Below are positions 1-64,000 of a stretch of 64,000 bases of DNA, piece after piece. The stretch is from the NCBI GenBank assembly GCA_000002435.2, contig CM018793.1; one strand, written 5' to 3'. The stretch comes from Giardia intestinalis. Taxonomy: Eukaryota. The notes under the pieces were generated by a model. The model was not told the origin of the DNA. It ran no database searches and saw nothing but the letters and a program-made list of their open reading frames with translations. The position numbers were made by a program, and so were the translations under genes. How positions within the stretch are numbered: position 1 is the first letter of the stretch; each line of letters begins with the position of its first letter.

Positions 1-1290
1 TGAGGCTCCTCCATGTTGCTGGTCAGCCCGACCTCCAGGGAGCAGCTCCAAAAGAGACTACACGACGAACGAGGACCAGCAAGAGGCCAGAAGGAGCAGT
101 CGCTCGACAAATGAGGAAGAGCTAGAGATGCAACAACATGCAGGCGGCAGAGAAGAAGCAGGCACACCTAGCTCCGGTCACTTTTCCACTTATTGGACGC
201 TGAGGGATGCACTCAGTAAGGACAGCCTGTACCAGCAACGCCTCAGCTCCAGCCTGAGCACTCCCTCCCAGGCTTCTTGTACACTGCTGGAGAGAGCGTC
301 CACTTGGGCCTGCTAGGAGCAGACCCGCTCGATGAGGCCCTGGGACCTTCTCGTACTCTTCGCTGCCATCGGTGTATCCAGGTAGCGTACCGGTACTTCG
401 TGGCACTAGCGGGGAATGCTCTTCCTATCTACGCCTAGTTCCTGGAATCCCGTGCCGGTGAAGGACGCTTTGAGCACAAGCTCACACGGAGCTTAGGGCG
501 TCTGTGTTTCCGCCCAGCAGGTAGCACAGCACCAGGCGAGCAGTCGTCATGTCGCGCTGGATGCCAGCTTCTTTAATCAAGGAGCCATTCGACGCGAAGC
601 TCTTCCGGATACACAGCTTCTTGGATGGGTTGGCTCAGCAGGCCTGCTTATTGGGGTTTGCTGGGCACGGCTAGTGGTCAGCCGGCTCCTGGGTAAGGGA
701 GTTCATCCATTTCTCGGCGGTGGGCAGTGCATCCCTTCCGGCGCACCTGCTCGTGCCAGAAGGTGTGCACAGGATGATCAGAGATGCAACTGTGCTATGG
801 TGGCCGCATCCAGGGTGCAGATATAGAGGCAATAGTATACCTGTCAAGACAGCAAACGACTGCCCTGTAGCTCCTCGGCGTGTTGGCGCATGTAGGCAGA
901 GGGCTAACCAAGATGGATCTGGTGGCCGACCAACTGCACGTTAGTGTTAGCTCACAGCCCAGAGGGCGTTCGGCCGCCCGTTGTTAGACAGGAATATCTA
1001 GTGGATCGTCGACCCAGAACTGCGATGGTCGAGTCGTCTGAGCACACAGGAAACCCTGCCTCCACCTGCTGTGTATGGCCCCTGCAACGATGCACAGGCC
1101 ACGGATTGCGCGACATCCAGGCCGTCACAGCTTGCGTCTGGTGGGCCCTGCGTTATGAAGTGGCCGAGCATGCTACACGCTCTAGGAATGACTGTCTCGC
1201 CACTGACCAGGACTTCAACTATTAGCCGTTTCTACCGACCACTCGTCGATGCCCCTCGACGACCACCAGGCAAGCCGGGCTCTCCAGTCT

Positions 1291-1881
1291 TCAGCCCTTA
1301 CTGGGGTATGTATCAGCGCACCCAGGCACGCCCCCGTAGCCCGCAGGGGGGAAGCATGGCACGCATGCGAAGGAAGTGGGCGGCCCGAGAAGATCCTGGC
1401 CCGTCTGGAGCGAGAGGGTGCCGGGCCCAGGAAGAACCCCATGCTCCTCCAGGGCGGCGCGGACGTCCTGGGTGCGGAGCGCGTTGTTGTACGTCATCCG
1501 CAGCTCCTGGCGCGGATACTTCGCCCCGAAGCGCTCGTGGACCCTGCGGTAGAAGTCCGGGCCCAGGATGCTCCGGTCCCTGACCCCGGCGATGATCATC
1601 GCCTTGATGGCCCTGCGGTCCTCGCCGGTCATCTTCACGTTGAGGATGCTCCGCGAGTGCGTCTCGCGGTACCAGTGGTAGATCCTGCTCCGGTCCTCGG
1701 ACAGGGCGCGGGCGATCTTCTTCCAGTCGATGGCCGTCCGGAGCACGTGCCGGTGGAGGAGCAGCGGCCGCCGCGCGAGGCTCTCGGCCGTCTCCCCCAG
1801 CCGCCGGGCAGCGACGACCTGCTTCGCGAGCTCGAGCAGAACGGAGGCGCGCGTCTCCGCCGTCATTGCCCCAGAGCCCAT
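1291..1881 (-). CDS. Hypothetical protein (196 aa), very GC-rich; weak Myb/SANT- or HTH-like pattern (IDWKKIARAL...IYHWYRETH)
   Basis: ATG at 1879-1881 (alternative ATG at 1866), preceded by a short AT-rich stretch. The protein-like composition is on the minus strand, while the overlapping plus-strand ORF 1249..1929 is a low-complexity P/R/A-rich artefact of high GC. No family match can be confirmed by eye. Confidence 0.35.
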   Translation of the reverse strand: MGSGAMTAETRASVLLELAKQVVAARRLGETAESLARRPLLLHRHVLRTAIDWKKIARALSEDRSRIYHWYRETHSRSILNVKMTGEDRRAIKAMIIAGVRDRSILGPDFYRRVHERFGAKYPRQELRMTYNNALRTQDVRAALEEHGVLPGPGTLSLQTGQDLLGPPTSFACVPCFPPAGYGGVPGCADTYPSKG

Positions 1882-4800
1882 CCAATAGAAGCGGCGATAA
1901 AACTAAAAACAGACCAACGAATAATGTGAAATTAAATATGTACAGGCCTTGCGCAAAAGTTTTAGCGGGTGTTTGTTGCCTGCCTGCCCCGGTCCGTCGG
2001 GCGAGCAGGGCGCCCTCATCCGGGCCATCGCCGCAGTACGAGTTGGCTTAGGTCGCCACACAGAACAGACTGCTTTGCACACGGCGGCGCCGGGGTTGAT
2101 GTATTGATCGGAGTTTTTTGGTATTGCCGGGGATCCCCGCCCTCGGCCGCCAGGGAGAGCCGCGCCCTGCGCAGCCCCGGTTTGTCTGCAGACACCCAGA
2201 GCTCTGCGGAGGCAGGCAGGCTGGGGCCGTCCCCCTCGTTCGGGACATCGCCGACGACGAGCTGCTGCCTGCGGCCCGCGGGGTCTTCCGCTCTGAGAGG
2301 GGTCGCCGAGTGTCGGGAGCCGCAGCGCTCTGCAAGGCCTGCACACGACCAGAGGCTGCCCAGTTTTTTGAGCAGCTGGCTCTGGCGCGGATTCTGCGGA
2401 CGCCTGCTGCCGGCCCAGTCTACAGGGGCGTCCGCGTGTCTACTGTGGCCTGGCGTGCGTGCCTGCGCGTCCTCCTGCGGTGGCTCCCCCCGTGGCGCAG
2501 GAAGCCCTGCCAGTCCTCTCCCATCGAGTTCTCCCGACGTGCTCTCTGTCGCTTCCAGTCGAGTTTCCAGCCGATAAAGAAGCGACATGACCAAATCAGT
2601 CGCCAGATTACAGTGTGATCTGCGGCCGCGAATCTTGCTGGCATCTTACGTGACAGTGGCTCTGGGTGTGCCCGTTCAACAGCAGCTGCCTTGAACATAG
2701 GTACTTAACGTGACCCGTATGCTAATATCTGCTCGCTCAATCTGTACAGAAGGATCTAACGGTATGCCGGCTAGAGCAGTAGGACTCGTCAGGCGAGCAC
2801 ACCGGAATTGCGTGGAGTACGCATCTCTAAAGGCTTGCATGCCTGGATCTGTGCTCGTCTTCTCACTGAGACCCCAGTACAGCGAAGGCGTTTAATATAA
2901 ACAGAAAGCCGTGGTGTCACTAGGGTCTATTCGGGCCACTCAGCTATATCGATCATTCCTACCGGTAAAGCCGGACTGCTTACTACTGAGCAGAAGGAAG
3001 CGGCTCCTATGACGGCCAAGCGTGGAATCGGTACGCTGTCAAGCCTCTCGATTCAGATGCAGAGTCTGCAATGTCCACGTGAGTAGCACGCCAAGTGGTT
3101 GCCGCTTGCTTGTTATAGACTATAGATCGGCACGTAGGCTCGCGGGCCGGCTGCATCTTACTCGGAAGTACAAGACGCTGCTCCTGTCTGGATCACAGAT
3201 GCGAATCGCCGGTCCCGATGCGCACGAGTGTTACAGAGTAACAAGGAGAGCACCCGTCTATGGCACACAGTCACAATTCGAGTGGCGTCCAGCCCTCCTG
3301 GAGAAAAGGCATGCCACGATCAACGGCATACTGCTTTGAACACCAGTAAGCACACCCGCTGTGTCTGCGAAGCCGAGGGCGGCCGTATCGCCGGCTGCTA
3401 CTTGTCACTCGGACGCACATGTGTGACGAGACGTGCGGGCGCCCTTCACAAAGGCCTCTTGATGCGCAACACACGGCCCAGCCGCCTCTTCTCTGAGAGA
3501 CAGATGAACTTTGCTTGCAGTGGGCTGCGTTAGCGTAGACTTCTGAACACGTCCCTCTGTTGAGGATTCAGCGGCTACGCACTGGGGGCAGACACGCGTG
3601 TTCTGTGGCCAACACGGGACTTGGCTGAGCAAAGGAGGTAACGAGTCGGCGCTTCTGGCCCGATGCTCTGCGTGCCTGCGCCAGAGACCAGGCTGCCAAT
3701 GTGCCGGTTAAGGAGAAGATGCGATGATCCACCATCGAGGACTGCAGTACCCGCGGAGACGGGCAGGAGCGACTTTTTATGACCACGAGCCTGAGCCCTT
3801 TAAGGTCTGTGCCCGGCTCTTCGCATTACACAGCCCCTCCTCGTGTGTACCCTCAGAGAGCGCGAACATCCTCTTCGACAAGCACTTCTGTGGACACCAC
3901 AGCAGGAATGCATAGTTCTGCGTTGATCATGCCTTAGCCCTATTGGGGTTGGTGACAAAACTACGACTTCCCTGTCACGAGGCATTACGCTCTGTACAGA
4001 AGAATGCCAGCAAGTCATGCAATGCCTGTGGATCCGTCCTTCGACCTTCTCCTGACAGACATGTGTCTTTTGGCATGCAGCCCTGCATTGCACGACGGTT
4101 CGCCCTCCAAGTGATGGTCTAGAGGACTCAACGCAGTGGCTCCCAAGATATGTGTCCTGAACAGAAGACTATACGATCATATACCTCTAACCACATGAGG
4201 CCACAGCCCACTCTGCTTCTCTATGATGCGCTTAGAACTGTCTCTACGGCTCTCTGTGCTCCATACTATGCGTCTGCTTGTCTTCCACACGCCTATCCCG
4301 GAGTCTGAATTAGGCAAGGCGCACTATATTTGGGGTCACTGCCAACTGCGTTGGCTATTCAGCAAGATATGACTAAAGGCAGCGTCCAGCACGACCGAAC
4401 ATGCTTGAAAGTTACACAGGAGAATGAGTACAGTGCGGGAATGTCCCTCGGTCTACTGGTAAAATGCCGTCGGCTGCTGATACAGGCTCTTGTCTTTGTG
4501 CGGTGACATGCAATCACGTGGTACGCATAGCATCGCTATCTGCATGACGCGAGGCCAGCCAAGTTCTGCCCATCCTACCTCTTATCCTTGCGCGAAGATT
4601 CTGAAAACATAGGATGTCTGGACATGGTGTAGGGCTCTATCGGTAGACCTTCTTTTCTGCACTTCAAGACATGCAGAGGCGGGCGCAGTGTTCCCTAGAC
4701 AGAGGCCTCGGGTATGCACGCTGTTGAGCGACGACTGGAGTTCCTCTGGGGTATCTTACAAAGAGCGGCGCGCTGGCAGGGGCGTCGGTTCGGTGTTCTG

Positions 4801-5873
4801 AACAGTGATTAGGGAGCTCCGGCAAGTGAGCGCCTCTCGACTGGCTTGTGTGCCTGCAGCTACACGTGCATGGGCAGCGAGCGGTGCACAAGCCCACGAT
4901 GCTGCGGTTCTACGAATGCCTACTCCTGGTGAGTGCCGTCTGGGGACAAGGGGTGTGTACCGGTACAAACTATCCGGTGTCTCTCTGCACACCAGCCTCA
5001 TAACAATGCTCTACTGGGACTGACTCCGGAGCCAAGTAGGAGAAGAGGCCCTTCTGGGTCTTAATGGCCACGGGCCCCACTACACACCTGGCGGTGCCAC
5101 CCAGAGACCGGATAGCTTTAGAATATTATATAGAAGTTAGCAGACATGTGACTTCGTCTGGTTAGTACGCGCTCTGTGCCGATGCGACTAACGTACACTC
5201 ATCGAAGCATTACCTCGTTTACTCAGAAGTCTTACCGGATACCCAAGGGCTCTCGCTTCCTTCTAGCAGGAGATGAAGCGGCTGCAGAACAGACAGCAGG
5301 GCACCTAGGCCGTGTTGACAAACATGAAGCACAAAATAGCGAGAAGTCCCGTCATGGTAGCATTAGAAACTGCATTAGAGAGGGCGACAAGTATAAGCAC
5401 GATTATACTGGAAAGCACGGCACGCATAACAAGACGTGGATCTTGGCACACAAGAGCGTGGACTTCAAGACCGAACTAGTGAGGAGCTTCTGCAGAGTCC
5501 CGGGCCCCAACAGGTCCTCGAGTGACACAGTGGCTGCGATCACTGCCGACCCTTTTGACCAGCTGTGGGTCGGTCTCTCCGTCTGATGGTTCGTGATATG
5601 ATTTAGAGGGTCCAACTGGAAGATTCCGGACCCTCGAGGTTCAAACGACCCAGGAGGCAAACGACCTCCATAAATCGCGCCAGCCTAGTGTCCACCCCAA
5701 CCCCACCACTATCTATGCAGGTACTAGCAGTTAGCAACGTATAGCAGCTACATGAAGCTGGCGCTCAGATAGTAAACTGAAACCCAAGGATCTCCCCCCG
5801 GGAGAGGTGGCCCGCGTGCCAGGGGTTGCCTCGCACCTTGGCACAGTTGATACGAGCCCACCAGAGAAGTAAA

Positions 5874-6494
5874 ATGGACGTAGTTCCGCCGAGACTCACG
5901 TACTACGACGCCCGGGGCACCGCGTTGAAGTGCCGGCTCCTGCTCGCAGACCTGGAGATACGGTACGAGTGGGCGCCCTTGGCGAGCGCCGAGCAGGTGG
6001 CCGCGGCGAAGGTGGGTGCACCATCGTGCACGCTCCCCGTGTGGGAAGACAGCGCGGCGCGGGTGGCCGGGGGCATGGTCATCCTGGAGTACCTGGGGGC
6101 GAGCCTGGGGCGGTACAGCACGTCATTGCAGGTGCAGGCTGCTGCGCGGGCCCTGGTGCTCTTCTGTGAGGATCTCCTTGCCGCCGCCTGGAAGGAGCCC
6201 GAAGCCGTGGCAGAGGCCCTTGCCGCTGGGGCAGAGATGACGCGCTCGGAGTGCATCGCGGCCTACCGACAGAACAGGATCCTTCCGGGGCTGACCGTCC
6301 TGACCCGGGACGTGCTGAACCTTCGGAGCCTGGCGTTCGAGCCGCTCGACTCGGACTACGCGGTCCTGGAGGTCCTGTATTATGCGGACGCAGAGTGTCC
6401 GGAGCTCGTGGACCAGTTTCCGCCGCTGCGCGAGCTATTTGATGGCTACCGCGCGCGCCCGGGGATCACGAAGCTCCTCGCCTCGCTGGTCTAG
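5874..6494 (+). CDS. Glutathione S-transferase-like protein (sigma/alpha-class-like fold), 206 aa
   Basis: The track ORF starts at a TTG (5826); the first ATG is 5874, preceded by 'agaagtaaaATG'. The N-terminus 'RLTYYDARGTALKCRLLLADLEIRYEW...TLPVWEDSAARVAGGMVILEYL' matches the GST N-terminal thioredoxin-like domain (compare 'KLTYFNMRGRAEIIRYIFAYLDIQYED...IPILEVDGLTLHQSLAIARYL'). The C-terminus 'FPPLRELFDGYRARPGITKLLAS' resembles the GST C-terminal helix. GC3 is extremely high. Confidence 0.55.
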   Translation: MDVVPPRLTYYDARGTALKCRLLLADLEIRYEWAPLASAEQVAAAKVGAPSCTLPVWEDSAARVAGGMVILEYLGASLGRYSTSLQVQAAARALVLFCEDLLAAAWKEPEAVAEALAAGAEMTRSECIAAYRQNRILPGLTVLTRDVLNLRSLAFEPLDSDYAVLEVLYYADAECPELVDQFPPLRELFDGYRARPGITKLLASLV

Positions 6495-6709
6495 AGGCCG
6501 CGTGGCCGGCACGGGGTAGGGCCATTTTCAAAAAGCTCCAACGCGTTCCGCTCCAACCAGCAGCCGTGGCTACACCGCGCCGGGCTTTCGATGCTCCACG
6601 CAGAGCGAGCACTATGTATGTTTACTCGAGACGTCAGGAGACCCTGCTTCGTGGCCACTCATTCCTGGACTTCTGCGCAAGGCTGCTGAGCAGATGTAAT
6701 AGGAGATGC

Positions 6710-6726
6710 GTTTACTACCTAAGTCA
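6710..6726 (-). promoter_or_regulatory. VSP stop codon plus conserved extended polyadenylation signal (TGACTTAGGTAGTAAAC; AGTAAAC poly(A) motif)
   Basis: The reverse complement of 6710..6726 reads 'TGACTTAGGTAGTAAAC' immediately after the CRGKA codons. It is near-identical to the element after the second VSP (55037..55056). Confidence 0.7.
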
Positions 6727-8967
6727 CGCCTTGCCCCGGCACACGAACCACCAGCAGAGGAAGCCGACGAGGCCTCCGACGACGACGATGACTGCGACGG
6801 AGATGCCCGCGATGGCGCCTGTGCTGAGGCCGCTCTTGTTGACGCTTCCGCCGGTGTTATCGCCGTCTGTTTTGATATAGCAGGTGACAGGGCCACCAGC
6901 GTTACCAGCTGGAGGAGCGCAGCTTACGCAATTAGCGACACCAGTGATTTGGTTGTTATTTCCACTACTAGCTGTACATTTGAAGCATTTATCACCGGCA
7001 CCTTTGTAGTATCCAGGAAGGCATTCAGTGCAGGCATTAGAATCATTGCATTTTGCACAGCCTTCAGAGCACTCCGGACACTTCTCTTGTACAGGTGCCC
7101 GGTTATTTGCAGCACACATAGTACACTTTCCATTATTAGCTGTCGTGCAGACAGCCTTCCCGGGCAGCTTCGCCACACCATAGCACCCGCCCGACATGAG
7201 AGTATACTCTCCTGCACATTTGGTGCACTTCCCGCCTGCCGCCGTACATACGCTCGCGTCTCTCCCAGTTTTCACTGCTGTACAGATCCCGTCGATCGGG
7301 GCGTACCCGTCCTTGCACTGAGCACAGTACTTCGCGCCCCCCACGTTAGCCGTGCACTGCCCGTCTGCACAGTTGGTAATGAACGCACCAGTGCACTCCT
7401 TGACGCATGTTCCGGCTGTGCCAGATCCATACAGGAGAGAGTACCCGGGATAGCAGGCCGTGCAGGAAGCAGCGTCCGCATTGCCGTTGCATTCTGCACA
7501 CGTAGCATGGCAGGAAGCACAGACACTGACTCCGTTAATATTATCGGCATATGTCCCTGCAGGACACTGTTCTAAACATGCATTGCCCGAAGGAGTAAGC
7601 CGCTTGTCTGTACACTCAGAGCACACAACTGTCGATTCTGTTTCTCCAGAGAGCGTTTTGAGGGCACACTTTTTGCAGCCTGTGATGCCGTGTGTCGCGT
7701 CGCTGCATGAGAGGCACATCTTCTTTGAGCCAGTAGAGTCCGCGACCTCCTTGGTGAAGTGCGTCGTATCAGATGTACAGGCAGAGGCCGATACGCACAC
7801 CCCTGAGTGGGCATCAGTATCCGTCACCTTCAGATAGTTGTCTCCGCTGCAGCTAAGGCACTTATCGTCTTCACTCGTATTAGCACCGCTGACGCAATCC
7901 TTGCAACTGGAGTGGCACCCCGGCGTGGCGGCGGGGCATTTCCCGTTCTCTGGTGGTGCGCCGGTACTGCATCTAGCGCAGACATCACTCTGATCACATC
8001 GTTCACAGTTAGAGTCGGGGCAAGCGAAGCACTGCGTACCTGCAGTATTAGGCTTTTGTCCTGCATCGCACTTCTTGCACTCCTTGGCGTTCGGATCGGT
8101 GGTGTCGTCGGCGTAGTAGCCTCCGTCCCTCGTGCAGTCCTCCTTGCTGACGCACGTCCCTGTTTGGTCGCCCGGATTCGTCTTCTTCAGGTAGGGCGTG
8201 GCGCCGCCTGCCTCGCACTTCGTACAAGCCGTCGCTAAACCGCTAGAACACGCCGCGCACGTAGCATCGCACTTCTTGCACTCCTTGGCGTTCGGATCGG
8301 TGGTGTCGTCGGCGTAGTAGCCTCCGTCCCTCGTGCAGTCCTCCTTGCTGACGCACGTCCCTGTTTGGTCGCCCGGATTCGTCTTCTTCAGGTAGGGCGT
8401 GGCGCCGCCTGCCTCGCACTTCGTACAAGCCGTCGCTAAACCGCTAGAACACGCCGCGCACGTAGCATCGCACTTCTTGCACTCCTTGGCGTTCGGATCG
8501 GTGGTGTCGTCGGCGTAGTAGCCTCCGTCCCTCGTGCAGTCCTCCTTGCTGACGCACGTCCCTGTTTGGTCGCCCGGATTCGTCTTCTTCAGGTAGGGCG
8601 TGGCGCCGCCTGCCTCGCACTTCGTACAAGCCGTCGCTAAACCGCTAGAACACGCCGCGCACGTAGCATCGCACTTCTTGCACTCCTTGGCGTTCGGATC
8701 GGTGGTGTCGTCGGCGTAGTAGCCTCCGTCCCTCGTGCAGTCCTCCTTGCTGACGCACGTCCCTGTTTGGTCGCCCGGATTCGTCTTCTTCAGGTAGGGC
8801 GTGTTGCCGTTTGCGTCGCATTTGGTGCATCCTTGTCCAGTTGAGTCACATTCAGCACAACCATCGATCGATGGACTGCATGCATCAGCCAATGCAACTG
8901 CAAAAATCAAACCAATTCCTACCAACATTGAGGCCAGAAGCTGACACAGCACCGCTCTGGTTTGCAT
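6724..8967 (-). CDS. Variant-specific surface protein (VSP), ~747 aa, with internal 67-aa tandem repeats
   Basis: Many CXXC motifs. The C-terminus 'GGLVGFLCWWFVCRGKA' is followed by TGA and the conserved 'ACTTAGGTAGTAAAC' element. The track ORF extends to 9090 without a credible ATG context; the chosen ATG at 8965-8967 begins a signal peptide 'MQTRAVLCQLLASMLVGIGLIFAVALADA'. An alternative ATG lies at 8994. Confidence 0.88.
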   Translation of the reverse strand: MQTRAVLCQLLASMLVGIGLIFAVALADACSPSIDGCAECDSTGQGCTKCDANGNTPYLKKTNPGDQTGTCVSKEDCTRDGGYYADDTTDPNAKECKKCDATCAACSSGLATACTKCEAGGATPYLKKTNPGDQTGTCVSKEDCTRDGGYYADDTTDPNAKECKKCDATCAACSSGLATACTKCEAGGATPYLKKTNPGDQTGTCVSKEDCTRDGGYYADDTTDPNAKECKKCDATCAACSSGLATACTKCEAGGATPYLKKTNPGDQTGTCVSKEDCTRDGGYYADDTTDPNAKECKKCDAGQKPNTAGTQCFACPDSNCERCDQSDVCARCSTGAPPENGKCPAATPGCHSSCKDCVSGANTSEDDKCLSCSGDNYLKVTDTDAHSGVCVSASACTSDTTHFTKEVADSTGSKKMCLSCSDATHGITGCKKCALKTLSGETESTVVCSECTDKRLTPSGNACLEQCPAGTYADNINGVSVCASCHATCAECNGNADAASCTACYPGYSLLYGSGTAGTCVKECTGAFITNCADGQCTANVGGAKYCAQCKDGYAPIDGICTAVKTGRDASVCTAAGGKCTKCAGEYTLMSGGCYGVAKLPGKAVCTTANNGKCTMCAANNRAPVQEKCPECSEGCAKCNDSNACTECLPGYYKGAGDKCFKCTASSGNNNQITGVANCVSCAPPAGNAGGPVTCYIKTDGDNTGGSVNKSGLSTGAIAGISVAVIVVVGGLVGFLCWWFVCRGKA
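8060..8815 (-). repeat. 201-bp perfect tandem repeat (~3.75 copies) inside the VSP coding sequence
   Basis: Identical 61-aa antisense ORFs at 8243..8428, 8444..8629 and 8645..8830 are offset by exactly 201 nt. The protein carries 4 copies of 'PYLKKTNPGDQTGTCVSKEDCTRDGGYYADDTTDPNAKECKKCDATCAACSSGLATACTKCEAGGAT'. Confidence 0.85.
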
Positions 8968-11759
8968 TAAGAGGCGCACGGAACCCTGCTTCATGTCACG
9001 GAATTCAGTGGAACACAGCGACCAACGGAAGCGAGATCGCATCCTCGAGCCGCACCGGAGACCCGTTGATGCAGCATCCGCCCCCAGCAAGCACGACTGA
9101 GGAAGCCCAGCGCTGGCTTTCCTTGCTGTGGGAAGGCATAAGTGTATACATAGATAATGAGTGCATCCATTGCTACATTAACCCAGCTGGCGCTTGTAGC
9201 CCTTGACACCCGTAGCCACCGTGTCCTGCACCTGACTACTGCCCGAGTGACCATCGTGGGGGACACAGCGATCGTAATGCTCGTGGAGCGGCACGGGGCC
9301 GGCTCTAGGATCACCCCGCCATCCAGGCAAATGCGTACCATGAAAGGCCTCTTGTTGCCACCGTCCGAGGCTCACAGGATTGCAGGGCTCAGGCAGCCTC
9401 TGTCCCATGAGTGAGACTGGCCTCGCCCGGCGCCTCCAGCACTCTGCCAATAGCTGGCAGACAAGCGTGCACAATGGACTTAGATGGAGTGGATAAGGGA
9501 CAGCAACGCAAGACGACCAAGTAGGCGTTGACAGTACAAACACTGCCAGCCCTCGGTCAGAGAGCAGGCGTCTGGGAAAGGTGAGGGTTGCTTGTTACTC
9601 TACACCTTAACGGCCAGGCTCAACAGTAGTCACTGTTTGAGAGCTCTATTTGAAGGCACTGTAAGTGGGGTTCTTTGCCCTCCTGGATGTTGATCCCAGG
9701 AACGTGTTGCCTGATTGTTTGTCTCTGCATCGGAGTCGTTGCTAACGGCCGTCCTGGTGCAGCAAGGGGCCCATACAAGAACCATGTGCCGGGCACTACT
9801 CAAGAACAGAACAGATATCGTTGCTACTCATAGGCTTAGACCGATTTTCCGAAGCGGCAGATGTTAAGGGCAAGGACGGGGCCTGTTTCCGAGTCCCTAA
9901 TTCGAGAGTTTGTGTGAGGACCACAGCACTCTGTTAGACCTTCCTGGAAGAGGACATCCACACATATCCTTGACTCCAATCCACGTCAAAGAACGCCCAG
10001 CGGCTGCCATAGCAGTTGGGCAATGCCATCACTCCTTGCTCAGAGCTACCCATCGTTGGTGATAAGCAGCTAGCGACAGGGAAAAGCTTCTTTAGACTTC
10101 TGATTGCGCCTCAACGTTTTCAAGCCCCCCTATCGTTTTGCTGAGCCCAGGCTTCGCTGGTCTGGTGTGCTTGTATCCGTTCCAAAGCATGCTTGAAGTG
10201 GCGGCCAAGTGCTAGGCTTCATGTAGCTACCTCAGGCCACAGTGCTCGTGCGCAATAAGCAGAGTCTCCGGTCCACTGGCCACTACTCTTGCTACTCGTA
10301 AGCCTGCTCAGTGAGTGGCTATGGCAGGATCCTCCGCAAATGCGTATCTTTTGATACTTATTTCCACATGCACAGAGAAAGGTGTAGTGTAACTAGTCAA
10401 GGCATCTGCTGCTCAGCGTCCTCGCCGTGAGGGTCTACTGCATACCCCTTCAGCAGATGCTGATTAATGTGCCAGATACAACTACATCCTCAGACTGTCA
10501 GCTGTGCACGTGGTAGCTTCAGGCCATCCTCTAGCACTGTTCCAATGCCGCAGAATCTGGATGGGACATCCCGACTACAAGCGCAGCGCAAGGCTAGCGC
10601 ATTATGTCCAGCACTCTCCTACACCGCAGTTGGCTCCAGCGGCTATTGCCCTGGACTTACGTTTGGAGATAGGATGATCTGTACCCATCAGTGTGGATGA
10701 GCCATTGTCAGCCATTGTAGAAACGCTCAGAGTCAACGTAGGCAACATATTGATAGGCCGTAATGGATTGCTGGGCAGTCGTGGTACCCGGCAGCGCACT
10801 TTATGGAGCTGTGGCAAGTGAATACGCTGACTTCCGATTCACCCATCTATTAGGGTCCAGACACTTCAAATGGATATGCGGTATATGCTAGCCACGGTTC
10901 AGACTGCCAGCTGCATGGATCCTGTGACTGGCCATTAGACATCTTTAATGTGGTTGTAACACAGTGAAGTGGTACTATATACGTTTGCTGGCGATCATCC
11001 GCTATGCACAAATGTACCCGTCGGAGGCCAGTGTATCGGTCACTTTCTGCTGCGAAGGGAATGCTTAGCCGCTAGCACAGCCGATTCTCTACACCCTACT
11101 GATGGCTGTTTTGCGTATATCAGGCTTGGTATCCGCAAGCAGAGTATCCAGTTAGCAACAGACCAGGGTTATGTTCATCGGAGCAGATGATCAAGCGCCA
11201 GAGCTGGATTGTCAAGTCCCAGAAGGTGCCACCTCTTCTGGAACGCCCCTACAAAAGCAAGAACCCGACAGCGGAGTTGTGAGGAACTCGAAGTAGAGCT
11301 AGGTGAGAGTCTTAAAAGTCCATAGTGGTGGGGCTGACCGAGGCTTATAGGAACTAGTGATGAGCAGGTTCACAAAGATAGCCACTTAAGTTCAAGGTCT
11401 TCTAACGTTTCAATCTTTTCTGCATCTGTTTATATATTAGTAAAGAGGGTAAGAAGGAGTGTGCTCACCACCTACAGTACTTGGCTAGCTATACCTCCTA
11501 GAATTAGTATTATAGTGAGGTCTAGTGGATCCTTTATCTGCACTATCACTGTAAAATGGAGTACATGTTTGAATTCATGAATCAAAATTTCTGATCCCTT
11601 GATCTAGTAGATGCACTTATTAGCTGCATATCAAGATAACCAAAGTCCGGTAGAGAGGACTATTATACTCACCGTTATAACCTTACTCAATTTCAAAATT
11701 TGGCAGGACTCCTTAATTTCCTTGTTGACACAAAGCCCATAAACTCAATTAAAGAGAAT

Positions 11760-14558
11760 ATGTCAACAGAAAGGCACACAGAGGCAGCTCTTGCAAAGTG
11801 GTTTCAGTCCATAGTTGTCCAAGATTATGAGTATATTCTTGCCAATCTTCGTATGGCCAAATCGTGCAATAGCGAAGGTCATACCGCGCTTCACCTTGCC
11901 GTTCGCGCAAATGATTTGCAAATGGTACATATATTAACCCCACACGAAGCTGGATGCTTGAACAATGAGGGCAGCACGGCCCTATTGATAGCTGCTTCCT
12001 TGAACTATTCAGGCATATGCAAAGCCCTAATTCCTTATGAGAAAGCCATATGCACGCCTGATGGTAGAAATGCCCTCATGGTTGCCGCAGAGTGTGGTTC
12101 TGTTGACGCATTAAGGGCATTACTTAGTGCATACCAAATCGCCAGGGACCCCTCTGGTACGTCTGAGCTAGATTATGCGGTCCTGTCCGGTAGTGTTGAT
12201 TGTGTTGGTTTACTTTTGCAAAGCTATGGATACTCTCCGGATGATCTCAAGATTGCACTCCACCTCGCGCGAAAGCGACAGTCCCGGGAAATAATAAGTG
12301 TGTTGGAGCATGCTTGTGTCAACCGTATGGCATGCTCTACTAAGACTTCCAGCCACATGCACGCCGCCCCTGCCCTTTCAAAGCGCCCGTCTAGCGCAAA
12401 GCTCATCAACACAGCCACCGCAGCAGCTGTTGCCACTGTTGCCACCTCAACTGCAAGTCGGAATCTCATTTCTTTTGCGTCTGAAATCAATAAAATAGCA
12501 ACGTCACCCAAGCCATCTCTATCGAGAGTGCCAAGTGCACGACTGAGGCGCAGCTCTGAAGTTTTCAATCTCCATGAGTACGACAATAACATAAACGATA
12601 ACATTACACAATTGAGACAAGACGTACTCACTGCAACTGTCAGAACAAATGAAATACTTGAACTAGCAGATTGTGCACTCGATAAACCGTGTGTGGATAT
12701 TCATTACAACGAGAAAGACACTAAACCGCTTGAGCAACAACAGTCTACACGTAAATCCCACTCTGGAGGCTATCTTCTGAGCCAGTCTTCTTCCCAGACC
12801 CTTGCTAGAATTCTTAATTTAGAAAGAAAGGGGCTAGCGTCATCATATTTGCAATCACAGGATTCAAGGCAGTCACTAAATGTGTCGCAAGAGGAGGCAA
12901 TCAAACAGGAGCTAGATAGATTAACTGCGCGGCGGACACGGCTTACACGATCCTTGAAGGAGACGTGCGAGTATAATAAGTATTTTGCAGGCTCGACTAG
13001 TACCTTAGAACAAAAGTCTGATCAGACAATAAGGTCTTTAGAACATGAGCTCTTTGTTATTGATGAACGAATCAAAGAATTAGTGCGAGATTTGGATAGG
13101 ATAAGCATACAAACAGTAGAAGGCGCTATTTCACCCATTCCACAACATACTGATAAACCTGCATGTTTACCCTTACCACAGGCAGACTCTCCATTTGGTT
13201 CCGCTGCACATCAAGAACAGAGGAATGAACAGGATCTATTGAAAGAGAGTTTAACCATTGATGATATTAGGACAACAGGGAGACCAAAGAGTGCACGACT
13301 ACAAAAGAACTTGAAAGAGCTTCGTGATAGCTGTGCTTCAGTGAAGGGAACAATACAGGCGAGTGAGATTCTTAGTACCATTGAGCGCGTCGCCAGTAAG
13401 ATCTATGGTATAGAAACTAATAGCAGCGTAGGCGTACACCTACAGGCATCCATCTCTCGCTCACAAGCAGCCTTAGCCCAAACTGCCGGGATAAGTGAGC
13501 AAATCCAGTGCTTGAAGCGTAAGGCAGAGGTTGAGGCATCTATGAAGAACTTGGAGACTAATTATGCAGGTATCCTCCAACAGTCACGCTACACACAAGA
13601 TGCAGAAGGGGCTGGGCGACTATTAAGCTCACAGTACACCAAACTATCAGCTGAAAAAGCAGAGCTGATAAGAAACACTCATACAGATGATCGACCTGTC
13701 AGTAAGATTTTCAAGGAAAAGGTTATTTCCCCTGAGAGGCGCCATGAGCTCCTTCATAGGACGCTTAGCGAGAGACGAGATCAATGTCTTCTTTCAGATC
13801 CTAGTAAGACGCCGCTGATGCAGTCTGTGCTTAGAAAGAGTATCACAGACTGCAAGAGTAACCTGCAAGATGCAGGAAAAGCCGACGGGGATCGTTGCAC
13901 TGCGTTGATGTTGGCTGCCACAAATGGCTTCTCTGCTGCAGTCCAACTTTTAGTACCCTTTGAGCAGCGCATGCAAGATAAGTATGGCCAAACGGCTCTT
14001 ATGAAGGCTGCAATTGCAAACAGTCCAGAGGTCGCCCTTATCTTAAGGGAGCACGAGGCAGGAATAAAAGATCATGAGGGTCATACAGCATTGTACTATG
14101 CTCTTCTAAGTCGTAATATGGTTGTCGCAGAAATTTTAAAGGAGTATGAAGGAACATACTCTGCATTTGGATCTCAGACCACTGCTAACAAAACAGAGCT
14201 AATGACTGCCGCGGAAAAGAACGATCTCGTGCGTGTTTATTCGTTGCTACCAGCTCAAGGAAGAATGCAGGACTCCAATGGGAAGACGGCTCTTATGTAT
14301 GCCGTTGAAGCAAATGCACTGCCATGCATTCGTCTGCTAGCAGCTAAAGAGTCTGGACTAAGAACAACCGCTTCTCACCCGGAAGGCCCAGATTTTACGG
14401 CCCTGATGTTGGCAGTTAAATCCGGAAATATTGAAGCAGCAGAGATCCTCTTTCCACACGAGAAGCAGATTCGCAGAGCACATGGTCCGAGCATAGAAGC
14501 TTATGCACAAACAGATGCGATGAAAGATCTTGTTGCACGCTATCAGAATGAGCCTTAA
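11760..14558 (+). CDS. Ankyrin-repeat protein of the 'protein 21.1' type (N- and C-terminal ANK repeats, central coiled coil), 932 aa
   Basis: ANK repeats 'GHTALHLAVRANDLQMVHILT', 'GSTALLIAASLNYSGICKALI', 'GRNALMVAAECGSVDALRALL', C-terminal 'GQTALMKAAIANSPEVALIL', 'GHTALYYALLSRNMVVAEIL', 'GKTALMYAVEANALPCIRLL'. The track ORF began at a TTG (11700); the first ATG is 11760 in the AT-rich initiator 'aattaaagagaatATG'. Confidence 0.85.
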   Translation: MSTERHTEAALAKWFQSIVVQDYEYILANLRMAKSCNSEGHTALHLAVRANDLQMVHILTPHEAGCLNNEGSTALLIAASLNYSGICKALIPYEKAICTPDGRNALMVAAECGSVDALRALLSAYQIARDPSGTSELDYAVLSGSVDCVGLLLQSYGYSPDDLKIALHLARKRQSREIISVLEHACVNRMACSTKTSSHMHAAPALSKRPSSAKLINTATAAAVATVATSTASRNLISFASEINKIATSPKPSLSRVPSARLRRSSEVFNLHEYDNNINDNITQLRQDVLTATVRTNEILELADCALDKPCVDIHYNEKDTKPLEQQQSTRKSHSGGYLLSQSSSQTLARILNLERKGLASSYLQSQDSRQSLNVSQEEAIKQELDRLTARRTRLTRSLKETCEYNKYFAGSTSTLEQKSDQTIRSLEHELFVIDERIKELVRDLDRISIQTVEGAISPIPQHTDKPACLPLPQADSPFGSAAHQEQRNEQDLLKESLTIDDIRTTGRPKSARLQKNLKELRDSCASVKGTIQASEILSTIERVASKIYGIETNSSVGVHLQASISRSQAALAQTAGISEQIQCLKRKAEVEASMKNLETNYAGILQQSRYTQDAEGAGRLLSSQYTKLSAEKAELIRNTHTDDRPVSKIFKEKVISPERRHELLHRTLSERRDQCLLSDPSKTPLMQSVLRKSITDCKSNLQDAGKADGDRCTALMLAATNGFSAAVQLLVPFEQRMQDKYGQTALMKAAIANSPEVALILREHEAGIKDHEGHTALYYALLSRNMVVAEILKEYEGTYSAFGSQTTANKTELMTAAEKNDLVRVYSLLPAQGRMQDSNGKTALMYAVEANALPCIRLLAAKESGLRTTASHPEGPDFTALMLAVKSGNIEAAEILFPHEKQIRRAHGPSIEAYAQTDAMKDLVARYQNEP

Positions 14559-14607
14559 CACGGACTGCTCTACTTCTTCTACAAACCAGTTAATCCTAAA
14601 GTAAAAT

Positions 14608-17600
14608 ATGGATGATCTGTTTGATTTTCAAAACGGCTTCTCCTTTGGGAGCCTCGATGGCTTGGGTGGTTCTGCAGGCAACGGTGGAGACGAGAAGAAT
14701 GGAGATAAAGCTCCAGATTCCATTGATGAGTATAATTTAGACAATTTTAACATCGACAACTTTTTGGAAGATACTCCAGGTTCAGTACCTGCTAAGGAAG
14801 AGGCTCAGAAGAAATCACAGCCGGTGATAAAAGCACAGGAAAAAGACCCATTTGCTGGGGCTAGCGATCTGTTTGATTTTGGGTCGGACGAAAAACCAGC
14901 CTCAACACAGAAGGACACCCAGCAGACAGCCTCTTTCGGGGCAGGAAAAGAAGATGATATCGTGTGGGGAGATTTTTATCAAGAAGATAGTCCTCGTAAA
15001 TCCCCCGGTATCACGCAAGTAGAGCCAAGAAAGGATTCTCCTGTCAAAAACGGGACAGGGAAGGTAACTGTTTCTAATTCTGCACACTTACCTTCCACTG
15101 CTGAGCAGCATAATGGTACATCTATTGATAAATTCGATGACGATTTTGGAGACGACTTTGGAAATGATTTTGAACCGAATGCTCTAACTGTGCCAGAAGC
15201 CAATCATTTATCGACTGACGTCTCTGAGCCGCGTGCTATAACTCCCAATCCAGAGCCAGAGCAGCTGAGTTCTTCTATGCATAGTCCCCCAAAGGAAACA
15301 TTAAAGCAACTTCCACAAGCACACACTGATGCAGTGACAGATGCGTGGCCTAAAACTGTAAGGAGTACTGGGAGCGTCATTGGAAAGGTCACAGGTTCTC
15401 AGTTCGTTAAGGCGCGGCAGCCCTCTCTTCCCTTCTATGAGGACACTTCTGATGAGGCTGTCCCGGTAAAGAACCCCGAAAATCCATTTACAGTTGCACA
15501 AAAGCCAATCTATTACTCTCCGCCTAAATCAGAGCTAACGACGACTACAGACGAGACCAGTGCATTGACAACAGATGCATCTAGCCATATACAAGCACCG
15601 GCAACAACTCACGTTACTGCCATTCCAGCGTCTAAGCAAGCCCCTTTACCTCCTCGATCCAGAAGTACGTCTCCAACTCACTCCGACACCTTAAAGCGAC
15701 TTCAAGACCAAATGAACGTTATCCTGCACGAGCTTAAGGGTCTCACTGTTGGCCCGGATATGACCCAGCTCACATCTGCTCTGACTTCTGAAATTATAAA
15801 GCATCTACCGAAGGAGACACAACAGGGACATTCCAACAGTTTGCAGGCATCGGATATTCAATCACTGATTCAAAATGCACTTGATCAGACCAAAGAATCT
15901 GCATCAAGCCTTGTAGACCCGACTCCAGCACTTCACGGAATAGAACATAACATGCGCCGTTTGGAGGAGTCCATCGCAACTAAGCTTCAAAGCAAGTTTG
16001 CAGATGATTCTTGTAAGGAGGGTAAGATACTTGATACAATTAAACGATTGGAGCTTCAAATGAGTGGGATACAATCAGAAGTTTCCTCATTGGCTGTTAA
16101 GGCACAGCATTATAAGCAGGTGCACGTGAATGATCCGAATGTCCTGGCCCTAAATGCAGCAATCAACCTCGCCGAGGAGCGTGCGAAGCGCGCAGAAGAT
16201 AGGTACAATGAGTCTATTCAAAAAGTCAGCGACCTTACAGCAGAAGCCAAAAGAGCTATGGAAGAAGCAGAAAGGGCAAAGATAGAAGCCAACACTGCGT
16301 TAACATCAGCTAACCTTAGGGAGGCGAAAGCGAGAGATCTTGAAGAGGAGCTGAATAGACTTATGGAATCACTACACACCAGGGAGCGCAATATTATTGC
16401 CAGAGAGAGTGAGCTCAGAAAGAAGGAGGCCAATCTTCGTGAGCGTAATATTCAGCTGGAGACAGAGATGCTCAAGTTAACTACTCAGAAAGCAGAGCTG
16501 GAGGAACTTAAGGCAAAAGCAGATGCGTCCCGTCAGCTATCTATTTTAGAAAGGAACCAGTTGATTAAAGAGCAGGAAGAGCTTATTAATAACAACATAC
16601 TTCCAAATCCGGCACCAGTCCCCTTATACACAGACCTTCCATATAGACAATACCCCTCTGTTACCACATCACCTCATAATGGTGGCAATGCCTTATCCAT
16701 GTCTGCAATCGCAGCAGAGCCTCAAAAGCGTAGTAAAAGTGCAGCAAGAGAGGACCTTGAACGTGCAGTCAGCAAAGCCGATAAGGCGCTTAAGACTTCT
16801 CGCATACTGAGCACCTCTCAGATGCTTGGAAATCAAAAAGCAGAACCTTTTCTTGTTGATACAACTGCACATTCCTCGTTAGCTGCCTTAGAATACGATC
16901 TTCGCTCCACAGACCCCAAGCGAGAGGCGTTGCGTGTGGCCCGGAAATTTTTACAGGAAAAGGCACTAGCCAAGAGCATGACAGATACCCGGCCACCGAA
17001 GCCTCAGCCTCTGGTTGATACAGCTTCTTTGGCACAGAGCCTGAGCCTTAACAGTAGCAACGGAGCTATGAACTTAACAGCAATGCCTACTCGACCACAC
17101 GCACCTCCCTATGTCATTTCTTCTGGCTCAGAGAAGAGCAACTCTATGGCCAGCTCGCTTCCAAGCAGCCGTACATCATATGTCGAACCCCCCATATTTT
17201 CTGCAGCCACTGCGACTGCATCAATGAGTCAATACCCCTCACAGTTCTCGACACAGCGACCTTCGCTTCCATATTCTAGCAGGCCAACATCCCGGACAAG
17301 CGATAACATAGTGGCGCAAATCGCTGCAATTAATCGACCGTTTACACCAATTACGTTCGATCAATCGCAGTACACACCGGCAGAGGTTATCCGAAAAGCA
17401 TCTTTGGCTACCGTTACCCCAATAGTAGAGGCTCAGAATAGCTTTGCCACACGAACCACAAGCAAGCCCAGTAGCTTTGATATTTCTTCAGGGAGTGCTC
17501 CACTTGGGCCCTTGACATCAGAAACGTCTAAGTCTACCGACATTCCCGTTATGACGGCAGTTTCACAACTTATTCATCGCCAACCCTCAGCTCAACCCCC

Positions 17601-18342
17601 TTCTAACTCTACGTCAACTGAGATTGCTGTTCTCTACGATCAGTCATCTGTTCCAATAGCCACAACTAAAGGAGAAAATCTGGATGTACGGGAGTCCGCA
17701 TCTATTGTCACAGCAGTTCAAAACTTGCCGTCTGCCTCCACCAGCGCAGTAGATCCAGAAGCGTCTAGCTCTCGTAGTGGTAATGAGACAAGCACTCATT
17801 TTGGAACACAGCAGCAAAAGCAGCCTGATCACGCAATGGGCTCAACTGCTGTTCAGCTCCAGCCGCCAACTCAAGACTTGGCCACAGAACCGTCTATGAG
17901 TGCGTCCGCTCCAATCCCCTACCCGACAAATCGAGAAAACCCAATGCTTGCCGTTCAGTCTTCGAAGAGCGACCCGTCAACCTCGGGAAGCATATCTGCA
18001 GTGACGACATACAAGAAACAATCAGCAGGAGAGCAGGAAGTTGGCCACCCAGAGCTGAATTTCAGTTATCCCTACCAAGCACAGGTGGAGCCATATGCAT
18101 TTCTGCCTCAGGTATCTGCATCTCAACCAGGGCTTCTAGATGCGCTGTCAGAATCAAATCAAAACCGCTATTCAACCTCCAGGTTTACTGCCCAGAACGA
18201 GTTCTATGAGTTCAGTCCCCAGATAAGTACCAGTGACTTGGGCTATCCAGCACATAATCCCTTTGCAGACATTAAATATGACCTCGGCCTGTCAAACTTC
18301 AACAGCAACGAGCATTCTACAAGCCCAATGTTTCCATTCTAG
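14608..18342 (+). CDS. Large hypothetical protein, 1244 aa: acidic N-terminus with DPF/DxF/WxxF motifs, central coiled coil, long S/T/P-rich disordered C-terminus ending with an NPF motif
   Basis: ATG in 'aagtaaaatATG'. Motifs: 'DDLFDF', 'KDPFAGASDLFDFGSD', 'WGDFYQED', 'DDDFGDDFGNDFEPN', C-terminal 'HNPFADIKYD'. The coiled-coil segment runs about 16.1-16.6 kb ('LEEELNRLMESLHTRERNIIARESELRKKEANLRERNIQLETEMLKL'). Confidence 0.8.
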   Translation: MDDLFDFQNGFSFGSLDGLGGSAGNGGDEKNGDKAPDSIDEYNLDNFNIDNFLEDTPGSVPAKEEAQKKSQPVIKAQEKDPFAGASDLFDFGSDEKPASTQKDTQQTASFGAGKEDDIVWGDFYQEDSPRKSPGITQVEPRKDSPVKNGTGKVTVSNSAHLPSTAEQHNGTSIDKFDDDFGDDFGNDFEPNALTVPEANHLSTDVSEPRAITPNPEPEQLSSSMHSPPKETLKQLPQAHTDAVTDAWPKTVRSTGSVIGKVTGSQFVKARQPSLPFYEDTSDEAVPVKNPENPFTVAQKPIYYSPPKSELTTTTDETSALTTDASSHIQAPATTHVTAIPASKQAPLPPRSRSTSPTHSDTLKRLQDQMNVILHELKGLTVGPDMTQLTSALTSEIIKHLPKETQQGHSNSLQASDIQSLIQNALDQTKESASSLVDPTPALHGIEHNMRRLEESIATKLQSKFADDSCKEGKILDTIKRLELQMSGIQSEVSSLAVKAQHYKQVHVNDPNVLALNAAINLAEERAKRAEDRYNESIQKVSDLTAEAKRAMEEAERAKIEANTALTSANLREAKARDLEEELNRLMESLHTRERNIIARESELRKKEANLRERNIQLETEMLKLTTQKAELEELKAKADASRQLSILERNQLIKEQEELINNNILPNPAPVPLYTDLPYRQYPSVTTSPHNGGNALSMSAIAAEPQKRSKSAAREDLERAVSKADKALKTSRILSTSQMLGNQKAEPFLVDTTAHSSLAALEYDLRSTDPKREALRVARKFLQEKALAKSMTDTRPPKPQPLVDTASLAQSLSLNSSNGAMNLTAMPTRPHAPPYVISSGSEKSNSMASSLPSSRTSYVEPPIFSAATATASMSQYPSQFSTQRPSLPYSSRPTSRTSDNIVAQIAAINRPFTPITFDQSQYTPAEVIRKASLATVTPIVEAQNSFATRTTSKPSSFDISSGSAPLGPLTSETSKSTDIPVMTAVSQLIHRQPSAQPPSNSTSTEIAVLYDQSSVPIATTKGENLDVRESASIVTAVQNLPSASTSAVDPEASSSRSGNETSTHFGTQQQKQPDHAMGSTAVQLQPPTQDLATEPSMSASAPIPYPTNRENPMLAVQSSKSDPSTSGSISAVTTYKKQSAGEQEVGHPELNFSYPYQAQVEPYAFLPQVSASQPGLLDALSESNQNRYSTSRFTAQNEFYEFSPQISTSDLGYPAHNPFADIKYDLGLSNFNSNEHSTSPMFPF

Positions 18343-18446
18343 CCAACCCAGTGATGATTGCTGCCGTATTCATCCAAGCCTATAGAATTAAGGTAGTGTG
18401 CCCGAAATGGCAACCAATTAACCTCCGCGCAGAGAAGACAAAACAG

Positions 18447-19877
18447 CTACAATTCCAGGCCTTCCACATCATCACGTCTTTCTGCCCTTCCATCTTCATT
18501 GCGCTTTTCCGTTTTTTTATTCTGCTCATCAATTTCCCTGCTGATCTCGTCGTCAACTTTTCTAACAATCGACTCCACTTTTTCTTTGATCTCGTCAACA
18601 GAGTCTAGCGACGTGATGACGTGCTCTGTCCTTTTCTGGGTAGCGTACTTTTCGTCTATATGCTCAATTATTTTGTTCATATACACTTCCTCTGTGTCTT
18701 TCTCATATAGTGTGATGGAAACAGTTGCCTTTCCAAACCTACCACCACGTCCAATGCGATGAGTGTAAAGGGTAGGGTCTGCCACTTCATCCCCGTTATT
18801 GACCCACTTGACAGGTGGGTTATAGTTGACCACCAGCCTTATAGTAGCGACATCTATTCCTCGAGCCAAGCCATCGGTAGTGATCAAGCAATTGGTTTCG
18901 CGCTTTCTGAACTTTTCAAATTCTGCCATCTTTGCTTCCTTGCTCATGTCTGAGTGGTATCTAGAGCAACTATAGCCAGCGTTTTTCATCACTCGGTAGC
19001 ACTCATCAACAAATTTGCGTGTTTTGCAAAAGATAATGGATTGCGCACCTTTTTTATAGATTTCCAAGTTAATTACTTTGTCCAGGGCAACAGTCTTATC
19101 TGCCTCGGTACAACAGAGAGAAAACTGGACAGAATTTCCTAGGTATATGTTCACGCGCTCCACAAAATACGGGTTGTCAACATCTAGCCACTCCTTAACC
19201 ATCGTATCAACGACCTCACTAGGCATAGTAGCTGAGTAGAGATATCGCCTGGTCTTCTTTGGAGCAATCTCAATAAACTTCGATATCTCATGCTTGTTTT
19301 CAATGAAGTAATCGGCCTCATCAATAATTATTGTATTAATTGCGGTACAGTCAAAGGTTGCCCGTTCTGCTATTCGTGTCTTCCCTTTCACTACTATCTT
19401 TCCGCTGAAATTATTTAAAAGAGAGTGAATTGTCCCGATAACGATATGTGCAGTGGGATTCAATTCGCCTTCATTCAGTTCGTCTTTAGCAAAACAAAGG
19501 CTGACACGGATATTCGACCCCTTGGCAAGATTCTCAGCGACTCCATATATTTGACGACACAAAATTTTCGTGGGAGCAATTATGACGGCCTGTGGAAGAC
19601 TTTTATCTGGTGTGATATGCGACATGGCAACGGTGAGAAACGATATCGTCTTCCCGGTGCCAGTGGGGGCCTCAAGGAGCCCGGAGCGCTTACGATCGCA
19701 CAGGATTGGCTTGATAGCGGCCACCTGTGTCTTAGTGGGCATATGAAAGCCAGATGCGTGCAGTAACTCCATAATAGACTCTGGCACAGACAGCTTCTCC
19801 CAACTCATAGTGTCATCGAACAAGTCAATCTTATCATCAACAGGCAGAAGTGCTGTGTCCTCCTGTTTGTCAGCCAT
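18447..19877 (-). CDS. DEAD-box ATP-dependent RNA helicase, Dbp5/DDX19-like, 476 aa
   Basis: Q motif 'GFHMPTKTQ'; motif I 'APTGTGKT'; Ia 'APTKILCRQI'; II 'IIIDEADYF' (DEAD); III 'SAT'; VI 'HRIGRGGRFGK'. A Dbp5-type insertion 'NPPVKWVNNGDEVADPTLYTHRIGRGGRFGKAT' precedes motif VI (compare DDX19 'PVDKDGNPDNETYLHRIGRTGRFGKRG'). ATG in 'ttaaaaaATG'. Confidence 0.9.
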   Translation of the reverse strand: MADKQEDTALLPVDDKIDLFDDTMSWEKLSVPESIMELLHASGFHMPTKTQVAAIKPILCDRKRSGLLEAPTGTGKTISFLTVAMSHITPDKSLPQAVIIAPTKILCRQIYGVAENLAKGSNIRVSLCFAKDELNEGELNPTAHIVIGTIHSLLNNFSGKIVVKGKTRIAERATFDCTAINTIIIDEADYFIENKHEISKFIEIAPKKTRRYLYSATMPSEVVDTMVKEWLDVDNPYFVERVNIYLGNSVQFSLCCTEADKTVALDKVINLEIYKKGAQSIIFCKTRKFVDECYRVMKNAGYSCSRYHSDMSKEAKMAEFEKFRKRETNCLITTDGLARGIDVATIRLVVNYNPPVKWVNNGDEVADPTLYTHRIGRGGRFGKATVSITLYEKDTEEVYMNKIIEHIDEKYATQKRTEHVITSLDSVDEIKEKVESIVRKVDDEISREIDEQNKKTEKRNEDGRAERRDDVEGLEL

Positions 19878-20052
19878 TTTTTAATGTTCACGCGTGTTTC
19901 TATTTTTTATTAAATATTTATCTCTGCAGAAAATCTTGGCATTTAAGACTTCAGGGCTGTTGAATTTTAGGACCACGGGATAGGCATTGAGGTTTTGTGC
20001 TACTGAACCTCCAATCAAGATTCGCGCCCCTTTGATTTGAGTCGTATCTTCT

Positions 20053-21447
20053 ATGCAAGGACGTTGCGCTGCATCTGCTCACAAATCTAGCTCTAGTAGG
20101 GCAAAAACCACGGAGCCTACTGCACTCATGTATGCTGTCAGAGAGGGCCGCATTGACACCGTTCGTTTTCTAGCAGAAAAGGAGAGCGGGTATCTTGATG
20201 AGAAAGGAGACACTGCACTCATTATAGCCGCTTGTTCAGGGAACTATGATGCTGTTTCCATCTTAGCACCATTGGAGGCAGGAATCCGTGGCTCGGGTAG
20301 ACAGACAGCCCTCATGCATCTGTCGTCTCTGGGGTGCCCTCCCCATTTGCTTAAGCTACTTATTCATGTAGAAGCAGGTCTTACAGATAACATGGGATGG
20401 ACAGCGCTTATGTTTGCTGCACTATGGGGCCACGTGGAAACGATTTCATGCCTAGCTGATCTTGAAGCCGGCATGCAGGACCAAGATGGGATGACGGCTC
20501 TTATGCACGCAACCTCGAAGAGGAGACATGCTGCTGTCGAATATCTGCTAACACACTGCAAGGAAAAGGAGGTGGGCCGACAGAATAGCTTGGGGAGAAC
20601 TGCACTCATGATTGCCGCTACACTGGAAGGTCCAGAAAGCTACACAATTGTACAAGCGTTAGCTCCACAGGAAGCAAGAATGAAAGATCAAAATGGGATG
20701 ACTGCATTGATGTTGGCAATAAGGTGCAACATCGAGAGTAACACTGAGATCTTAGTGTATCTTGCTCAGTTAGAGGCCGGAATCCAAGACAAGGACGGGA
20801 TGACTGCGCTTATGCACGCTTGCTTGCGTGGAAATGGCACAGCTCTTGAGGTGTTAGCAAGGAGTGAGATAGGAATCTTGGATAGGCGTGGGTACTGTGC
20901 TCTAAACTACTGCATAGAAAATTACAAGGTCACGTTCTACCCCTATCTCGTCTCAGAACTAGATGTAATCTCCAGGCTTAACCCCTACAAACAGCTATTC
21001 AGCAGAAGGACGCTGTTGATTGACCTTGTCTTTCTTAGCTCACACTACAAGATTGCAAACCTGATAAAACGTTGGCTACATGTCATTGTCGTAAAGCTTA
21101 GTGATGTGGTCCATTTCGATACGACCGTTGAGCCTGCTATACTGGACTTCTCCATCTATGCGTTGATCGAGCTCTTGCTCAACTATTACATAGATAGCGC
21201 ACCCATTACCATTAACGACCTTTTGCGTAGCTATGATGAGCTGTTAGATACCGTCCTAGAGGCACACTTACACACCGTATGTAGCGTTTGCCTAGATTGT
21301 TTTGCGTCAGTCATCCATCTTCCATGCCGGCACATGGCCATGTGCAGCAAGTGCCACGAGCAAAATGAACAGTTGAGAGGCAAATGTGTAATTTGCAAGT
21401 CGATTGTTAAAGATTCTATTGTTCTCTCTCTGCATAGATGTGAATAA
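20053..21447 (+). CDS. Ankyrin-repeat protein with C-terminal C3HC4 RING finger (candidate E3 ubiquitin ligase), 464 aa
   Basis: Repeated 'G(W/M)TALM.A...G' ANK units across about 20.1-20.9 kb. The C-terminus 'CSVCLDCFASVIHLPCRHMAMCSKCHEQNEQLRGKCVICKSIV' gives the C-C-C-H-C-C-C-C RING-HC spacing. Confidence 0.8.
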   Translation: MQGRCAASAHKSSSSRAKTTEPTALMYAVREGRIDTVRFLAEKESGYLDEKGDTALIIAACSGNYDAVSILAPLEAGIRGSGRQTALMHLSSLGCPPHLLKLLIHVEAGLTDNMGWTALMFAALWGHVETISCLADLEAGMQDQDGMTALMHATSKRRHAAVEYLLTHCKEKEVGRQNSLGRTALMIAATLEGPESYTIVQALAPQEARMKDQNGMTALMLAIRCNIESNTEILVYLAQLEAGIQDKDGMTALMHACLRGNGTALEVLARSEIGILDRRGYCALNYCIENYKVTFYPYLVSELDVISRLNPYKQLFSRRTLLIDLVFLSSHYKIANLIKRWLHVIVVKLSDVVHFDTTVEPAILDFSIYALIELLLNYYIDSAPITINDLLRSYDELLDTVLEAHLHTVCSVCLDCFASVIHLPCRHMAMCSKCHEQNEQLRGKCVICKSIVKDSIVLSLHRCE

Positions 21448-21514
21448 CCATTTTATGTATTGCAGGTCAAACGAGTAACGTGCGTGTTGGGGCTGTCTTG
21501 CTGCAAAATTAAAA

Positions 21515-23983
21515 ATGTTTCCTCTGTTGCCACGCTATGTGCGGGGATCACAGAACGTCACACAGGGTATATCCATGCTCTATGTGCTTAAAGACTCCAA
21601 GAAAAAGAGTGCCATGGGATCCGTGTCTACTGTGCAACTGACTCCATCCAAGCGCGGAAAGAATATGATTGCCGTCTCCACTGTCAATGACAAAGAGTGG
21701 CACGGTAGACTTAACGAGTTCAACTATTACACCTACAATACATACCTCAAGTCCGAGGTGGATGCTCAGATTGCAGGGGTTGTCACTGAGACTTGTAGGT
21801 ACGGCCTCCCTTTTACTTTCTTCACTCCCTTGATAGTCTGCAACAATGAGATCTCCAATCTGATTGTGCCATACGAACAATATTTCAAAGACCTTATATC
21901 AGAGGTAAAGTCTGTGACCTTCACAGCTCTTGGGCTTAAGAACGGAGGCATTGTAGATATAGGTAAGCACATTACCGACAAAAATCCATCAAAGCAACCA
22001 GTCCCCGTGTCCCTAACGTTCAATTTGGCCGGAGAGATCGATTTTTCTCCCAAGCTGTATCTAACGGAATTTAGGGAATTGCACAAGACTCGTAGCAAGT
22101 GCACCTCTTACACGGAGAGGATGTCTGCCCTCAAAAACTATATCATAAAGACTGACGATCTTACTTGTGTTATTCTGACTTACACGAGCTGGGTTGACAA
22201 CGCATCGCATATCTACCCAGAGGGGCGCTGCGAGATGGTTCATACCTTTGTTGTCCCCATATTTAGGGACGAAGATAAGTTTTGGAAAGAAAATTTCCGA
22301 ACGACTTATAATCCATACGATCTTGACTCTGTGCAAAAGAAGTTTGATTTGGAGTCTCCCGCTATAGCGGAGAAAGTTTTCATGGCGCAGTATGTCCACT
22401 CGGGGAAAGGATACTTCAATGACGACTCTCAAAGGTTTATGCCCAAAACGTCTGGCAAGGAGAAGCCAGCGAAGGTTCCCAAAGCCACTCCAAGAAGCTC
22501 AGCTCAACCTTCTGACGGTCATGGTGAGTATTCCAAGCTCACAGCCTTCCAAGCCGACTACAATTCTCTTCTTTACGCCCCTGAAAATGTTCTGACCAGC
22601 GACCACTTTAAGCCGAGCACTGCTGCAGAGTATGTGCTGTTCTCGACTCCATGCGCATCAGTGAAGGTCCTTTACAAGTATCTCTACCTTCGTGAAGCCC
22701 TCACAGCCGCTATTATGATACTTCCAGAACGCTTTCAATGCTCCCCAGGTACCGTTTTGGCAGCCATTTCCTTTGTGGGACATGTGCAGTACACCAAATG
22801 CCTCAATCATCGTGGGTACAACACTATGGACTTGGTCGGTGGGCAACGTGCTATGTTTATGGCCCACCATTTGAAGGTCGACCCTAACTTCTTGTTCACT
22901 GCTGACAACTCTTCGCGTGCAGAGACCTTTGAGCTTGTTACAGAAAGTGGTGGATCCCTCGTAGTCAAGTTGGAGCGTTTCGATAACTGTACTCTTGTCG
23001 ATGAAACAGAGGACATCCCTGTTTTTGAGGGAGATGGCACGTTCGTTGAAGATCAAGACGATGATGATAAGGATAGCGTGACTATTGAAGACTCGATAAA
23101 GTCTAAGCCACCTGCTAAACCGGTGGTGTATGCGACTGCGGCACCCACCAGTACTGGCTCGAATAATGACCTCATAGTAGCAGATCTGCAAGCACAACTT
23201 GATGCAAAAGACAAGCTTATAACTGTTAGCGCAGAGAACATGAAGGCGGTAGAGTTGGAGAACAAGCGTCTCTGTGAAGAAATAGCCGATTTGCAGAAGA
23301 AGCTTGGAATCCCTCAAACGTATGAAGGCCGCGACCACGCGGATAATACATTTAGCGAAATGAATCCTGCATCTTTGTCACAGATTACATCGGGTCTAGG
23401 AACACAACGTGACGAGCTGCTGAACGACATTGATAAGGAAATCCAGGATCTCATCACCATGTCCAGGCGTAGAGACAATGAGATCACGGCGCTATCTGCT
23501 CAGGTGGAGCACGGAGGAGACACAGACTCCTTGGTCAAAGAGTACTTGGATCGCAATAAGGCACTCGAAGAAAAGCTCATCTCTACTGAGCAGGAGCTCG
23601 GAAACCAGAAGAAGTCATTAGAGACGGAGCGCGAGGCTAACAAGAAGCTGCAGCGACTTCTTGATGACCTCAAGGCTGGAGACGATAAGGGTAAAGGAGG
23701 TGGGAAGTCTGTAGATGAAGCTGCACTTCAGAAGCTCCGCATTCAATACGAAAACCAGATGGTTAACCTTAAGAAGGAGAACCTTGAAAAGGTTCAAGCT
23801 CTCCACGTAGAGATACAAAGACTACGCAGCACCCACGAGGCTAAGATGCACGAAGCCAAGAAGCACTATGAGGAGGAGCGCAACAAGGAGCTGCGATCTC
23901 TTAAGCGTCGCGCCGAGGAGGACTTCATGGCCAAGCTTACTGAGATCAAACTAAAGATCAAGGAAGCTTTTGCTCGACATTAG
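21515..23983 (+). CDS. Hypothetical coiled-coil protein, 822 aa (paralog A of a tandem pair)
   Basis: ATG in 'caaaattaaaaATG'. Globular N-terminal domain (~450 aa), an acidic linker, and a C-terminal coiled coil ending '...LTEIKLKIKEAFARH'. It shares blocks with the downstream gene ('PIFRDEDKFWKENF' vs 'PIFRSGDSFWEENL'; 'EIKLK(I/V)KEA'). Confidence 0.8.
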   Translation: MFPLLPRYVRGSQNVTQGISMLYVLKDSKKKSAMGSVSTVQLTPSKRGKNMIAVSTVNDKEWHGRLNEFNYYTYNTYLKSEVDAQIAGVVTETCRYGLPFTFFTPLIVCNNEISNLIVPYEQYFKDLISEVKSVTFTALGLKNGGIVDIGKHITDKNPSKQPVPVSLTFNLAGEIDFSPKLYLTEFRELHKTRSKCTSYTERMSALKNYIIKTDDLTCVILTYTSWVDNASHIYPEGRCEMVHTFVVPIFRDEDKFWKENFRTTYNPYDLDSVQKKFDLESPAIAEKVFMAQYVHSGKGYFNDDSQRFMPKTSGKEKPAKVPKATPRSSAQPSDGHGEYSKLTAFQADYNSLLYAPENVLTSDHFKPSTAAEYVLFSTPCASVKVLYKYLYLREALTAAIMILPERFQCSPGTVLAAISFVGHVQYTKCLNHRGYNTMDLVGGQRAMFMAHHLKVDPNFLFTADNSSRAETFELVTESGGSLVVKLERFDNCTLVDETEDIPVFEGDGTFVEDQDDDDKDSVTIEDSIKSKPPAKPVVYATAAPTSTGSNNDLIVADLQAQLDAKDKLITVSAENMKAVELENKRLCEEIADLQKKLGIPQTYEGRDHADNTFSEMNPASLSQITSGLGTQRDELLNDIDKEIQDLITMSRRRDNEITALSAQVEHGGDTDSLVKEYLDRNKALEEKLISTEQELGNQKKSLETEREANKKLQRLLDDLKAGDDKGKGGGKSVDEAALQKLRIQYENQMVNLKKENLEKVQALHVEIQRLRSTHEAKMHEAKKHYEEERNKELRSLKRRAEEDFMAKLTEIKLKIKEAFARH

Positions 23984-24085
23984 TGCTAATAGTTTAGACG
24001 CGTACTTGTTAATTTCCTATTATCTAACGCGTACTTTTCGAAATCCTAGTAAATTAGTGAGTCCCCTTTCTGCCTCACAAAAAAG

Positions 24086-26527
24086 ATGAGCCAGCACACG
24101 GCACGGGCCTTTTCGGCCACCCTCGCCAGTGACCATGAAGGTATGCCTGGCGTGTCCCTCTTCATGACATATTCAGTTGATAAGTCCACTTTACCGCCAT
24201 CGATACTAGATAACATCACCGTCCACTCTGACGAAAACAAGGAAACGGAGCTTATTGCCAACTCCACCCGTCTCGCATTTACGCCCACGCTAGGACAATG
24301 GCACGGCTCGGAACGGGAACTGAGTACAGCTGCAGAGCTATATTTCACAGAGATAATCCGCACTGTTGTTGCCGGGGTTACGCCCTTAACTATTGTCGTC
24401 CCCCTTCTATTTGAAAAGGGTGTAATGGTTAGTTCTTACAATCCTATTTGCAGCCTGCCTCAAGTGTTAAAGGTGACAGAAGCCACCGAGTTCGCATTTT
24501 CAGCTGTTTGCTTTATGAGCGGTAAGGCATATGACATGCATGATACTATCTCTACTACCTCTATGGCAACACCTACAGAGTTAAGCGTTTCAGTTGGGCT
24601 CACAGGAGAGGTGGTTTACAATCCTGCTCCTAGAAAGATTAGTGCAGCTGTCAAAGATTGTGCATCTGGCACCAATGACTTTCTAACTGAATACTCAAAG
24701 ATGATGACCTATCTCTTAAGCTACGTGTCACATAACTCTAGCATTTCCGCGATTGCAATCCACGTTCATTTGGACGGACTACCACACATCCTGGTCAAAA
24801 GCGTACCATGTAGAATGAATATTTCGTTTATATCCCCTATTTTTAGGTCTGGAGACTCCTTCTGGGAAGAAAATCTATCTACAGACTTTCCTGCCGATGA
24901 TATTGAAAGAGCATCGAAGCGTTACGACCTCGGAAGCATGAGTGTACTAGACAACCTTGCGTTGGCATGCTATGTTAACTATGGACGCTTGTTTTTTAGC
25001 TCTAAATCAGCTCCTGACACTCTTCCAACCTGCGCATATCAGCAATACGCAGCGTGGACGCTTTCACGGATCCCATCTCTGGACTTCCATAGGGACCAAG
25101 GTTGTAGCACCTCTGAATCCACTAATACACAGCTCATTACTAGGACTGACCATTCTAATGCAGGTGGTCTTGTCGACCCATGCTCAGATGTGCTAAAAAT
25201 ATGGCAGAATGCAGGCAACAGTGCAGGAAAGTCGAGAGATTATAGCTACAATTCTACCAGATGGAGGCAGATAGATAAGGAGTTCGTCTTGAAGTCTTTT
25301 TCCCTACAGGATTACATTTCAACAAAAACACTATCTGCGCTTGCGAAAGTGCTACACGAGCATCTCTTTCTTCGAACCTCTCGTGTCCTTGCGTGGGTTG
25401 CTCTGCCATCCGAATTCCTCTTTACCAAGGCCTCTGCCATTGCTATGTTTAGTTTTGTTGCTGGAATCCAGCGAGGATACTGTGTCCAGAGGCCTACGTA
25501 TTTAACTCGTGAGGCAGAGCTAGCTGATAGAATTCGCTACGTCCTAAACGAACTGCACACCCTTGAAACCATGACAAGGAAGAGCAATCCACTAAATCAG
25601 AACTCCGAATCAGACTTTGAATCATGTCCGAGCCGCGCAGTTCTCTACTCAAATATTCCCAATCCAGAGGTCCGTAAATTGCTCGAGCAAAAAGATAACC
25701 TTATCGATAAACTAGAAGATTGTATCAAAGCGTTGGAAAGCGACAATGCTCAGCTTCGGCAGGATATTTTGGCGTCCAATAACAACAAGGATCAACCATC
25801 CTCGTTCTTTGACTCAATTTTTGTTGAAGATAGCTCCATGTTGGCTCACGAAAAGAACGATCTCGTGAATGATATAGACACAGAGCTAAAGAATCTCATG
25901 GAGCAGCATCTGCTCAACAAGCAGCAACTGAACGACCTCCAGAAGTTGGCAGCAGGAGAAGGATCAGCTCAGCTACTAGAGAAACTTCAAGGAGAGGTAA
26001 ACGCAGCAAACGCCAAGATAAAGCTTCTAGAGACAGAACTACGTAATTCTCAGACAGCACTATACGCCGAGCAGGACTCGTGCTCTCGCCTTAAAAGAGA
26101 GACGGAAGACTTGGTGGCCCAACTAGAGCGCGCCGGACGCCTAGCGCTTGTTACCTCGCCGACAAAAAGCACTAGAGTAGGGTCACAGTTACCACCAGTA
26201 CTTCCACAGATCATTGTACCCTCAGCCGCAAACTACACAGAGGATGACGTCCGGAGTATAAGACAAGAGTATGAAAACAAAATCTACGGTCTTAAAGAGC
26301 AACGCCTTATGGATATGGCTGCTCACAGAGCTGAGGTGGATGCTCTCAAGAAAGCGCATGCTGATCAGCTTGAGTCCTTCAGACAAGCCGTGAAGAACAG
26401 ATATGCAAAAGAAAGGGACAGAGAATATGCCAAGATGAAGAAGCAGCTAGAGAGCGACTATATGCTGAAGCTTAAAGAAATAAAGCTGAAGGTCAAAGAG
26501 GCGATGCTTGGAGGTGTGAACATGTGA
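24086..26527 (+). CDS. Hypothetical coiled-coil protein, 813 aa (paralog B of the tandem pair)
   Basis: ATG in 'cacaaaaaagATG'. Same architecture and conserved blocks as 21515..23983. C-terminal coiled coil '...KLKEIKLKVKEAMLGGVNM'. Confidence 0.8.
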   Translation: MSQHTARAFSATLASDHEGMPGVSLFMTYSVDKSTLPPSILDNITVHSDENKETELIANSTRLAFTPTLGQWHGSERELSTAAELYFTEIIRTVVAGVTPLTIVVPLLFEKGVMVSSYNPICSLPQVLKVTEATEFAFSAVCFMSGKAYDMHDTISTTSMATPTELSVSVGLTGEVVYNPAPRKISAAVKDCASGTNDFLTEYSKMMTYLLSYVSHNSSISAIAIHVHLDGLPHILVKSVPCRMNISFISPIFRSGDSFWEENLSTDFPADDIERASKRYDLGSMSVLDNLALACYVNYGRLFFSSKSAPDTLPTCAYQQYAAWTLSRIPSLDFHRDQGCSTSESTNTQLITRTDHSNAGGLVDPCSDVLKIWQNAGNSAGKSRDYSYNSTRWRQIDKEFVLKSFSLQDYISTKTLSALAKVLHEHLFLRTSRVLAWVALPSEFLFTKASAIAMFSFVAGIQRGYCVQRPTYLTREAELADRIRYVLNELHTLETMTRKSNPLNQNSESDFESCPSRAVLYSNIPNPEVRKLLEQKDNLIDKLEDCIKALESDNAQLRQDILASNNNKDQPSSFFDSIFVEDSSMLAHEKNDLVNDIDTELKNLMEQHLLNKQQLNDLQKLAAGEGSAQLLEKLQGEVNAANAKIKLLETELRNSQTALYAEQDSCSRLKRETEDLVAQLERAGRLALVTSPTKSTRVGSQLPPVLPQIIVPSAANYTEDDVRSIRQEYENKIYGLKEQRLMDMAAHRAEVDALKKAHADQLESFRQAVKNRYAKERDREYAKMKKQLESDYMLKLKEIKLKVKEAMLGGVNM

Positions 26528-26549
26528 TTTAGTGACTGCCTAGAGTCAC

Positions 26550-29474
26550 TCAATGCTTAGAGTATGCTCTACATAGAATGTCCCAATAGTGACGCGTTCT
26601 TCCAATTTCATACTCTTTAATGTGAGAAGCATGTAGTAGGCCTACCTCTTCTGCAGTCAAGTAAATGCTAAGGGCCATATCATATATGTTCGTCTGGTTC
26701 AGATGTCTGACGGTCATGCTTTGCATTAGCCATTCCGTTGGTGACTCTGGTAGCACGACAAATCTAGGCCTGAACGAGCCCACAATCTTTTCCGAAAGGC
26801 ACTGAAAAGTATATTCTATAGTGTTTGCAGAAAGTACAAGGTACGAGGCCTTAGAGTAGAAGTATTTTGAACCATACTTTTCGGTAAGAAAACGGATGGA
26901 TGGAGAGCTCATTACATGTTGTACCATGCTGGTGGGTATAGAGGGAGGTGTGGACGACTCACTATCAGAGAGGACCAAGGATGGCACAACGATAAGCTCG
27001 CTGAAGCAGTGTCGTAACTGAAAAGAGTAAGGCGACGTACTTGCGGCGGAGAGGTCGGACTTGTCGTACCTTCGTGCGTCATCCGTATGGTCAATACTGC
27101 ACATATATTTTTCTGTTAGAAGCAGAAAGTAGTCATCAATTTCATTTAGCGGAGAATAGGTGTCTTTGCTCTGTGATTTAGACTGTGTAATATGTGTATT
27201 AATCTTCGTCTTAGAAGCTAGCTTGTTCCTATTTGCGGATTGGGAGATGGCAAGATTTCGATCTGCAAAGGCCAGCCTCCCCATATTGCTAGACGTTACT
27301 TTGGGAATATCATAGGCAATTCGAGCCTTTGACGGGCTCACGATACTTCTGGTAAGGATATTGTGAACTAAGGAAGCAGAATCTGTTGTAAGATTTTCTT
27401 TGGAGCTCGTTCTTTTAGATAACCTTGAATCTTTTTCTGTGAACGAAGAACGCATGGCATTATTGGAAATACTAGCTAAATCTAAGTCATTATTTGTGTT
27501 GAATCGTGATTGCAAGTCAAGTACAGGCGACGTCCAACGAAATCTGCACTCGCTTATACGTCTAATTCTCGTACGCTGTTCTAACCGGTCGTGTGCATTA
27601 AAGAACTTGAAAGCAAGACTACGAGGCGATGCTGCACGAGAAATCATGTTTCCCCGACTATGTGTGCATACTAGTTTGCTTTGCAATGACGGAACGTTAT
27701 TTATATGCTCGTTAAGAATCATTGTGACCGTTGCAGGATCTGAGTAGTCAATTTTCCTGCTCTCTAGTTCTGAGATTGGTAGACGTAAGCTCAGCTTAAA
27801 CCGTTCAGTGTTCGATAGTCGTCTGCCGTTCGGATGCATTCCCTTGATGATGAGATCCAAGTCTTCCTGACAATATCGTGGTGCATATACATTAAATTTT
27901 ACATACTTATCAACGGAATCACTGGATTGATGGGTGCTCGGGACGATACCTAGGAGCTTTTCTGTAATGTCCTCGATCATCTGGTGTTTAGCTGCCATCT
28001 GCGAAAAGTCCTTTGTATCTAGAGCGGAAGACAGTTCGGGGCTATCTTTCAATCTCTTCTTGTTAACATAGTCTTTGTACAGAGTAGTCTTCAGCCCATA
28101 GTCGTTCGAACTCTTTAGGCGTGTTTTGGATCCATTCTGAGTAGAGGGTCTGGGCATTTGCGGTGGAACTTTTGAGGGGCCAGGCACGCGCATATCTAGA
28201 TCTCTGACAAGCTTAGTTCGTGCACTCTCATCTAGTACTCTGTTAATATTGTTGATAAGTTTATCTTCCAACACTGTCGCAGTATACTGGAAAATCCCGC
28301 CTCCGTATGCCAGAGCAGCAGCAAAGATAGCAAATGCTACTTGTTCTATTGAATCTCCCATGAATAGGGTTTGCCTATTGAGATTGATCTTTCTAGAAGA
28401 AAAAAGTTCATTCAGGAGCTCTCTATGCTCCTGTAGCTGCTTATCATCGTCTACATCTTCGAGTCTCTCGTGGCTCACCGACTCGTTACTATGGACGCTA
28501 CCAGGCGTAGTAGTGGCAGTAGCAGAGTCATCGGCAGAATACTCGCATTGAGAGGGCTCTGAAGATTTGCCAGGAAGCAAGCGTGGCATAAAGATGGGTA
28601 CACCACTGCGATCCAGAAAGCAAGTGTATGGCAGGATGTGGACGATGGCAGGCGGATCTTCGTCGCGCACAGTGGTGTCAAAGACTCTGCTAGCAGGAGG
28701 CGATGTAGAGCGGAGATATTGCAACTGTTGGAGTGTTCGTGGGGGGTCCAAGTTTTCTGTGTCAAAGATGCTATAGTATAACAGTCTATTCTTCTTCCTT
28801 TGCTCAATATATTTCTTATGCTTTAGGGCTTCTTGCTTCTCAAGCTTGTTGTCCATTAGTTGATCCTTGAAACGGTGTGTCGCATGATGGAAAAGCTTCC
28901 TTATTCCTGGTTCGTCACGCGTTCCAACGTAAACAAGTTGCGTAAACACAAAGGGTTTCTGCTTGTATGCCTTTGTGGCCTTAACGCCAGTGAAGAAGAG
29001 CTCCAAATCATGAGGGGAGTAGTACATATAATGATCCGCCCAGATGTTCGCTTCTCTAAAGGTCCCCTTCTTCGAAGGGGCTCCTTGCTCAGTAGGAAGG
29101 CCCTGCATAGACCAGTCCTTGCAGTTTCCGGCAAGGAGAGATACAGTACGTATCTGGTGATACTGCAACTGCCACCAAACTCTGTATATGTGCAAGCTCG
29201 ATGTGGTGTCTTGATAAAGTATTATCGACTGGGTTGAGAGAAGGCCCTGGGAGCCTGTCCACTTGCAAAATTCCGAGACAGGAGGAACGGGTGCTTGGGG
29301 GTAGAGATCTGCTGTGCACACAAGGGGACGCGCCGAGGGGATGTGTGCTTGCAGAAAGCTATCCAGGTTTTCGCCCAAACAGTTTGGTTGTGGTTCTGTA
29401 CAACAAAAAACAGTGACTCGTCTATTAATTACTGCTTCGTAAAGCCATTTAGGGGTAACAAGCAAGGGGTTCAT
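26550..29474 (-). CDS. Hypothetical protein, 974 aa; N-terminal segment weakly rhodanese/Cdc25-like ('RVTVFCCTEPQ...FLQAHIPSARPL'), remainder S/T-rich and low-complexity
   Basis: ATG at 29472-29474 in 'gaaaagtaaaatATG'. The long ORF has protein-like composition. The domain call is tentative. Confidence 0.7.
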   Translation of the reverse strand: MNPLLVTPKWLYEAVINRRVTVFCCTEPQPNCLGENLDSFLQAHIPSARPLVCTADLYPQAPVPPVSEFCKWTGSQGLLSTQSIILYQDTTSSLHIYRVWWQLQYHQIRTVSLLAGNCKDWSMQGLPTEQGAPSKKGTFREANIWADHYMYYSPHDLELFFTGVKATKAYKQKPFVFTQLVYVGTRDEPGIRKLFHHATHRFKDQLMDNKLEKQEALKHKKYIEQRKKNRLLYYSIFDTENLDPPRTLQQLQYLRSTSPPASRVFDTTVRDEDPPAIVHILPYTCFLDRSGVPIFMPRLLPGKSSEPSQCEYSADDSATATTTPGSVHSNESVSHERLEDVDDDKQLQEHRELLNELFSSRKINLNRQTLFMGDSIEQVAFAIFAAALAYGGGIFQYTATVLEDKLINNINRVLDESARTKLVRDLDMRVPGPSKVPPQMPRPSTQNGSKTRLKSSNDYGLKTTLYKDYVNKKRLKDSPELSSALDTKDFSQMAAKHQMIEDITEKLLGIVPSTHQSSDSVDKYVKFNVYAPRYCQEDLDLIIKGMHPNGRRLSNTERFKLSLRLPISELESRKIDYSDPATVTMILNEHINNVPSLQSKLVCTHSRGNMISRAASPRSLAFKFFNAHDRLEQRTRIRRISECRFRWTSPVLDLQSRFNTNNDLDLASISNNAMRSSFTEKDSRLSKRTSSKENLTTDSASLVHNILTRSIVSPSKARIAYDIPKVTSSNMGRLAFADRNLAISQSANRNKLASKTKINTHITQSKSQSKDTYSPLNEIDDYFLLLTEKYMCSIDHTDDARRYDKSDLSAASTSPYSFQLRHCFSELIVVPSLVLSDSESSTPPSIPTSMVQHVMSSPSIRFLTEKYGSKYFYSKASYLVLSANTIEYTFQCLSEKIVGSFRPRFVVLPESPTEWLMQSMTVRHLNQTNIYDMALSIYLTAEEVGLLHASHIKEYEIGRTRHYWDILCRAYSKH

Positions 29475-29477
29475 ATT

Positions 29478-32400
29478 TTACTTTTCGTATAGAAGGAGGC
29501 TATAATAAGCATTCAACCGCTTGAACTTATCATGCGGTATCATGCGCAATATGCTAGCTATAAATTTAATGTCTCTAGTGATCCGCAGAAGCGGCAAATA
29601 GGCAAGGAAAAGCCCAACTACCATGATGCACAGAGAGCTAATCAAAATATCTATCCAAAAGGCGTTTGTTCGCAGCCTGTCCAACAGCACAGATTGCAGC
29701 TCTTGTTGGTACAGACCCAATAGTATTTCTAGCTCCCCAGTGTTAACTATGCACTGTAAGATAGAGTTATACAAGGCATCCTTCTTTTGCATATCATCCT
29801 TGACTTTTGAGGTGGATTTGTGTTGGTACAGAATCGATTCGCTGATGAAGTCGGTGTAGAGGGCGGTGTTGTCGTCGCGAAGGACGCTGTTGTACATGCT
29901 CATCATGTCTCTGTGGAATATCGAAAGAATTCGTATGATGCTCGGCAAACTGTAGTTGCCAAGCTCCTGTCTGTCTGCATCTAGAATTTCCTGAATCTTG
30001 CTGTCGTGAGAAAACACGCTTATGTTGTAGATGTATTGTGTCCAATTAACATTCCTGGCAGTTAAACTTTCAATATCAAAAATGGTAGAAAATTTGTTGA
30101 CTGTTTTTTGATAAATCTCTCTATAAATATCGTATCTGTCTTTATTTGTAATTGTAATATTTAGCGTTGAAGCTAACTGGAAAAAGTCTATCCGATTGTC
30201 ATCTAAATAACTTGCAATCGACCTGTAGAGCGGATTCGTCAAACCAGAGGTCACAAGTTCATTTAGATATACTTGTGAACTATTATAATCCACTGACCAC
30301 AAGGCATGTGCTTCTTTAAAGATGGAGCTTAGTAGTGCGGTGTAAATATCTCCCTGCTGGATGGCCCAGTACAGCATGGCCAGATCCCTGATAGCCTCAT
30401 ACTGGAAGGATATGCTCAGGATGTTGGTTGTATCATGGAAGGCTCTGTATACGTGAGTATCAAAAGTTAGTGACCCACCGACAATAGGATAGATTGACGC
30501 TGAGTCGAGGAACAACTTCTTCTGACGAAAGTTACGCTGACTGGCAAGGCTTTGATTCAGCCACGTTGCGCTGATATAGGGGATCTGCAATCCCTTGTTG
30601 AGCTCCAAGAAGCTCATGCTATAGAACAATTCATCGGCGCTGCTCCGCAACTCCTTCAATCTTAATGACAAGTCCACAAGTCTACACTCATCTGAGGAGC
30701 TCGTCATGCAAGCTAAAACCTTCAGTAACTTAGATCTGGTCATGGAGGTGTCATGTACCAATCTGGTTATAACGTAAAGGAGCTTTTCTATGTATAGCAA
30801 TAGGTTGGTGTAGTAGACCAAACACAGAGAAATAACGACAAATAGCACCGCCATGAGAATGAGAAGTATCCTTCTAATGGTGATCATAACGCTATAGCAT
30901 TTCCGCTGCTTGAAGAGAAGTTCTGGGCGTAGTTGGTCTATCATTGCATCGTTTTTCGCTAAGAACGGGAAGAGAACAGAGAAAGTAGTTGTCAGATACT
31001 CCATAATCACTATTACGCAGCATATGATACCGAGTCCGAAGATGTATGGACCTATTGTGAACAATCCAACGGTGAGGCCACTACGTTCAACCCAGGCATT
31101 GTGCTTTTGGGCTGCTTGCTCCAAGTTACTGAACATTATCGTGTTTAGAAGCTCTATCAGTTCTACATAGTTGTCCAGGTGATACTTTGAGATCTGCTGA
31201 TTATAGGAGATAAATGCTACAAGGTTATGGGGGATAAGGTCACTACTTGTGTAGGGATAACCAGACAGATGCGGCATCGGATCGACACTTAGAGGACTGA
31301 ACTGATAACGATAAGGATTATGCTCTATTTGATCGCTCTGTGGATTCGTTGGCTCGTTAAAGTCTATCATGTCCTTGACAAATTTTCGGGGAGCACGTAG
31401 CGCATACAACACGCCGCTAGGAGTTATCTCCTCTAGGTTTTCAAGTATTTCTACAAAGGGGTTAACGATAGGATCTTGAGATGTCGGCGATTTAGCTAGG
31501 GTTTTCTCACGCCACAAGCAGTAATACCCCAACGCTCGCCTAGTGGCCCCTAGATACCGAATCATTCCTTGGGACAGCGTATTAAGAGATAAGAGATGAG
31601 AGTGTTGAGCAAACCGCGTCACTGCTGGCCGCTTATAATAGTATAAAATATTAGTATGAGTGGAGCCAGGTTGGACCATGTCCTGAAGAAAATGCGTCTC
31701 AGAAAGGCTTTTCCCAGTCCTCTTCGGTATCTCTGCTCGTAACCATGTGAGAAAGCGCTGCGACTCAAGGCTATTAGCATACAAGATAGCATTATAATAA
31801 GGAATAGCTAGTTGCTCCGGAAGTAAAAGCATAAGCTCGTTCATAACTGCATATGCATTACCATTTGGTCCAGTTATGAAATCCATGTGGCGCTGTCTCC
31901 GTCTGGAGGCTGCCGAAATTTTCTTGACTCTGCTTTCAAGTATGCTTCTAGCTGCTCGAGAGTCCAGTGTTCCGTTATTCAATTCATAATTTAGAATGAG
32001 CTTCTCATCTGTCATGTAAGCCTCTGAGTTCTGCCGGAGATAGCGATCAAAATAATAGACATGGGGATCTGGATAAAGCGGGTCATAGCCTCCTTGTTCA
32101 AGAGCTAGGCCCTTCTCCATTGCAATGGAAAGGGACCCTGCCAATCTATCAAGGGTCTGGAATGTGAAAGCACTTGCATTTTGAGGAGGTGTGCTGTGCA
32201 TTAGGTTCTCGACATCAAGGCATGCAGAGGTGAGATGCTTACTCTTAAGAGCTATATCTAAGATCCAGTTGCGTATAGAGACTGCTGGTGTGATAACTGC
32301 CACAAATCTATTAAAGTTAGTGAGATCTCGCGTTGATGCTACCTTCACTATCAAATAGATAAATGATACTATCAGTAAAAATAATGATAATCCCAACAAT

Positions 32401-35400
32401 ACTAAGCTGAATATTAAAAACTTTTTGAACTTGATCTGATAGAGATATTTGAAAATAAGAAAAAATGAGCAGTAAGAGATGCATGCTATCGCAATGAATA
32501 TCGTTATATAGATCATGAACTGGCGAATGATGTATGTGTCTATATTACCAGAAGAATCTTCGACGTCAACAAGCTTCATAGATAATATCTTTTGAAGAGC
32601 AGTGTCTGTTGAACCATCTGTTAAATTAAAATGAACAAATGGTTGTAAAATTATTCGTTGATAAGAGTCTGTATGGTGCTTAGAGATATATTTGTGCGTT
32701 AGGGAAACAGGATTGACAAACGTGTTCCCATGATAAAAGATGTTCATAAACACGTTACGCTGACCCAGATTGGATATAATAGAGGACTTAATAAATCTTT
32801 TGAAGTAAAGAAGATAAAAGTCTCTTCCATCTACTGTCTCGTCGAGGAAGCTTATGGTTTGAAGTCGAAGCATTTCAAGCATCAGCGCGCGCGAGAGCTT
32901 TCTAACAGCGTATACGACCTTGTAGTAGTATAGAGAATTGAACGTTCCCAAGGACATAGCCCTTCGCATATCAGCGTCTGAATTGATCACATCGGACATA
33001 AGGTTTGTGTAAGACGGCTGAGTCTGGTTCAGAATATTATACCCATAGATCTGTTCCTCAAAATCTGCATCCATCACTGCCTTGGATAATTGAGAACGAA
33101 TAGAGTCTGGATCCGATAGTTCTGCGCTCATATTATAATTGTTATAAAGGTACACATAGTCCGTGAGAAAATCATGTGGCTTGAAGCGTGGATTCGTTGG
33201 CTGAACTAGGTCCACCAGCTCGTCGGACTTATACTGAGAGAGATGTGCCAAGAACACACCAATGGTATTTAGCCGTCTGAGCTCAGAAACAGCAGCTTCT
33301 ATCTCTCGTAGCAGTGTAGAGAAAAGCCAAGAGCGTGCTTGCATCAACTCTGTATCGATGAAAATTTCAGATATCATATCGTGCACCGTTGGTCCTGCGA
33401 GTAGGGTAGAGTACTGTGAGTAGAGTCTGTCATCCAAAGTGATGGCATAATTATGAGCTATGTGTCCGTGGAGTTCATCAAGGGACAAGGCACTCAGCTT
33501 CTCTGCCAAGTATCCACTTTTCAAGTTAGCCCTTTGCATGGAATATAGTACAGATGAAAATGACTGAATGTATATGCAGCCCAATATCTGCATTATGGAG
33601 AATAAACAGAAAATTAAGATCCCTATAAAGACAAGCAACAAATGTCGCTTGCGCCAAGTGGACCAGTCGAGAGCATCTTTAGAGGAGAGCTTCCACCGAG
33701 ATGTCTTCTCTTCTTTAAGACAACGGTGCTTTTTCTTACACACTAGAAGACTCCAACACCTATCCTTTGGATCCTCGGGGCGTGTATGGACCTGTGAGTC
33801 GAGAAGCCCTCTGTCATGAGCAAGAGAGTCGTAGCAGGGTGTCTTGGTCTTATGCATTGTAAGTTGTGTGGATTGCAGTGTTCTATCCTTTATTTTGTTG
33901 GAAAGTGAATTTGGGTTTGCTAGCTCTTTAGATTTAATGCTAAACATCGAAGTAGGCCCACACATAGGCTCTAGATGCAAATCTTGAGGGGAACCATCAG
34001 CGACATCATCTCTAATTGCCTGTAAATATGAATCAGAAGTATCACTAGTTTCTGTAACGTGCGTCATATCGTCTTTATTAACCATCGTGTGATGAAGACG
34101 AGAGTTCTGGGCGTAACCTAGTTCGCTCTGACGCATACGTCTGTCCCTTCTCTTTTGGCGGCTCAAAGGTTCCAAAAAAGGTTGACACTCAAAGGAGGAT
34201 GAACGTGCAGACATTCTAGTGTAGAGATAATATAGCTCAGTGTTACACTTTTTGAACTCACGAGAGAGAAAGCTTTTTCGCAAAACCATAGGCCTCCATA
34301 TATCGTACAGTATCACATTCCACTTGTTCTCCTGGGAAACCCTGGGCCACTGCGTTTTCGTAGCCGAGTTCCTAGTGAGAGGTGCTTTGGTGGTAGATGA
34401 GTATTTTGACGACTCTGTTTGCGAACAAGTAGCTAATCTCTGCGTAGGTAAAAAGTTTGGCAGCTTACTACCAGTGCCGACTTGCGTAGTAGACAGATGT
34501 GTGCCAACTTCCAGGTCAGTTGGAGCCACTGTGCCATCATCAAGACGCTCTTCTGGTCGATTGTCTTGTTGAGCTATAGCAATATCTAATATTTGCTTAT
34601 GCCGTTGCTGAATCCGGATGTACTTAGCAATCGTTGCACTCATCTGTGCCGTGTCGTTGACCTCATCGTCCATCGTGGAGATGTACTTCTTGAGAAGCAT
34701 CTGCATGCGCCGGCTGTACCGATCAGAATTGGTGCGGGTACCTTGTAGAACCTCTAGATCTAACTTGCTGGGGTTTGTTTCGACGTTGTTCAGCCGTTTT
34801 ATATCTCTGAGAAGACCTTCGCAATACGCTGGCAAGTTACGATGAAAAATGTCGGCTAGGCGCAGGCGCGAAATGTTATGAGATATCCAATAGGAAGCAA
34901 CTTCTTTCCTGATCTCAACCGGGAGCTTAATAAAAAGGTGAAGCAATATGGTATAGTCGCGTCGCATCTGGTTAAAGGTTACTTGCATTCTATAGGCAAA
35001 GACAATGACAAGAATAGCAAGAAGCCACATAATAAGTTGAACGCGGACGCTTGCGTTTAGCCGCGTGGTGTCCAAAGGAAGTAGTGGATCGGAGTGCTTG
35101 AGGAAGTAGTCCGAATACTGATGGAGAGGCTCCATAAGCTTGGAGAACTCACCCTTGTAGTATGAAAGATTCTGCCCATGTGATGGATAGGCTTTAATCA
35201 GGTCAAAAATTTGCTTCTGGATGTACACAGGCAGGGTAGAGGCTGTCCAGGTATCCATGTAGCGCGGAACCCGCGTGTAGACGTGAGTATTATACATTGG
35301 CACAGAAGGGTTCCAATGGGGATAGTAAGCATTGACATTATTGATTGCATCCTTGAGTTCTTTAAAAAAGCTATTGAGGGGTCTGATGTAATTATCAGGA

Positions 35401-38400
35401 AGATGGGATATACCAACAAGCATGCTATGAATCTTGTCAATAGTTTTAATGTGTCTGTCGAGGTTTCCAAGAAATGTAGCGAGCCCGTCCAGCTGCCTTA
35501 GTGGGGTAATAAATATCAACGAAAAAAAGATAGTAATAACCATTAGGTAAATAAGCCCCTCGATCACCTTCCAAGGGATAAACGAGCGTTTCTGAGTTAT
35601 TAGCTTGATGGCGCCCCTTGCCTTGTTGCCCCATGTGTTGACCAAGGCATCTAGATATTCAACCCGCGTGACACTAAGATATATAGCATTAGTAACAGGG
35701 TTCTTCTTGATGAAGCGTGAATTCTGTACTGTTGTAATTGTTCTCAGTCGTTTCATCTCATTCAGCTGATCTATATTTGATGCGTATTTCTTGATCTTAC
35801 CTCGCTCTTTGTCTAGGCCAGCGAGAACTCTCTTGCAGACAGTACCTGGCACGTTGAATATAAACTGTGCATCCTTCCCCACCAGAGGCCTTGTCTCGGC
35901 TGTTCCTATGCGCAGGCTAGATTCAACAATGAATCTATCGTCATAGACTGTCCGATCGTTCGCGAAGAGTGGATAGAGGATACGAGAGAACTTCTTTAAA
36001 GAACAAAACTTGGCCAGTACCTCATAAGAACGATATATCGTTACCTTGTTGACGTTATGCTTTATATAAAACGGAGTCCCGTCGTTTGATATAACTAGAT
36101 TGGTGTTTTTATACTTGTCTAGGAGGCGCCGATAATGGTATGAGTCTAGGGGAACGAGGGGCAAGAAGACTAGAAGCATTAGATGGAGAATGGTATGAAT
36201 TGGGTCATGCTTGTGCCGCTTCTGAATGTTTCTAAAAGAGCTGATTACTCCGTCAAATGAAGAGTGAAATTGGCATAGCGAAAGGAAGGCAAAATTGATA
36301 TCATTGTGCTGTTCCTTATAGATCTCTATGAAAAGTTGAACTATTGTTTGCGTCATAGCTAGCTCGCTTAGCTGTATGTCGCTGGTGATCTCGTTGGTAG
36401 ACCCAAGGATACTGCGCATGTGTATCTTTGCCAAGTGGAACATGGCAAGCGCTGAAGTGCGTGGAACTGAGCTGACAGTCTTTATGGCGTTTGTAAAAAG
36501 CTTCTGCAACTCGAGGGATTTGGCTCCTGGGATACTTGAAGATCTAGGATCTTTGGACACCCTCTGCCTACGTAGAAGATTCTGCTCGGGGTTCAGTTTG
36601 CCGCGGAGAAGCCTCATGTTGTTCGTCCAGGTAGCTATGACTGATGAGCCTGGCATAAGCTTTTCGTCTACCGAGATCGCTGTCACATGGGATTCTAGAA
36701 TGCGAAGATGAAGCTTTTCAATTGTCGCATCAAAGCTAGCAGCGGCTTCCTCGTCAAGGCCTCTGTCGTTGCCATTTTTCTTCATAAAAGGGTGGAGTTT
36801 GTCAAAATATTCGTCCAGCCTCGTTTGCATGTGACTCATGAGTGAATCCTTGTTTTCCAAAACGAACTTCACAAACTCCTCCTGGCTCTCACGCTTAAAG
36901 CAGATATCTTGCTGAAAGAGATTCTCAGCATCAGTGGATGTAATCCCAAAATTTAATAGATCCCCTGTTTCCTTTGCCACTGTTGCTCTATTGTTACATA
37001 TGCTTAGCAGTAGAGAGTAATATAAAAGAGCAATCACATAGGGATTCGACCAGTGAGCCTCCAGGACAAAACATATCTCTCTGATGAAACAATACTGGAG
37101 CACATTTGAAGAGCTAAAAACCTTTTGGCCTGAGAAAGTAGTGTGCAGAATCTTGTATTTGTAAAAGTTACTAATATATGCGCAGACTACTAGGACATCC
37201 TCAAGTCGACGAAAGTAGAGTCCAGGGTTTTTAGTGGGAGAAAGACCCCTTCTATTGTTGTGATCGCGCATATATGATTTGATCAAGATCTTGTCTAGAA
37301 ATGTTAAGCGATTGAAGTCAGCAAGCATTTTGAGAAACGAGAGCACAGGGACGTTTCTGGCTGCATTGAGCCCTTGGAAGTCACGGATATACTGCTCAGA
37401 ATTGTGTAGCCTTCTAGTTTTTTCAAATATTCGCCACTCCTTGGCGACCTGCTTCTCGTGAAGAAGCTCTGTAAACTTCAGGTCCACATAGTTGCCATGT
37501 TCATCGTATTCAGTCCTCGGGAGTAACGGTACAGATATTACTTCAGTTCCACGTGTGAAGTGGAACTGCAAAGGAGCAGACTGACTGTTGTCTCCTTTAG
37601 CTTGTGACATCTGGTATGCCCCAGTGTTGCCCACTCGTTTGAAGTTGGTAACGGATATTACTGGGGAAAAGGCATCAGCTCTCGAGTGTGCATGACGCGA
37701 CCACTGATCTGACTGGATAAGCCTGTCTCGGTGCGACCGCGAGTTCAGATACGCTCTTCCTGAAATGCGCATAAACGGATAGCTGACTAAAATCCAAAGA
37801 AAGTAGAGCAAGGTTGTCAAAGAAAGAACCAGTTTTGAAGAGCTGCTCAACGGAGCCATAATTTCCACCACCGGAAAAGGCTCAGAGTTCGCCAGTTGTA
37901 AGTCCTCGCTTCTATGGGTATATCCGTGGCTATTGGCCTCATAGCTATTCTCATCTGCAGCTCCTGTACCATGGGGAACCACCTGCGTGCTTGCACGAAC
38001 GTTCATACCACCTACGGCCAAGAATCGGATAGTGCGCTCGATCAAGTGCCTGAATTGAAAGTTGGTAAAAAGAAACGACGCCTCTATTAAACTGAAGATT
38101 ATGAGTATTTGTACCGGAATTGATGGTATCGGCCAGTTTGCACCGTAGGCAAGATGCAGAAAGCACACAAATGTAATGATGACGGAGAAGAAGATGGACG
38201 CGAGATTCTGAAAGAGGGAGAGGAAAATAGATGTACTTATGCAGTAAAGACAAAAGAACGTGGACACGAGACACAAAAGTACAGACATGAGGATCTCAGA
38301 ATGTCCATAGTAGTATGGATAGTGAAGAATTTCAAACAACTTAATGAAAACACAGAGAAACAGGTGTGGTAGAAGCAAGTAGCCGTTGGTTATAATGACA

Positions 38401-39026
38401 GGACTCTTTATATCATAGTCAGACCAGTGTAGATGCACGATACTTAGAATTGCTAGCGCGAAAAAGCCCAACAGCGGAACAGAGACGTAGATCCAAAAAG
38501 GAACGAGGTATTGGTACACATTTGAAAAGTTTCCATCTATCTTCAGCGTAAGTGAGTTCTGGAGTTTGCTGAGTAAGAGTGGTGGAAGCGTAACAAGGTT
38601 TCTACTACCTATACGACTAAGAATGAGAAAGGATGGATAGAAGAGATTGAGTACGGGTATAATCAAAGGAAACGAAGCAAACGCAAAGAAGAACTGGATA
38701 TTTGAGATAACTGAGTGATTGGTCCTTTTATAGAATAGCAAGACTAAAAAGCATACCAAAAGTATATTTCCGAGAGTAGCTGCAATAAGGGCTATAACTA
38801 AATAGACATCCCATCGCTGCACATATATGAATGATATTGGATTGTTGATTTCGGCCGCGAGGAGAAAGTTCATCTGAAAAGCCGAGCAGGGTAGATTTGT
38901 GAGGCACGTTAGAAGCTGCATGGTAAGGATGACACTCAGTATAACAGTGAGAAAGGAGTTCTGGATGCGAGAAACAGCGTGTAGCTGGCTTGTCTTGTAC
39001 TCATGCCCCCGCCAAATCTTTCTCAT
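29478..39026 (-). CDS. Giant multi-pass transmembrane protein, 3182 aa (hypothetical)
   Basis: ATG at 39024-39026 in 'aaaaaattatttgaATG'. About 10 hydrophobic helices lie in the first ~330 aa. Further TM clusters occur near aa ~1700, ~2050-2130, ~2560-2650 and ~3120. No P-loop or other catalytic motif was recognised by eye. Confidence 0.8.
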   Translation of the reverse strand: MRKIWRGHEYKTSQLHAVSRIQNSFLTVILSVILTMQLLTCLTNLPCSAFQMNFLLAAEINNPISFIYVQRWDVYLVIALIAATLGNILLVCFLVLLFYKRTNHSVISNIQFFFAFASFPLIIPVLNLFYPSFLILSRIGSRNLVTLPPLLLSKLQNSLTLKIDGNFSNVYQYLVPFWIYVSVPLLGFFALAILSIVHLHWSDYDIKSPVIITNGYLLLPHLFLCVFIKLFEILHYPYYYGHSEILMSVLLCLVSTFFCLYCISTSIFLSLFQNLASIFFSVIITFVCFLHLAYGANWPIPSIPVQILIIFSLIEASFLFTNFQFRHLIERTIRFLAVGGMNVRASTQVVPHGTGAADENSYEANSHGYTHRSEDLQLANSEPFPVVEIMAPLSSSSKLVLSLTTLLYFLWILVSYPFMRISGRAYLNSRSHRDRLIQSDQWSRHAHSRADAFSPVISVTNFKRVGNTGAYQMSQAKGDNSQSAPLQFHFTRGTEVISVPLLPRTEYDEHGNYVDLKFTELLHEKQVAKEWRIFEKTRRLHNSEQYIRDFQGLNAARNVPVLSFLKMLADFNRLTFLDKILIKSYMRDHNNRRGLSPTKNPGLYFRRLEDVLVVCAYISNFYKYKILHTTFSGQKVFSSSNVLQYCFIREICFVLEAHWSNPYVIALLYYSLLLSICNNRATVAKETGDLLNFGITSTDAENLFQQDICFKRESQEEFVKFVLENKDSLMSHMQTRLDEYFDKLHPFMKKNGNDRGLDEEAAASFDATIEKLHLRILESHVTAISVDEKLMPGSSVIATWTNNMRLLRGKLNPEQNLLRRQRVSKDPRSSSIPGAKSLELQKLFTNAIKTVSSVPRTSALAMFHLAKIHMRSILGSTNEITSDIQLSELAMTQTIVQLFIEIYKEQHNDINFAFLSLCQFHSSFDGVISSFRNIQKRHKHDPIHTILHLMLLVFLPLVPLDSYHYRRLLDKYKNTNLVISNDGTPFYIKHNVNKVTIYRSYEVLAKFCSLKKFSRILYPLFANDRTVYDDRFIVESSLRIGTAETRPLVGKDAQFIFNVPGTVCKRVLAGLDKERGKIKKYASNIDQLNEMKRLRTITTVQNSRFIKKNPVTNAIYLSVTRVEYLDALVNTWGNKARGAIKLITQKRSFIPWKVIEGLIYLMVITIFFSLIFITPLRQLDGLATFLGNLDRHIKTIDKIHSMLVGISHLPDNYIRPLNSFFKELKDAINNVNAYYPHWNPSVPMYNTHVYTRVPRYMDTWTASTLPVYIQKQIFDLIKAYPSHGQNLSYYKGEFSKLMEPLHQYSDYFLKHSDPLLPLDTTRLNASVRVQLIMWLLAILVIVFAYRMQVTFNQMRRDYTILLHLFIKLPVEIRKEVASYWISHNISRLRLADIFHRNLPAYCEGLLRDIKRLNNVETNPSKLDLEVLQGTRTNSDRYSRRMQMLLKKYISTMDDEVNDTAQMSATIAKYIRIQQRHKQILDIAIAQQDNRPEERLDDGTVAPTDLEVGTHLSTTQVGTGSKLPNFLPTQRLATCSQTESSKYSSTTKAPLTRNSATKTQWPRVSQENKWNVILYDIWRPMVLRKSFLSREFKKCNTELYYLYTRMSARSSSFECQPFLEPLSRQKRRDRRMRQSELGYAQNSRLHHTMVNKDDMTHVTETSDTSDSYLQAIRDDVADGSPQDLHLEPMCGPTSMFSIKSKELANPNSLSNKIKDRTLQSTQLTMHKTKTPCYDSLAHDRGLLDSQVHTRPEDPKDRCWSLLVCKKKHRCLKEEKTSRWKLSSKDALDWSTWRKRHLLLVFIGILIFCLFSIMQILGCIYIQSFSSVLYSMQRANLKSGYLAEKLSALSLDELHGHIAHNYAITLDDRLYSQYSTLLAGPTVHDMISEIFIDTELMQARSWLFSTLLREIEAAVSELRRLNTIGVFLAHLSQYKSDELVDLVQPTNPRFKPHDFLTDYVYLYNNYNMSAELSDPDSIRSQLSKAVMDADFEEQIYGYNILNQTQPSYTNLMSDVINSDADMRRAMSLGTFNSLYYYKVVYAVRKLSRALMLEMLRLQTISFLDETVDGRDFYLLYFKRFIKSSIISNLGQRNVFMNIFYHGNTFVNPVSLTHKYISKHHTDSYQRIILQPFVHFNLTDGSTDTALQKILSMKLVDVEDSSGNIDTYIIRQFMIYITIFIAIACISYCSFFLIFKYLYQIKFKKFLIFSLVLLGLSLFLLIVSFIYLIVKVASTRDLTNFNRFVAVITPAVSIRNWILDIALKSKHLTSACLDVENLMHSTPPQNASAFTFQTLDRLAGSLSIAMEKGLALEQGGYDPLYPDPHVYYFDRYLRQNSEAYMTDEKLILNYELNNGTLDSRAARSILESRVKKISAASRRRQRHMDFITGPNGNAYAVMNELMLLLPEQLAIPYYNAILYANSLESQRFLTWLRAEIPKRTGKSLSETHFLQDMVQPGSTHTNILYYYKRPAVTRFAQHSHLLSLNTLSQGMIRYLGATRRALGYYCLWREKTLAKSPTSQDPIVNPFVEILENLEEITPSGVLYALRAPRKFVKDMIDFNEPTNPQSDQIEHNPYRYQFSPLSVDPMPHLSGYPYTSSDLIPHNLVAFISYNQQISKYHLDNYVELIELLNTIMFSNLEQAAQKHNAWVERSGLTVGLFTIGPYIFGLGIICCVIVIMEYLTTTFSVLFPFLAKNDAMIDQLRPELLFKQRKCYSVMITIRRILLILMAVLFVVISLCLVYYTNLLLYIEKLLYVITRLVHDTSMTRSKLLKVLACMTSSSDECRLVDLSLRLKELRSSADELFYSMSFLELNKGLQIPYISATWLNQSLASQRNFRQKKLFLDSASIYPIVGGSLTFDTHVYRAFHDTTNILSISFQYEAIRDLAMLYWAIQQGDIYTALLSSIFKEAHALWSVDYNSSQVYLNELVTSGLTNPLYRSIASYLDDNRIDFFQLASTLNITITNKDRYDIYREIYQKTVNKFSTIFDIESLTARNVNWTQYIYNISVFSHDSKIQEILDADRQELGNYSLPSIIRILSIFHRDMMSMYNSVLRDDNTALYTDFISESILYQHKSTSKVKDDMQKKDALYNSILQCIVNTGELEILLGLYQQELQSVLLDRLRTNAFWIDILISSLCIMVVGLFLAYLPLLRITRDIKFIASILRMIPHDKFKRLNAYYSLLLYEK

Positions 39027-39115
39027 TCAAATAATTTTTTGAAAATGTACTGATGTGAAACGAAAAGAAAAAGGAACGCCATTGACCCAGCGCTAAGGGT
39101 GTTCAGCTAGACACC
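39027..39115. promoter_or_regulatory. 89-bp divergent intergenic region shared by the two giant genes (putative bidirectional promoter)
   Basis: Head-to-head ATGs at 39026 (-) and 39116 (+). The AT-rich 'caaataattttttgaaaatgtactgatgtgaaacgaaaagaaaaagg' lies between them. Confidence 0.45.
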
Positions 39116-42100
39116 ATGGTATCTCAGATAGTTGCTTGGCCGCCAGAGGCAATGGCTGTCATAGATGATTTGTCCAGAAAGTGTCTCTTCCAAAGGAAAT
39201 TGATAATTCAGATTTCTGACAAGCACGCTGCGGAAAGGGAGCTTTTCGTGGAGAAGTTTAGGCAGTACAGGGAGCAGGTTGAAGAGTACATCAAAAAGTT
39301 GCAGACTTCTTACGCTGAAACTCTTATCGATTTGATTTCAAATAGAGAAAACATTTTATCGCAGCTGCAATGTGATGACGAGACCGATCCACAACGGAAT
39401 CAAACATCAGAACAGCAGCCATCTCTCCTTCTAGAGGATGATCATCAGGCAGCAAACTCGAGCTCCTACAGGCAACTATTAGCTAAGTTGCGTGCTGAGC
39501 TAGACCCAAGTGTTTCCAAGGATGTGGATCTCTCCTCATCCGTAGATGTTGTTGGCTCGTTGGCTTTACAGCAGCACTTGGACACACCACTCTCCAAGCT
39601 CCAAGAACAGTTTGTGACATCGCTTCTACAGCATGATTTTAATGATCAGGTTCGGTGCATTGCTGAAGAATACCGCCTGTTGCTACGTGAGTCTACGGAA
39701 AAGTACACAGAGGCAAAGCTCTCTTTAGAACAAGTCCAACTTGCGTTAAGAGCAAAGGAATCCGAAAACACTGTTCTCCGCGCTAAGCTAAAAAAGTACA
39801 TTATGATGGACGGAGGTCTAAGGAAGATTGGCAACGAGGTGGTCAATTTCAACTCCATCGTCTCAAACGCCCTTTCCGGCGCTCCAATACGAACCTCAAT
39901 TAGCACAGAAAAGAAGAACTCCTCCAAGTCGCGCATTACAAGAAGATCAGTTTCCTTAGCTGCTATGGGGCGGTCTGCAACGGTGGGCTCCCTGCGGTTT
40001 TCTGACCCTGATATCATTCTCTCTCATGCCACGATGATAGCAGAAAAGTGCGATAATGGACTAGATGGAAGGACACTAGATGAGCCTATGGGTCCTAAGC
40101 CCGAGTACCACTTTCGAAAGACGCGACACAGGAAGCTTATAGAGCACCCGGATAGTCAGGAATTCCGAGGAACACCTATTGCTCCAACTAATAGTATAGT
40201 AATCAATGTGCCATGTTCTTCGGCCACCCAATTAGATATGACAGCAGAACTCCGGAGAAGCGTAGAGCACAATGCCCCTTGTAGCCTCTCTGCTACCGAT
40301 TATTCACAGGCAAATGCAAATACGACAGTAGTTAGATGTACGCTATCCGATGCTCACTCGGGAATCATGCTTGAAGACCTTCAATCACTCACCGACGCAG
40401 AGAGAGATACAGCTTCTCTCAGATTAGCAACAGTTGCGGTGGGTGATGAGATTCCCTACCAGAGTATCTCAATCACTACAACCCATGATTTTGAGATTCG
40501 TGGGGAGCAAGTTGTACTGACACAATATAATGATCCTCTTTTAACTTGTCCTAACCCAGATCTCAAGTCGTCTATGGACAGCCTTTCCAGCTTGTCCACG
40601 TGTCCCGAAAATAGTCAGTCAATCTTCCAGTCTATCGGAGACACCCTTAAGTCTCTCTTAGTTAGGGCAGACTCCACATCCAAGACACCCAAATCTTATC
40701 CAGTCCGCTCTACCATAGATTCCTGCGAGACTGCCAAAGAAACTGACGACAAGCTCACTGACTTCTGTACCGCACAAATCTCGTTAGCGGACGCAAAGGC
40801 TCAACGACTACGCATGTATCATCTGATGCGATCTGCTGTCAATAAACAGACCTCTGCCGATGAGGATGTTCTCTCTCAATCGGCAGTAAAGCTACTCAAA
40901 GACTTTTCTGCACCACCTAACTTTTCTGTGGAGATACCTAAACCATGCGCATCCAATACCAATAACTTGCAAACAGGCCTTTTATTGCAGGTAGATAAGT
41001 GCGCACTAAAGGTAGAAAATGAAGCTGGGGAAATAGAAACGCAGGTGTTCTACGACAAAAAGATTCATACATCAGTGCTACCATTTTTGATGTCAACCAA
41101 TATTACGCACCGGCAATTGATCGAAAGACTTAGTCTTCTCGAAAAACGACGCAAAGAGCATGATAGCGAGCTTGTTAATTCACATGCCCTTATGAGCGCC
41201 GCAATAGCAGAGCGCAGAGAGGCCGTTTTGGGAAAAGAACGCCTTGAACGCCAGATGCTTGCAGTCATCAAGGAACGTGACGTTCTCATGCAGAGCTATG
41301 AAAACCGATTGAACAGCCTGCAATTCAACCTTAAGGACTCTACTGAGCGTGCTACCGTACTCCACCGGGAATGCGCCGAACTAGGTGCCAATCTCCAAGC
41401 AGAAAAGGAACGATATTTTCTTCTAGAGGAGAAGTACGATAGGCTGGCCACCACAGTGCGAGAAGATGTCTTAAGCGAAATGAAGCAAATCGAGAACGCA
41501 ACCATTGGTCGCTTACAAGCAGATATTGTGTTCTATAAAGACAATCTTCAATTGTCGGAAGCACGAATCATTGAGTTAGCAAGGATAAACACTCGCCTGG
41601 AGCAGACAAATAGTGAGCTCAAGGTGGATGTACTTAAGCAGACCTTGCACAAGGACCAGCTGAAGCAAAGGCTGCGTGACGAGCTGATTATTGAATATGG
41701 TAGGCGCATACACACTCTCGAGGAACAAATTGAGCAAGATGAGAAAAGATACAACGAAAAACTGAAGGAGGTCGGAGAACTTACAGATGCCATTTACAGA
41801 TTGAGGGCTGACCTGGACTTCCTAACTGAAGAGAACGCACACATGCATGTCAGTATGCATTCTCTTAGCACAGAAATGGCTGACATGGTTCAAAAGCATC
41901 ATACAAGTGAGTCTGATAGAAGGGCTCTTTATGTAAAATATTCTAATCTGCAGCAAGAGGCCACTGCCCTAAGAACAGAGAGAGATGCATTAGCAACAGA
42001 GCTCACAACAGTAACAACCACGCGCGAGGAACAGACAGCCGCGCTTCAACAGATAATAGATGCATATCGAGTTAAGTATCTTTTGGCCTTAAAGCGCACG

Positions 42101-45100
42101 ACTTCTTCTGGTAAAGACGCAGATTCGTTGTGTCTTATGGTAGAAAAGGTGCACAACCACGCTAATTCCGTGTTATTAGAAAATGCTAAGGAGCTGGAAG
42201 AACTCAATGACTATTCTTCTAGGCTCAAAGAGCTTCAGAATGATACTAGGCAACAGAGTAGGTGCTCTTATGATAGCTTCTCATTTTCTCGCGACAATAG
42301 ATCTGCCTCAGGCCTGTTTTGCAACAAGCATGTCACAATTAATCTGGACCAACTGACGGAAATAAAGGAAACACCTCTTTCTAGAAAGGTGTTCAAAAGC
42401 GAAAATTTAAATGGAAGCGATGTGGAGGATGTATTTCAATCTCCAGATGGGAGTACAATATCTGATGTGTCTACCTTATGTGACAAGGACCTTTCCATTG
42501 GTACTAGTAAGCAAGATGTTAGCGCACACCAAGCACTCCTTCAACACAGGCGCAGAAAAAGCGTGACTGTCAACAGCGGCATTGTAGTCACCAACCAAAC
42601 TATCGGCTTAACGTACTCTGGTCTTAAGGTTGAGTCTGCCGTAGGCGTGTCCGGTGTTGCAGCACTAGGAGTTGCAGTACAAACAGAGGCACAGAGCCTT
42701 CTAGTCACTCGAGGCGTTAATTGTCGTGTTGAAAATTCTATGGAAACAATAGGAATTCAAGTTGCATTGCCCTTAGTTTCCGTGTTAAGTGACTCTGACC
42801 TTCTGGCGGAAGCGTATGATCAAGTCGAGAGGCTACGCATGGAGAAGCGGGTGGAGGCAGATTCTCACGGTGCAGTCATGAAGACTGCGCGTGACCGAAT
42901 GCAGTCTTTAGAAACAGAGCTACTCTCTCAGGTTCATACTAAGGAGACCCTTGCAGCTACAGTAGCAGATTTAAAGCAGCAGCTTGACACACTGAACAGA
43001 GAATATTCTAGCTACCGGCAGCAACACGAATCAGCTTCGATGTTTGCCTTGCAAACATCTCCTTCTGGTGCTGCACAGACAGTATCCATAGCGATGATTG
43101 AGAAACTCTCACACGACATCATTGACGCCATTGCCAATCAAGAGCAAGAATTACTGCGTAAGATCTCTCTGCTTAGTAATCATCTTTCTTCACTCCTGGA
43201 TTCCAGAATAGCTAATATTACAATATCGGCAGGTGTCCTCAATTCACCTCAACTCCAAGGTGCAATGCTAGATAGTCCCAGGACATCTACTTTAGCAGAA
43301 CCTCTATCGAATAAAGCCACTGAAACTAGCATATTCATCGTAGCTGCACGTGTATCTTGTGGAACCCAGACTACGCTATATTCCAATGTGGTGTCAGACA
43401 ACTCTAACTGCAAGAAGATAGAAGAGTGTGGCTTGACTCGATTAGCTCCTCCCAGTACAGCAGACCCTCAAATTGATGTGCATGCGTCTCAGCTAGATAT
43501 AAATTACGAGCTATTCGACTCAGCTACAGATTTACCTGCTTCAGAAGGTTCAGGGAATGGTTGCAATATCTTGCTGTCCTTCGATGCAGATCAGCGAGCG
43601 CCTATTCCAAATCATGAATGTCCTCTAAAGGGAATGGACCCCCCTGCAAATACCCTTCTCTCGACAATCACAGATACAAATGAGGATGATTCTGCCGCAT
43701 TTGTTAAGCCTCGCATCCACGAGCAAGACCTATCTGCAAAATCTCCAGGTGCTCCTGCAGCAGTCACATTCGTGCATCGAGCTGGCGAACTTTCGCATCT
43801 AATGACAAACTGGGCAAATGAAGAACAGGATACTCTAAGAGATCAAGAGCATGATACAATCTCCACTACTTCTAGGTGTACACTACCATCTCAGTCCTTC
43901 TTTGATGGTTCAGTTAGACAATATGAAGCCGATTCTAATTACCCTACAAGCAACGATCCACCCTGTTTGCTGGGCAGTGTCCTGCACACATCTGTTCCGC
44001 AAGATAACCATTCGCTGTACTCCTCGCAATCAAGTAGCTCCTCTGTAATGCAGTTTTCTTTCAAGACAGAAGAGCTCCTAGTGGCAACAACTAACTTAGA
44101 TGAAGATCCGGTCGAGGCAAGACAACATTCTATTGAAGAGTACTATTACGCCAACGAGTCAAGGTTCAATCATGCGCTAGTGAAGATCAATGCTACCAAC
44201 CACGCTCACACTGACCTTGCTACGTCTAATACGCGCTGCAAAGCGGTGGTAACGATTGATATAGAACTTAACATGTTACGATTAGCGTGTAGCGGAGACC
44301 TAATTTTGCCTGAGTCACATGACGACTTCTGTATTGAAAATGATGAGCTTTCACCGATAGCTCTTTTAGAATCTCTCGGCATCTTTGAACAAGAGAACAT
44401 TTGCAAATATTGCGGAGCGTATAAGGACCTGGATCGATATTCTTCCATGAACATAGAAAGATATGCGGTTGCTATGCAACAAGCTCATGAACGCAAAGAG
44501 ACTGAAGTGCTATCTCTGCCTGAAAAACCCAACTACGTCGATGCCTTAGAGGAGTTGGAGACTTTCAGCAACGAGCAGAAGATTGGAATGAAACTTCAGC
44601 CGATTTCGGCACCACAAAATCCTATTCTTCTCGATAAGTATGCACACTATCCCCTGATGACCTCGTCGCTGCTTCTCAAGCGTCATCTATGCAATGAAAA
44701 AGGAGGCGTTCCCGGCAAGCGCCTATGTATTGGCTGCCCTATCATTACCACTAACAAGGTTGAGTACATTGACTCTTTAAACGCATATGCATTCGCCCAT
44801 GACTATGAGCGGGAACGTGATAAGTTAACTCTTGAAGATTGGTATTGCTCATCAATTCGCCGAGAGCAGTTACATCAAGAGATTTTGTCCAAGTATGATA
44901 ACCTTCCCATTCCTAGGCGCGATTCTGCCGCTGGGCTGATGCCAAGCAAAGGTCTTGCTTACGCTGACATACCATATTCTGCCAGCAAACTTCAAGTAGC
45001 CACGATCATCGAGGTCCTCCACCAACGCCTAGACGAGTTACAGCGGCTAAATGGAATCCTCTTGTTTGATAATAAAGCATTGCAGGTCAAGCTTTGCGAG

Positions 45101-45910
45101 GACGAGAAGATGCTTTCAATCATTTTTGGCCGTAGCTATAACGGAACAATTACTTCTGCCGATATATTGCTTGGTCGTCCAGCAGATACTACCGGATACA
45201 CAAGGGAAGATTTCGAGCGATATCGCCTTGTCCTGAGAGAGACGCTGCACCGTCAGGCTCGCCCAAAGACGGCAGGAACTATCTCAGAGATTAAGAAATC
45301 GATAAAGAGGCCTATTAGTGCATATCCCTCAGGCTCATCTTCAGTGTTGCAGAAAGAACTCAGTACCCATTATGGGCTGTCCGTCACCGATAGCGCTGTG
45401 CACACAGTCAGGGACCTTGTGGAAATGAGACGGCCTACCTCACTGAGCTCTCCAGTCCGAGATGCTATGAGTTTTTCCCATCGAATCGCGCCCATTTCAC
45501 ACCACCCCGCTCATCAGCGTTCTTTTGCGATTCTTCGAAGACCCTGTGACACACCTATCGATAAGGACACTCCATCCACCCATGTCTCCAAGACTTCAAA
45601 GTTAACAATTGTAAGTACTTTGCCGACAATCTCGAGAGAAGCAGTAGCATTAGATCCTCCACCAATTTATGAGGATGGTCTAATATCAAGGGTATCGCAT
45701 GCTTTTACTAGACGTCCCTCACCGTCTAGAGGTTGTTCTACCTCCATACAGAATATCCCACCTATAAAGCCACCTTCTAACCATCAGACTCCAAGGCGAA
45801 GCAGATCGAAACCAGTCGCCTCTCTGTCCATATACTATCGTGATCTTTCTCCCTCCACTAGCGGTCCCGTTGACAAGCAATATAGATCCTATGTCTCTCC
45901 TGTAGATTAG
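39116..45910 (+). CDS. Giant coiled-coil / low-complexity protein, 2264 aa (hypothetical)
   Basis: Continuous ORF from the ATG at 39116. Extended heptad-like segments run about 41.1-43.2 kb (e.g. 'LEQTNSELKVDVLKQTLHKDQLKQRLRDELIIEYGRRIHTLEEQIEQDEKRYNEKLKEV'). Confidence 0.8.
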   Translation: MVSQIVAWPPEAMAVIDDLSRKCLFQRKLIIQISDKHAAERELFVEKFRQYREQVEEYIKKLQTSYAETLIDLISNRENILSQLQCDDETDPQRNQTSEQQPSLLLEDDHQAANSSSYRQLLAKLRAELDPSVSKDVDLSSSVDVVGSLALQQHLDTPLSKLQEQFVTSLLQHDFNDQVRCIAEEYRLLLRESTEKYTEAKLSLEQVQLALRAKESENTVLRAKLKKYIMMDGGLRKIGNEVVNFNSIVSNALSGAPIRTSISTEKKNSSKSRITRRSVSLAAMGRSATVGSLRFSDPDIILSHATMIAEKCDNGLDGRTLDEPMGPKPEYHFRKTRHRKLIEHPDSQEFRGTPIAPTNSIVINVPCSSATQLDMTAELRRSVEHNAPCSLSATDYSQANANTTVVRCTLSDAHSGIMLEDLQSLTDAERDTASLRLATVAVGDEIPYQSISITTTHDFEIRGEQVVLTQYNDPLLTCPNPDLKSSMDSLSSLSTCPENSQSIFQSIGDTLKSLLVRADSTSKTPKSYPVRSTIDSCETAKETDDKLTDFCTAQISLADAKAQRLRMYHLMRSAVNKQTSADEDVLSQSAVKLLKDFSAPPNFSVEIPKPCASNTNNLQTGLLLQVDKCALKVENEAGEIETQVFYDKKIHTSVLPFLMSTNITHRQLIERLSLLEKRRKEHDSELVNSHALMSAAIAERREAVLGKERLERQMLAVIKERDVLMQSYENRLNSLQFNLKDSTERATVLHRECAELGANLQAEKERYFLLEEKYDRLATTVREDVLSEMKQIENATIGRLQADIVFYKDNLQLSEARIIELARINTRLEQTNSELKVDVLKQTLHKDQLKQRLRDELIIEYGRRIHTLEEQIEQDEKRYNEKLKEVGELTDAIYRLRADLDFLTEENAHMHVSMHSLSTEMADMVQKHHTSESDRRALYVKYSNLQQEATALRTERDALATELTTVTTTREEQTAALQQIIDAYRVKYLLALKRTTSSGKDADSLCLMVEKVHNHANSVLLENAKELEELNDYSSRLKELQNDTRQQSRCSYDSFSFSRDNRSASGLFCNKHVTINLDQLTEIKETPLSRKVFKSENLNGSDVEDVFQSPDGSTISDVSTLCDKDLSIGTSKQDVSAHQALLQHRRRKSVTVNSGIVVTNQTIGLTYSGLKVESAVGVSGVAALGVAVQTEAQSLLVTRGVNCRVENSMETIGIQVALPLVSVLSDSDLLAEAYDQVERLRMEKRVEADSHGAVMKTARDRMQSLETELLSQVHTKETLAATVADLKQQLDTLNREYSSYRQQHESASMFALQTSPSGAAQTVSIAMIEKLSHDIIDAIANQEQELLRKISLLSNHLSSLLDSRIANITISAGVLNSPQLQGAMLDSPRTSTLAEPLSNKATETSIFIVAARVSCGTQTTLYSNVVSDNSNCKKIEECGLTRLAPPSTADPQIDVHASQLDINYELFDSATDLPASEGSGNGCNILLSFDADQRAPIPNHECPLKGMDPPANTLLSTITDTNEDDSAAFVKPRIHEQDLSAKSPGAPAAVTFVHRAGELSHLMTNWANEEQDTLRDQEHDTISTTSRCTLPSQSFFDGSVRQYEADSNYPTSNDPPCLLGSVLHTSVPQDNHSLYSSQSSSSSVMQFSFKTEELLVATTNLDEDPVEARQHSIEEYYYANESRFNHALVKINATNHAHTDLATSNTRCKAVVTIDIELNMLRLACSGDLILPESHDDFCIENDELSPIALLESLGIFEQENICKYCGAYKDLDRYSSMNIERYAVAMQQAHERKETEVLSLPEKPNYVDALEELETFSNEQKIGMKLQPISAPQNPILLDKYAHYPLMTSSLLLKRHLCNEKGGVPGKRLCIGCPIITTNKVEYIDSLNAYAFAHDYERERDKLTLEDWYCSSIRREQLHQEILSKYDNLPIPRRDSAAGLMPSKGLAYADIPYSASKLQVATIIEVLHQRLDELQRLNGILLFDNKALQVKLCEDEKMLSIIFGRSYNGTITSADILLGRPADTTGYTREDFERYRLVLRETLHRQARPKTAGTISEIKKSIKRPISAYPSGSSSVLQKELSTHYGLSVTDSAVHTVRDLVEMRRPTSLSSPVRDAMSFSHRIAPISHHPAHQRSFAILRRPCDTPIDKDTPSTHVSKTSKLTIVSTLPTISREAVALDPPPIYEDGLISRVSHAFTRRPSPSRGCSTSIQNIPPIKPPSNHQTPRRSRSKPVASLSIYYRDLSPSTSGPVDKQYRSYVSPVD

Positions 45911-45934
45911 CTACTGTAGACTGTCTCTGCAAAA

Positions 45935-46891
45935 ATGTCCACCGTGTGCTGTCTGGCCTTGAGTCTGGCAATCCTGCTCTGCTTATGGCTCTGTAAGATA
46001 TTTATCATCCCATTATTTACTCTATCTGACAGAAAAGCGTCCAAACGCATCCGTTCATACATGCAAGATTCCTTAGAGCCTACATCCACGGGGACTGCAC
46101 GTCCGTTTGCCCTTATCACAGGAGCTACTGGATCTGTGGGGTCGGCATTTGCTGAATATCTCGCTAAAGAAGGTTATTCACTCGTCCTAACCGGAAGGTC
46201 TGAAGATCTACTTGAATCAGCTGCTAAAACCCTATCGGCAAAATTCCCTGCGGTAACTGTATTGACTAGAACATGTGATCTGGGTTCTCGTGCATCCATC
46301 TGTGACTTAGTTGAATCGCTTAATGAAATAAATGTTGCAGTGCTTATTAATAATGCAGGAGCCATCAACATCCTTCCTGACGATACGTTAGACATCTCAC
46401 CGGAAACTCTAGAGAGTATTGTCGCGGTAAATGTTCAAGGTACTACCCTTCTCACCCGTCTTATACTCCCAAAGCTGAAGACACGGAAAAATAGCTTGAT
46501 TGTTTTCATGGGCAGCATCAATGGCACCCTGCCTTGTCCGATGGTAGCGTGCTATAGTGCATCCAAAGCATATACACACGCATTTGGCATTGCTTTACAA
46601 GAGGAGCTTAGGCCTGCCGCCATAACCGTGCTTGTGGCGGCTCCGGCGTGGATTGCATCCAATATGACGCTCACTAAGCGAACAGGCCTATTATTTATAT
46701 CTCCAGATCACTTCGTCCGTTGTCTCTTCAAGGCGAGATGGAGCTCCACGGTTGTTAATCCATACTATTTTCATCGTATTATGACGAGTGTCCTGGGTAC
46801 ACTTCCAGAAAGGCTGCGTGTGAAGATTCAGTATCTTCAGCTTACTGACATACGCTCTAGGATCCAGCGAAAATTGGAAAAAGACAAGTGA
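45935..46891 (+). CDS. Short-chain dehydrogenase/reductase (SDR) with N-terminal membrane anchor; 3-ketoacyl-CoA reductase / 17beta-HSD12-like, 318 aa
   Basis: TGxxxGxG 'ITGATGSVGSAFA'; 'NNAG' motif 'LINNAGAIN'; catalytic YxxxK 'YSASKAY'. N-terminal TM 'LALSLAILLCLWLCKIFIIPLF'. ATG in 'ctgcaaaaATG'; an AGTGAAC motif overlaps the TGA stop. Confidence 0.85.
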   Translation: MSTVCCLALSLAILLCLWLCKIFIIPLFTLSDRKASKRIRSYMQDSLEPTSTGTARPFALITGATGSVGSAFAEYLAKEGYSLVLTGRSEDLLESAAKTLSAKFPAVTVLTRTCDLGSRASICDLVESLNEINVAVLINNAGAINILPDDTLDISPETLESIVAVNVQGTTLLTRLILPKLKTRKNSLIVFMGSINGTLPCPMVACYSASKAYTHAFGIALQEELRPAAITVLVAAPAWIASNMTLTKRTGLLFISPDHFVRCLFKARWSSTVVNPYYFHRIMTSVLGTLPERLRVKIQYLQLTDIRSRIQRKLEKDK

Positions 46892-46908
46892 ACTTACAAT
46901 GCAGCAAG

Positions 46909-49900
46909 CTATTCTTCTATCAGATCCATGAACGCTTGCTCGAAGCGGCAAGATTCAATAGTCCAGTAGTGTGAAGAGAGAATTTCAATGCGATCTAGAT
47001 CTAGCAGTACATCTGCAAGTAAGGAATTGGCTCCAAACATATATGTTACACAGCCGGTAGACTCTGACAACGTATGTCCGATAAGGCACGCGCCGCTTGG
47101 GGTTGCGTAGATCTTTTCGGTGTAACAAGATGCTAAAGATGCCAACTCTATGCCTGTCAGGAGAGAATGTACAGGCTCTATAGCCGAGCTGCTTGGCTGC
47201 AAAGCCACGGTCACGGAAAACTTTACCTTGCTACGACTACAGATTTCTGCCATGGTTCCTAGTGCGACAATCTCTCCTGATTTCATGATGCAGCACCTAT
47301 CTGCAAGGGCTTCTACTTCCTGCATGTCGTGCGTTGTCAGCATCATCGTGCGGCAGACACCGCGGCTTGCGATAATAGCCTTCCAAATGTCTGTCTTCAT
47401 GCGACTAGAGAGACCTGTGGTGATCTCATCAAGGCAAACCAAAGAGGGGGATGACACTATGACCATTGCAAGTGTAAGCCGGCGCTGCATACCTCCCGAA
47501 AGCTCCCTAGCGCGTTTGTGCATGTGGTCATACAATTCAACTGTCTGCAATACAACATGAATGCTCTTGATGTTTGGCCTCAAGTTCTTAGATGTTATAC
47601 CGGCCATGATAATCATGTGATCGAGTACAGTGAATTCTGGGTAGAGCAAGTCGTCCTGAGGAATGATTGTGAGGAGCTCTCCGTGACGCGTGGTCGGGTT
47701 GAATAGATTGACTTTGTGGGAGTCCTTATCGTTACGAATACACATTGCAGTCCCCCTAGTTGGGACGTGAAGCCCTGTGAGTGCGTGCATAAGCGTTGAC
47801 TTTCCTGCCCCATTCCCACCTAGAAGAGCGAAAACCTCTCCGTCGGCAATGCTAAAAGATATATCCTTTATCGCCACATTGCCACTTGGGTACTTATGAA
47901 AAACATTTTTGATATCCAAATGCGCTCTCTTGGCTGTGCTTTCGTTTAAGGAATAAGTAGACAAAGTACTAAACACACTTTGCATGGGCGTGCGAGTAAG
48001 TGCAAAGTCGTCTGCTGATCTTTCCAAAAATGTGGAGGTATGCATGGTGGATACGGAGGCAAAGGTATCTGGAAGTGTCGTGAAACTGGTGTATATCCTC
48101 GGGTCCTGAACATCTTGTTTGTGTACTGTAGAGCTGGACTTACATGCAGTGCACGTAGCACAACCATCGATGAAATATATAGCAACGAAGCAGAATCCTA
48201 GATGCACAAGGAAAATAGCAACACATGTAATAATCGGGCCTACATTAATGAATCCAAAAGAGACAGTATAGGTCAGCTCCCAAAAGACACCCAGCGACGG
48301 CAAAACAAGACTTAGCGCTAGAGATATAGGTTCATTCATTTTGATAATAGAACAGTAGATGATATTGATAAAGACTACAATAGAGATAAGAAGGATTGCC
48401 AACCGTACCTGTTTCACTAAGAGGGCAATAAGAATAGAATAAGTCGTACAATTGAAGCTGGCTAGTAAGTACAGAAATAGCAGGCACAAAATGGTTGTGG
48501 GAGGATTGCTCCACAAGAAGGCGGGTATAGACACAGAGAGAATCAGAATGCAGAGAAATGATGCTACAAAGGACCAGAGGGTGTAGTAGAGAATATGCGA
48601 TCCCAAGAATAGATGCTTGGAGATATTATGAAGTAGGAAGACCCGCAGTAATCGGTCTTCAATCTCGCGTGCCACCCGAATGCCTACTATTATCATTGGA
48701 ACAAGGAATACAAAAGGCATGACATAAGAAGTAAGAAGCTCCATCTGGCGCAGAAGCATAATGTGGTCACTTGGAAATGCAAATCTCGGATTTGAGAAAT
48801 ATGGCATCACTTGAACCTTGGCAGTATAGGTGAAGCTATACGCTACTGTCAGCGCTTGGTCATAAGAGGTGCCTCTCCCTAACTCAGCCTTCATGATGTC
48901 ACGCCGAAAGATAGAGCCAACAAATCTCACAACTTGATCAAGCATTGGAACAGCAAGGGAAGGGTCGATACGAAGGGGGTTCTGAAGCATATTGTATCCC
49001 AACGCACCAACACCACCGAAATACGGGAAGGCAGGCATGTTTGCACGATGGTTTGTGTTGTTGAATCTTAGATTGATATAGGTATTGGAGAAGCCGCGAT
49101 TTTGAGTCCCCATAGGAGGCAGGGGCCCATATAGTGTAAAGCTAAGCGCGTTCGGCGCAGATGATGAATGGATAGCAATCACTGCAGTGGGCATCCGCAT
49201 GAAGGCATCTCGGACAATAGAGATCCGCTTGGAAACATTCAGCGCCTCTGTTTGATCGGCATAGTTAACGGTCTTAGCCTGACCGTCATAGAACTCACGC
49301 ATCATACTCCGTACTGTTGAGAAATACACTATCCCTTCGTCTCTATAGATGCAGCTTTTTGCTTGGGTATCACTGGGACAGTCTCCAGAGGCCAACACCT
49401 TATATTCCGAGCCAGAGGGAATAAGACACTCGTACCTAGCTACAGATAAAATTGTCTTCGGAAAGTAATAGCTAAAGACGTTGTCTTCGTCCGTAGCCGG
49501 GGTCCTAAACTCCATTACACTATTAAGGCCATAAAATGGTGTGATAGTATCGTATGTGCTTAAGGGAATAATCCACTCCTGCGGCAATTTCATCTTGCTT
49601 AAAAGCAAAGTGAAGTCATCGCCCGGCCCTGTGTCTGTCTTCAGGCTGCGTAGCTCCACGCCACCCAGGTGAGGGTACCCAGCACTTCCAACCATTTTGC
49701 CCAACCAAGTTGGTGGCGCCTCCTCTGTTATCACTCCAAGATAGGCCCAATCGGCAATAGAAGAGTCCAGACCTTGCTGGGGCTGAATGTAAGCTCCGTC
49801 GCCAAGGACGTAGTATGAGGTGTTTGCTATGTCTAAGCCAAGAAACTTTGCATAGCTCTGACATACGGGAAGAGAACCCATATATTGGTAAAATGGCGCA

Positions 49901-52900
49901 AATAATGCAGAACTACGATCAGAAAAGCAGGTCTCGATAACCTCCTTCAATGGCTTATTGCCTGCTGTAGACCTACACGCAGAAATGCACCCCTCCGCAT
50001 AGGTTGCAGTCAGTGGTCTGAAAAGCTGCGCAGCAGACTCGGTTATTGTCTTAACTGAATTTGAAAGCATTGAAACAACGAGGGCAGTGGCTGCCACGTT
50101 AACTACAAGAACACCAATGAACTTCACAAAGTACTCGCGACAATCCGCTAACCAATTTTTATAAAACATATACTTCAATGGATTGGGACGTATGGGACGA
50201 ACAATCTTTTTGTGCATAGCAGCCGAGACTTGAGGTCCGCAAGTCTGTGAAGTGATTTCAGAAGGCTTATTGTCAACAAGTTTAACAAATACATCATCGA
50301 GACTAGCCTTGGAAAGCATATAATCGATTCCACAGTCTTTGCAAAATAACTCAATCCCTTGTGTAATAGGTATCACTAACGAGGAGTGGTCCAGAAAGAT
50401 GGATGGAATGGATATTTTGATAACATGTGGAAATACAGAGACTATCCTTATTTCGTCCAGACTCCCACTAGATGTAGAGTTCGGGGTAATATTGATAAGT
50501 GTCCTTCGCAGAAGGTCCACTGCCTTGTTTGCAGTAAACTCTGGTAATTCTGATAACAAGCTCAGGTCACCAAAGATGAGAGACAGCGTGTAGTCGCCGT
50601 GGCGGCGGCATAGTTCTAAGGGAGTGGATGCATGTATCGTTTTGCCATCTCGGAAGATGAGCACGTTGGTGGAGAGCTCTGCGACTTCGCCAGCATCATG
50701 AGTGGTAAGAATAGCCGACGCATCTCCCAGCTCGACTAAGTCCTTAACGAAGGCCCAGATCTGTCTCTTCAACAACGGATCAACCCCAGACGTGATTTCA
50801 TCAAAGAAGAAGATTGCAGGGTATCCAGCAGTAGCGTTGGCCAGTGCCAAGCGGCGCAGCATGCCGCCTGACAAGTCTTTCGCCAGCCTGGTCTGCACCG
50901 AAGAACTGGAAAGGTGGATCTTACGCAAGAGGAACTGGACATAATTATCCACGCTGCCATGCACTCCTAAGATTTTGCTGTCGTACGTTCCCAAGCTCTT
51001 GCTGCGGAAAATTGTGGAATAGTATACGTTTTCGTAAACAGACATTGCCATCCACACGTTAGTACGGTCTTGCGGACAGTACCCGATATTCGGCTTGAGG
51101 TAATAGGCATCATAAGGCGATCTTAGATCATAACGTTCCAGTACTTTAAATACTGGCTTCTGCATAGAATCCTCTAAGTCATCCGATGTGCTTTCAAACT
51201 TCAGTTCTCCGCTAAGGATATTCAAAAGCGTTGACTTTCCCCCTCCACTAGCTGCCACAAGGCCCAGAATTTCTTTTTTATGAAGTGTGAAGCTGAAATC
51301 ACGTAATGTGGTGTTCTGGCGCCTGCACGTCTTGTATGTCTTTCTCAAGCCACGTATTTCCAAAGTTGTTTTGCAGCTTTCTACTTCCAGTAAAAGTTTG
51401 CTTTGGTTGCGGCGGTGATCCTTTTGCACTGCCCAGAAGCGCTTTGAAACAAGAAAGTACCACGGTATTCCTCTCCAACTGAACTCTGGTTTGGAGTGCG
51501 TTAGCAAGAGAAGAAGAAGTGGAATAACCACCAGGCTTTGTAGCAGAGATACCAATACAAGCCACCACACCATGGGAAATTGAAAGACGCAATCACTGGA
51601 GCTTGTAGAGCTAATGCAAATACGTAAGGTTGAGTGGTAGTTATTCCAATCGCTTGTAATGAAGGAGATCGGAATTTTCGTGTAGTCAAGAGAGTTGAAT
51701 GAATAATTAAATCCACCTTCTGTCATCATTAAGAGCATATCAACTAGGGAAAAGCTACAAAACAGCGGAATCAAAACGATGAAGATCCATGTCACTTCCT
51801 TTGGGACTACAATGGGTTGCCAAAGACTAACCTTGGTATCAGAATGACTTAGAATTAAAAAGGGAATGATAACAAAGCACAGAACGCTGAATGCAGAAAG
51901 CACAAGGGACAGTGCAGGTGAATAAAAAAGGTATGCAAGCAAAAGCGCAAAGCCAGTGTTACCTAAGGCAAAAATAATTGCAAAGACAATAACAACAGGA
52001 TATTCAAACTCAGCAAATGGGTATGCCTTGATAAGGAAGTTGAGAGAGCAAAATACAATCATGGATATGAGGTTCAAAACGAGCAGACAGAGGGCGTTAG
52101 TGCATAGTAGGTGTATTTCTTTGACTCCTAAGCGCCGCAGACTGGTGTGGGTTCTACCACGGAAGGTACCCGCAACCACAGTCGATAAAATTAAATTCAG
52201 TCCCAGCGCAATACCCATGAAGCAGTATGTTCTGTTAATGAGATAGACAGTCGTATCTGACCGTTTTACATACATAGCAAGGTCGTATGTGTAGTCCATT
52301 CCGCGATAGTACTTTAGAATTGCTCCATCGACGAGTCTGTTGACAGTATAGCTGAGCGTAGTCCAGAAATTTGGATTCCAAAGGTCTCCTATAGAAAATG
52401 TTATATTATCCTTAGTTTGATAGACATATCGTGAAAGCATAGTTTGATTGTAATAGAGCACGTAACTAATAGAGCTGGGGATTGACTTCCCTGTTGGTGT
52501 AGAAATTGTTTGCTGGGATATAGAAAAGTCAAGTGCCAGGAAGATGTTGTGATAGGTATTAAGCGCATAGTCATATGCTGGTCGATAGTCATCGTAATTA
52601 ATTCCATAGATTGTAGAGATCATCTGCTGCGCACTTGGAATATCTAGTATATGAGTATTCGGGTCTATTTCATCATAGAGCGTCTTATTGCCATACTGTA
52701 AGTGTTCGCGCATAATAGTTTGCACATTGATGGAACTGATAAACTTGGCAGGATCTGGCCCCAGACCCAAGAGGGACATGTTTTTGATCATCTGATCACT
52801 AGAGTCAAAGCCCACAGTCCTGGTATTTGAAGTGGATAGATTAGAATTGTTGATGATTAGCTTTACCAGCTCCTGGGTCTCTTGAGTATTGGGAGAGTAT

Positions 52901-53124
52901 GCTAAATAGATAGTATTCTCTGTACAATAAAAACTCTGGTCACATGCCGGTAAAGAAGGCAGCTTCATAGCGGCTGGCATCCGGAGAGGAAATGGGAGAT
53001 TAGTGATGATTTCAAAGATCCCAAAGAGTGCCAAGAACACTAAAGTTGGAGACAGGACCAGTGCTGAAACGAGAAGTGCCCTCCTCCTGTATAGAAGCAA
53101 GGTAAATTCTAGGAGGGAAGGCAT
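46909..53124 (-). CDS. Full-size ABC transporter, ABCA-subfamily architecture (TMD-ECD-NBD x2), 2071 aa
   Basis: NBD1: Walker A 'GLVAASGGGKSTLLNILSG', signature 'LSGGMLRRLALA', Walker B 'IFFFDEITSGVD'. NBD2: Walker A 'LLGGNGAGKSTLMHALTG', signature 'LSGGMQRRLTLAMV', Walker B 'LVCLDEITTGLS', H-loop 'LTTHDMQE'. A large loop after the first TM and multiple TM clusters are present. Confidence 0.9.
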   Translation of the reverse strand: MPSLLEFTLLLYRRRALLVSALVLSPTLVFLALFGIFEIITNLPFPLRMPAAMKLPSLPACDQSFYCTENTIYLAYSPNTQETQELVKLIINNSNLSTSNTRTVGFDSSDQMIKNMSLLGLGPDPAKFISSINVQTIMREHLQYGNKTLYDEIDPNTHILDIPSAQQMISTIYGINYDDYRPAYDYALNTYHNIFLALDFSISQQTISTPTGKSIPSSISYVLYYNQTMLSRYVYQTKDNITFSIGDLWNPNFWTTLSYTVNRLVDGAILKYYRGMDYTYDLAMYVKRSDTTVYLINRTYCFMGIALGLNLILSTVVAGTFRGRTHTSLRRLGVKEIHLLCTNALCLLVLNLISMIVFCSLNFLIKAYPFAEFEYPVVIVFAIIFALGNTGFALLLAYLFYSPALSLVLSAFSVLCFVIIPFLILSHSDTKVSLWQPIVVPKEVTWIFIVLIPLFCSFSLVDMLLMMTEGGFNYSFNSLDYTKIPISFITSDWNNYHSTLRICISSTSSSDCVFQFPMVWWLVLVSLLQSLVVIPLLLLLLTHSKPEFSWRGIPWYFLVSKRFWAVQKDHRRNQSKLLLEVESCKTTLEIRGLRKTYKTCRRQNTTLRDFSFTLHKKEILGLVAASGGGKSTLLNILSGELKFESTSDDLEDSMQKPVFKVLERYDLRSPYDAYYLKPNIGYCPQDRTNVWMAMSVYENVYYSTIFRSKSLGTYDSKILGVHGSVDNYVQFLLRKIHLSSSSVQTRLAKDLSGGMLRRLALANATAGYPAIFFFDEITSGVDPLLKRQIWAFVKDLVELGDASAILTTHDAGEVAELSTNVLIFRDGKTIHASTPLELCRRHGDYTLSLIFGDLSLLSELPEFTANKAVDLLRRTLINITPNSTSSGSLDEIRIVSVFPHVIKISIPSIFLDHSSLVIPITQGIELFCKDCGIDYMLSKASLDDVFVKLVDNKPSEITSQTCGPQVSAAMHKKIVRPIRPNPLKYMFYKNWLADCREYFVKFIGVLVVNVAATALVVSMLSNSVKTITESAAQLFRPLTATYAEGCISACRSTAGNKPLKEVIETCFSDRSSALFAPFYQYMGSLPVCQSYAKFLGLDIANTSYYVLGDGAYIQPQQGLDSSIADWAYLGVITEEAPPTWLGKMVGSAGYPHLGGVELRSLKTDTGPGDDFTLLLSKMKLPQEWIIPLSTYDTITPFYGLNSVMEFRTPATDEDNVFSYYFPKTILSVARYECLIPSGSEYKVLASGDCPSDTQAKSCIYRDEGIVYFSTVRSMMREFYDGQAKTVNYADQTEALNVSKRISIVRDAFMRMPTAVIAIHSSSAPNALSFTLYGPLPPMGTQNRGFSNTYINLRFNNTNHRANMPAFPYFGGVGALGYNMLQNPLRIDPSLAVPMLDQVVRFVGSIFRRDIMKAELGRGTSYDQALTVAYSFTYTAKVQVMPYFSNPRFAFPSDHIMLLRQMELLTSYVMPFVFLVPMIIVGIRVAREIEDRLLRVFLLHNISKHLFLGSHILYYTLWSFVASFLCILILSVSIPAFLWSNPPTTILCLLFLYLLASFNCTTYSILIALLVKQVRLAILLISIVVFINIIYCSIIKMNEPISLALSLVLPSLGVFWELTYTVSFGFINVGPIITCVAIFLVHLGFCFVAIYFIDGCATCTACKSSSTVHKQDVQDPRIYTSFTTLPDTFASVSTMHTSTFLERSADDFALTRTPMQSVFSTLSTYSLNESTAKRAHLDIKNVFHKYPSGNVAIKDISFSIADGEVFALLGGNGAGKSTLMHALTGLHVPTRGTAMCIRNDKDSHKVNLFNPTTRHGELLTIIPQDDLLYPEFTVLDHMIIMAGITSKNLRPNIKSIHVVLQTVELYDHMHKRARELSGGMQRRLTLAMVIVSSPSLVCLDEITTGLSSRMKTDIWKAIIASRGVCRTMMLTTHDMQEVEALADRCCIMKSGEIVALGTMAEICSRSKVKFSVTVALQPSSSAIEPVHSLLTGIELASLASCYTEKIYATPSGACLIGHTLSESTGCVTYMFGANSLLADVLLDLDRIEILSSHYWTIESCRFEQAFMDLIEE

Positions 53125-55036
53125 AGCCTGTAAAAATTAAATCGACAGGTGCTCAACCCTACAAACCAGGGTTTTATCCACAATTATAGTTGTTTCTCAA
53201 TTGGTGGAGGTACTAGGTCTGAGCCAAACTTGCGGCTCATACTTAGCACCCAAACTAAAAACGGAAGCCAATCTATAGGTATCGTAGCTAAATAACTTTC
53301 TTCACACAAGGATCATAAGCACACCGCTATTCGGTAGTTTATATAGACCTCGAAGCCCTGTGACTATTTGTAAAGTGAGACTCTATTCTATTACTCTATT
53401 TCATTTTTAGATATCATTTTGGGCTTCAGAATGCGGGACGATGACATAGAATTAGAGTTACGTGGTAAAGTTACAGACATATGAATTACGAGTGTCGCCA
53501 GGCCTCACGACCAGGCTGGTCTGACGAGCTTGCACAGAACAGGAGCCGGGACTCCTCTGTGTCTGCCTAGACCGCACTAGCCGGCGGAGAACCCAGTAAG
53601 GGGCAGATGCATTGAGGCCCCAGTGTTTGAGCCGTAAGGGACTAGGGCATCCAAAGGAGCTGCAGAGCACGCTTACCCCAGCGAGTCCTTGTCGTAGCTC
53701 TTCTCGTGTCCGATGCTCCCGCCCATAATTAGGTAGCGGATGTGTGGAACAGTGACCAGTCCAGCAGGACGTGACTGGCGGACGACCCCGCCTCATCGAC
53801 AACTGTGCACACTGGTGAGTCTCAAAGACAGACAGGGGCCATCCAGTTCGTAACGATCATCGGTAGGTGTCCTTTACGGCAGAGGAGAATGCGACCAACA
53901 GGCCACAGAGCTGCTTGCACAAAGTCCTTCCACCACTGACGCAGACCGACCCCTCGCAAGATCCTTAGCGGAGTTGCATCCGAGATGTGTGCCTGCGTTG
54001 CTGTCCAGGTGCATGTGCCGGCCTCGGTGCTTCCCACAAGCTTGCGAGCATCGAGCTGGCCTCTACCGAACCGTATCAGAAGTTAACGTCAAGACGTGGC
54101 CCCCTCAGTTAGCTTCTGCAGGCTCCCAGAGCTACGCACCAAGAGGCCGTTCTTCTTTGGTTGTGCAGCGTGGGGAGATACATCGAACTACCACACCCTC
54201 TCTGTGTGGCGTGGTTTACGACGGGGGACGGGATCCCTGTGCTCATGTCTATCTGCCCAGGGCCAGCCACAGCCCGGGTTGACGATGACAAGCGAACATC
54301 GCCCAGCTCCTTGTTAGCAGGTGGGAGATCTCGCCACCCTAGTACCCACAACAAAGGGTGCTGATCACTGGCAGAGAGACACGACACTCAGGCTCCCGCT
54401 CCTTCCACTGATGGTAGCCCACTATGAGGAGCCCTTTGCCGCCTGCACCAACAACCTCAGGCACCATGGGTCCGAATGCTTCTACGGTGGACAGCGGTAG
54501 CACTATGATGATCTGGGGTGACAGGAGTCCTGGCTCACTGGCTCAGGAGACAGCACGCTTTGGGCAATGCTTCCCTCCTGTCCAGATCTTGGAGGGCTGG
54601 CTGCCTTCCGGGCCCCATCTGGCACCTTGTTATGCGGTGGGAACTTTAGTAGCATTTAGTACACAAGATCAGAGCTATGCACACACCAGGCGAGAGCGTC
54701 TCATGGGCTTACCTCTGTTGGTCCACACTTCTACGGACCCGGTATCTCCCCAGGGACTGCAAGGATCCGCTTTCAGGTGCTATCCGCCAGGCAACCGGGC
54801 TGGCAAGGGTCGTCTGGGGGACGCCACAGGGACAGAGAGAGCACTGGCAGACGGAGGTCCGCAAGGGGTCGCCTCGCGCAGGGAAGGCACAAGGCCCAGC
54901 TCTCCGAGGATGTAGGGACACCGGAAGAGAGGTTGGCAGAGAGGCTGCAGGCATGTGGGTGGTCCCGTGCATATTCGTGGACTTTCTGTTTCCCTGCGCA
55001 GTGGGCTGAGTATCATAGGCTACACGTAGTGGATGC

Positions 55037-55056
55037 GTTTACTACCTAAGTATCTA
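55037..55056 (-). promoter_or_regulatory. VSP stop codon plus conserved extended polyadenylation signal (TAGATACTTAGGTAGTAAAC)
   Basis: Reverse complement of 55037..55056. The block 'gatgcgtttactacctaagt' is shared with the 3' end of the first VSP (6704..6724). Confidence 0.7.
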
Positions 55057-56805
55057 TGCCTTTCCGCGGCACAGGAACCACCAACACAAGAAGCCCACAA
55101 GACCACCAACAACAACAATCACAGCAACAGAGATGCCCGCGATCGCGCCGGTAGAAAGGCCACTCTTGTTGACGCTTCCGCCGTTGTCAGTGCCATCCAT
55201 CTTCACATAGCAGGTGACAGAACCGCTATCACCAGATGGTGGAGCACAACTCACGCAATTGGTCACGCCAGTAATTTGGCTGTCACTAGCATCACACTTC
55301 ACACACTTTGTTCCAGACTTATAGTACCCAGAGAAGCAAGTTTGACACTGCTGTGTCTGTCCTGCTGCGCACGTCTTGCAGGTGGAGTCGCACAGCGGGC
55401 ACACTCCGGTCCCGCTGTTTGGGTTTTGTCCATTCGCACATGTTTGGCATTTCCCTCCACTGTCAGTCGTGCAGATGCTTTTCCCGGGGAGCCTCGTCGT
55501 CTGGTAGCACCCGCCCTCCTGGATGAAGTATCCGGCGGCGCAGGCCGTGCAGGCACCGTCAGCGGCAGTGGTGCAGAACCGAGTCCTGGCCGCATTGCTC
55601 GTGCAGACGCCATTGAGCGGCACGTTGCTCCCCTTGCACTTCGAGCAGTACTTGGTACCTCCAATTGTTAGGCCGCACGTCTCGCACTCTGGACCCTCCA
55701 CGCATTGCTCCACGCACGTGCCGTCTGTAGGATTGCTCTCGTCGGCGTACCTCAGCATCTTCCCGGCGGGACAGGCCGTGCACTTGGAAGCGCCGGCCCC
55801 GCTGCACTCCGCACAGGAGGGGTCGCAGGGCCCGCACGTTTGCCCAACCGCGTACGACCCGGCCGGACAAGACGCCAAGCAAGCGTTCTTCTCTGGAGTG
55901 AGGAAGTAGTTACCTTGGCACTTTGTGCACGTCTGCTTGTCATCCGAGCACACCTCGCAGTTGGGGAGATTGCAATCAGGGGCGGGGACTCCGTCGCATG
56001 TGTTAGTCTCAGAGTTTGGTGTTCCCTGAGGGCACGCGGTGTAGCATCCTCCGCTGTAGAGGTAGGTGCTCCCCTGGCACGCCTTGCAGGTCCCGTCGGG
56101 GGCGTCCTGCGGCGTGCACTTGTCCTGCCCGTCCTTCGCCTGGCACGCCCCCTCGACCGGGACGTGGGTGGCCTGGCACTTCACACAGCGGGTGCCTGCG
56201 TCCTTCTTCTCACACTTTACGCAGGAGGCTTCACAGGGTTGGCAGACCCCGGCATCTGCATAGGTCCCGTCGGGGCACGCGGCGTAGCATCCTCCGCTGT
56301 AGAGGTAGGTGCTCCCCTGGCACGCCTTGCAGGTCCCGTCGGGGGCGTCCTGCGGCGTGCACTTGTCCTGCCCGTCCTTCGCCTGGCACGCCCCCTCGAC
56401 CGGGACGTGGGTGGCCTGGCACTTCACACAGCGGGTGCCTGCGTCCTTCTTCTCACACTTTACGCAGGAGGCTTCACAGGGTTGGCAGACCCCGGCATCT
56501 GCATAGGTCCCGTCGGGGCACGCGGCGTAGCATCCTCCGCTGTAGAGGTAGGTGCTCCCCTGGCACGCCTTGCAGGTCCCGTCGGGGGCGTCCTGCGGCG
56601 TGCACTTGTCCTGCCCGTCCTTCGCCTGGCACGCCCCCTCGACCGGGACGTGGGTGGCCTCGCATTTTGTGCAAACCTCTTTTTGCTGGCCATTTATATT
56701 GACATCTAGACAGTTATTTCCAGATGCACAATTTTGAGAGTTGGTGCACGATTTTGGATCTGCAAGCGCCAAGTAAGCGAATGCTAAACCTGCCAAGTAC
56801 AACAT
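55054..56805 (-). CDS. Variant-specific surface protein (VSP), ~583 aa, with internal 81-aa tandem repeats
   Basis: CXXC-rich. C-terminus 'GGLVGFLCWWFLCRGKA' + TAG + 'ATACTTAGGTAGTAAAC'. The track ORF starts at a GTG (56826); the first ATG at 56803-56805 gives the signal peptide 'MLYLAGLAFAYLALADP'. Confidence 0.88.
   Translation of the reverse strand: MLYLAGLAFAYLALADPKSCTNSQNCASGNNCLDVNINGQQKEVCTKCEATHVPVEGACQAKDGQDKCTPQDAPDGTCKACQGSTYLYSGGCYAACPDGTYADAGVCQPCEASCVKCEKKDAGTRCVKCQATHVPVEGACQAKDGQDKCTPQDAPDGTCKACQGSTYLYSGGCYAACPDGTYADAGVCQPCEASCVKCEKKDAGTRCVKCQATHVPVEGACQAKDGQDKCTPQDAPDGTCKACQGSTYLYSGGCYTACPQGTPNSETNTCDGVPAPDCNLPNCEVCSDDKQTCTKCQGNYFLTPEKNACLASCPAGSYAVGQTCGPCDPSCAECSGAGASKCTACPAGKMLRYADESNPTDGTCVEQCVEGPECETCGLTIGGTKYCSKCKGSNVPLNGVCTSNAARTRFCTTAADGACTACAAGYFIQEGGCYQTTRLPGKSICTTDSGGKCQTCANGQNPNSGTGVCPLCDSTCKTCAAGQTQQCQTCFSGYYKSGTKCVKCDASDSQITGVTNCVSCAPPSGDSGSVTCYVKMDGTDNGGSVNKSGLSTGAIAGISVAVIVVVGGLVGFLCWWFLCRGKA
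56030..56670 (-). repeat. 243-bp tandem repeat (~2.6 DNA copies, 3 protein copies) inside the VSP coding sequence
   Basis: Identical antisense ORFs at 56066..56263 and 56309..56506 (offset 243 nt), with a diverging third copy at 56552..56737. The protein repeat is 'C.KC.ATHVPVEGACQAKDGQDKCTPQDAPDGTCKACQGSTYLYSGGCYAACPDGTYADAGVCQPCEASCVKCEKKDAGTR'. Confidence 0.85.
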
Positions 56806-58777
56806 TGCCCGCCGAATCACGCTCACACTAAGGGGCGATCAGATAGCAGTGGAAGCCGCCTCCACCGGGCCGCATGCATCCTTCAGCGTATCGCTGTGAG
56901 CACGCCGCAGTGTAGAACAAGAAGGCATTGGTGCTTTTCTGCGGTACCCAAGGACTGACAGCTGACTGGTGCCCTACTCAAGAGCATCCTATCGAGGCCA
57001 TCTGTTGCAGGCGGGCGTGGCTTGTGTATCGTTAAAGCCGCCATAATGTCGTGCCCTACAAGCTTTGGAAAAGTGTATAGCCCGCATGTGCATCATCCGT
57101 CAATTTGCTCTGCTAGGAGGTAGACAGCACTCATAAAGCGGGCTCCACTACCAAGGACCCTCTTCGAGAAAGGCATAGACGAACTTGAGGAGGCCTTCCA
57201 AGATAGCCAGGTTCTGCACTAATAGGCAGCGATGACGTTGGCACAGGAGATGCAGAATGTGACATGGCCTCACGACATGGCACATGAACATTTTAACACT
57301 GCCCACAAGGAAAGTCCATTGCGATAGTATGCATTGATATGTAAATGTTGTTGCTAGGCTCTTTGGTCGTGAGAAGATATTAGCCTCCTTTCTCAGTGAC
57401 GCGACTGTTCGATGCAGATCCTACACGAACAGCTTCTTCACTTTCGGGCGACACTCACTGAGTCCGCTTAGACGCTCTAACATCTCTGCCCGCCTGGGCA
57501 GGCGAAATACATGGATCCTTGGCCGTTCTAGGCAGGTGCCGCTGTGCCTCACCCCATTCGGCTGCTCGCTCCTCACGCCTTAGCATATTTGGCTGCAGCG
57601 CTGTAGGATCTGGGATACACCTTTGAGCGGCGCACAGCGTGCCGGGCACCTGGCCAAGCTTCACAAAAGACCCATGACAGCCAAAATGCGCAGCTCCGGA
57701 TCTATTCTCCTACGGACTCGGCGCACTCAGAGGGAAGGCTGCCGCAAGGTAGCTGGCCACGCCTCTTTATCTCCAGTGTCTTGTGGCTGATACATTGCTG
57801 CATCTTCTATCCAAGCAGCCAGCACGTGTCCGGAGTAACAAAGCATTCTATTGAGGAAACTTCTGTGTCAGGTAGCACCGCCATAGTAGCTTTTTTCATA
57901 TAGAAGAGCATCAAAGGTATCCCTGATAACCACAGACCCACATAGGCTTCAGCGTCATCATGGCCAGCAGCCAGTGCATCGTACCCTGTTTTTAACACGG
58001 CTAAACGTGTCAGAATGCTTACCGTACATCCATGAGCGGGTTGCATAGATAAAGTTCCTCTGACTTACGACTATAATTCTAAGTGGTGCACCGCGCTGCA
58101 AAGGTCGTCTGAGGACGGTGTGCCTCAAACGTCCTAACTCACTATACAGTTGCACCTAATCCCCCTGACCATTAAGTCGATAGGTCTGAACCGCTGGTCA
58201 CGTACTCCAAGATTAGGCGGCAGACGGCTTGAACTTCTATGACATCTCGCAGCTGGACTTACTGATTCAGACTTTCCATTCTGAGCTGGCGTGCTGCACT
58301 TAGTCCTGCACGCGTAAGATCCTCCGGTCACAAGTTCGCAGACAGTGAGAACCAGCCAAAAAGCCACGGGAAAAGAGAGTGAGGACTCAATGGTTCTAAT
58401 CCTTCCAAGGTACAACCGCTGAGTTACAGTTGTCTTGTAATAAAACCTGCATATACTCGCTGCACTGTATCAAATACTAGCGATCGTTGGATAACCACAA
58501 TTCTTCCACCCTTTGAGGTCTTAGTCCAGCTTATCTTTGTCCAATGTCCAGTGACCGGACGTGTTGTTCGACAGTGCTTTCTGGTCACGCTATTCACTTA
58601 ATAAGTTATTTCGTCGCGGAGAAACGTACTCAGTAACACAAAAAAGGTCATACAATGCGTACTGAAGTCAGGATCAATTGCATATATGCAAAGCTTATCT
58701 CTAAGCTCACATGATGATTGAAAAAAAGCTCACTAGCACTGGCACGGAAATAATATAGGAAAAGCAGCAAAGGCATA

Positions 58778-59542
58778 CTATAGGGTGAAGATTTTTGCTT
58801 TCGTGAAAAAATCATCGGCTTCACTTTGGCTTATGTCGTGCTGATATGAATCAAAGTTCTCGCCGTCATATGGCTCATCGAAATCACATCCGAGGCTCAG
58901 CTCGCTCATGTTTTCCTCACAGGACTCAGCTGGAGATGCTTTTATTATGAAGAGCAGAACAGTCGAGCGCTCTGCAGAGTAGAATATGAAGTTGTGACTC
59001 CACACTCCATCTGTGTCTTCAAATGGGTAGTAAGGCGAAGGATCTACCGTGTAGACAGAGGAAGCGTCGGCAGGTGCAATATCTGTTAGTGCGAGCCACA
59101 GCGACGGACGTATTGCGCTGTAGTCTGACAGAGTACTGATCAATGTGCTGTCAATTACTGTTTGACAGACGCTATAGGGAACCCAAAAGAACCGAGACGG
59201 CTGAATCAATGTGAAATCAAAGTGAGGATATGCCTGAGAAAGTGCCCGAATAACCTGTAAATATATCTGCCGCGTAGCTGGATTGTTAAGATTTTCTTCT
59301 GTAAATGCTGATGTAATCGAAGAGTTAAGAGATCCAAACGGCGATTGGGACTCTACGCTGCTTCCATAACTTCGTGCCATCTGTATTTGAAATTCTGCGT
59401 CTCTGTCTTGTTCAGAAGACGTAGCCTGAGACACTCGAAACCCATACAGCTCTATCCGTGTTGTGATAACAAGCCCATTACATGATAAGCGCGAGATGCT
59501 CTCCGACAGCACCTTAAGATCTGGTGCATCTATATACCGCAT
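58778..59542 (-). CDS. MAF1: Maf1 homolog (repressor of RNA polymerase III transcription), 254 aa
   Basis: Conserved Maf1 boxes: 'LVITTRIELYGFRV' (cf. 'HIIGRIESYSCKP'), 'SPFGSLN', 'PHFDFT' (cf. 'PDYDFS'), 'LWLALTD', and 'VYTVDPSPYYPFEDTDGVWSHNFIFYSAERSTVLLFIIKAS' (cf. '[41 protein letters not shown]'). Confidence 0.75.
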   Translation of the reverse strand: MRYIDAPDLKVLSESISRLSCNGLVITTRIELYGFRVSQATSSEQDRDAEFQIQMARSYGSSVESQSPFGSLNSSITSAFTEENLNNPATRQIYLQVIRALSQAYPHFDFTLIQPSRFFWVPYSVCQTVIDSTLISTLSDYSAIRPSLWLALTDIAPADASSVYTVDPSPYYPFEDTDGVWSHNFIFYSAERSTVLLFIIKASPAESCEENMSELSLGCDFDEPYDGENFDSYQHDISQSEADDFFTKAKIFTL

Positions 59543-59604
59543 TAGTCGATGCTGCAGGATGCTTGTAGTTTTTTGAGGGTTGCTAATTTTAATCCTAAAC
59601 CCTA
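59543..59604. promoter_or_regulatory. 62-bp divergent intergenic region between Maf1 (-) and Mob1 (+), putative bidirectional promoter
   Basis: Head-to-head ATGs at 59542 and 59605; contains 'ttgctaattttaatcctaaaccctaATG'. Confidence 0.4.
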
Positions 59605-60231
59605 ATGGAGCAAGAGCAGCGCCTTCTCGAGGTCTGCAGAACCCTAGATGTTAATTTTAACCGTCTCATAGAGCTGCCTAGAGGCGAGCAGGAATTTGAG
59701 TGGATTGCCTATCACATGTCATTATTCTTTAAGCACACCAAGCGGCTGTCTGCCATTACCTCATCCTTCTGTACATCCAATACATGCCCATCCATGTCTA
59801 TTTCTGAAACTCAAGACGTGATTGTATGTGTCGTTGAGACAGACGAGGGAAATTGCGATGATCTAGATAGCAGTGACATGGCTTCACCTGCCCACAAAAA
59901 TGGGCGCAGCATGTCTGCCCTTGAATACACAAACTCCGTACTATCATGGTACATCAACAAGCTGAGAGACCCGGAGCTTTTTCCCGTCGATTCTGCAAAC
60001 CAGTACCCCGAAGATTTCAAGAATAGATGTCGCCACATGCTACGCCGCCTTCTACACATTTACTTCCATGTGTACTTCAACCACTTTGGGATAGTTTTCA
60101 GGCATTTCCTCTTGTACTATAACACTTCCTTTCGCTATATGGTGGAATTTGGAGTACGCTATGACATCTTACGTGATGCAGACCTGCTTCCTATGGCCGC
60201 GGCTATTAACCACTGGAAATCTATGGCCTGA
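59605..60231 (+). CDS. MOB1: Mob1/phocein-family kinase activator, 208 aa
   Basis: 'EWIAYHMSLFFKHTKRLSAITSSFCTSNTCPSMS' (cf. '[34 protein letters not shown]'). 'YPEDFKNRCRHMLRRLLHIYFHVYFNHF' (cf. 'FPKNFMSVAKTILKRLFRVYAHIYHQHF'). 'YNTSFRYMVEFGVRYDILRDADLLPM' (cf. 'LNTSFKHFIFFVQEFNLIDRRELAPL'). Confidence 0.85.
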   Translation: MEQEQRLLEVCRTLDVNFNRLIELPRGEQEFEWIAYHMSLFFKHTKRLSAITSSFCTSNTCPSMSISETQDVIVCVVETDEGNCDDLDSSDMASPAHKNGRSMSALEYTNSVLSWYINKLRDPELFPVDSANQYPEDFKNRCRHMLRRLLHIYFHVYFNHFGIVFRHFLLYYNTSFRYMVEFGVRYDILRDADLLPMAAAINHWKSMA

Positions 60232-60349
60232 GTGAGCCCACCTCGTCGAGATTTAACCCACTGAAAGGAAAAATAAAGAAGAACATAGGGATTTTTTCGC
60301 ATCTTTGCTACTCTATTTCCTCTTTGAATCCTGCGTCTCTTTCGACGTC

Positions 60350-61189
60350 ATGGATCATATCGTGGCCCTCTTTGACGCAAATTTGACTTCGTACACCTCA
60401 GAAGACTTTACTGAATCGCAGGTGTTGGACTTGGTAGATGCAACCGTGTCTTGGTTGAGTGCCCACAGACAGTCTTCTCCTTATGCCATTTGGAACTTGT
60501 ATGGCTTCTCGACCAATGTCCTGCACTCTTGTTCTAGCTATAGCATTATTAACGAGAAGCTTGCTGGGGAACTCCAGGCCCCAGAAGCAGTCAGGCGCTC
60601 GTTGGGAGAAGCCCTTCGCTACTGCCCCCAAGCCACATCAGTGACCGGGCTTGCGCTTCTCTCGGCTATTGCTGCTGTGGCGCGTGTTCAAAGTATTGTG
60701 AGTTCCCTTTCCGAATCTAGCGGCATCAACATGATGTACCATGGGCGCATTCTTATTATAACAGCGTCTGGTGTACAAGATTCTGAAGTCGTTAATTCAG
60801 CACTCTTTTCAGCGAAGCGGTTTAATGTCAAGATAGATATCGTCTCACTGACCACCATCCCCGACGTTAACATCTTCTTGAGGCAGGTCGCCTACCTAAC
60901 GGCCAGCAAGTTTTCCAATGTGCCGAAGCCCAAGGCTTCCGGTAGTAGTGTCTCCTACTTCACTACGCACATCTTCAAGGCTTCTCCTGCTGCTGAGTGG
61001 AGGTCGCTACAGCTCAATGATGGTGCTAGCGCCGGAATGTACCATCGGGAAAAGCGGCTTGACTTCATGGGAGAGTGCAGTGTTTGTCATGCTAACATAA
61101 GCCATGGGATTGCCTGTGCTGTCTGCTTCACTCTTCAGTGTGATACTTGCTTCAACGGCTCTTGCCCCACTTGTCCTGCTACAGTGTAA
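60350..61189 (+). CDS. Possible TFIIH subunit p34/Tfb4-like protein (vWA-like region plus C-terminal Cys-rich zinc finger), 279 aa
   Basis: The track ORF starts at a TTG (60305); the first ATG is 60350. The C-terminus 'GECSVCHANISHGIACAVCFTLQCDTCFNGSCPTCPATV' resembles the p34 zinc ribbon '[25 protein letters not shown]'. The preceding 'ITASGVQDSEVVNSALFSAKRFNVKIDIVSL' resembles the p34 'A..DS...YMN.IF.A.K..I.ID.C.L' block. Confidence 0.45.
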   Translation: MDHIVALFDANLTSYTSEDFTESQVLDLVDATVSWLSAHRQSSPYAIWNLYGFSTNVLHSCSSYSIINEKLAGELQAPEAVRRSLGEALRYCPQATSVTGLALLSAIAAVARVQSIVSSLSESSGINMMYHGRILIITASGVQDSEVVNSALFSAKRFNVKIDIVSLTTIPDVNIFLRQVAYLTASKFSNVPKPKASGSSVSYFTTHIFKASPAAEWRSLQLNDGASAGMYHREKRLDFMGECSVCHANISHGIACAVCFTLQCDTCFNGSCPTCPATV

Positions 61190-61224
61190 ATAGAGCCTTA
61201 TTATCCCTTTCAGTAAAAAGCCCG

Positions 61225-64000
61225 ATGCCCAAACAGTTAACCCTGGATTTCTTTGTTCGTAAACATCCTCAGTCTTCGGGGAGAACTGTCATAGATTCAG
61301 AATCTGCAGAGCCTATACCTGTGCCGGTAAAGACAGAAGATGAGGCAACCATGAAATCTGTCGCATCTTTCGCTGACAGACAAAAGCCTTCCACTCCGCA
61401 ATGCCAAACACAGGTATTCATAGCAGAGCCTTTAATCAGACGTGTTAGGCCCGGCCTAGAAGCATTTCGAGCCCAGCCAACCGCCAGTTTAACTAGTGCC
61501 AGCGCCAGTCCCAGTCCTAGAGGCTTCAGCACTCCAGGAGCAAGTCCACAACAAGGTCATCTGAAAGCAAGCGCATCTCCTCTTCACTCTTCTATTCCTC
61601 AGAAAAACCTCTCTTCTAAAAGGCGAGCAGCGTCGACCAGTGAAGAAAGCCATGATGACATTAGAAGCCCCAACCAAGGCAAGCAAGCTCCAACTACAGG
61701 ATTCACTAGACAGTACGCGTCTATCCGCAAAAGACTTGATAGTAATACCGTGCTATACATCCGGAAGGGTCGCTTCTTTGAACTTTACGAACAAGACAGT
61801 ATCTTTGGCAATGTTACCATGGGGCTAAAGCTAACCAGGCACGCCTCGTCTATGAGTATGTGCGGCGTTCCCGACTATATGTTGGACAAATATATCAAAC
61901 TGACCTTAGATTCTGGGAAGCGGGCAGCTATAGCTGACGAAATGCCAGAAATGGATAAAGTAGAGAAGGTGCAGAAACGACAAGTCATTGCAGTATATTC
62001 ACCTGGAAGCGTATCATCTGCATTGCTACTTGGAACTCAGTATGGAATACTTTACATTGAGGATAGAGGATCGGCAGACTCCGACTCAAAATATCTGCAA
62101 TTTTACGACCCGCTACGTCGCCTCATTTTAGTTAAGTCAGAGCCCTGCACGATGGGGGAGGTAATAGCTTTGATACAGCGTCTTTCTCCTGCTGAGATAG
62201 TTATCAGCTCGTGTGTCTATGAGCTAGTTCGTGCTCAGCTTTCGGTATATTTTCTAGGGCCAATCTACGCGTACAATAATCTTTATGCCACTGTTTGCTC
62301 TACCAATCTCTTGTGGGACATCTCTTTGGATGCGCTTGAATCTTGTGCTAACATTTCTTCAGCCTTTCGGTATTATCTAAATTATTTATTGGCAACTGAT
62401 AAGCGGTTAACGCCCATACAGCAAGGAGACATCGCCGAGTATCTCACTAACATCACGTTGAGTGGCATATTCCGGCTGCCTCAAAACTCGTCGCCCATAG
62501 CAACATTACCCATGCTCACCCTGTCATCTCTAGGTATCCTACCTCTCTGTTCTGCAGATAGCCTTGCTAGATTCGAAGCCGTCGACTCTAGTGTTTTTGA
62601 AGTCTATAACAATTGCGTAACACGAGATGGCTCCCAAATGCTGAAGATGTGGCTAATGAACCCGTTATATGACGTAGAAACAATCCAGTTGAGACAAAAT
62701 GCTATTAAACTTTTTGCCGACAGCGTGAACCACAAGCATGTAGAGGCAGTTCTCACTTCTCTCAAAGCAGTAGGAACTAGTCTATATTACCTTGTGCTAG
62801 GGTGTCGATCCAACTGTCACTTTAACTCCTTCAATGTTCTAGAGCAATCCACTCTCAGCAACAGGCTATTTGTGCAGCTGCTTGTGACCATTATTCGAAC
62901 GTGTTCGGCAGCAGAAGCTTTACACACGCTTCTAGGCTCCAACGAAAAGAATGTGCAGTCAAATGAGATGCTGAGGCATTTCTCGTCATCCAACAGTTGT
63001 TGGAAGTTTCTTGAAACATTGTACAATAAAGTCGCAAGCATGTTTGAGGTAGATACTCCCCAGACAATGCTCAGAAAAGATTTTAAGTTGAGTGCCAACA
63101 GTAACGAGCCTAACCTTCAAATAGTAGACGCATTACTGGACAGAATAGAGCAGCGATATGTGGAATATCTCAATACGCTGGCTCAAACACATAGGCTATC
63201 TCCCAGCCTCAAGGACTACCCACTGACTGCCCTCACTCCAGCAACCAGCACCGCTAAGGTGTACACATTTAGCCCCTTTCCTGACCGGCACCTAGTCATT
63301 GGAGACTCTCTAATTCCCCTTGCTAAGCAATCACATTTTGCTAGGATAGAAGGAATAACACAGATCAGCAGCACTAAGACAGCTGGCCGCTTTTCTGTCC
63401 TTGACCCGCTCCCGAATGAAACGATAGCTGCTGCAAATCTTGCCACAAGAGCCACCGAAAGTCAGTCGCAATACAACCAACAGGCGTTGTGCCGTCTCCT
63501 TGGTGTGGATGTTACCGTTGATGGTGCTACACAAGGCACAAGAGCCAAAGTAAAACTTCTCATCCAGGCTCTCGACAAGGTGGCTTTCAGAAGACTCTTG
63601 GAGCTTGAGAGCTTCTTGCTGCGACGGAAGAATTCCATTCTCAATACACTGAAGCTAGATCTTCTGGTTTTTCTTTTCGAGCATGAGGACATGATTCGGG
63701 AAATGTGCTCTATCTTCTCCCAGGTGGATGTTTTGTGCTGCTTTTCTAAGTTGTCTCGAATATACGCACATGTACCATGGTCCTACCCACTCTTTCAGCC
63801 ACCAGTCCACGAACAAGAGCATATACTAGACATTAGCAAGGCCTATCATCCAATTGCACTTAAACTCAGCCAAGCACGTCTCAAGGCATGGGTGCCTCTC
63901 GATTGCAACTTCCAGAATAACAAAATGCTTGTCCTCACCGGGTGTAACATGTCTGGAAAGTCCACTGCGATGAGATTGATCGGGATTGCTGTTCTATTGG
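61225..64000 (+). CDS. MutS homolog, MSH6-like (5'-partial in window: N-terminus present, C-terminus runs off the 3' end)
   Basis: Manual frame-1 translation from ATG 61225 is open to the window end. Mismatch-binding domain 'RKGRFFELYEQDS...MCGVPDYMLDKYIKLTLDSGKRAAIADE' with the Phe-X-Glu motif (FFE). Connector/lever 'LKMWLMNPLYDVETIQLRQNAIKLF'. The Walker A 'LVLTGCNMSGKSTAMRLIGIAVLL' lies at the window edge. The N-terminal 'MPKQLTLDFFVRK' is PIP-box-like. Confidence 0.85.
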   Translation, partial: MPKQLTLDFFVRKHPQSSGRTVIDSESAEPIPVPVKTEDEATMKSVASFADRQKPSTPQCQTQVFIAEPLIRRVRPGLEAFRAQPTASLTSASASPSPRGFSTPGASPQQGHLKASASPLHSSIPQKNLSSKRRAASTSEESHDDIRSPNQGKQAPTTGFTRQYASIRKRLDSNTVLYIRKGRFFELYEQDSIFGNVTMGLKLTRHASSMSMCGVPDYMLDKYIKLTLDSGKRAAIADEMPEMDKVEKVQKRQVIAVYSPGSVSSALLLGTQYGILYIEDRGSADSDSKYLQFYDPLRRLILVKSEPCTMGEVIALIQRLSPAEIVISSCVYELVRAQLSVYFLGPIYAYNNLYATVCSTNLLWDISLDALESCANISSAFRYYLNYLLATDKRLTPIQQGDIAEYLTNITLSGIFRLPQNSSPIATLPMLTLSSLGILPLCSADSLARFEAVDSSVFEVYNNCVTRDGSQMLKMWLMNPLYDVETIQLRQNAIKLFADSVNHKHVEAVLTSLKAVGTSLYYLVLGCRSNCHFNSFNVLEQSTLSNRLFVQLLVTIIRTCSAAEALHTLLGSNEKNVQSNEMLRHFSSSNSCWKFLETLYNKVASMFEVDTPQTMLRKDFKLSANSNEPNLQIVDALLDRIEQRYVEYLNTLAQTHRLSPSLKDYPLTALTPATSTAKVYTFSPFPDRHLVIGDSLIPLAKQSHFARIEGITQISSTKTAGRFSVLDPLPNETIAAANLATRATESQSQYNQQALCRLLGVDVTVDGATQGTRAKVKLLIQALDKVAFRRLLELESFLLRRKNSILNTLKLDLLVFLFEHEDMIREMCSIFSQVDVLCCFSKLSRIYAHVPWSYPLFQPPVHEQEHILDISKAYHPIALKLSQARLKAWVPLDCNFQNNKMLVLTGCNMSGKSTAMRLIGIAVLL

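Follow-up and report, generated by a model that had tools for sequence, protein, structure and literature searches.

A GC-rich open reading frame at positions 5874 to 6494 of a 64,000-nucleotide stretch of Giardia intestinalis DNA (contig CM018793.1; the whole stretch is referred to here as the window) encodes a protein resembling a glutathione S-transferase (GST), in an organism for which GST activity and glutathione cycling have been denied (PMC5377010). The locus raises the questions of whether this frame is a functional gene, how it came by its composition, and what its product might do. The first-pass annotation offered three explanations: lateral gene transfer, a GST fold repurposed for another function, and a non-functional relic. 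Two features of the window are needed at the outset:

5874 to 6494, plus strand: GST-like coding sequence of 206 amino acids and a TAG stop codon; the product is the one recorded for Giardia intestinalis WB as KAE8304978.1/XP_037902195.1
6724 to 9090, minus strand: VSP gene, with a Pfam VSP match at 7.7e-65 and a CRGKA C terminus

The frame opens with the ATG at 5874 and closes with the TAG at 6492 to 6494, in agreement with the start, stop, and frame first assigned to it. Its translation is 100% identical to the WB database entry, and the gene is already annotated as "Glutathione S-transferase-like protein" in GenBank, RefSeq, and UniProt. WB, an assemblage A isolate, has three nearly identical copies of the gene, counting this one: KAE8304971.1, on the same 4.02-Mb contig, differs by a single amino acid, and XP_001708273.1/A8BBE3, on a different contig, is 97% identical. 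Every G. intestinalis assemblage sampled has an ortholog, as does G. muris (TNJ27416.1). The ortholog of assemblage E isolate P15 (GLP15_1665) is 88% identical to the window protein, and those of 2 further Giardia lineages, which come from metagenome and Logan assemblies, are 68% and 66% identical. No study of the gene was found in the literature searched by gene name, UniProt accession, and "GST-like." One 2026 paper credits Giardia with GST-like antioxidant enzymes, but the source that it cites is a thioredoxin-reductase study.

Several lines of evidence bear on whether the frame is coding. Codon-position periodicity is strong, and the frame is intact in all Giardia orthologs, which differ by substitutions and by in-frame changes in N-terminal length; the disruptions in other isolates that would mark a chance frame did not appear in any ortholog. 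By the Nei-Gojobori method, dN/dS was 0.27 between WB and P15 (dS of 0.33) and 0.08 to 0.13 in comparisons of assemblages further apart, for which dS approaches saturation. Together, the periodicity, the intact orthologs, and dN/dS values of 0.08 to 0.27 exclude a chance frame: the ORF is a genuine gene, and the family is under purifying selection. An A-rich GTAAA lies directly 5' of the ATG at 5874, and an AAA-ATG start context is kept in all Giardia orthologs. An AGTRAAY polyadenylation signal was not present within 100 nt of the stop in any ortholog, a result that is uninformative. Purifying selection disposes of a non-functional relic as far as the family is concerned; the idea retains some force solely for the window paralog, in which several residues that are invariant elsewhere have undergone radical substitution (see below).

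We then examined the fold. The four strings that had suggested a GST (LTYYDARG, LEIRYEW, TLPVWED, and ILEYL) all occur in the translation, and two domains can be delimited:

5874 to 6107, plus strand: N-terminal thioredoxin-like domain, residues 1 to 78, with beta-alpha-beta-alpha-beta-beta-alpha topology, from the AF2 model and HMMER alignments to GSTP1, OvGST2, and GSTA1
6126 to 6491, plus strand: C-terminal all-helical GST domain, residues 85 to 206; among 14 members of the Fornicata/Amoebozoa clade to which the protein belongs, GST_C_3 matches 10 and GST_C matches 7

With the single window sequence, Pfam GST_N_2 scored above its cutoff (27.3 bits against 25), whereas GST_N (19.8 against 20.9) and GST_C_3 (14.5 against 21.6) fell below theirs, and NCBIfam gave no match. 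The GST_N and GST_C families both match clade members (7 to 11 of the 14). In a single-sequence phmmer search, residues 5 to 204 were collinear with human GSTP1 (4.6e-5), and a profile built from the 14 clade members matched pi and alpha GSTs in the PDB over their full length at about 5e-31. An AF2 model of the exact window sequence, computed from a 28-sequence alignment, reached a pLDDT of 95.7 and a pTM of 0.90; it replaced a model made with only 5 Giardia sequences (pLDDT of 56), which was dropped. Foldseek matched the retained model to GSTA1 and GSTP1 at 3e-10 with a TM score of 0.74. GST_N_2, the PDB profile match, the AF2 model, and Foldseek all agree with the originally proposed thioredoxin-like N-domain and helical C-domain, and the protein is predicted to adopt a canonical GST fold of the Tyr-type pi/sigma/alpha soluble group. 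The combination of a GST-like N-domain joined to an EF1G C-domain and closest similarity to eEF1Bgamma was not found, and the suggestion of an eEF1Bgamma-like protein gives way to assignment to the Tyr-type group.

The residues on which GST chemistry depends are retained in part. Tyr10 (5901 to 5903), at the C-terminal end of beta-1, aligns with Tyr7, the catalytic residue of GSTP1, and is kept in the clade save in Kipferlia, which has Phe, and Ergobibamus. Lys46 and Asp100, the counterparts of Lys44 and Asp98 of GSTP1, are also retained, the latter in the C-terminal domain. The cis-Pro loop that precedes beta-3, Leu54-Pro55 (6033 to 6038; Leu52-Pro53 of GSTP1), is invariant in the 14-sequence clade alignment, and Pro55 is invariant in the wider 28-sequence alignment as well. 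In the helical domain, Trp106 (6189 to 6191), in alpha-4, is clade specific and invariant, and the alpha-6 capping Asp161 (6354 to 6356) is conserved in at least 90% of the clade, although in the N-capping box to which it belongs (Ser/Thr-x-x-Asp) the position of the capping Ser is occupied by Leu158 in Giardia.

Five glutathione contacts are replaced: by GSTP1 numbering, Arg13 corresponds to Thr16, Trp38 to Glu40, Gln51 to Thr53, Gln64 to Gly66, and Ser65 to Gly67. Gly66-Gly67 (6069 to 6074) stands where the gamma-glutamyl-binding Gln-Ser is expected, and the Gln/Glu-Ser/Thr motif with which alpha-3 begins in GSTs is missing. Nearly the whole clade has Gly or His at the Gln64 position, with Gln in Ergobibamus; at the second position of the motif, most orthologs have Ser and WB has Gly. 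Canonical GSTs in the same alignment carry Gln/Glu-Ser/Thr, with the exception of ENA_P0041, which has Gly-Ser. Since the change from Gln to Gly at the gamma-glutamyl clamp is common to Giardia and aerobic amoebozoans, it is a trait of the clade and does not reflect adaptation to a cell low in glutathione. Tyr49 of GSTP1, the "key" residue of alpha/mu/pi dimers, aligns with Ser51, so with this aromatic residue replaced, even dimerization of the window protein is uncertain.

What these residues might act on depends on the thiols available to Giardia. The premise that Giardia lacks glutathione metabolism was overstated. GSH1 and GSH2 (glutamate-cysteine ligase and glutathione synthetase) are encoded by the genome and up-regulated in encystation (PMC6934886, PMC8700996). 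Thioredoxin reductase is able to reduce glutathione, and Hexamitinae have lost glutathione capacity (PMC6934886, PMC8700996, PMC7762791). The premise does hold in that Giardia is without glutathione reductase and peroxidase and in that its dominant thiol is cysteine, not glutathione (PMC6934886). With GSH1 and GSH2 present, a GST-like protein is less paradoxical than had been assumed.

With good confidence, we regard the locus as a genuine, vertically inherited GST-fold gene subject to regional GC pressure, whose product is likely a thiol-dependent transferase or a ligand-binding detoxification protein. A thiol would be activated at a site made up of Tyr10 and the cis-Pro55 loop, and the cosubstrate would occupy a hydrophobic pocket provided by the helical domain with its invariant Trp106. 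Because the Gln that clamps the gamma-glutamyl amine is replaced by Gly in the clade and the adjacent Ser is replaced as well in WB, glutathione binding by the window protein is probably weakened or altered. The thiol itself could be glutathione, or gamma-glutamylcysteine, made by Giardia's own GSH1 and GSH2.

The same altered site gives some weight to a non-catalytic GST-fold protein that performs no thiol chemistry and serves as a ligandin or carrier, or as a protein-protein interaction module comparable to the GST-like domains of eEF1Bgamma and of the aminoacyl-tRNA-synthetase complex. The loss of five usual glutathione contacts, including the conversion of the Gln-Ser clamp to Gly-Gly in WB, would fit such a protein, as would the published denial of GST activity and glutathione cycling in Giardia (PMC5377010) and the predominance of cysteine over glutathione (PMC6934886). 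We consider this possible but distinctly less probable than a thiol-dependent transferase or ligand-binding detoxification protein.

To place the gene in its genomic setting, we compared the window with other Giardia loci. Two further features are relevant:

1291 to 1881, minus strand: conserved gene of a Giardia-specific multicopy family (GL50803_0061066, GLP15_5233, GSB_153196)
4788 to 6571, plus strand: duplicated segment comprising about 1.1 kb of upstream sequence, the coding sequence, and 77 bp downstream, 94.5% identical by blastn to the loci L006 and L007

The VSP gene at 6724 to 9090 forms a convergent pair with the GST-like ORF, with 229 bp between the two, and the Pfam match listed above bears out its identification as a VSP; it is context and not a functional partner. 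The surroundings had been described as an ORF-poor, GC-rich island, which is correct in outline: the GC content of positions 1 to 11000 is 57.6%, against 45.3% for positions 11001 to 54000, and ATG-initiated ORFs of at least 250 amino acids occupy 0% of positions 1 to 5873, against 95% of positions 11001 to 54000. The island is not gene free, however, as the conserved gene at 1291 to 1881 lies within it.

In the comparison of paralogs, assemblage A metagenome and Logan contigs (L006 to L008) stood in for WB paralog DNA; L006 and L007 are assemblage A metagenome loci. By blastn, homology to the P15 locus is limited to 5889 to 6549, and the genes downstream of the P15 ortholog are all missing from the window. 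The 1.8-kb unit shared with assemblage A contigs and the lack of synteny with P15 indicate that the window copy is a dispersed duplicate, which arose when a segment of at least 1.8 kb was duplicated into a VSP-bearing region.

A recent duplicate of this kind could be decaying. By such an account, the window copy and its twin KAE8304971.1 would be degenerating in a VSP-rich, recombination-prone region while the family as a whole stays functional. The window copy lies outside the ancestral mTOR/CPSF syntenic locus seen in P15 and ERR3333381, and in its C-terminal domain it has N149, F155, D159, and C175 in place of the S, P/A, Y, and Y, respectively, found in every other assemblage, differences that may impair this paralog. 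The change of Tyr159 to Asp falls at the position of GSTP1 Phe150 and adjoins the alpha-6 capping Asp161. Nonetheless, this copy has kept an unbroken frame and its start context, and the model obtained for this exact sequence is a confident one. dN/dS between the window copy and the other A-type copy was 0.35; with just 20 differences behind it, this value cannot be told apart from the 0.23 to 0.28 of the family. Furthermore, the variant residues recur in L008, a contig from another isolate, and so persist in populations. Decay of the window copy is therefore rather unlikely, and we retain the reading of a genuine, intact GST-fold gene.

To trace its origin, we carried out an exhaustive HMMER search of 1.84e9 cluster representatives, which yielded only 29 proteins at an E value of 1e-3 or below. 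The matches ranked in the order G. intestinalis P15, G. muris (1.4e-52), a Logan contig and a JGI/IMG metagenome protein, Dysnectes, Ceratiomyxa, Kipferlia, and Chilomastix, with Ergobibamus and Physarum lower and canonical metazoan-type GSTs later than these named fornicate and amoebozoan matches. The named fornicate relatives are Dysnectes brevis, Kipferlia bialata, Chilomastix cuspidata, and Ergobibamus cyprinoides; the amoebozoan relatives are Ceratiomyxa and Physarum. In the Kipferlia homolog, KIPB_001429, the GST-like part is the C-terminal domain of a 580-amino-acid protein with a long N-terminal extension. None of the 20 matches whose source was looked up came from the Hexamitinae Spironucleus and Trepomonas, which suggests that the family may be absent from this group, an absence that would correlate with its loss of glutathione synthesis.

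In a neighbor-joining tree, the Giardia (100% bootstrap), other fornicate (68%), and amoebozoan (91%) clades were all excluded from a canonical alpha/sigma cluster (100%), while the node joining Giardia to the other fornicates had less than 50% bootstrap in this simple tree. The clade is united by a pair of derived characters, namely, Trp106 and a Gly or His where GSTP1 has Gln64. The phylogeny thus answers the question of bacterial or eukaryotic relatives in favor of eukaryotes (Giardia, fornicates, and amoebozoans), with no bacterial relative standing out, and the gene is ancient and vertically inherited. A bolder reading is that the Fornicata/Amoebozoa clade, with its Gln-to-Gly clamp and alpha-4 Trp, constitutes an undescribed GST class that in Giardia uses cysteine or gamma-glutamylcysteine, not glutathione. 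If true, the protein would be a thiol-transferase whose specificity is new and which might matter for the detoxification of electrophiles or nitro drugs; we think it improbable.

A sigma-class GST resembling prostaglandin D synthase, which would make eicosanoid-like mediators, had also been among the candidates, and we now judge it very unlikely. In sequence as in structure, the pi and alpha classes match best, and H-PGDS was reached only at an E value of 0.19 with the single sequence. Moreover, prostaglandin D synthase activity needs bound glutathione, whose contacts are degraded in the window protein.

The composition of the gene remained to be accounted for. The GC content of the ORF is 0.678 (GC1, 0.71; GC2, 0.47; GC3, 0.85), and a sliding-window GC peak of 0.67 to 0.68 is centered on it. 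Elsewhere in the window, housekeeping ORFs have GC3 values of 0.41 to 0.55 and two VSP genes have values of 0.64 and 0.72, so the extreme GC3 first noted for this frame is real. Among orthologs, GC3 is 0.94 in P15, 0.85 in WB, 0.61 in an assemblage B-like contig, 0.54 in G. muris (neighboring genes, 0.57 to 0.74), and 0.37 in a GC-poor Giardia lineage (neighboring genes, 0.30 to 0.33). A strong departure from neighboring genes is seen in assemblages A and E only, and because the orthologs of G. muris and of the GC-poor lineage match their neighbors, the GC3 excess arose inside Giardia. In P15, the gene lies at the end of a 2.1-kb block of 67 to 77% GC that abruptly abuts a core of 38 to 45% GC carrying the CPSF and mTOR genes.

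The excess is not confined to the GST-like gene. The ORF at 1291 to 1881, which is unrelated to it, has GC1, GC2, and GC3 values of 0.66, 0.52, and 0.89, respectively, and the similar GC3 of this native gene argues for a regional GC pressure. Native Giardia genes range from 39 to 81% in GC content and from 26 to 99% in GC3s (PMC8393687). The GST-like ORF prefers CTG, CGG, GGG, CCG, GTG, and ACG, with 101 G and 74 C at third positions, and has an ENC of 37.7, close to the 42.1 that GC3s by itself would predict. The optimal codons of strongly expressed Giardia genes are mainly C-ending (CUC, CGC, GGC, GCC, and CCC), and CGG and GUG are not optimal (PMC8393687, Table 4). Translational selection was accordingly rejected as the source of the high GC3, since the codons that the ORF favors end in G (CGG, GGG, CCG, and GTG) and are not the optimal ones. 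Altogether, these data show that the high GC and GC3 are regional and specific to the A/E lineage and are no sign of foreign origin; we infer GC-biased gene conversion or local mutational bias, acting on duplicated DNA associated with VSP genes, as the cause.

Acquisition by lateral transfer from a GC-rich bacterium, which would account for the GC content, can be dismissed as extremely improbable: the close relatives are without exception eukaryotes (Giardia muris, other fornicates, and amoebozoans), a motif scan with a Giardia-only alignment and tblastn, which detect fairly close relatives only, found no relative in 185,579 prokaryotic genomes, the G. muris and GC-poor-lineage orthologs fit the GC3 of their own genomes, and a second, Giardia-specific gene of the island reaches a GC3 of 0.89.

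The vertically inherited GST-fold gene that we favor is ordinary and already annotated, and its overall importance is modest. It does set the part of the literature that denies Giardia a GST (PMC5377010) against a reference annotation with three GST-like genes and encoded glutathione biosynthesis. A gene that other fornicates, G. muris, and G. intestinalis all conserve and that is held under purifying selection supports residual glutathione-linked or related thiol chemistry in Giardia, and the altered G-site turns thiol specificity into a biochemical question, possibly one relevant to drug metabolism. The locus also advises caution: in Giardia, an extreme GC3 may be a matter of region and lineage and is not to be taken as a sign of gene transfer.

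[quoted passage not shown] Sigma-class GSTs and hematopoietic prostaglandin D synthase (PDB 2wb9, 2hnl, and 6w8h) have a G-site Gln-Ser that is missing here, and their similarity to the window protein is weaker than that of the pi and alpha classes. Pi-class GSTs (human GSTP1 and Onchocerca volvulus GST2, PDB 1tu7) are about 19 to 21% identical to it; in contrast to them, the window protein is without Arg13, Trp38, Gln51, Gln64, and Ser65, has Ser in place of the Tyr49 "key," and bears the additional clade Trp in alpha-4. The nearest relatives are the GST-like proteins of the Fornicata/Amoebozoa clade, which are alike in Gly or His at the Gln64 position, in Trp106, and, mostly, in a length of about 200 to 215 amino acids. 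They differ from the window protein in being only 23 to 45% identical to it, and most of them retain the Ser beside the Gly, as well as an aromatic side chain where GSTP1 has Tyr49; neither survives in G. intestinalis WB.

The ortholog of the GST-like gene in G. intestinalis P15 lies in a block of unusual composition.

P15 contig ACVC01000177.1 (L001), 1-2100: GC-rich block with the GST-like ortholog at its end

This 2.1-kb block, at 67-77% GC, gives way to a 38-45% GC core within about 100 bp, and the ortholog itself has a GC3 of 0.944. The 1.4 kb upstream of it contains overlapping GC-artefact ORFs only, and the contig stops there. Within the window, a second ORF has a comparable composition.

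Window 1291-1881 (-): 196-aa ORF for a hypothetical protein, from a multi-copy family specific to Giardia

Its extreme codon-position signature (GC1 0.66, GC2 0.52, GC3 0.89) matches that of the GST-like gene. The family includes GL50803_0061066, GLP15_5233, and GSB_153196, and no Pfam domain was found in the 196-aa product. Because GC is high around this ORF, overlapping ORFs arise there on both strands as by-products.

The window also contains two VSP genes.

Window 6724-9090 (-): VSP gene with internal tandem repeats, especially at about 7900-8830
Window 55054-56826 (-): second VSP gene (Pfam VSP, 1.1e-115)

Inside the first, a 67-aa unit (…GATPYLKKTNPGDQTGTCVSKEDCTRDGGYYADDTTDPNAKECKKCDATCAACSSGLATACTKCEAG…) is tandemly repeated four times in near-identical copies; identical off-frame 61-aa ORFs occur at 8243, 8444, and 8645, with a period of 201 bp. 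The second, with a GC3 of 0.72, lies near the opposite end of the window, where GC is again locally high, and is flanked by ordinary core genes (Maf1, Mob1, and Tfb4-like).

An assemblage-A contig combines features of different GST-like paralogs.

L008 (Logan SRR29338408 contig), 934-1554: GST-like CDS

This CDS carries the window-type residues N149, F155, D159, and C175, yet residues 105, 189, and 199 are of the type found in the WB paralog A8BBE3, and its 3' flank is that of the ancestral P15-type locus. This mixture indicates that the paralogs have undergone gene conversion or, alternatively, that the assembly is chimeric here.

Published accounts of Giardia GST contradict each other: one reports no GST (PMC5377010), whereas the other describes GST-like enzymes as key antioxidant defences, referring to a thioredoxin-reductase study (PMC13414986). 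Neither mentions the annotated Giardia GST-like genes.

Homologs were also identified outside Giardia.

L004 (Logan SRR31929897 contig, 20.6 kb), 2832-3482: closest non-Giardia relative of the GST-like protein
Kipferlia bialata KIPB_001429 (580 aa), residues about 380-575: GST-like domain, C-terminal part of a longer protein

The L004 protein branched as the sister lineage of the Giardia clade (bootstrap support, 100%). Since this contig has 58% GC and long ORFs in the standard code, its source may be an unsampled Giardia relative (Giardiinae-like) rather than a hexamitine. As for KIPB_001429, its first ~75 residues appear ubiquitin-like by eye, and its middle is low-complexity and Pro/Ser/Thr/Val-rich. 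At the position of the catalytic Tyr, the Kipferlia protein has Phe.

Follow-up and report, generated by a model that had tools for sequence, protein, structure and literature searches.

A Giardia-specific coiled-coil protein with conserved acidic-aromatic motifs as a candidate scaffold for adaptor appendages

An open reading frame at 14608..18342 (+) of the window, a stretch of 64,000 nucleotides from Giardia intestinalis, encodes a candidate cytosolic scaffold confined to the genus Giardia. The product would probably dimerize or oligomerize through a coiled coil of some 300 residues at its center, and a few conserved short linear motifs of acidic-aromatic character lie in its two long disordered arms: DLFDF, DxF, DPF, WGDF and FxDxF in the N-terminal arm, NPFxD and a final FPF-COOH at the end of the C-terminal arm. 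We infer that these motifs would serve as multivalent low-affinity ligands for platforms of the appendage or ear type within the parasite's adaptor machinery, most likely the alpha/beta appendages of AP2 and the GlNECAP1 PHear domain. The probability of this reading, a genus-specific coiled-coil scaffold whose disordered arms would dock on Giardia adaptor appendages or ears, is put at about 0.4; the binding partners, compartment and uptake role proposed here for the protein are plausible but putative.

Results and discussion

The open reading frame and its family

The ORF is complete and intact, with an ATG start and 1244 codons followed by a stop. Its product was identified by identity match as Giardia duodenalis XP_001709451.1 (A8B6E1), and it is 99-100% identical to assemblage A proteins. 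An AT-rich initiator lies immediately 5' of the ORF, and an AGTGAT element 11 nt 3' of the stop resembles the Giardia poly(A) signal, whose consensus we take to be AGTRAAY.

No Pfam family was matched at E ≤ 0.1 across the full 1244 aa, and no catalytic or membrane domain was found. XP_001709451.1 matched no NCBIfam domain, and sequence comparison with the PDB gave nothing beyond coiled-coil noise. A signal peptide and TM segments are absent, the maximum 19-residue Kyte-Doolittle hydropathy being 0.74. Only Giardia orthologues were returned when 5.8 billion proteins were searched with a word index and 1.84 billion representatives were scanned exhaustively with HMMER; judged by these searches, the family is restricted to the genus. 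The original prediction had suggested a lineage-specific protein lacking folded domains, and both points hold: homologues come from Giardia only, and the sequence around the coiled coil is largely predicted disorder with no Pfam match.

Orthologues from the G. muris clade are syntenic and about 32% identical. They keep the acidic Phe/Gly N-terminus, one FxDxF (FDDDF), the coiled coil, the C-terminal [N/D]PFA[D/E] and FPF, while DPF80, Trp120 of WGDF and NPF292 are lineage-specific and are not kept in G. muris.

Motifs and their excess over chance

The first 200 residues are strongly acidic (41 D+E vs 17 K+R) and contain all the clustered motifs that had been quoted for this region: DLFDF twice (aa 3-7 and 87-91), DPF at aa 80-82, WGDF at aa 120-123, and DKFDDDFGDDFGNDF at aa 174-188, within which two FxDxF matches start at 176 and 180 (FDDDF and FGDDF). 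An NPF at aa 1217-1219 lies 25 residues before the C-terminus, and a second one, absent from the original prediction, is at aa 292-294.

Motif excess was measured against composition-matched residue shuffles of aa 1-200, the comparison that the original prediction had named as its own refuting test, and the prediction came through it. DxF occurs 8 times vs 2.09 expected, a fourfold density (P = 6e-4); FxDxF occurs twice vs 0.14 (P = 0.007) and DFG three times vs 0.20 (P = 8e-4). Neither the single DPF (P = 0.14) nor the single WxxF (P = 0.08) is significant alone in the same shuffles. For the whole protein, shuffles gave an expectation of 0.14 NPF vs the two observed (P = 0.01). Some of the surplus of DxF goes back to short internal duplications (DNF-NI-DNF, DDFG-DDFG-NDF and the repeated DLFDF). 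Elsewhere in the window, 20 ORFs are 200 aa or longer (16,270 aa in all), and any 200-aa stretch of these holds two DxF at most. The G. muris protein offers an independent repeat: its aa 1-130 contain 5 DxF vs 1.4 expected (P = 0.005) and 5 FG vs 1.1 (P = 6e-4), and FG in the G. duodenalis N-terminal arm likewise numbers 5 vs 1.6 in shuffles. The strongest statistical signal common to both clades is DFG or FG in an acidic context, not DPF. The canonical clathrin box LPhixPhi[DE] and the W-box had zero matches in all six orthologues, where only DLF-type near-matches to the clathrin box were seen (DLFDF-Q/G).

Conservation of the N-terminal islands

Among four orthologues of the G. duodenalis complex, 88% of motif positions in aa 1-300 are invariant vs 42% of other positions (Fisher P = 3.6e-7), motif positions being defined solely by the regexes DxF, FxDxF, DP[FW], WxxF and NPF. 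Only 2 of 299 circular shifts matched this invariance. By residue type, Phe is 89% invariant in aa 1-340 and Ala, Thr and Val 17-23%. Of the 24 motif classes in a panel, just two stayed position-aligned in disordered sequence across the deeper split that separates the G. muris clade from the G. duodenalis complex: FxDxF and the C-terminal NPF. These patterns of sequence conservation support the view that the acidic/aromatic motifs of the N-terminus act as functional short linear motifs.

The conserved positions fall into islands, all on the + strand. The first, MDDLFDFQNGFSFGS (14608..14652), carries DLF and DxF at the extreme N-terminus and has MDDFGDFDFGGFG as its G. muris counterpart. Island 2, DEYNLDNFNIDNFL (14725..14766), has two DxF; it does not vary within the G. 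duodenalis complex and cannot be aligned in G. muris. Island 3, EKDPFAGASDLFDFG (14839..14883), with DPF and the second DLFDF, is missing from G. muris-clade orthologues. At 14947..14985, island 4 (KEDDIVWGDFYQE) can be read as WxxF or as psi-G-D-psi; in G. muris it is KGEDIDLSDFFKD, with Trp lost and D-I and D-F kept. Island 5, SIDKFDDDFGDDFGNDF (15121..15171), combines two overlapping FxDxF with three DFG, of which FDDDFG is kept in the G. muris clade. A further island in the disordered linker, GKVTGSQFVKARQPSLPFYEDTS (15382..15450), has no assigned motif type, and the first NPF, as ENPF (15478..15489), is conserved solely within the G. duodenalis complex.

Coiled coil and tail

In the AlphaFold2 model, pLDDT lies below 50 in aa 1-357 and over most of aa 664-1244; these stretches are predicted to be disordered apart from short helices. 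Between them, aa 358-663 (15679..16596, +) are modeled as helices, including one unbroken 154-residue helix at aa 510-663 with pLDDT 80-95, and hydrophobic residues occupy 0.55 of heptad a/d positions vs 0.36 overall. The model and the heptad pattern agree with the coiled coil originally placed after the N-terminal region, and the helical rod is presumed to be a coiled-coil oligomerization rod. The two best-conserved parts of the protein in the G. duodenalis complex are aa 437-665 (84% invariant) and the C-terminal end (85%).

Two or three short conserved helices follow at aa 710-790 (16735..16977, +; AlphaFold2 and alignment), where RSKSAARE(D/E)LERA stays invariant as far as G. muris. The tail, aa 801-1244 (17008..18339, +), is predicted to be disordered and is 37% S+T+P. 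An S/T/P-rich tail was therefore correctly called in the original prediction, which erred in having it end with NPF. Within the tail, the islands SDN..Q..AINR.FTP..FD.S.YTP, SMSASAP and PS.SGSISAV are deeply conserved, as is the C-terminal end, FYEFS.Q ... [N/D]PFA[D/E] ... FPF-COOH (18202..18339, +). G. muris keeps the C-terminal NPF (nt 18256-18264), which is DPF in the related lineage P0028.

Candidate receptors in Giardia

Giardia takes up nutrients via peripheral vacuoles (PVs) with static clathrin/AP2 assemblies, whose core interactome comprises GlAP2 alpha/beta and GlCHC. AP2 and DRP are reported to be the only conserved factors of clathrin-mediated endocytosis identified in Giardia, and of the 30-50 accessory proteins of other eukaryotes almost none has turned up at its PVs. 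GlNECAP1, which has a NECAP/DUF1681 fold with a PHear-type domain, is located at PVs and co-purifies with AP2, CHC and DRP. The mammalian alpha-ear platform is bound by DPF/W and FxDxF, and the sandwich subdomain by WxxF; FxDxF is also a ligand of the mammalian NECAP PHear domain. The tagging primers of published studies encode LNDLLSL as the C-terminus of Giardia alpha-adaptin and LKFSILK as that of beta-adaptin; these resemble the ends of the mammalian appendage platforms, which we take to be LCELLSEQF and YDSILKN. The resemblance is a hint that appendages may be present on the Giardia AP2 adaptins.

Two proteins validated at the clathrin assemblies begin much as the A8B6E1 orthologues do: Gl4259 (GlACLC) with MDDFFGF and Gl7723 (GlPXD1) with MEEFFGFSD, resembling MDDLFDF and MDDFGDF. 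The N-terminal half of Gl4259, which includes MDDFFGF, neither localizes to clathrin assemblies nor binds GlCHC when expressed alone, and therefore the shared N-terminal motif is not sufficient as a clathrin ligand.

Published datasets were searched for the protein. A8B6E1 is missing among the 32 analyzed hits of nine cross-linked co-IPs (GlCHC, AP2 alpha and beta, DRP, Gl4259, PXD and FYVE baits), a table of selected candidates only. The protein's name, sought in text tables rather than raw MS data, was absent from the supplementary tables of the interactome study on PXD1-6, FYVE and NECAP1, from the PV/ER organelle proteome (1.8 Mb of tables) and from the UPS study. No tagging primer of those PV/clathrin studies maps to the A8B6E1 gene, and we found no localization or binding data for the protein in the literature, nor, in the literature searched, a Giardia EH-domain receptor for NPF. 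The endocytic reading in the original prediction is thus borne out in part: the scaffold logic of appendage ligands and the presence of AP2 and NECAP1 in Giardia favor it, and the absence from co-IP and PV tables and the lack of an EH receptor in that literature count against it. Also on the negative side, DPF and WxxF occur just once each, a clathrin box is missing, and acidic Phe-rich peptides occur in unrelated systems too.

Alternative explanations

We consider it somewhat unlikely that A8B6E1 is a coiled-coil structural or regulatory protein outside vesicle coats (cytoskeleton, disc, median body or flagella), whose islands bind another, possibly Giardia-specific partner and match endocytic motifs by coincidence. 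Regexes of 3-5 residues are weakly specific, with the single DPF and WxxF not individually significant; the coiled coil and the tail islands AINRxFTPxxFDxSxYTP, SMSASAP and PSTSGSISAV are best conserved, and the tail islands match no endocytic motif. Giardia also encodes many lineage-specific coiled-coil cytoskeletal proteins, and A8B6E1 is missing from every PV-centered dataset searched. However, the classes that kept their position in disordered sequence across the deep split were coat-ligand classes only, and DxF, FxDxF, WxxF, DPF and NPF in disordered regions around a coiled coil form an arrangement classic for accessory proteins. A cytoskeletal domain or motif was not seen: SxIP matches are not conserved, and there is no Pfam match.

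The same scaffold logic could instead serve another coat, the protein being an accessory of AP-1 (gamma-ear-type) or of some other coat with a role in ER-to-PV or secretory traffic rather than AP-2 endocytosis; this we regard as unlikely. Motif type does not separate AP-2 from AP-1 or from an unrelated partner, and WGDF and FGDF also fit the AP-1 gamma-ear type. The gamma-ear/GAE consensus is psi-G-[PDE]-[psi/L/M] with preceding acidic residues, and it is fitted by WGDF (aa 120) in G. duodenalis and by FGDF and DFGGF at the G. muris N-terminus; DDDFGDD fits an ELM-style GAE regex. WGDF of NECAP is reportedly an AP-1-specific WxxF variant. The strength of acidic DFG/FG over DPF in both clades points the same way, and a non-AP2 partner would suit the absence from AP2/clathrin co-IP tables. 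Against this, the psi-G-D-psi matches (WGDF120 and, in G. muris, FGDF4) lie at non-aligned positions in the two clades, whereas the two deeply conserved motifs, FxDxF and NPF, belong to the AP-2/NECAP and EH-type classes.

It is very unlikely that the protein is an FG-nucleoporin similar to Nup62/Nsp1, in which FG repeats at the N-terminus accompany a coiled coil. FG is enriched at the N-terminus in both clades and a coiled coil comes next, but FG domains are poor in acidic residues and contain tens of repeats, and here there are just 5-6 FG, all in strongly acidic context, one of them (aa 110-111) not conserved. Neither Nsp1_C nor any other nucleoporin Pfam family matched at E ≤ 0.1, and the PDB comparison gave coiled-coil noise only.

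The chance that A8B6E1 is a glucoamylase (GH15) precursor is negligible: the inherited NCBI and UniProt name, 'Glucoamylase S1/S2 (precursor)', is the sole support, and it is met by an acidic N-terminus without a hydrophobic segment, some 75% of residues predicted disordered, and no Glyco_hydro_15 or other glycoside-hydrolase match in Pfam, NCBIfam or the PDB. The lack of a Pfam domain, a TM segment and a signal peptide makes the name spurious, and at the level of sequence it is refuted; it probably arose from S/T-rich low-complexity similarity to the N-terminal region of yeast STA1/STA2.

Comparison with known accessory proteins

As an adaptor-docking scaffold, A8B6E1 is most readily compared with Eps15 and Ede1. 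In these too, a central coiled coil lies between long stretches of disorder whose DPF and FxDxF motifs bind adaptors multivalently. NPF/EH-type logic belongs to the same protein network, and by analogy the role would be to cluster AP2 and accessory factors. Unlike Eps15, Ede1 and Pan1, A8B6E1 has no EH domains (Pfam EF-hand_4) or other folded domain, and there is no sequence homology; the order is reversed, with the motifs N-terminal and NPF on the protein itself, and Eps15 has about 15 DPF vs one here. The tails of AP180/CALM, epsin and amphiphysin show the same mix of DLL/DLF-like, DPF, FxDxF, WxxF and NPF motifs in acidic, otherwise fast-evolving disorder, but A8B6E1 lacks an ANTH, ENTH or BAR domain and a canonical clathrin box. 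Since it has no membrane-binding domain, partners would be needed for membrane recruitment.

Of the AP-2 alpha-appendage ligand types, DPF80, FxDxF at 176/180 and WGDF120 lie in disorder (aa 1-357), and only FxDxF is kept to G. muris. The FxDxF of A8B6E1, kept as FDDDF in G. muris, is also the NECAP PHear ligand type, and by analogy with mammals it may bind the NECAP homologue GlNECAP1. GlACLC is likewise confined to the genus, with no homologues detected elsewhere, and the extreme N-termini of GlACLC and GlPXD1 resemble that of A8B6E1. They differ in that experiments localized both to the clathrin assemblies of PVs and both co-purify with GlCHC and AP2, whereas A8B6E1 is a candidate from sequence; it is also about four times the size of GlACLC (283 aa). 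A bolder version seems distinctly unlikely: that A8B6E1 is the missing Eps15-like organizer of static clathrin/AP2 assemblies, a genus-specific coiled-coil dimer with arms tying AP2 appendages to GlNECAP1, and that its extreme N-terminal peptide M-[DE]-[DE]-Phi-F-[GD]-F, in common with GlACLC and GlPXD1, is an unrecognized Giardia-specific coat-docking motif.

Trypanosomes reportedly have lineage-specific clathrin-associated proteins (TbCAPs). They provide a parasite precedent in which pan-eukaryotic endocytic accessory factors were replaced by orphan, often disordered or coiled-coil proteins. The TbCAPs have no sequence relation to A8B6E1 and were discovered by clathrin proteomics, whereas A8B6E1 is a sequence-based candidate.

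Implications

A misleading enzyme annotation, carried through all Giardia genomes, is corrected by this analysis, which also supplies experimentalists with a short list of conserved peptides for mutation. If the scaffold reading is true, the peptide-motif 'language' of the adaptor hub would have survived in Giardia though the proteins speaking it were replaced, and the protein would offer a parasite-specific handle on endocytosis.

Gene identity and annotation

The feature coincides exactly with an open reading frame at 14608-18342 (+), with an ATG start and 1244 codons, in a chromosome segment of Giardia duodenalis (assemblage A) where VSP genes and Protein 21.1-type ankyrin genes occur along with tightly packed intron-less ORFs. 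An AT-rich initiator lies directly upstream, and an AGTGAT element just past the stop resembles AGTRAAY, the Giardia poly(A) signal consensus. At 99-100% identity, the product matches G. duodenalis ESU39805.1 and XP_001709451.1/A8B6E1, records named either "Hypothetical protein" or "Glucoamylase S1/S2". The latter name is unsupported since the protein has no domain match, signal peptide or hydrophobic segment: Pfam returned no family at E<=0.1, neither of the other two features was found, and PDB and NCBIfam profile searches gave coiled-coil noise only (isy-1, E=0.028; Rad50-like, E≈0.02). A genuine glucoamylase was rejected on these grounds and is extremely improbable; the label was probably derived from low-complexity S/T-rich similarity. 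Literature searches using 'Glucoamylase S1' with Giardia, or XP_001709451, A8B6E1, KAE8304981 or DHA2_151357, returned nothing relevant, and no publication characterising the protein was found.

Neighbouring genes

GC content is 0.55-0.61 at 1-10000 and 54000-58000 versus 0.41-0.48 elsewhere in the window, and VSP genes lie inside these regions at 6724-9090 (-; Pfam VSP, E=4e-67) and 55054-56826 (-; E=1e-115). Such a contrast is usual for Giardia surface-antigen genes. Five large ORFs without a Pfam family at E<=0.001 are uncharacterised and probably lineage-specific Giardia proteins: 21515-23983 (+, 822 aa), 24086-26527 (+, 813 aa), 26550-29474 (-, 974 aa), 29478-39026 (-, 3182 aa) and 39116-45910 (+, 2264 aa). 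Other assignments are a protein combining ankyrin repeats with a C3HC4 RING finger at its C-terminus (20053-21447, +), a short-chain dehydrogenase (45935-46891, +), a homologue of the RNA polymerase III repressor Maf1 (58778-59542, -) and an ABC-transporter-family ORF of 2071 aa (46909-53124, -). Two ABC-family proteins, GL50803_16575 and 92223, have been described as AP2 interactors localised to the peripheral vacuole (PV); primers for these two had no match within the window.

Motif content

Every motif quoted in the original prediction of a lineage-specific endocytic or PV adaptor was found by motif scan: DLFDF at aa 3-7 and 87-91, DPF at aa 80, WGDF at aa 120, DKFDDDFGDDFGNDF at aa 174-188, which holds two FxDxF, and NPF at aa 1217. 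The NPF had been taken to end the tail but lies 25 residues short of the C-terminus, and a second NPF, at aa 292, had been overlooked. Motif counts were compared with those obtained by permuting residues inside aa 1-200, the refuting test named beforehand. An excess was found for DxF (8 observed, 2.09 expected, P=6e-4), FxDxF (2 against 0.14, P=0.007) and DFG (3 against 0.20, P=8e-4), but not for the single DPF (expected 0.15, P=0.14) or the single WxxF (expected 0.08, P=0.08). All 20 other ORFs of at least 200 aa in the window (16,270 aa) have at most two DxF per 200-residue stretch. Short internal duplications (DNF-NI-DNF, DDFG repeats, DLFDF twice) account for part of the excess, and motif arrays usually expand in this way. 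The motif observation is confirmed and statistically robust.

Within a panel of 24 motif classes, matches to FFAT, PP1 RVxF, EB1 SxIP, 14-3-3, PTAP/YPxL/PPxY, LIR and B56 LxxIxE were missing or unconserved, and these readings were rejected. An Arp2/3 acidic-Trp reading was dropped because Giardia is not known to have Arp2/3.

Conservation of the motifs

Four orthologue clusters of the G. duodenalis complex are 74-99% identical to the protein, and conservation of the N-terminal 300 residues is strikingly island-like. The conserved islands, numbered 1 to 5, are MDDLFDFQNGFSFGS, DEYNLDNFNIDNFL, EKDPFAG.SDLFDFG, DI.WGDFYQE and SIDKF.DDFGDDFGNDF. They are approximately 91% invariant versus 32% for the linkers, a comparison made partly circular by choosing the islands by eye, and it was therefore repeated with motif positions set solely by regular expressions on the reference sequence. 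Positions defined in this manner are 88% invariant versus 42% elsewhere (Fisher P=3.6e-7), and the observed value was reached by just 2 of 299 positions when the motif mask was shifted circularly. Over aa 1-340, invariance is 89% for Phe and 17-23% for Ala, Thr and Val. Judged from the alignment, this pattern is the one that functional short linear motifs leave in disordered sequence. A 137-aa Logan sequence (P0029) is the same as the protein over aa 1-79 and diverges afterwards; a frameshift from an assembly or read error, rather than an isoform, is its likeliest explanation.

An exhaustive HMMER search across 1.84 billion protein representatives, with a profile built on the contiguous aa 1-1170 alignment, recovered only one further member, P0028 (E=5e-59), and a frameshifted fragment. 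The P0028 gene is flanked by an ankyrin gene and a DEAD-box helicase gene, an arrangement also seen in the window, and its product is 85% identical to G. muris P0030, likewise named "Glucoamylase S1/S2". A search with a six-sequence profile found no relative beyond Giardia. At approximately 32% identity, this muris clade retains the acidic Phe/Gly-rich N-terminus (MDDFGDFDFGGFGDDDGFG), GFDDDFG (an FxDxF), the coiled coil, RSKSAAREELERA, several tail islands and the C-terminal FYEFS.Q...[N/D]PFA[D/E]...FPF-COOH. The island 4 core D-I...DF[FY] is also retained, with Leu-Ser replacing Trp-Gly, while DPF80, islands 2 and 3 and NPF292 are missing. The C-terminal triplet (18256-18264) is NPF in G. 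muris and G. duodenalis and DPF in P0028 (Logan SRR30592944). DxF and FG/DFG are in excess in G. muris aa 1-130 too. From the 24-class panel, only FxDxF and the C-terminal NPF hold aligned positions in disordered sequence across this deep split.

The conserved C-terminal NPF sits in an NPFxD-like context (NPFAD/NPFAE). A conserved aromatic motif, FPF-COOH, ends all six orthologues, and we know of no receptor for it. The tail islands SDN..Q..AINR.FTP..FD.S.YTP, SMSASAP and PS.SGSISAV, at 17296-17400 (aa ~897-931) and 17890-18010 (aa ~1095-1134) on the + strand, are unchanged from G. duodenalis to G. muris. They match none of the tested motif classes and may be phosphorylation or docking sites.

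Predicted structure

AlphaFold2 models were built for aa 1-1170, using four orthologues, and for aa 880-1244, using six. Residues 1-357 have pLDDT <50, and their sole secondary structure is two 3-residue helical turns. A helical block with heptad-type hydrophobic periodicity spans aa 358-663 and closes with an unbroken helix (aa 510-663, pLDDT 80-95). Short helices occur within aa 710-790, and the remainder is predicted to be disordered except for two short helices at approximately aa 896-908 and 924-936. Mean pLDDT was approximately 40 in both models, too low for a fold search to be informative.

Candidate receptors

AP2 alpha and beta are hubs of the clathrin assemblies at Giardia PVs, and conserved accessory factors known from this site are very few. 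PVs are also where the Giardia NECAP1 homologue is found; this protein has a PHear-type fold, and AP2, CHC and DRP co-purify with it. In mammals, the alpha-ear platform binds DPF/W and FxDxF and the sandwich subdomain binds WxxF; FxDxF is also bound by the NECAP PHear. Since Giardia has both AP2 and NECAP1, these are plausible receptors for FxDxF, the most conserved N-terminal motif. The sequences LNDLLSL and LKFSILK resemble the ends of mammalian appendage domains. They are the C-termini of Giardia alpha-adaptin and beta-adaptin, respectively, as encoded by primers in the clathrin study, which suggests that Giardia adaptins carry appendage domains.

Primers from the same study for two validated assembly proteins encode the N-termini MDDFFGF (Gl4259/GlACLC) and MEEFFGFSD (Gl7723/GlPXD1), and MDDLFDF and MDDFGDF of this family are close to them. 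MDDLFDF is the extreme N-terminus here (14608-14628, +), and its counterpart in G. muris P0030 (aa 1-19) is MDDFGDFDFGGFG. An acidic-Phe docking peptide specific to Giardia may be common to the N-termini of these proteins. On its own, the N-terminal half of Gl4259 showed no clathrin-assembly localisation and no binding to the clathrin heavy chain GlCHC, so the peptide, if a ligand, would be weak or aimed at another target.

Weighing the interpretations

Motif grammar and evolutionary behaviour partly support an adaptor-appendage ligand scaffold, and to that extent the endocytic interpretation stands. Against it, the motif scan found no canonical clathrin box, and nine cross-linked co-IPs, both large AP2 subunits included, do not have the protein among their analysed hits. 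Searches by protein name in text tables, as distinct from raw spectra, did not find it in supplements to the PXD/FYVE/NECAP1 interactome, the PV/ER organelle proteome or the UPS study; across the supplementary tables of six Giardia studies, the sole match by name was human MGAM. These negatives carry moderate but not decisive weight against a stable association with AP2/clathrin. None of the published tagging primers maps to the window, so the gene was never tagged in those studies. The papers examined say nothing explicit on EH-domain proteins or adaptin ear domains in Giardia and yielded no EH-domain protein that could receive NPF.

Our best reading, a PV-associated AP2/NECAP1-type accessory scaffold, is held tentatively, at a probability of about 0.4; both the PV compartment and the binding partners are what we infer. 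The co-IP result sits more easily with an unrelated coiled-coil scaffold, its acidic-aromatic islands binding some other partner, and the retained FxDxF less so; this alternative is somewhat unlikely. WGDF/FGDF fit both motif classes, AP-1 gamma-ear and AP-2, and the same scaffold logic serving AP-1 or another coat is a distinctly less probable reading. A nucleoporin-like protein is very improbable.

The sequence follows the logic of Eps15 and of the AP180 tail, but has no folded domains and is restricted to the genus. If the accessory-scaffold reading is true, the protein would be a newly found endocytic scaffold of a known sort, non-homologous to the known ones.

Follow-up and report, generated by a model that had tools for sequence, protein, structure and literature searches.

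Two large open reading frames (ORFs) on the minus strand of the 64,000-nucleotide stretch of Giardia intestinalis WB DNA analyzed here (the window) follow each other so closely that it is reasonable to ask whether they are two genes or a single interrupted product of about 4157 aa. The earlier note had described two ORFs in one frame, divided by a single TAA and a 3-nt spacer, and re-reading the coordinates showed this description to be correct, as was the note's reference to Giardia. The upstream 3182-aa ORF (29478..39026) ends in ...LLLYEK-TAA, with the final codons GAA AAG TAA and the TAA at 29480..29478, followed by an A (UAA-A). Three nucleotides (AAT, 29477..29475) then separate this stop from the ATG at 29474..29472, which in WB opens the 974-aa ORF (26550..29474) in the same frame. 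The hexamer AGTAAA does span the stop, as had been noted, at 29482..29477, and the 12 nt directly before the ATG form an A-rich block, GAAAAGTAAAAT (29475..29486). Taken by itself, the shared frame carries no weight, being the 1-in-3 chance expectation and not kept in a related lineage. We consider it highly probable that the locus holds two genes, independent of each other and expressed separately, packed tail to head with almost no space between them, with AGUAAA as the poly(A) signal of the first and the A-rich block as the initiator of the second.

An exact look-up showed that the WB and DHA2 records already list the two ORFs as distinct proteins. The upstream gene is GL50803_00113873, whose product (an exact match to XP_001709445.1/KAE8304987.1) is a multi-pass membrane protein. 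Its ~20 hydrophobic 19-mers, set against none in the 974-aa product, uphold the previous description of this ORF as a membrane protein. A Pfam search of the 3182-aa product gave no match, and an orthologue was looked for outside the G. duodenalis complex and not found. Every full-length member of the upstream protein cluster has LLLYEK as its C-terminus. The downstream gene encodes a soluble protein (KAE8304986.1 / XP_037902196.1 / D3KGE6, by exact look-up) with an N-terminal rhodanese-like domain at about residues 5–123 (29106..29462, minus strand), beginning just past the ATG and recovered by both Pfam and profile search. The Pfam Rhodanese match is weak in the WB protein (E = 0.035) and above threshold in the orthologue P0030, at residues 5–121. 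In the profile search, rhodaneses of ~280 aa mostly aligned from their own residues ~1–40 to query residues 1–6, and an exhaustive profile search turned up no homologue exceeding 1158 aa. The downstream protein carries an intact N-terminal domain, and the Met that initiates it is itself conserved.

The number of genes was addressed by comparison across Giardia lineages. Orthologous loci had been proposed in the earlier note as the place to see whether the stop is conserved, with a different spacing or frame among them speaking for two genes, and both are what we observed. In all, 110 indexed assembly blocks contain the 974-aa protein, and each WB-like contig that was read (6/6) has the identical junction. 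Assemblages B (L007 and L011; the cluster includes GS GL50581_1752) and E (P15 and L008) read GAA AAG TAA AAT ATG as well, and the TAA is kept in A1, A2, B, E, and lineage X, that is, in all relatives with the junction. Identical sequence across many independent assemblies, as well as in A2, B, and E, shows that the TAA is genuine rather than an error. In lineage X, a more divergent Giardia (L009, L010), the junction reads GAA AAG TAA A ATG, so that the spacer is a single A and the second ORF lies in a different frame; readthrough there would meet a stop after 8 codons, and a fused or read-through reading therefore fails. The stop-to-start distance is 1–3 nt in every G. duodenalis-complex lineage examined. 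On a further contig (L012), called G. muris-like on the basis of GC content (54.8%) and 29% identity only, the rhodanese-like orthologue starts with MNPMLV at 7753, 7 nt from a divergent Ank-RING gene. No same-strand ORF was seen upstream of it on L012, and the 17-kb contig holds no homologue of the 3182-aa protein; this arrangement argues for independent initiation there.

Selection on the two ORFs is consistent with this picture. The dN/dS ratio is 0.06–0.10 between assemblages for the upstream gene and 0.08–0.14 for the downstream gene, in which constraint is not relaxed after the stop. Both genes thus fall within 0.06–0.14, with synonymous sites saturated and purifying selection extending up to the junction, where the last 100 upstream codons and the first 122 downstream codons are equally constrained. 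Collectively, these data establish that there are two genes, that the stop is real and conserved, that the frame relation is not conserved, and that both ORFs are constrained up to the junction.

We then considered how the upstream mRNA might end. Giardia relies mainly on AGUAAA as its poly(A) signal, and in about 15% of genes NAG-UAA has a dual role (PMC9014877). This dual-use stop/poly(A) signal (AGURAA, with AGUAAA or AGUGAA overlapping the stop) was reported for Giardia lamblia by Bilodeau et al. 2022; most G. muris genes and S. salmonicida are predicted to share it. The junction has the corresponding sequence, AAG, UAA, and A forming AGUAAA, and no further copy of the hexamer occurs on the sense strand of either ORF, matching the reported depletion from coding sequence (PMC9014877). 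Across the 12.5 kb that the ORFs span (26550–39026, minus strand), the sense strand has AGTAAA at the junction alone, and 1 occurrence versus the ~2.7 expected from window-wide density is modest evidence of avoidance. An older form of the Giardia poly(A) consensus is AGTRAAY, which the junction does not fit, as its seventh base is A. Taking the published genome-wide consensus as a guide, we infer that AGTAAA acts as the poly(A) signal of the upstream gene. Cleavage is most frequent at a distance of 13–15 nt from the first A of AGUAAA, and genes with AG-UAA stops have a median 3′ UTR of 11 nt (PMC9014877); counted from 29482, these figures place the predicted cleavage/polyadenylation zone of the upstream mRNA at 29465..29470 on the minus strand, within codons 2–4 of the downstream ORF. 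The predicted ~11-nt 3′ UTR would therefore run through the spacer and the start codon into the first codons of the following gene, whereas in the published system it is intergenic. Poly(A) sites overlapping the next gene were left out of the long-read study (PMC9014877). No entry for the gene id of this locus was found in the supplements of PMC9014877, PMC3610916, and PMC3792122, and a literature search by gene id was also empty. A short contig (L013) ending 21 nt past the stop was considered as a polyadenylated end and rejected, as it has no poly(A) tail and marks an assembly break only.

The A-rich block before the ATG is a candidate for the start signal of the downstream gene. The Giardia transcription start site consensus is an AT-rich 11-mer of the W4-T-AAAA-W type, with TSS-seq variants including AAATTAAAATG and AAAATAAAATG (PMC3792122), and Giardia 5′ UTRs are 1–14 nt long, with no scanning (PMC3610916). 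An AT-rich initiator, or minimal promoter, is credited in PMC3792122 to Holberton & Marshall 1995 and Yee et al. 2000. As in that system, an A-rich block resembling AAATTAAAATG and AAAATAAAATG stands right 5′ of the ATG, with the difference that here it lies wholly inside the last codons and stop of the neighboring gene. Compared with the listed variants, AAAGTAAAATA (WB) is 2 bases and AAAGTAAAATG (lineage X) 1 base off AAATTAAAATG; the junction 11-mer, 1–2 bases from listed initiator variants, has G where these have T or A. Assemblages A, B, and E share GAAAAGTAAAAT letter for letter with lineage X, and across these four only ~21–24% of third codon positions are invariant. A gapped alignment of the four lineages leaves 11 invariant nt in a row at the junction; runs of this length or more number only 8 over the 12.6 kb of aligned coding sequence, in which synonymous sites are saturated. 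No additional synonymous constraint was seen over the last 20 upstream codons, where 5/20 third positions are invariant (a hand count from the printed alignment) versus 21% gene-wide. An extended embedded promoter is therefore not suggested, and only the final 12-mer stands out. An identical AGTAAAATATG precedes another tandem gene at 14600–14610 in the window; allowing at most 1 mismatch, there are 3 matches to it versus 0.92 expected, an enrichment that is not significant, as 6/100 shuffles reach 3. From the published genome-wide consensus, the 12-mer would probably act as the initiator of the downstream gene.

Combining these elements, we can postulate how the two genes would be expressed. 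The 3182-aa membrane-protein gene terminates at UAA, and AGUAAA, assembled from the last two bases of the Lys codon, the stop, and the next A, would serve as its poly(A) signal. With the signal placed on the stop, the upstream mRNA would be cut ~10 nt beyond it, within the first codons of the downstream gene. The A-rich block (AAAAGTAAAAT) directly before the ATG would be the minimal AT-rich initiator of the 974-aa rhodanese-like gene, whose mRNA would carry just a few nucleotides of leader, the usual situation in Giardia. The two mRNAs would then overlap by roughly 10–20 nt. The first alternative of the earlier note, namely two genes with a stop-spanning poly(A) signal and an adjoining initiator, is thus borne out by the comparative data as far as the two genes are concerned, while the case for the two putative signals comes from the published consensus as well.

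How unusual is this spacing? The median intergenic distance is 81 bp in WB and 37 bp in G. muris, where 441 genes overlap (Xu et al. 2020, PMC7641422), and the 1–3 nt of tail-to-head spacing lies at the low end of the distances already recorded. Calling the junction the densest possible, as had been done, was an overstatement, given the 1-nt spacer of lineage X and the 441 G. muris genes that overlap a neighbor. It is one of the tightest non-overlapping tandem pairs, qualitatively no different from known Giardia compactness. The kind of feature is already known: extreme but ordinary genome compactness, not a broken or read-through giant gene.

Other ways of expressing the locus have to be weighed against two separate transcripts. 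One is a single bicistronic mRNA, with the downstream ORF translated by termination-reinitiation at the adjacent UAA and AUG. RNA viruses have junctions of this type, as in influenza B M1/BM2 (UAAUG) and in caliciviruses. The likeness to these is that stop and next start fall within a few nucleotides, here 1–3 nt in all of the G. duodenalis-complex lineages; the Giardia downstream gene differs in standing alone in a related species, and nothing here points to a bicistronic mRNA. Transcription running on from upstream genes, a suggestion made for Giardia in PMC3610916, would favor such a transcript, but Giardia translation is described as cap-proximal, with leaders of 1–14 nt (PMC3610916), and the AGUAAA signal sits on the stop itself (PMC9014877). 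Also against it, the orthologue on the G. muris-like contig has only a divergent gene beside its start, and reinitiation goes unmentioned in the Giardia transcriptome and genome papers returned by a literature search that was aimed at other topics. We regard a bicistronic mRNA as very unlikely.

Programmed readthrough of the UAA, which would produce a membrane-anchored rhodanese-like fusion alongside the 3182-aa protein in A, B, and E, is less likely still. The in-frame arrangement is kept in these three assemblages and readthrough would extend the product by 975 codons, but lineage X does not keep the frame, and L012 does not keep the two genes together. Eukaryotic termination is at its most efficient where a purine comes after UAA, and the UAA-A found here would not be expected to be leaky. 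The 121 nt downstream of the stop fold no better than shuffles (z = +0.56), indicating no stable RNA structure, and the conserved Met and N-terminus fit independent initiation. If the mRNA is cut ~10 nt past the stop, as PMC9014877 would lead one to expect, a fusion would also lack a template. There is a slim chance that, in A, B, and E, transcripts escaping cleavage at AGUAAA allow, at a low level, reinitiation at UAA-AAU-AUG or rare UAA readthrough, the latter tethering the rhodanese-like protein to the 3182-aa membrane protein. The sequence comparisons show reinitiation and readthrough to be neither conserved nor required.

A different objection concerns where the downstream gene begins. 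The P15 annotation (GLP15_4654) starts with MQGLP... and is 851 aa long, and if the gene truly began at this residue, Met123, the two genes would be separated by an intergenic region of ~370 nt. We find this scarcely credible: codons 1–122 are constrained (pN of 0.06–0.16 versus pS of 0.41–0.74), the N-terminus MNPLLVT is invariant across four lineages (MNPMLV on the G. muris-like contig), the rhodanese domain covers residues ~5–123, and the WB, DHA2, and GS models all use the first Met. Finally, the shared frame with only TAA-AAT between the ORFs might bring to mind one ancestral gene of ~4157 aa in which a nonsense mutation, or a sequencing or assembly error, has placed a stop. This has a next to negligible probability and is, on the comparative sequence data, already refuted: the same TAA recurs in independent assemblies and in A2, B, E, and lineage X, 0 cluster members read through, downstream dN/dS is about 0.1 with no relaxation, lineage X has another frame, and the two ORFs are non-adjacent on the G. 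muris-like contig. The single product proposed as the second alternative in the earlier note, whether through nonsense mutation, sequencing error, or readthrough, thus finds no support in the comparative data.

Two separate, ultra-compact genes remain the preferred reading, and beyond annotation hygiene the junction matters little. It does show why gene models have erred here, the P15 model being short by 123 aa and an automatic caller having lengthened the lineage X model by 4 aa. Reinitiation or readthrough at this site, if true, would be a translational mechanism unreported in Giardia. The two-gene model implies that neighboring mRNAs overlap on the same strand, a class that the published 3′-end pipeline filtered out. 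One 12-nt element probably serves as coding sequence and stop, as poly(A) signal, and as initiator, and provides a clean, conserved example of such use. Together with its twin motif at 14600–14610, the junction offers handy test cases for minimal Giardia promoter and terminator signals.

Re-reading the sequence confirmed the earlier note's description of the junction. On the minus strand, WB reads ...CTT CTA TAC GAA AAG TAA AAT ATG AAC CCC..., with the 3182-aa upstream ORF (39026..29478) closed by a single in-frame TAA at 29480..29478, an AGTAAA hexamer (29482..29477) overlapping that stop, and the 974-aa downstream ORF (29474..26550) starting 3 nt past it in the same frame. The other tandem gaps inside the window measure 24-118 nt. 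Strongly hydrophobic 19-mers number ~20 in the upstream product and 0 in the downstream product. By exact look-up, both proteins matched a chromosome record of 4.02 Mb from Giardia intestinalis WB (ATCC 50803), the upstream ORF as hypothetical protein GL50803_00113873 (XP_001709445.1) and the downstream ORF as "rhodanese-like domain-containing protein" (KAE8304986.1/XP_037902196.1/D3KGE6). The A2 isolate DHA2 likewise carries two models, DHA2_151353 and DHA2_151354, and the pair is therefore already in public annotation as two genes.

For the 974-aa protein the index lists 110 blocks of independent assemblies, and the junction was identical in 6/6 contigs listed, out of 24 read. Searching for homologues of the downstream protein brought up three further clusters, and their contigs were retrieved. 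Comparison of these orthologous loci, as the earlier note had proposed, found the TAA stop in assemblages B and E and in lineage X, a more divergent Giardia. Assemblage B (L007 and L011; the cluster contains GS GL50581_1752) and assemblage E (P15, L008) both read GAA AAG TAA AAT ATG AA, as in WB, with synonymous differences flanking the junction on either side. Lineage X (L009 and L010), at 64-69% amino-acid identity, reads GAA AAG TAA A ATG AAT. Its spacer is 1 nt, which puts the conserved MNPLLVT start out of frame with the upstream ORF; a ribosome reading through the TAA would meet a stop after 8 codons. The automatic gene call in lineage X is 985 aa (MKSKMNPLL...), with an apparent 11-nt overlap with the upstream gene, because TAT GAA codons (L009 10001-10015, L010 9119-9133) supply an additional ATG in the same frame, 12 nt before the conserved start.

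When 1.84 billion representatives were searched exhaustively with a profile, one more strong orthologue emerged, P0030 (1158 aa, E=1e-119), whose alignment begins at its residue 1. No match in that search was longer than 1158 aa, and therefore no fused version is known. The contig encoding P0030, the G. muris-like L012 (SRR30592944), has a GC content of 54.8%; the published value for G. muris is 54.7% (PMC7641422). Gene order around the orthologue is rearranged, and its ORF starts at ATG 7753 (MNPMLVSQQWL). The start codons of the orthologue and a divergent Ank-RING gene lie 7 nt apart (7743-7755, CAT-AAATTAG-ATG), forming a minimal shared head-to-head initiator region, and no homologue of the 3182-aa protein was found on the 17 kb of L012. 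In a related species, then, the downstream gene stands on its own.

Purifying selection on both genes is strong: dN/dS is 0.06-0.14, and synonymous sites have reached saturation in comparisons of A, B and X (pS 0.65-0.77). The last 100 upstream codons and first 122 downstream codons are constrained like the remainder of each gene. In P15, model GLP15_4654 comprises 851 aa from Met123, yet the full 974-codon ORF is intact (L008, ACVC01000189.1); constraint on codons 1-122 led us to reject this short start. The P15 orthologue of the 3182-aa protein has no called gene, and its frame is broken close to T-homopolymers, probably through a homopolymer error of 454 sequencing (both P15 observations refer to L008 797-986 and 9635-10003). 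The WB protein's own Pfam rhodanese match is weak (E=0.035). The domain starts at residue ~5 in orthologues, and in the profile search the majority of the remote ~280-aa rhodanese homologues aligned from close to their own N-terminus to query residues 1-6, so that ATG 29474 marks off a complete domain.

Among other readings, termination-reinitiation at the junction is unsupported. Programmed readthrough, one route to the single ~4157-aa product that the earlier note had entertained, is refuted by the comparative data, and a functional fusion is unsupported, since the frame differs in lineage X and the two genes are not adjacent in L012. UAA followed by A is moreover a strong termination context, and the 121 nt past the stop held no stable RNA fold, with a score no better than that of shuffles (z = +0.56). 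A nonsense mutation or sequencing error in one gene is refuted by the comparative data, an erroneous TAA being ruled out by the same junction in independent assemblies and the LLLYEK C-terminus of every full-length member of the upstream cluster.

With two genes, the AGTAAA across the stop can be set against published Giardia signals. AGUAAA is the main poly(A) signal, is depleted within ORFs, and overlaps the stop as NAG-UAA in ~15% of genes, whose 3' UTRs have a median length of 11 nt; that long-read study left out poly(A) sites overlapping the following gene (PMC9014877). Besides the junction hexamer, the sense strand of both ORFs (12.5 kb) contains no AGTAAA. Applying the published distances, the upstream mRNA would be cleaved at ~29465-29470, within downstream codons 2-4. 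Giardia leaders are 1-14 nt, without scanning (PMC3610916), and transcription starts inside an AT-rich 11-mer, for example AAATTAAAATG or AAAATAAAATG (PMC3792122); at the junction, WB has AAAGTAAAATA and lineage X has AAAGTAAAATG. Identical in 4/4 lineages is the 12-mer GAAAAGTAAAAT (29475..29486), while third codon positions are invariant at only 21-24%. With gaps in the alignment the invariant stretch measures 11 nt, and invariant runs this long or longer number only 8 across the 12.6 kb of coding sequence aligned, which suggests nucleotide-level constraint beyond coding.

The 11-mer AGTAAAATATG, found at the junction, recurs at 14600-14610 (+), directly before ORF 14608..18342 and 41 nt past the stop (14556-14558) of same-strand ORF 11760..14558. 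At this second tandem junction a probable poly(A) signal adjoins the following ATG, in a looser form of the arrangement described above. The 89-nt divergent region between the 3182-aa gene (-) and a 2264-aa gene (+) (39027-39115) carries A-rich caaaaaattatttga just upstream of the former's ATG. A 22-nt convergent gap (26528-26549) separates the stops of ORF 24086..26527 (+) and ORF 26550..29474 (-); its palindrome, AGTGACT (26531-26537)/AGTCACT (26544-26550), places AGTGAC beside the stop on each strand but lacks conservation in P15. Assemblages A and E share the 22-nt gap, which is 5 nt in lineage X and is replaced in assemblage B by a 35-nt overlap, the B protein having a C-terminal extension. 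GC-rich blocks (1-10000 and 54001-58000; 55-61% GC versus 41-48% elsewhere) flank an AT-richer core.

The two-gene alternative was thus borne out by separate annotation, the conserved stop, the differing frame in lineage X, autonomy in L012 and constraint on both ORFs; within it, the two genes and the AGTAAA across the stop stand as read, and the signal roles are drawn from published consensus. The 12-mer would act as poly(A) signal for the upstream gene and initiator for the downstream gene, and their mRNAs would overlap by 10-20 nt on the same strand. The pair are two genuine, separately annotated genes, and their tail-to-head junction, a known kind of feature, is extreme but unexceptional for Giardia.
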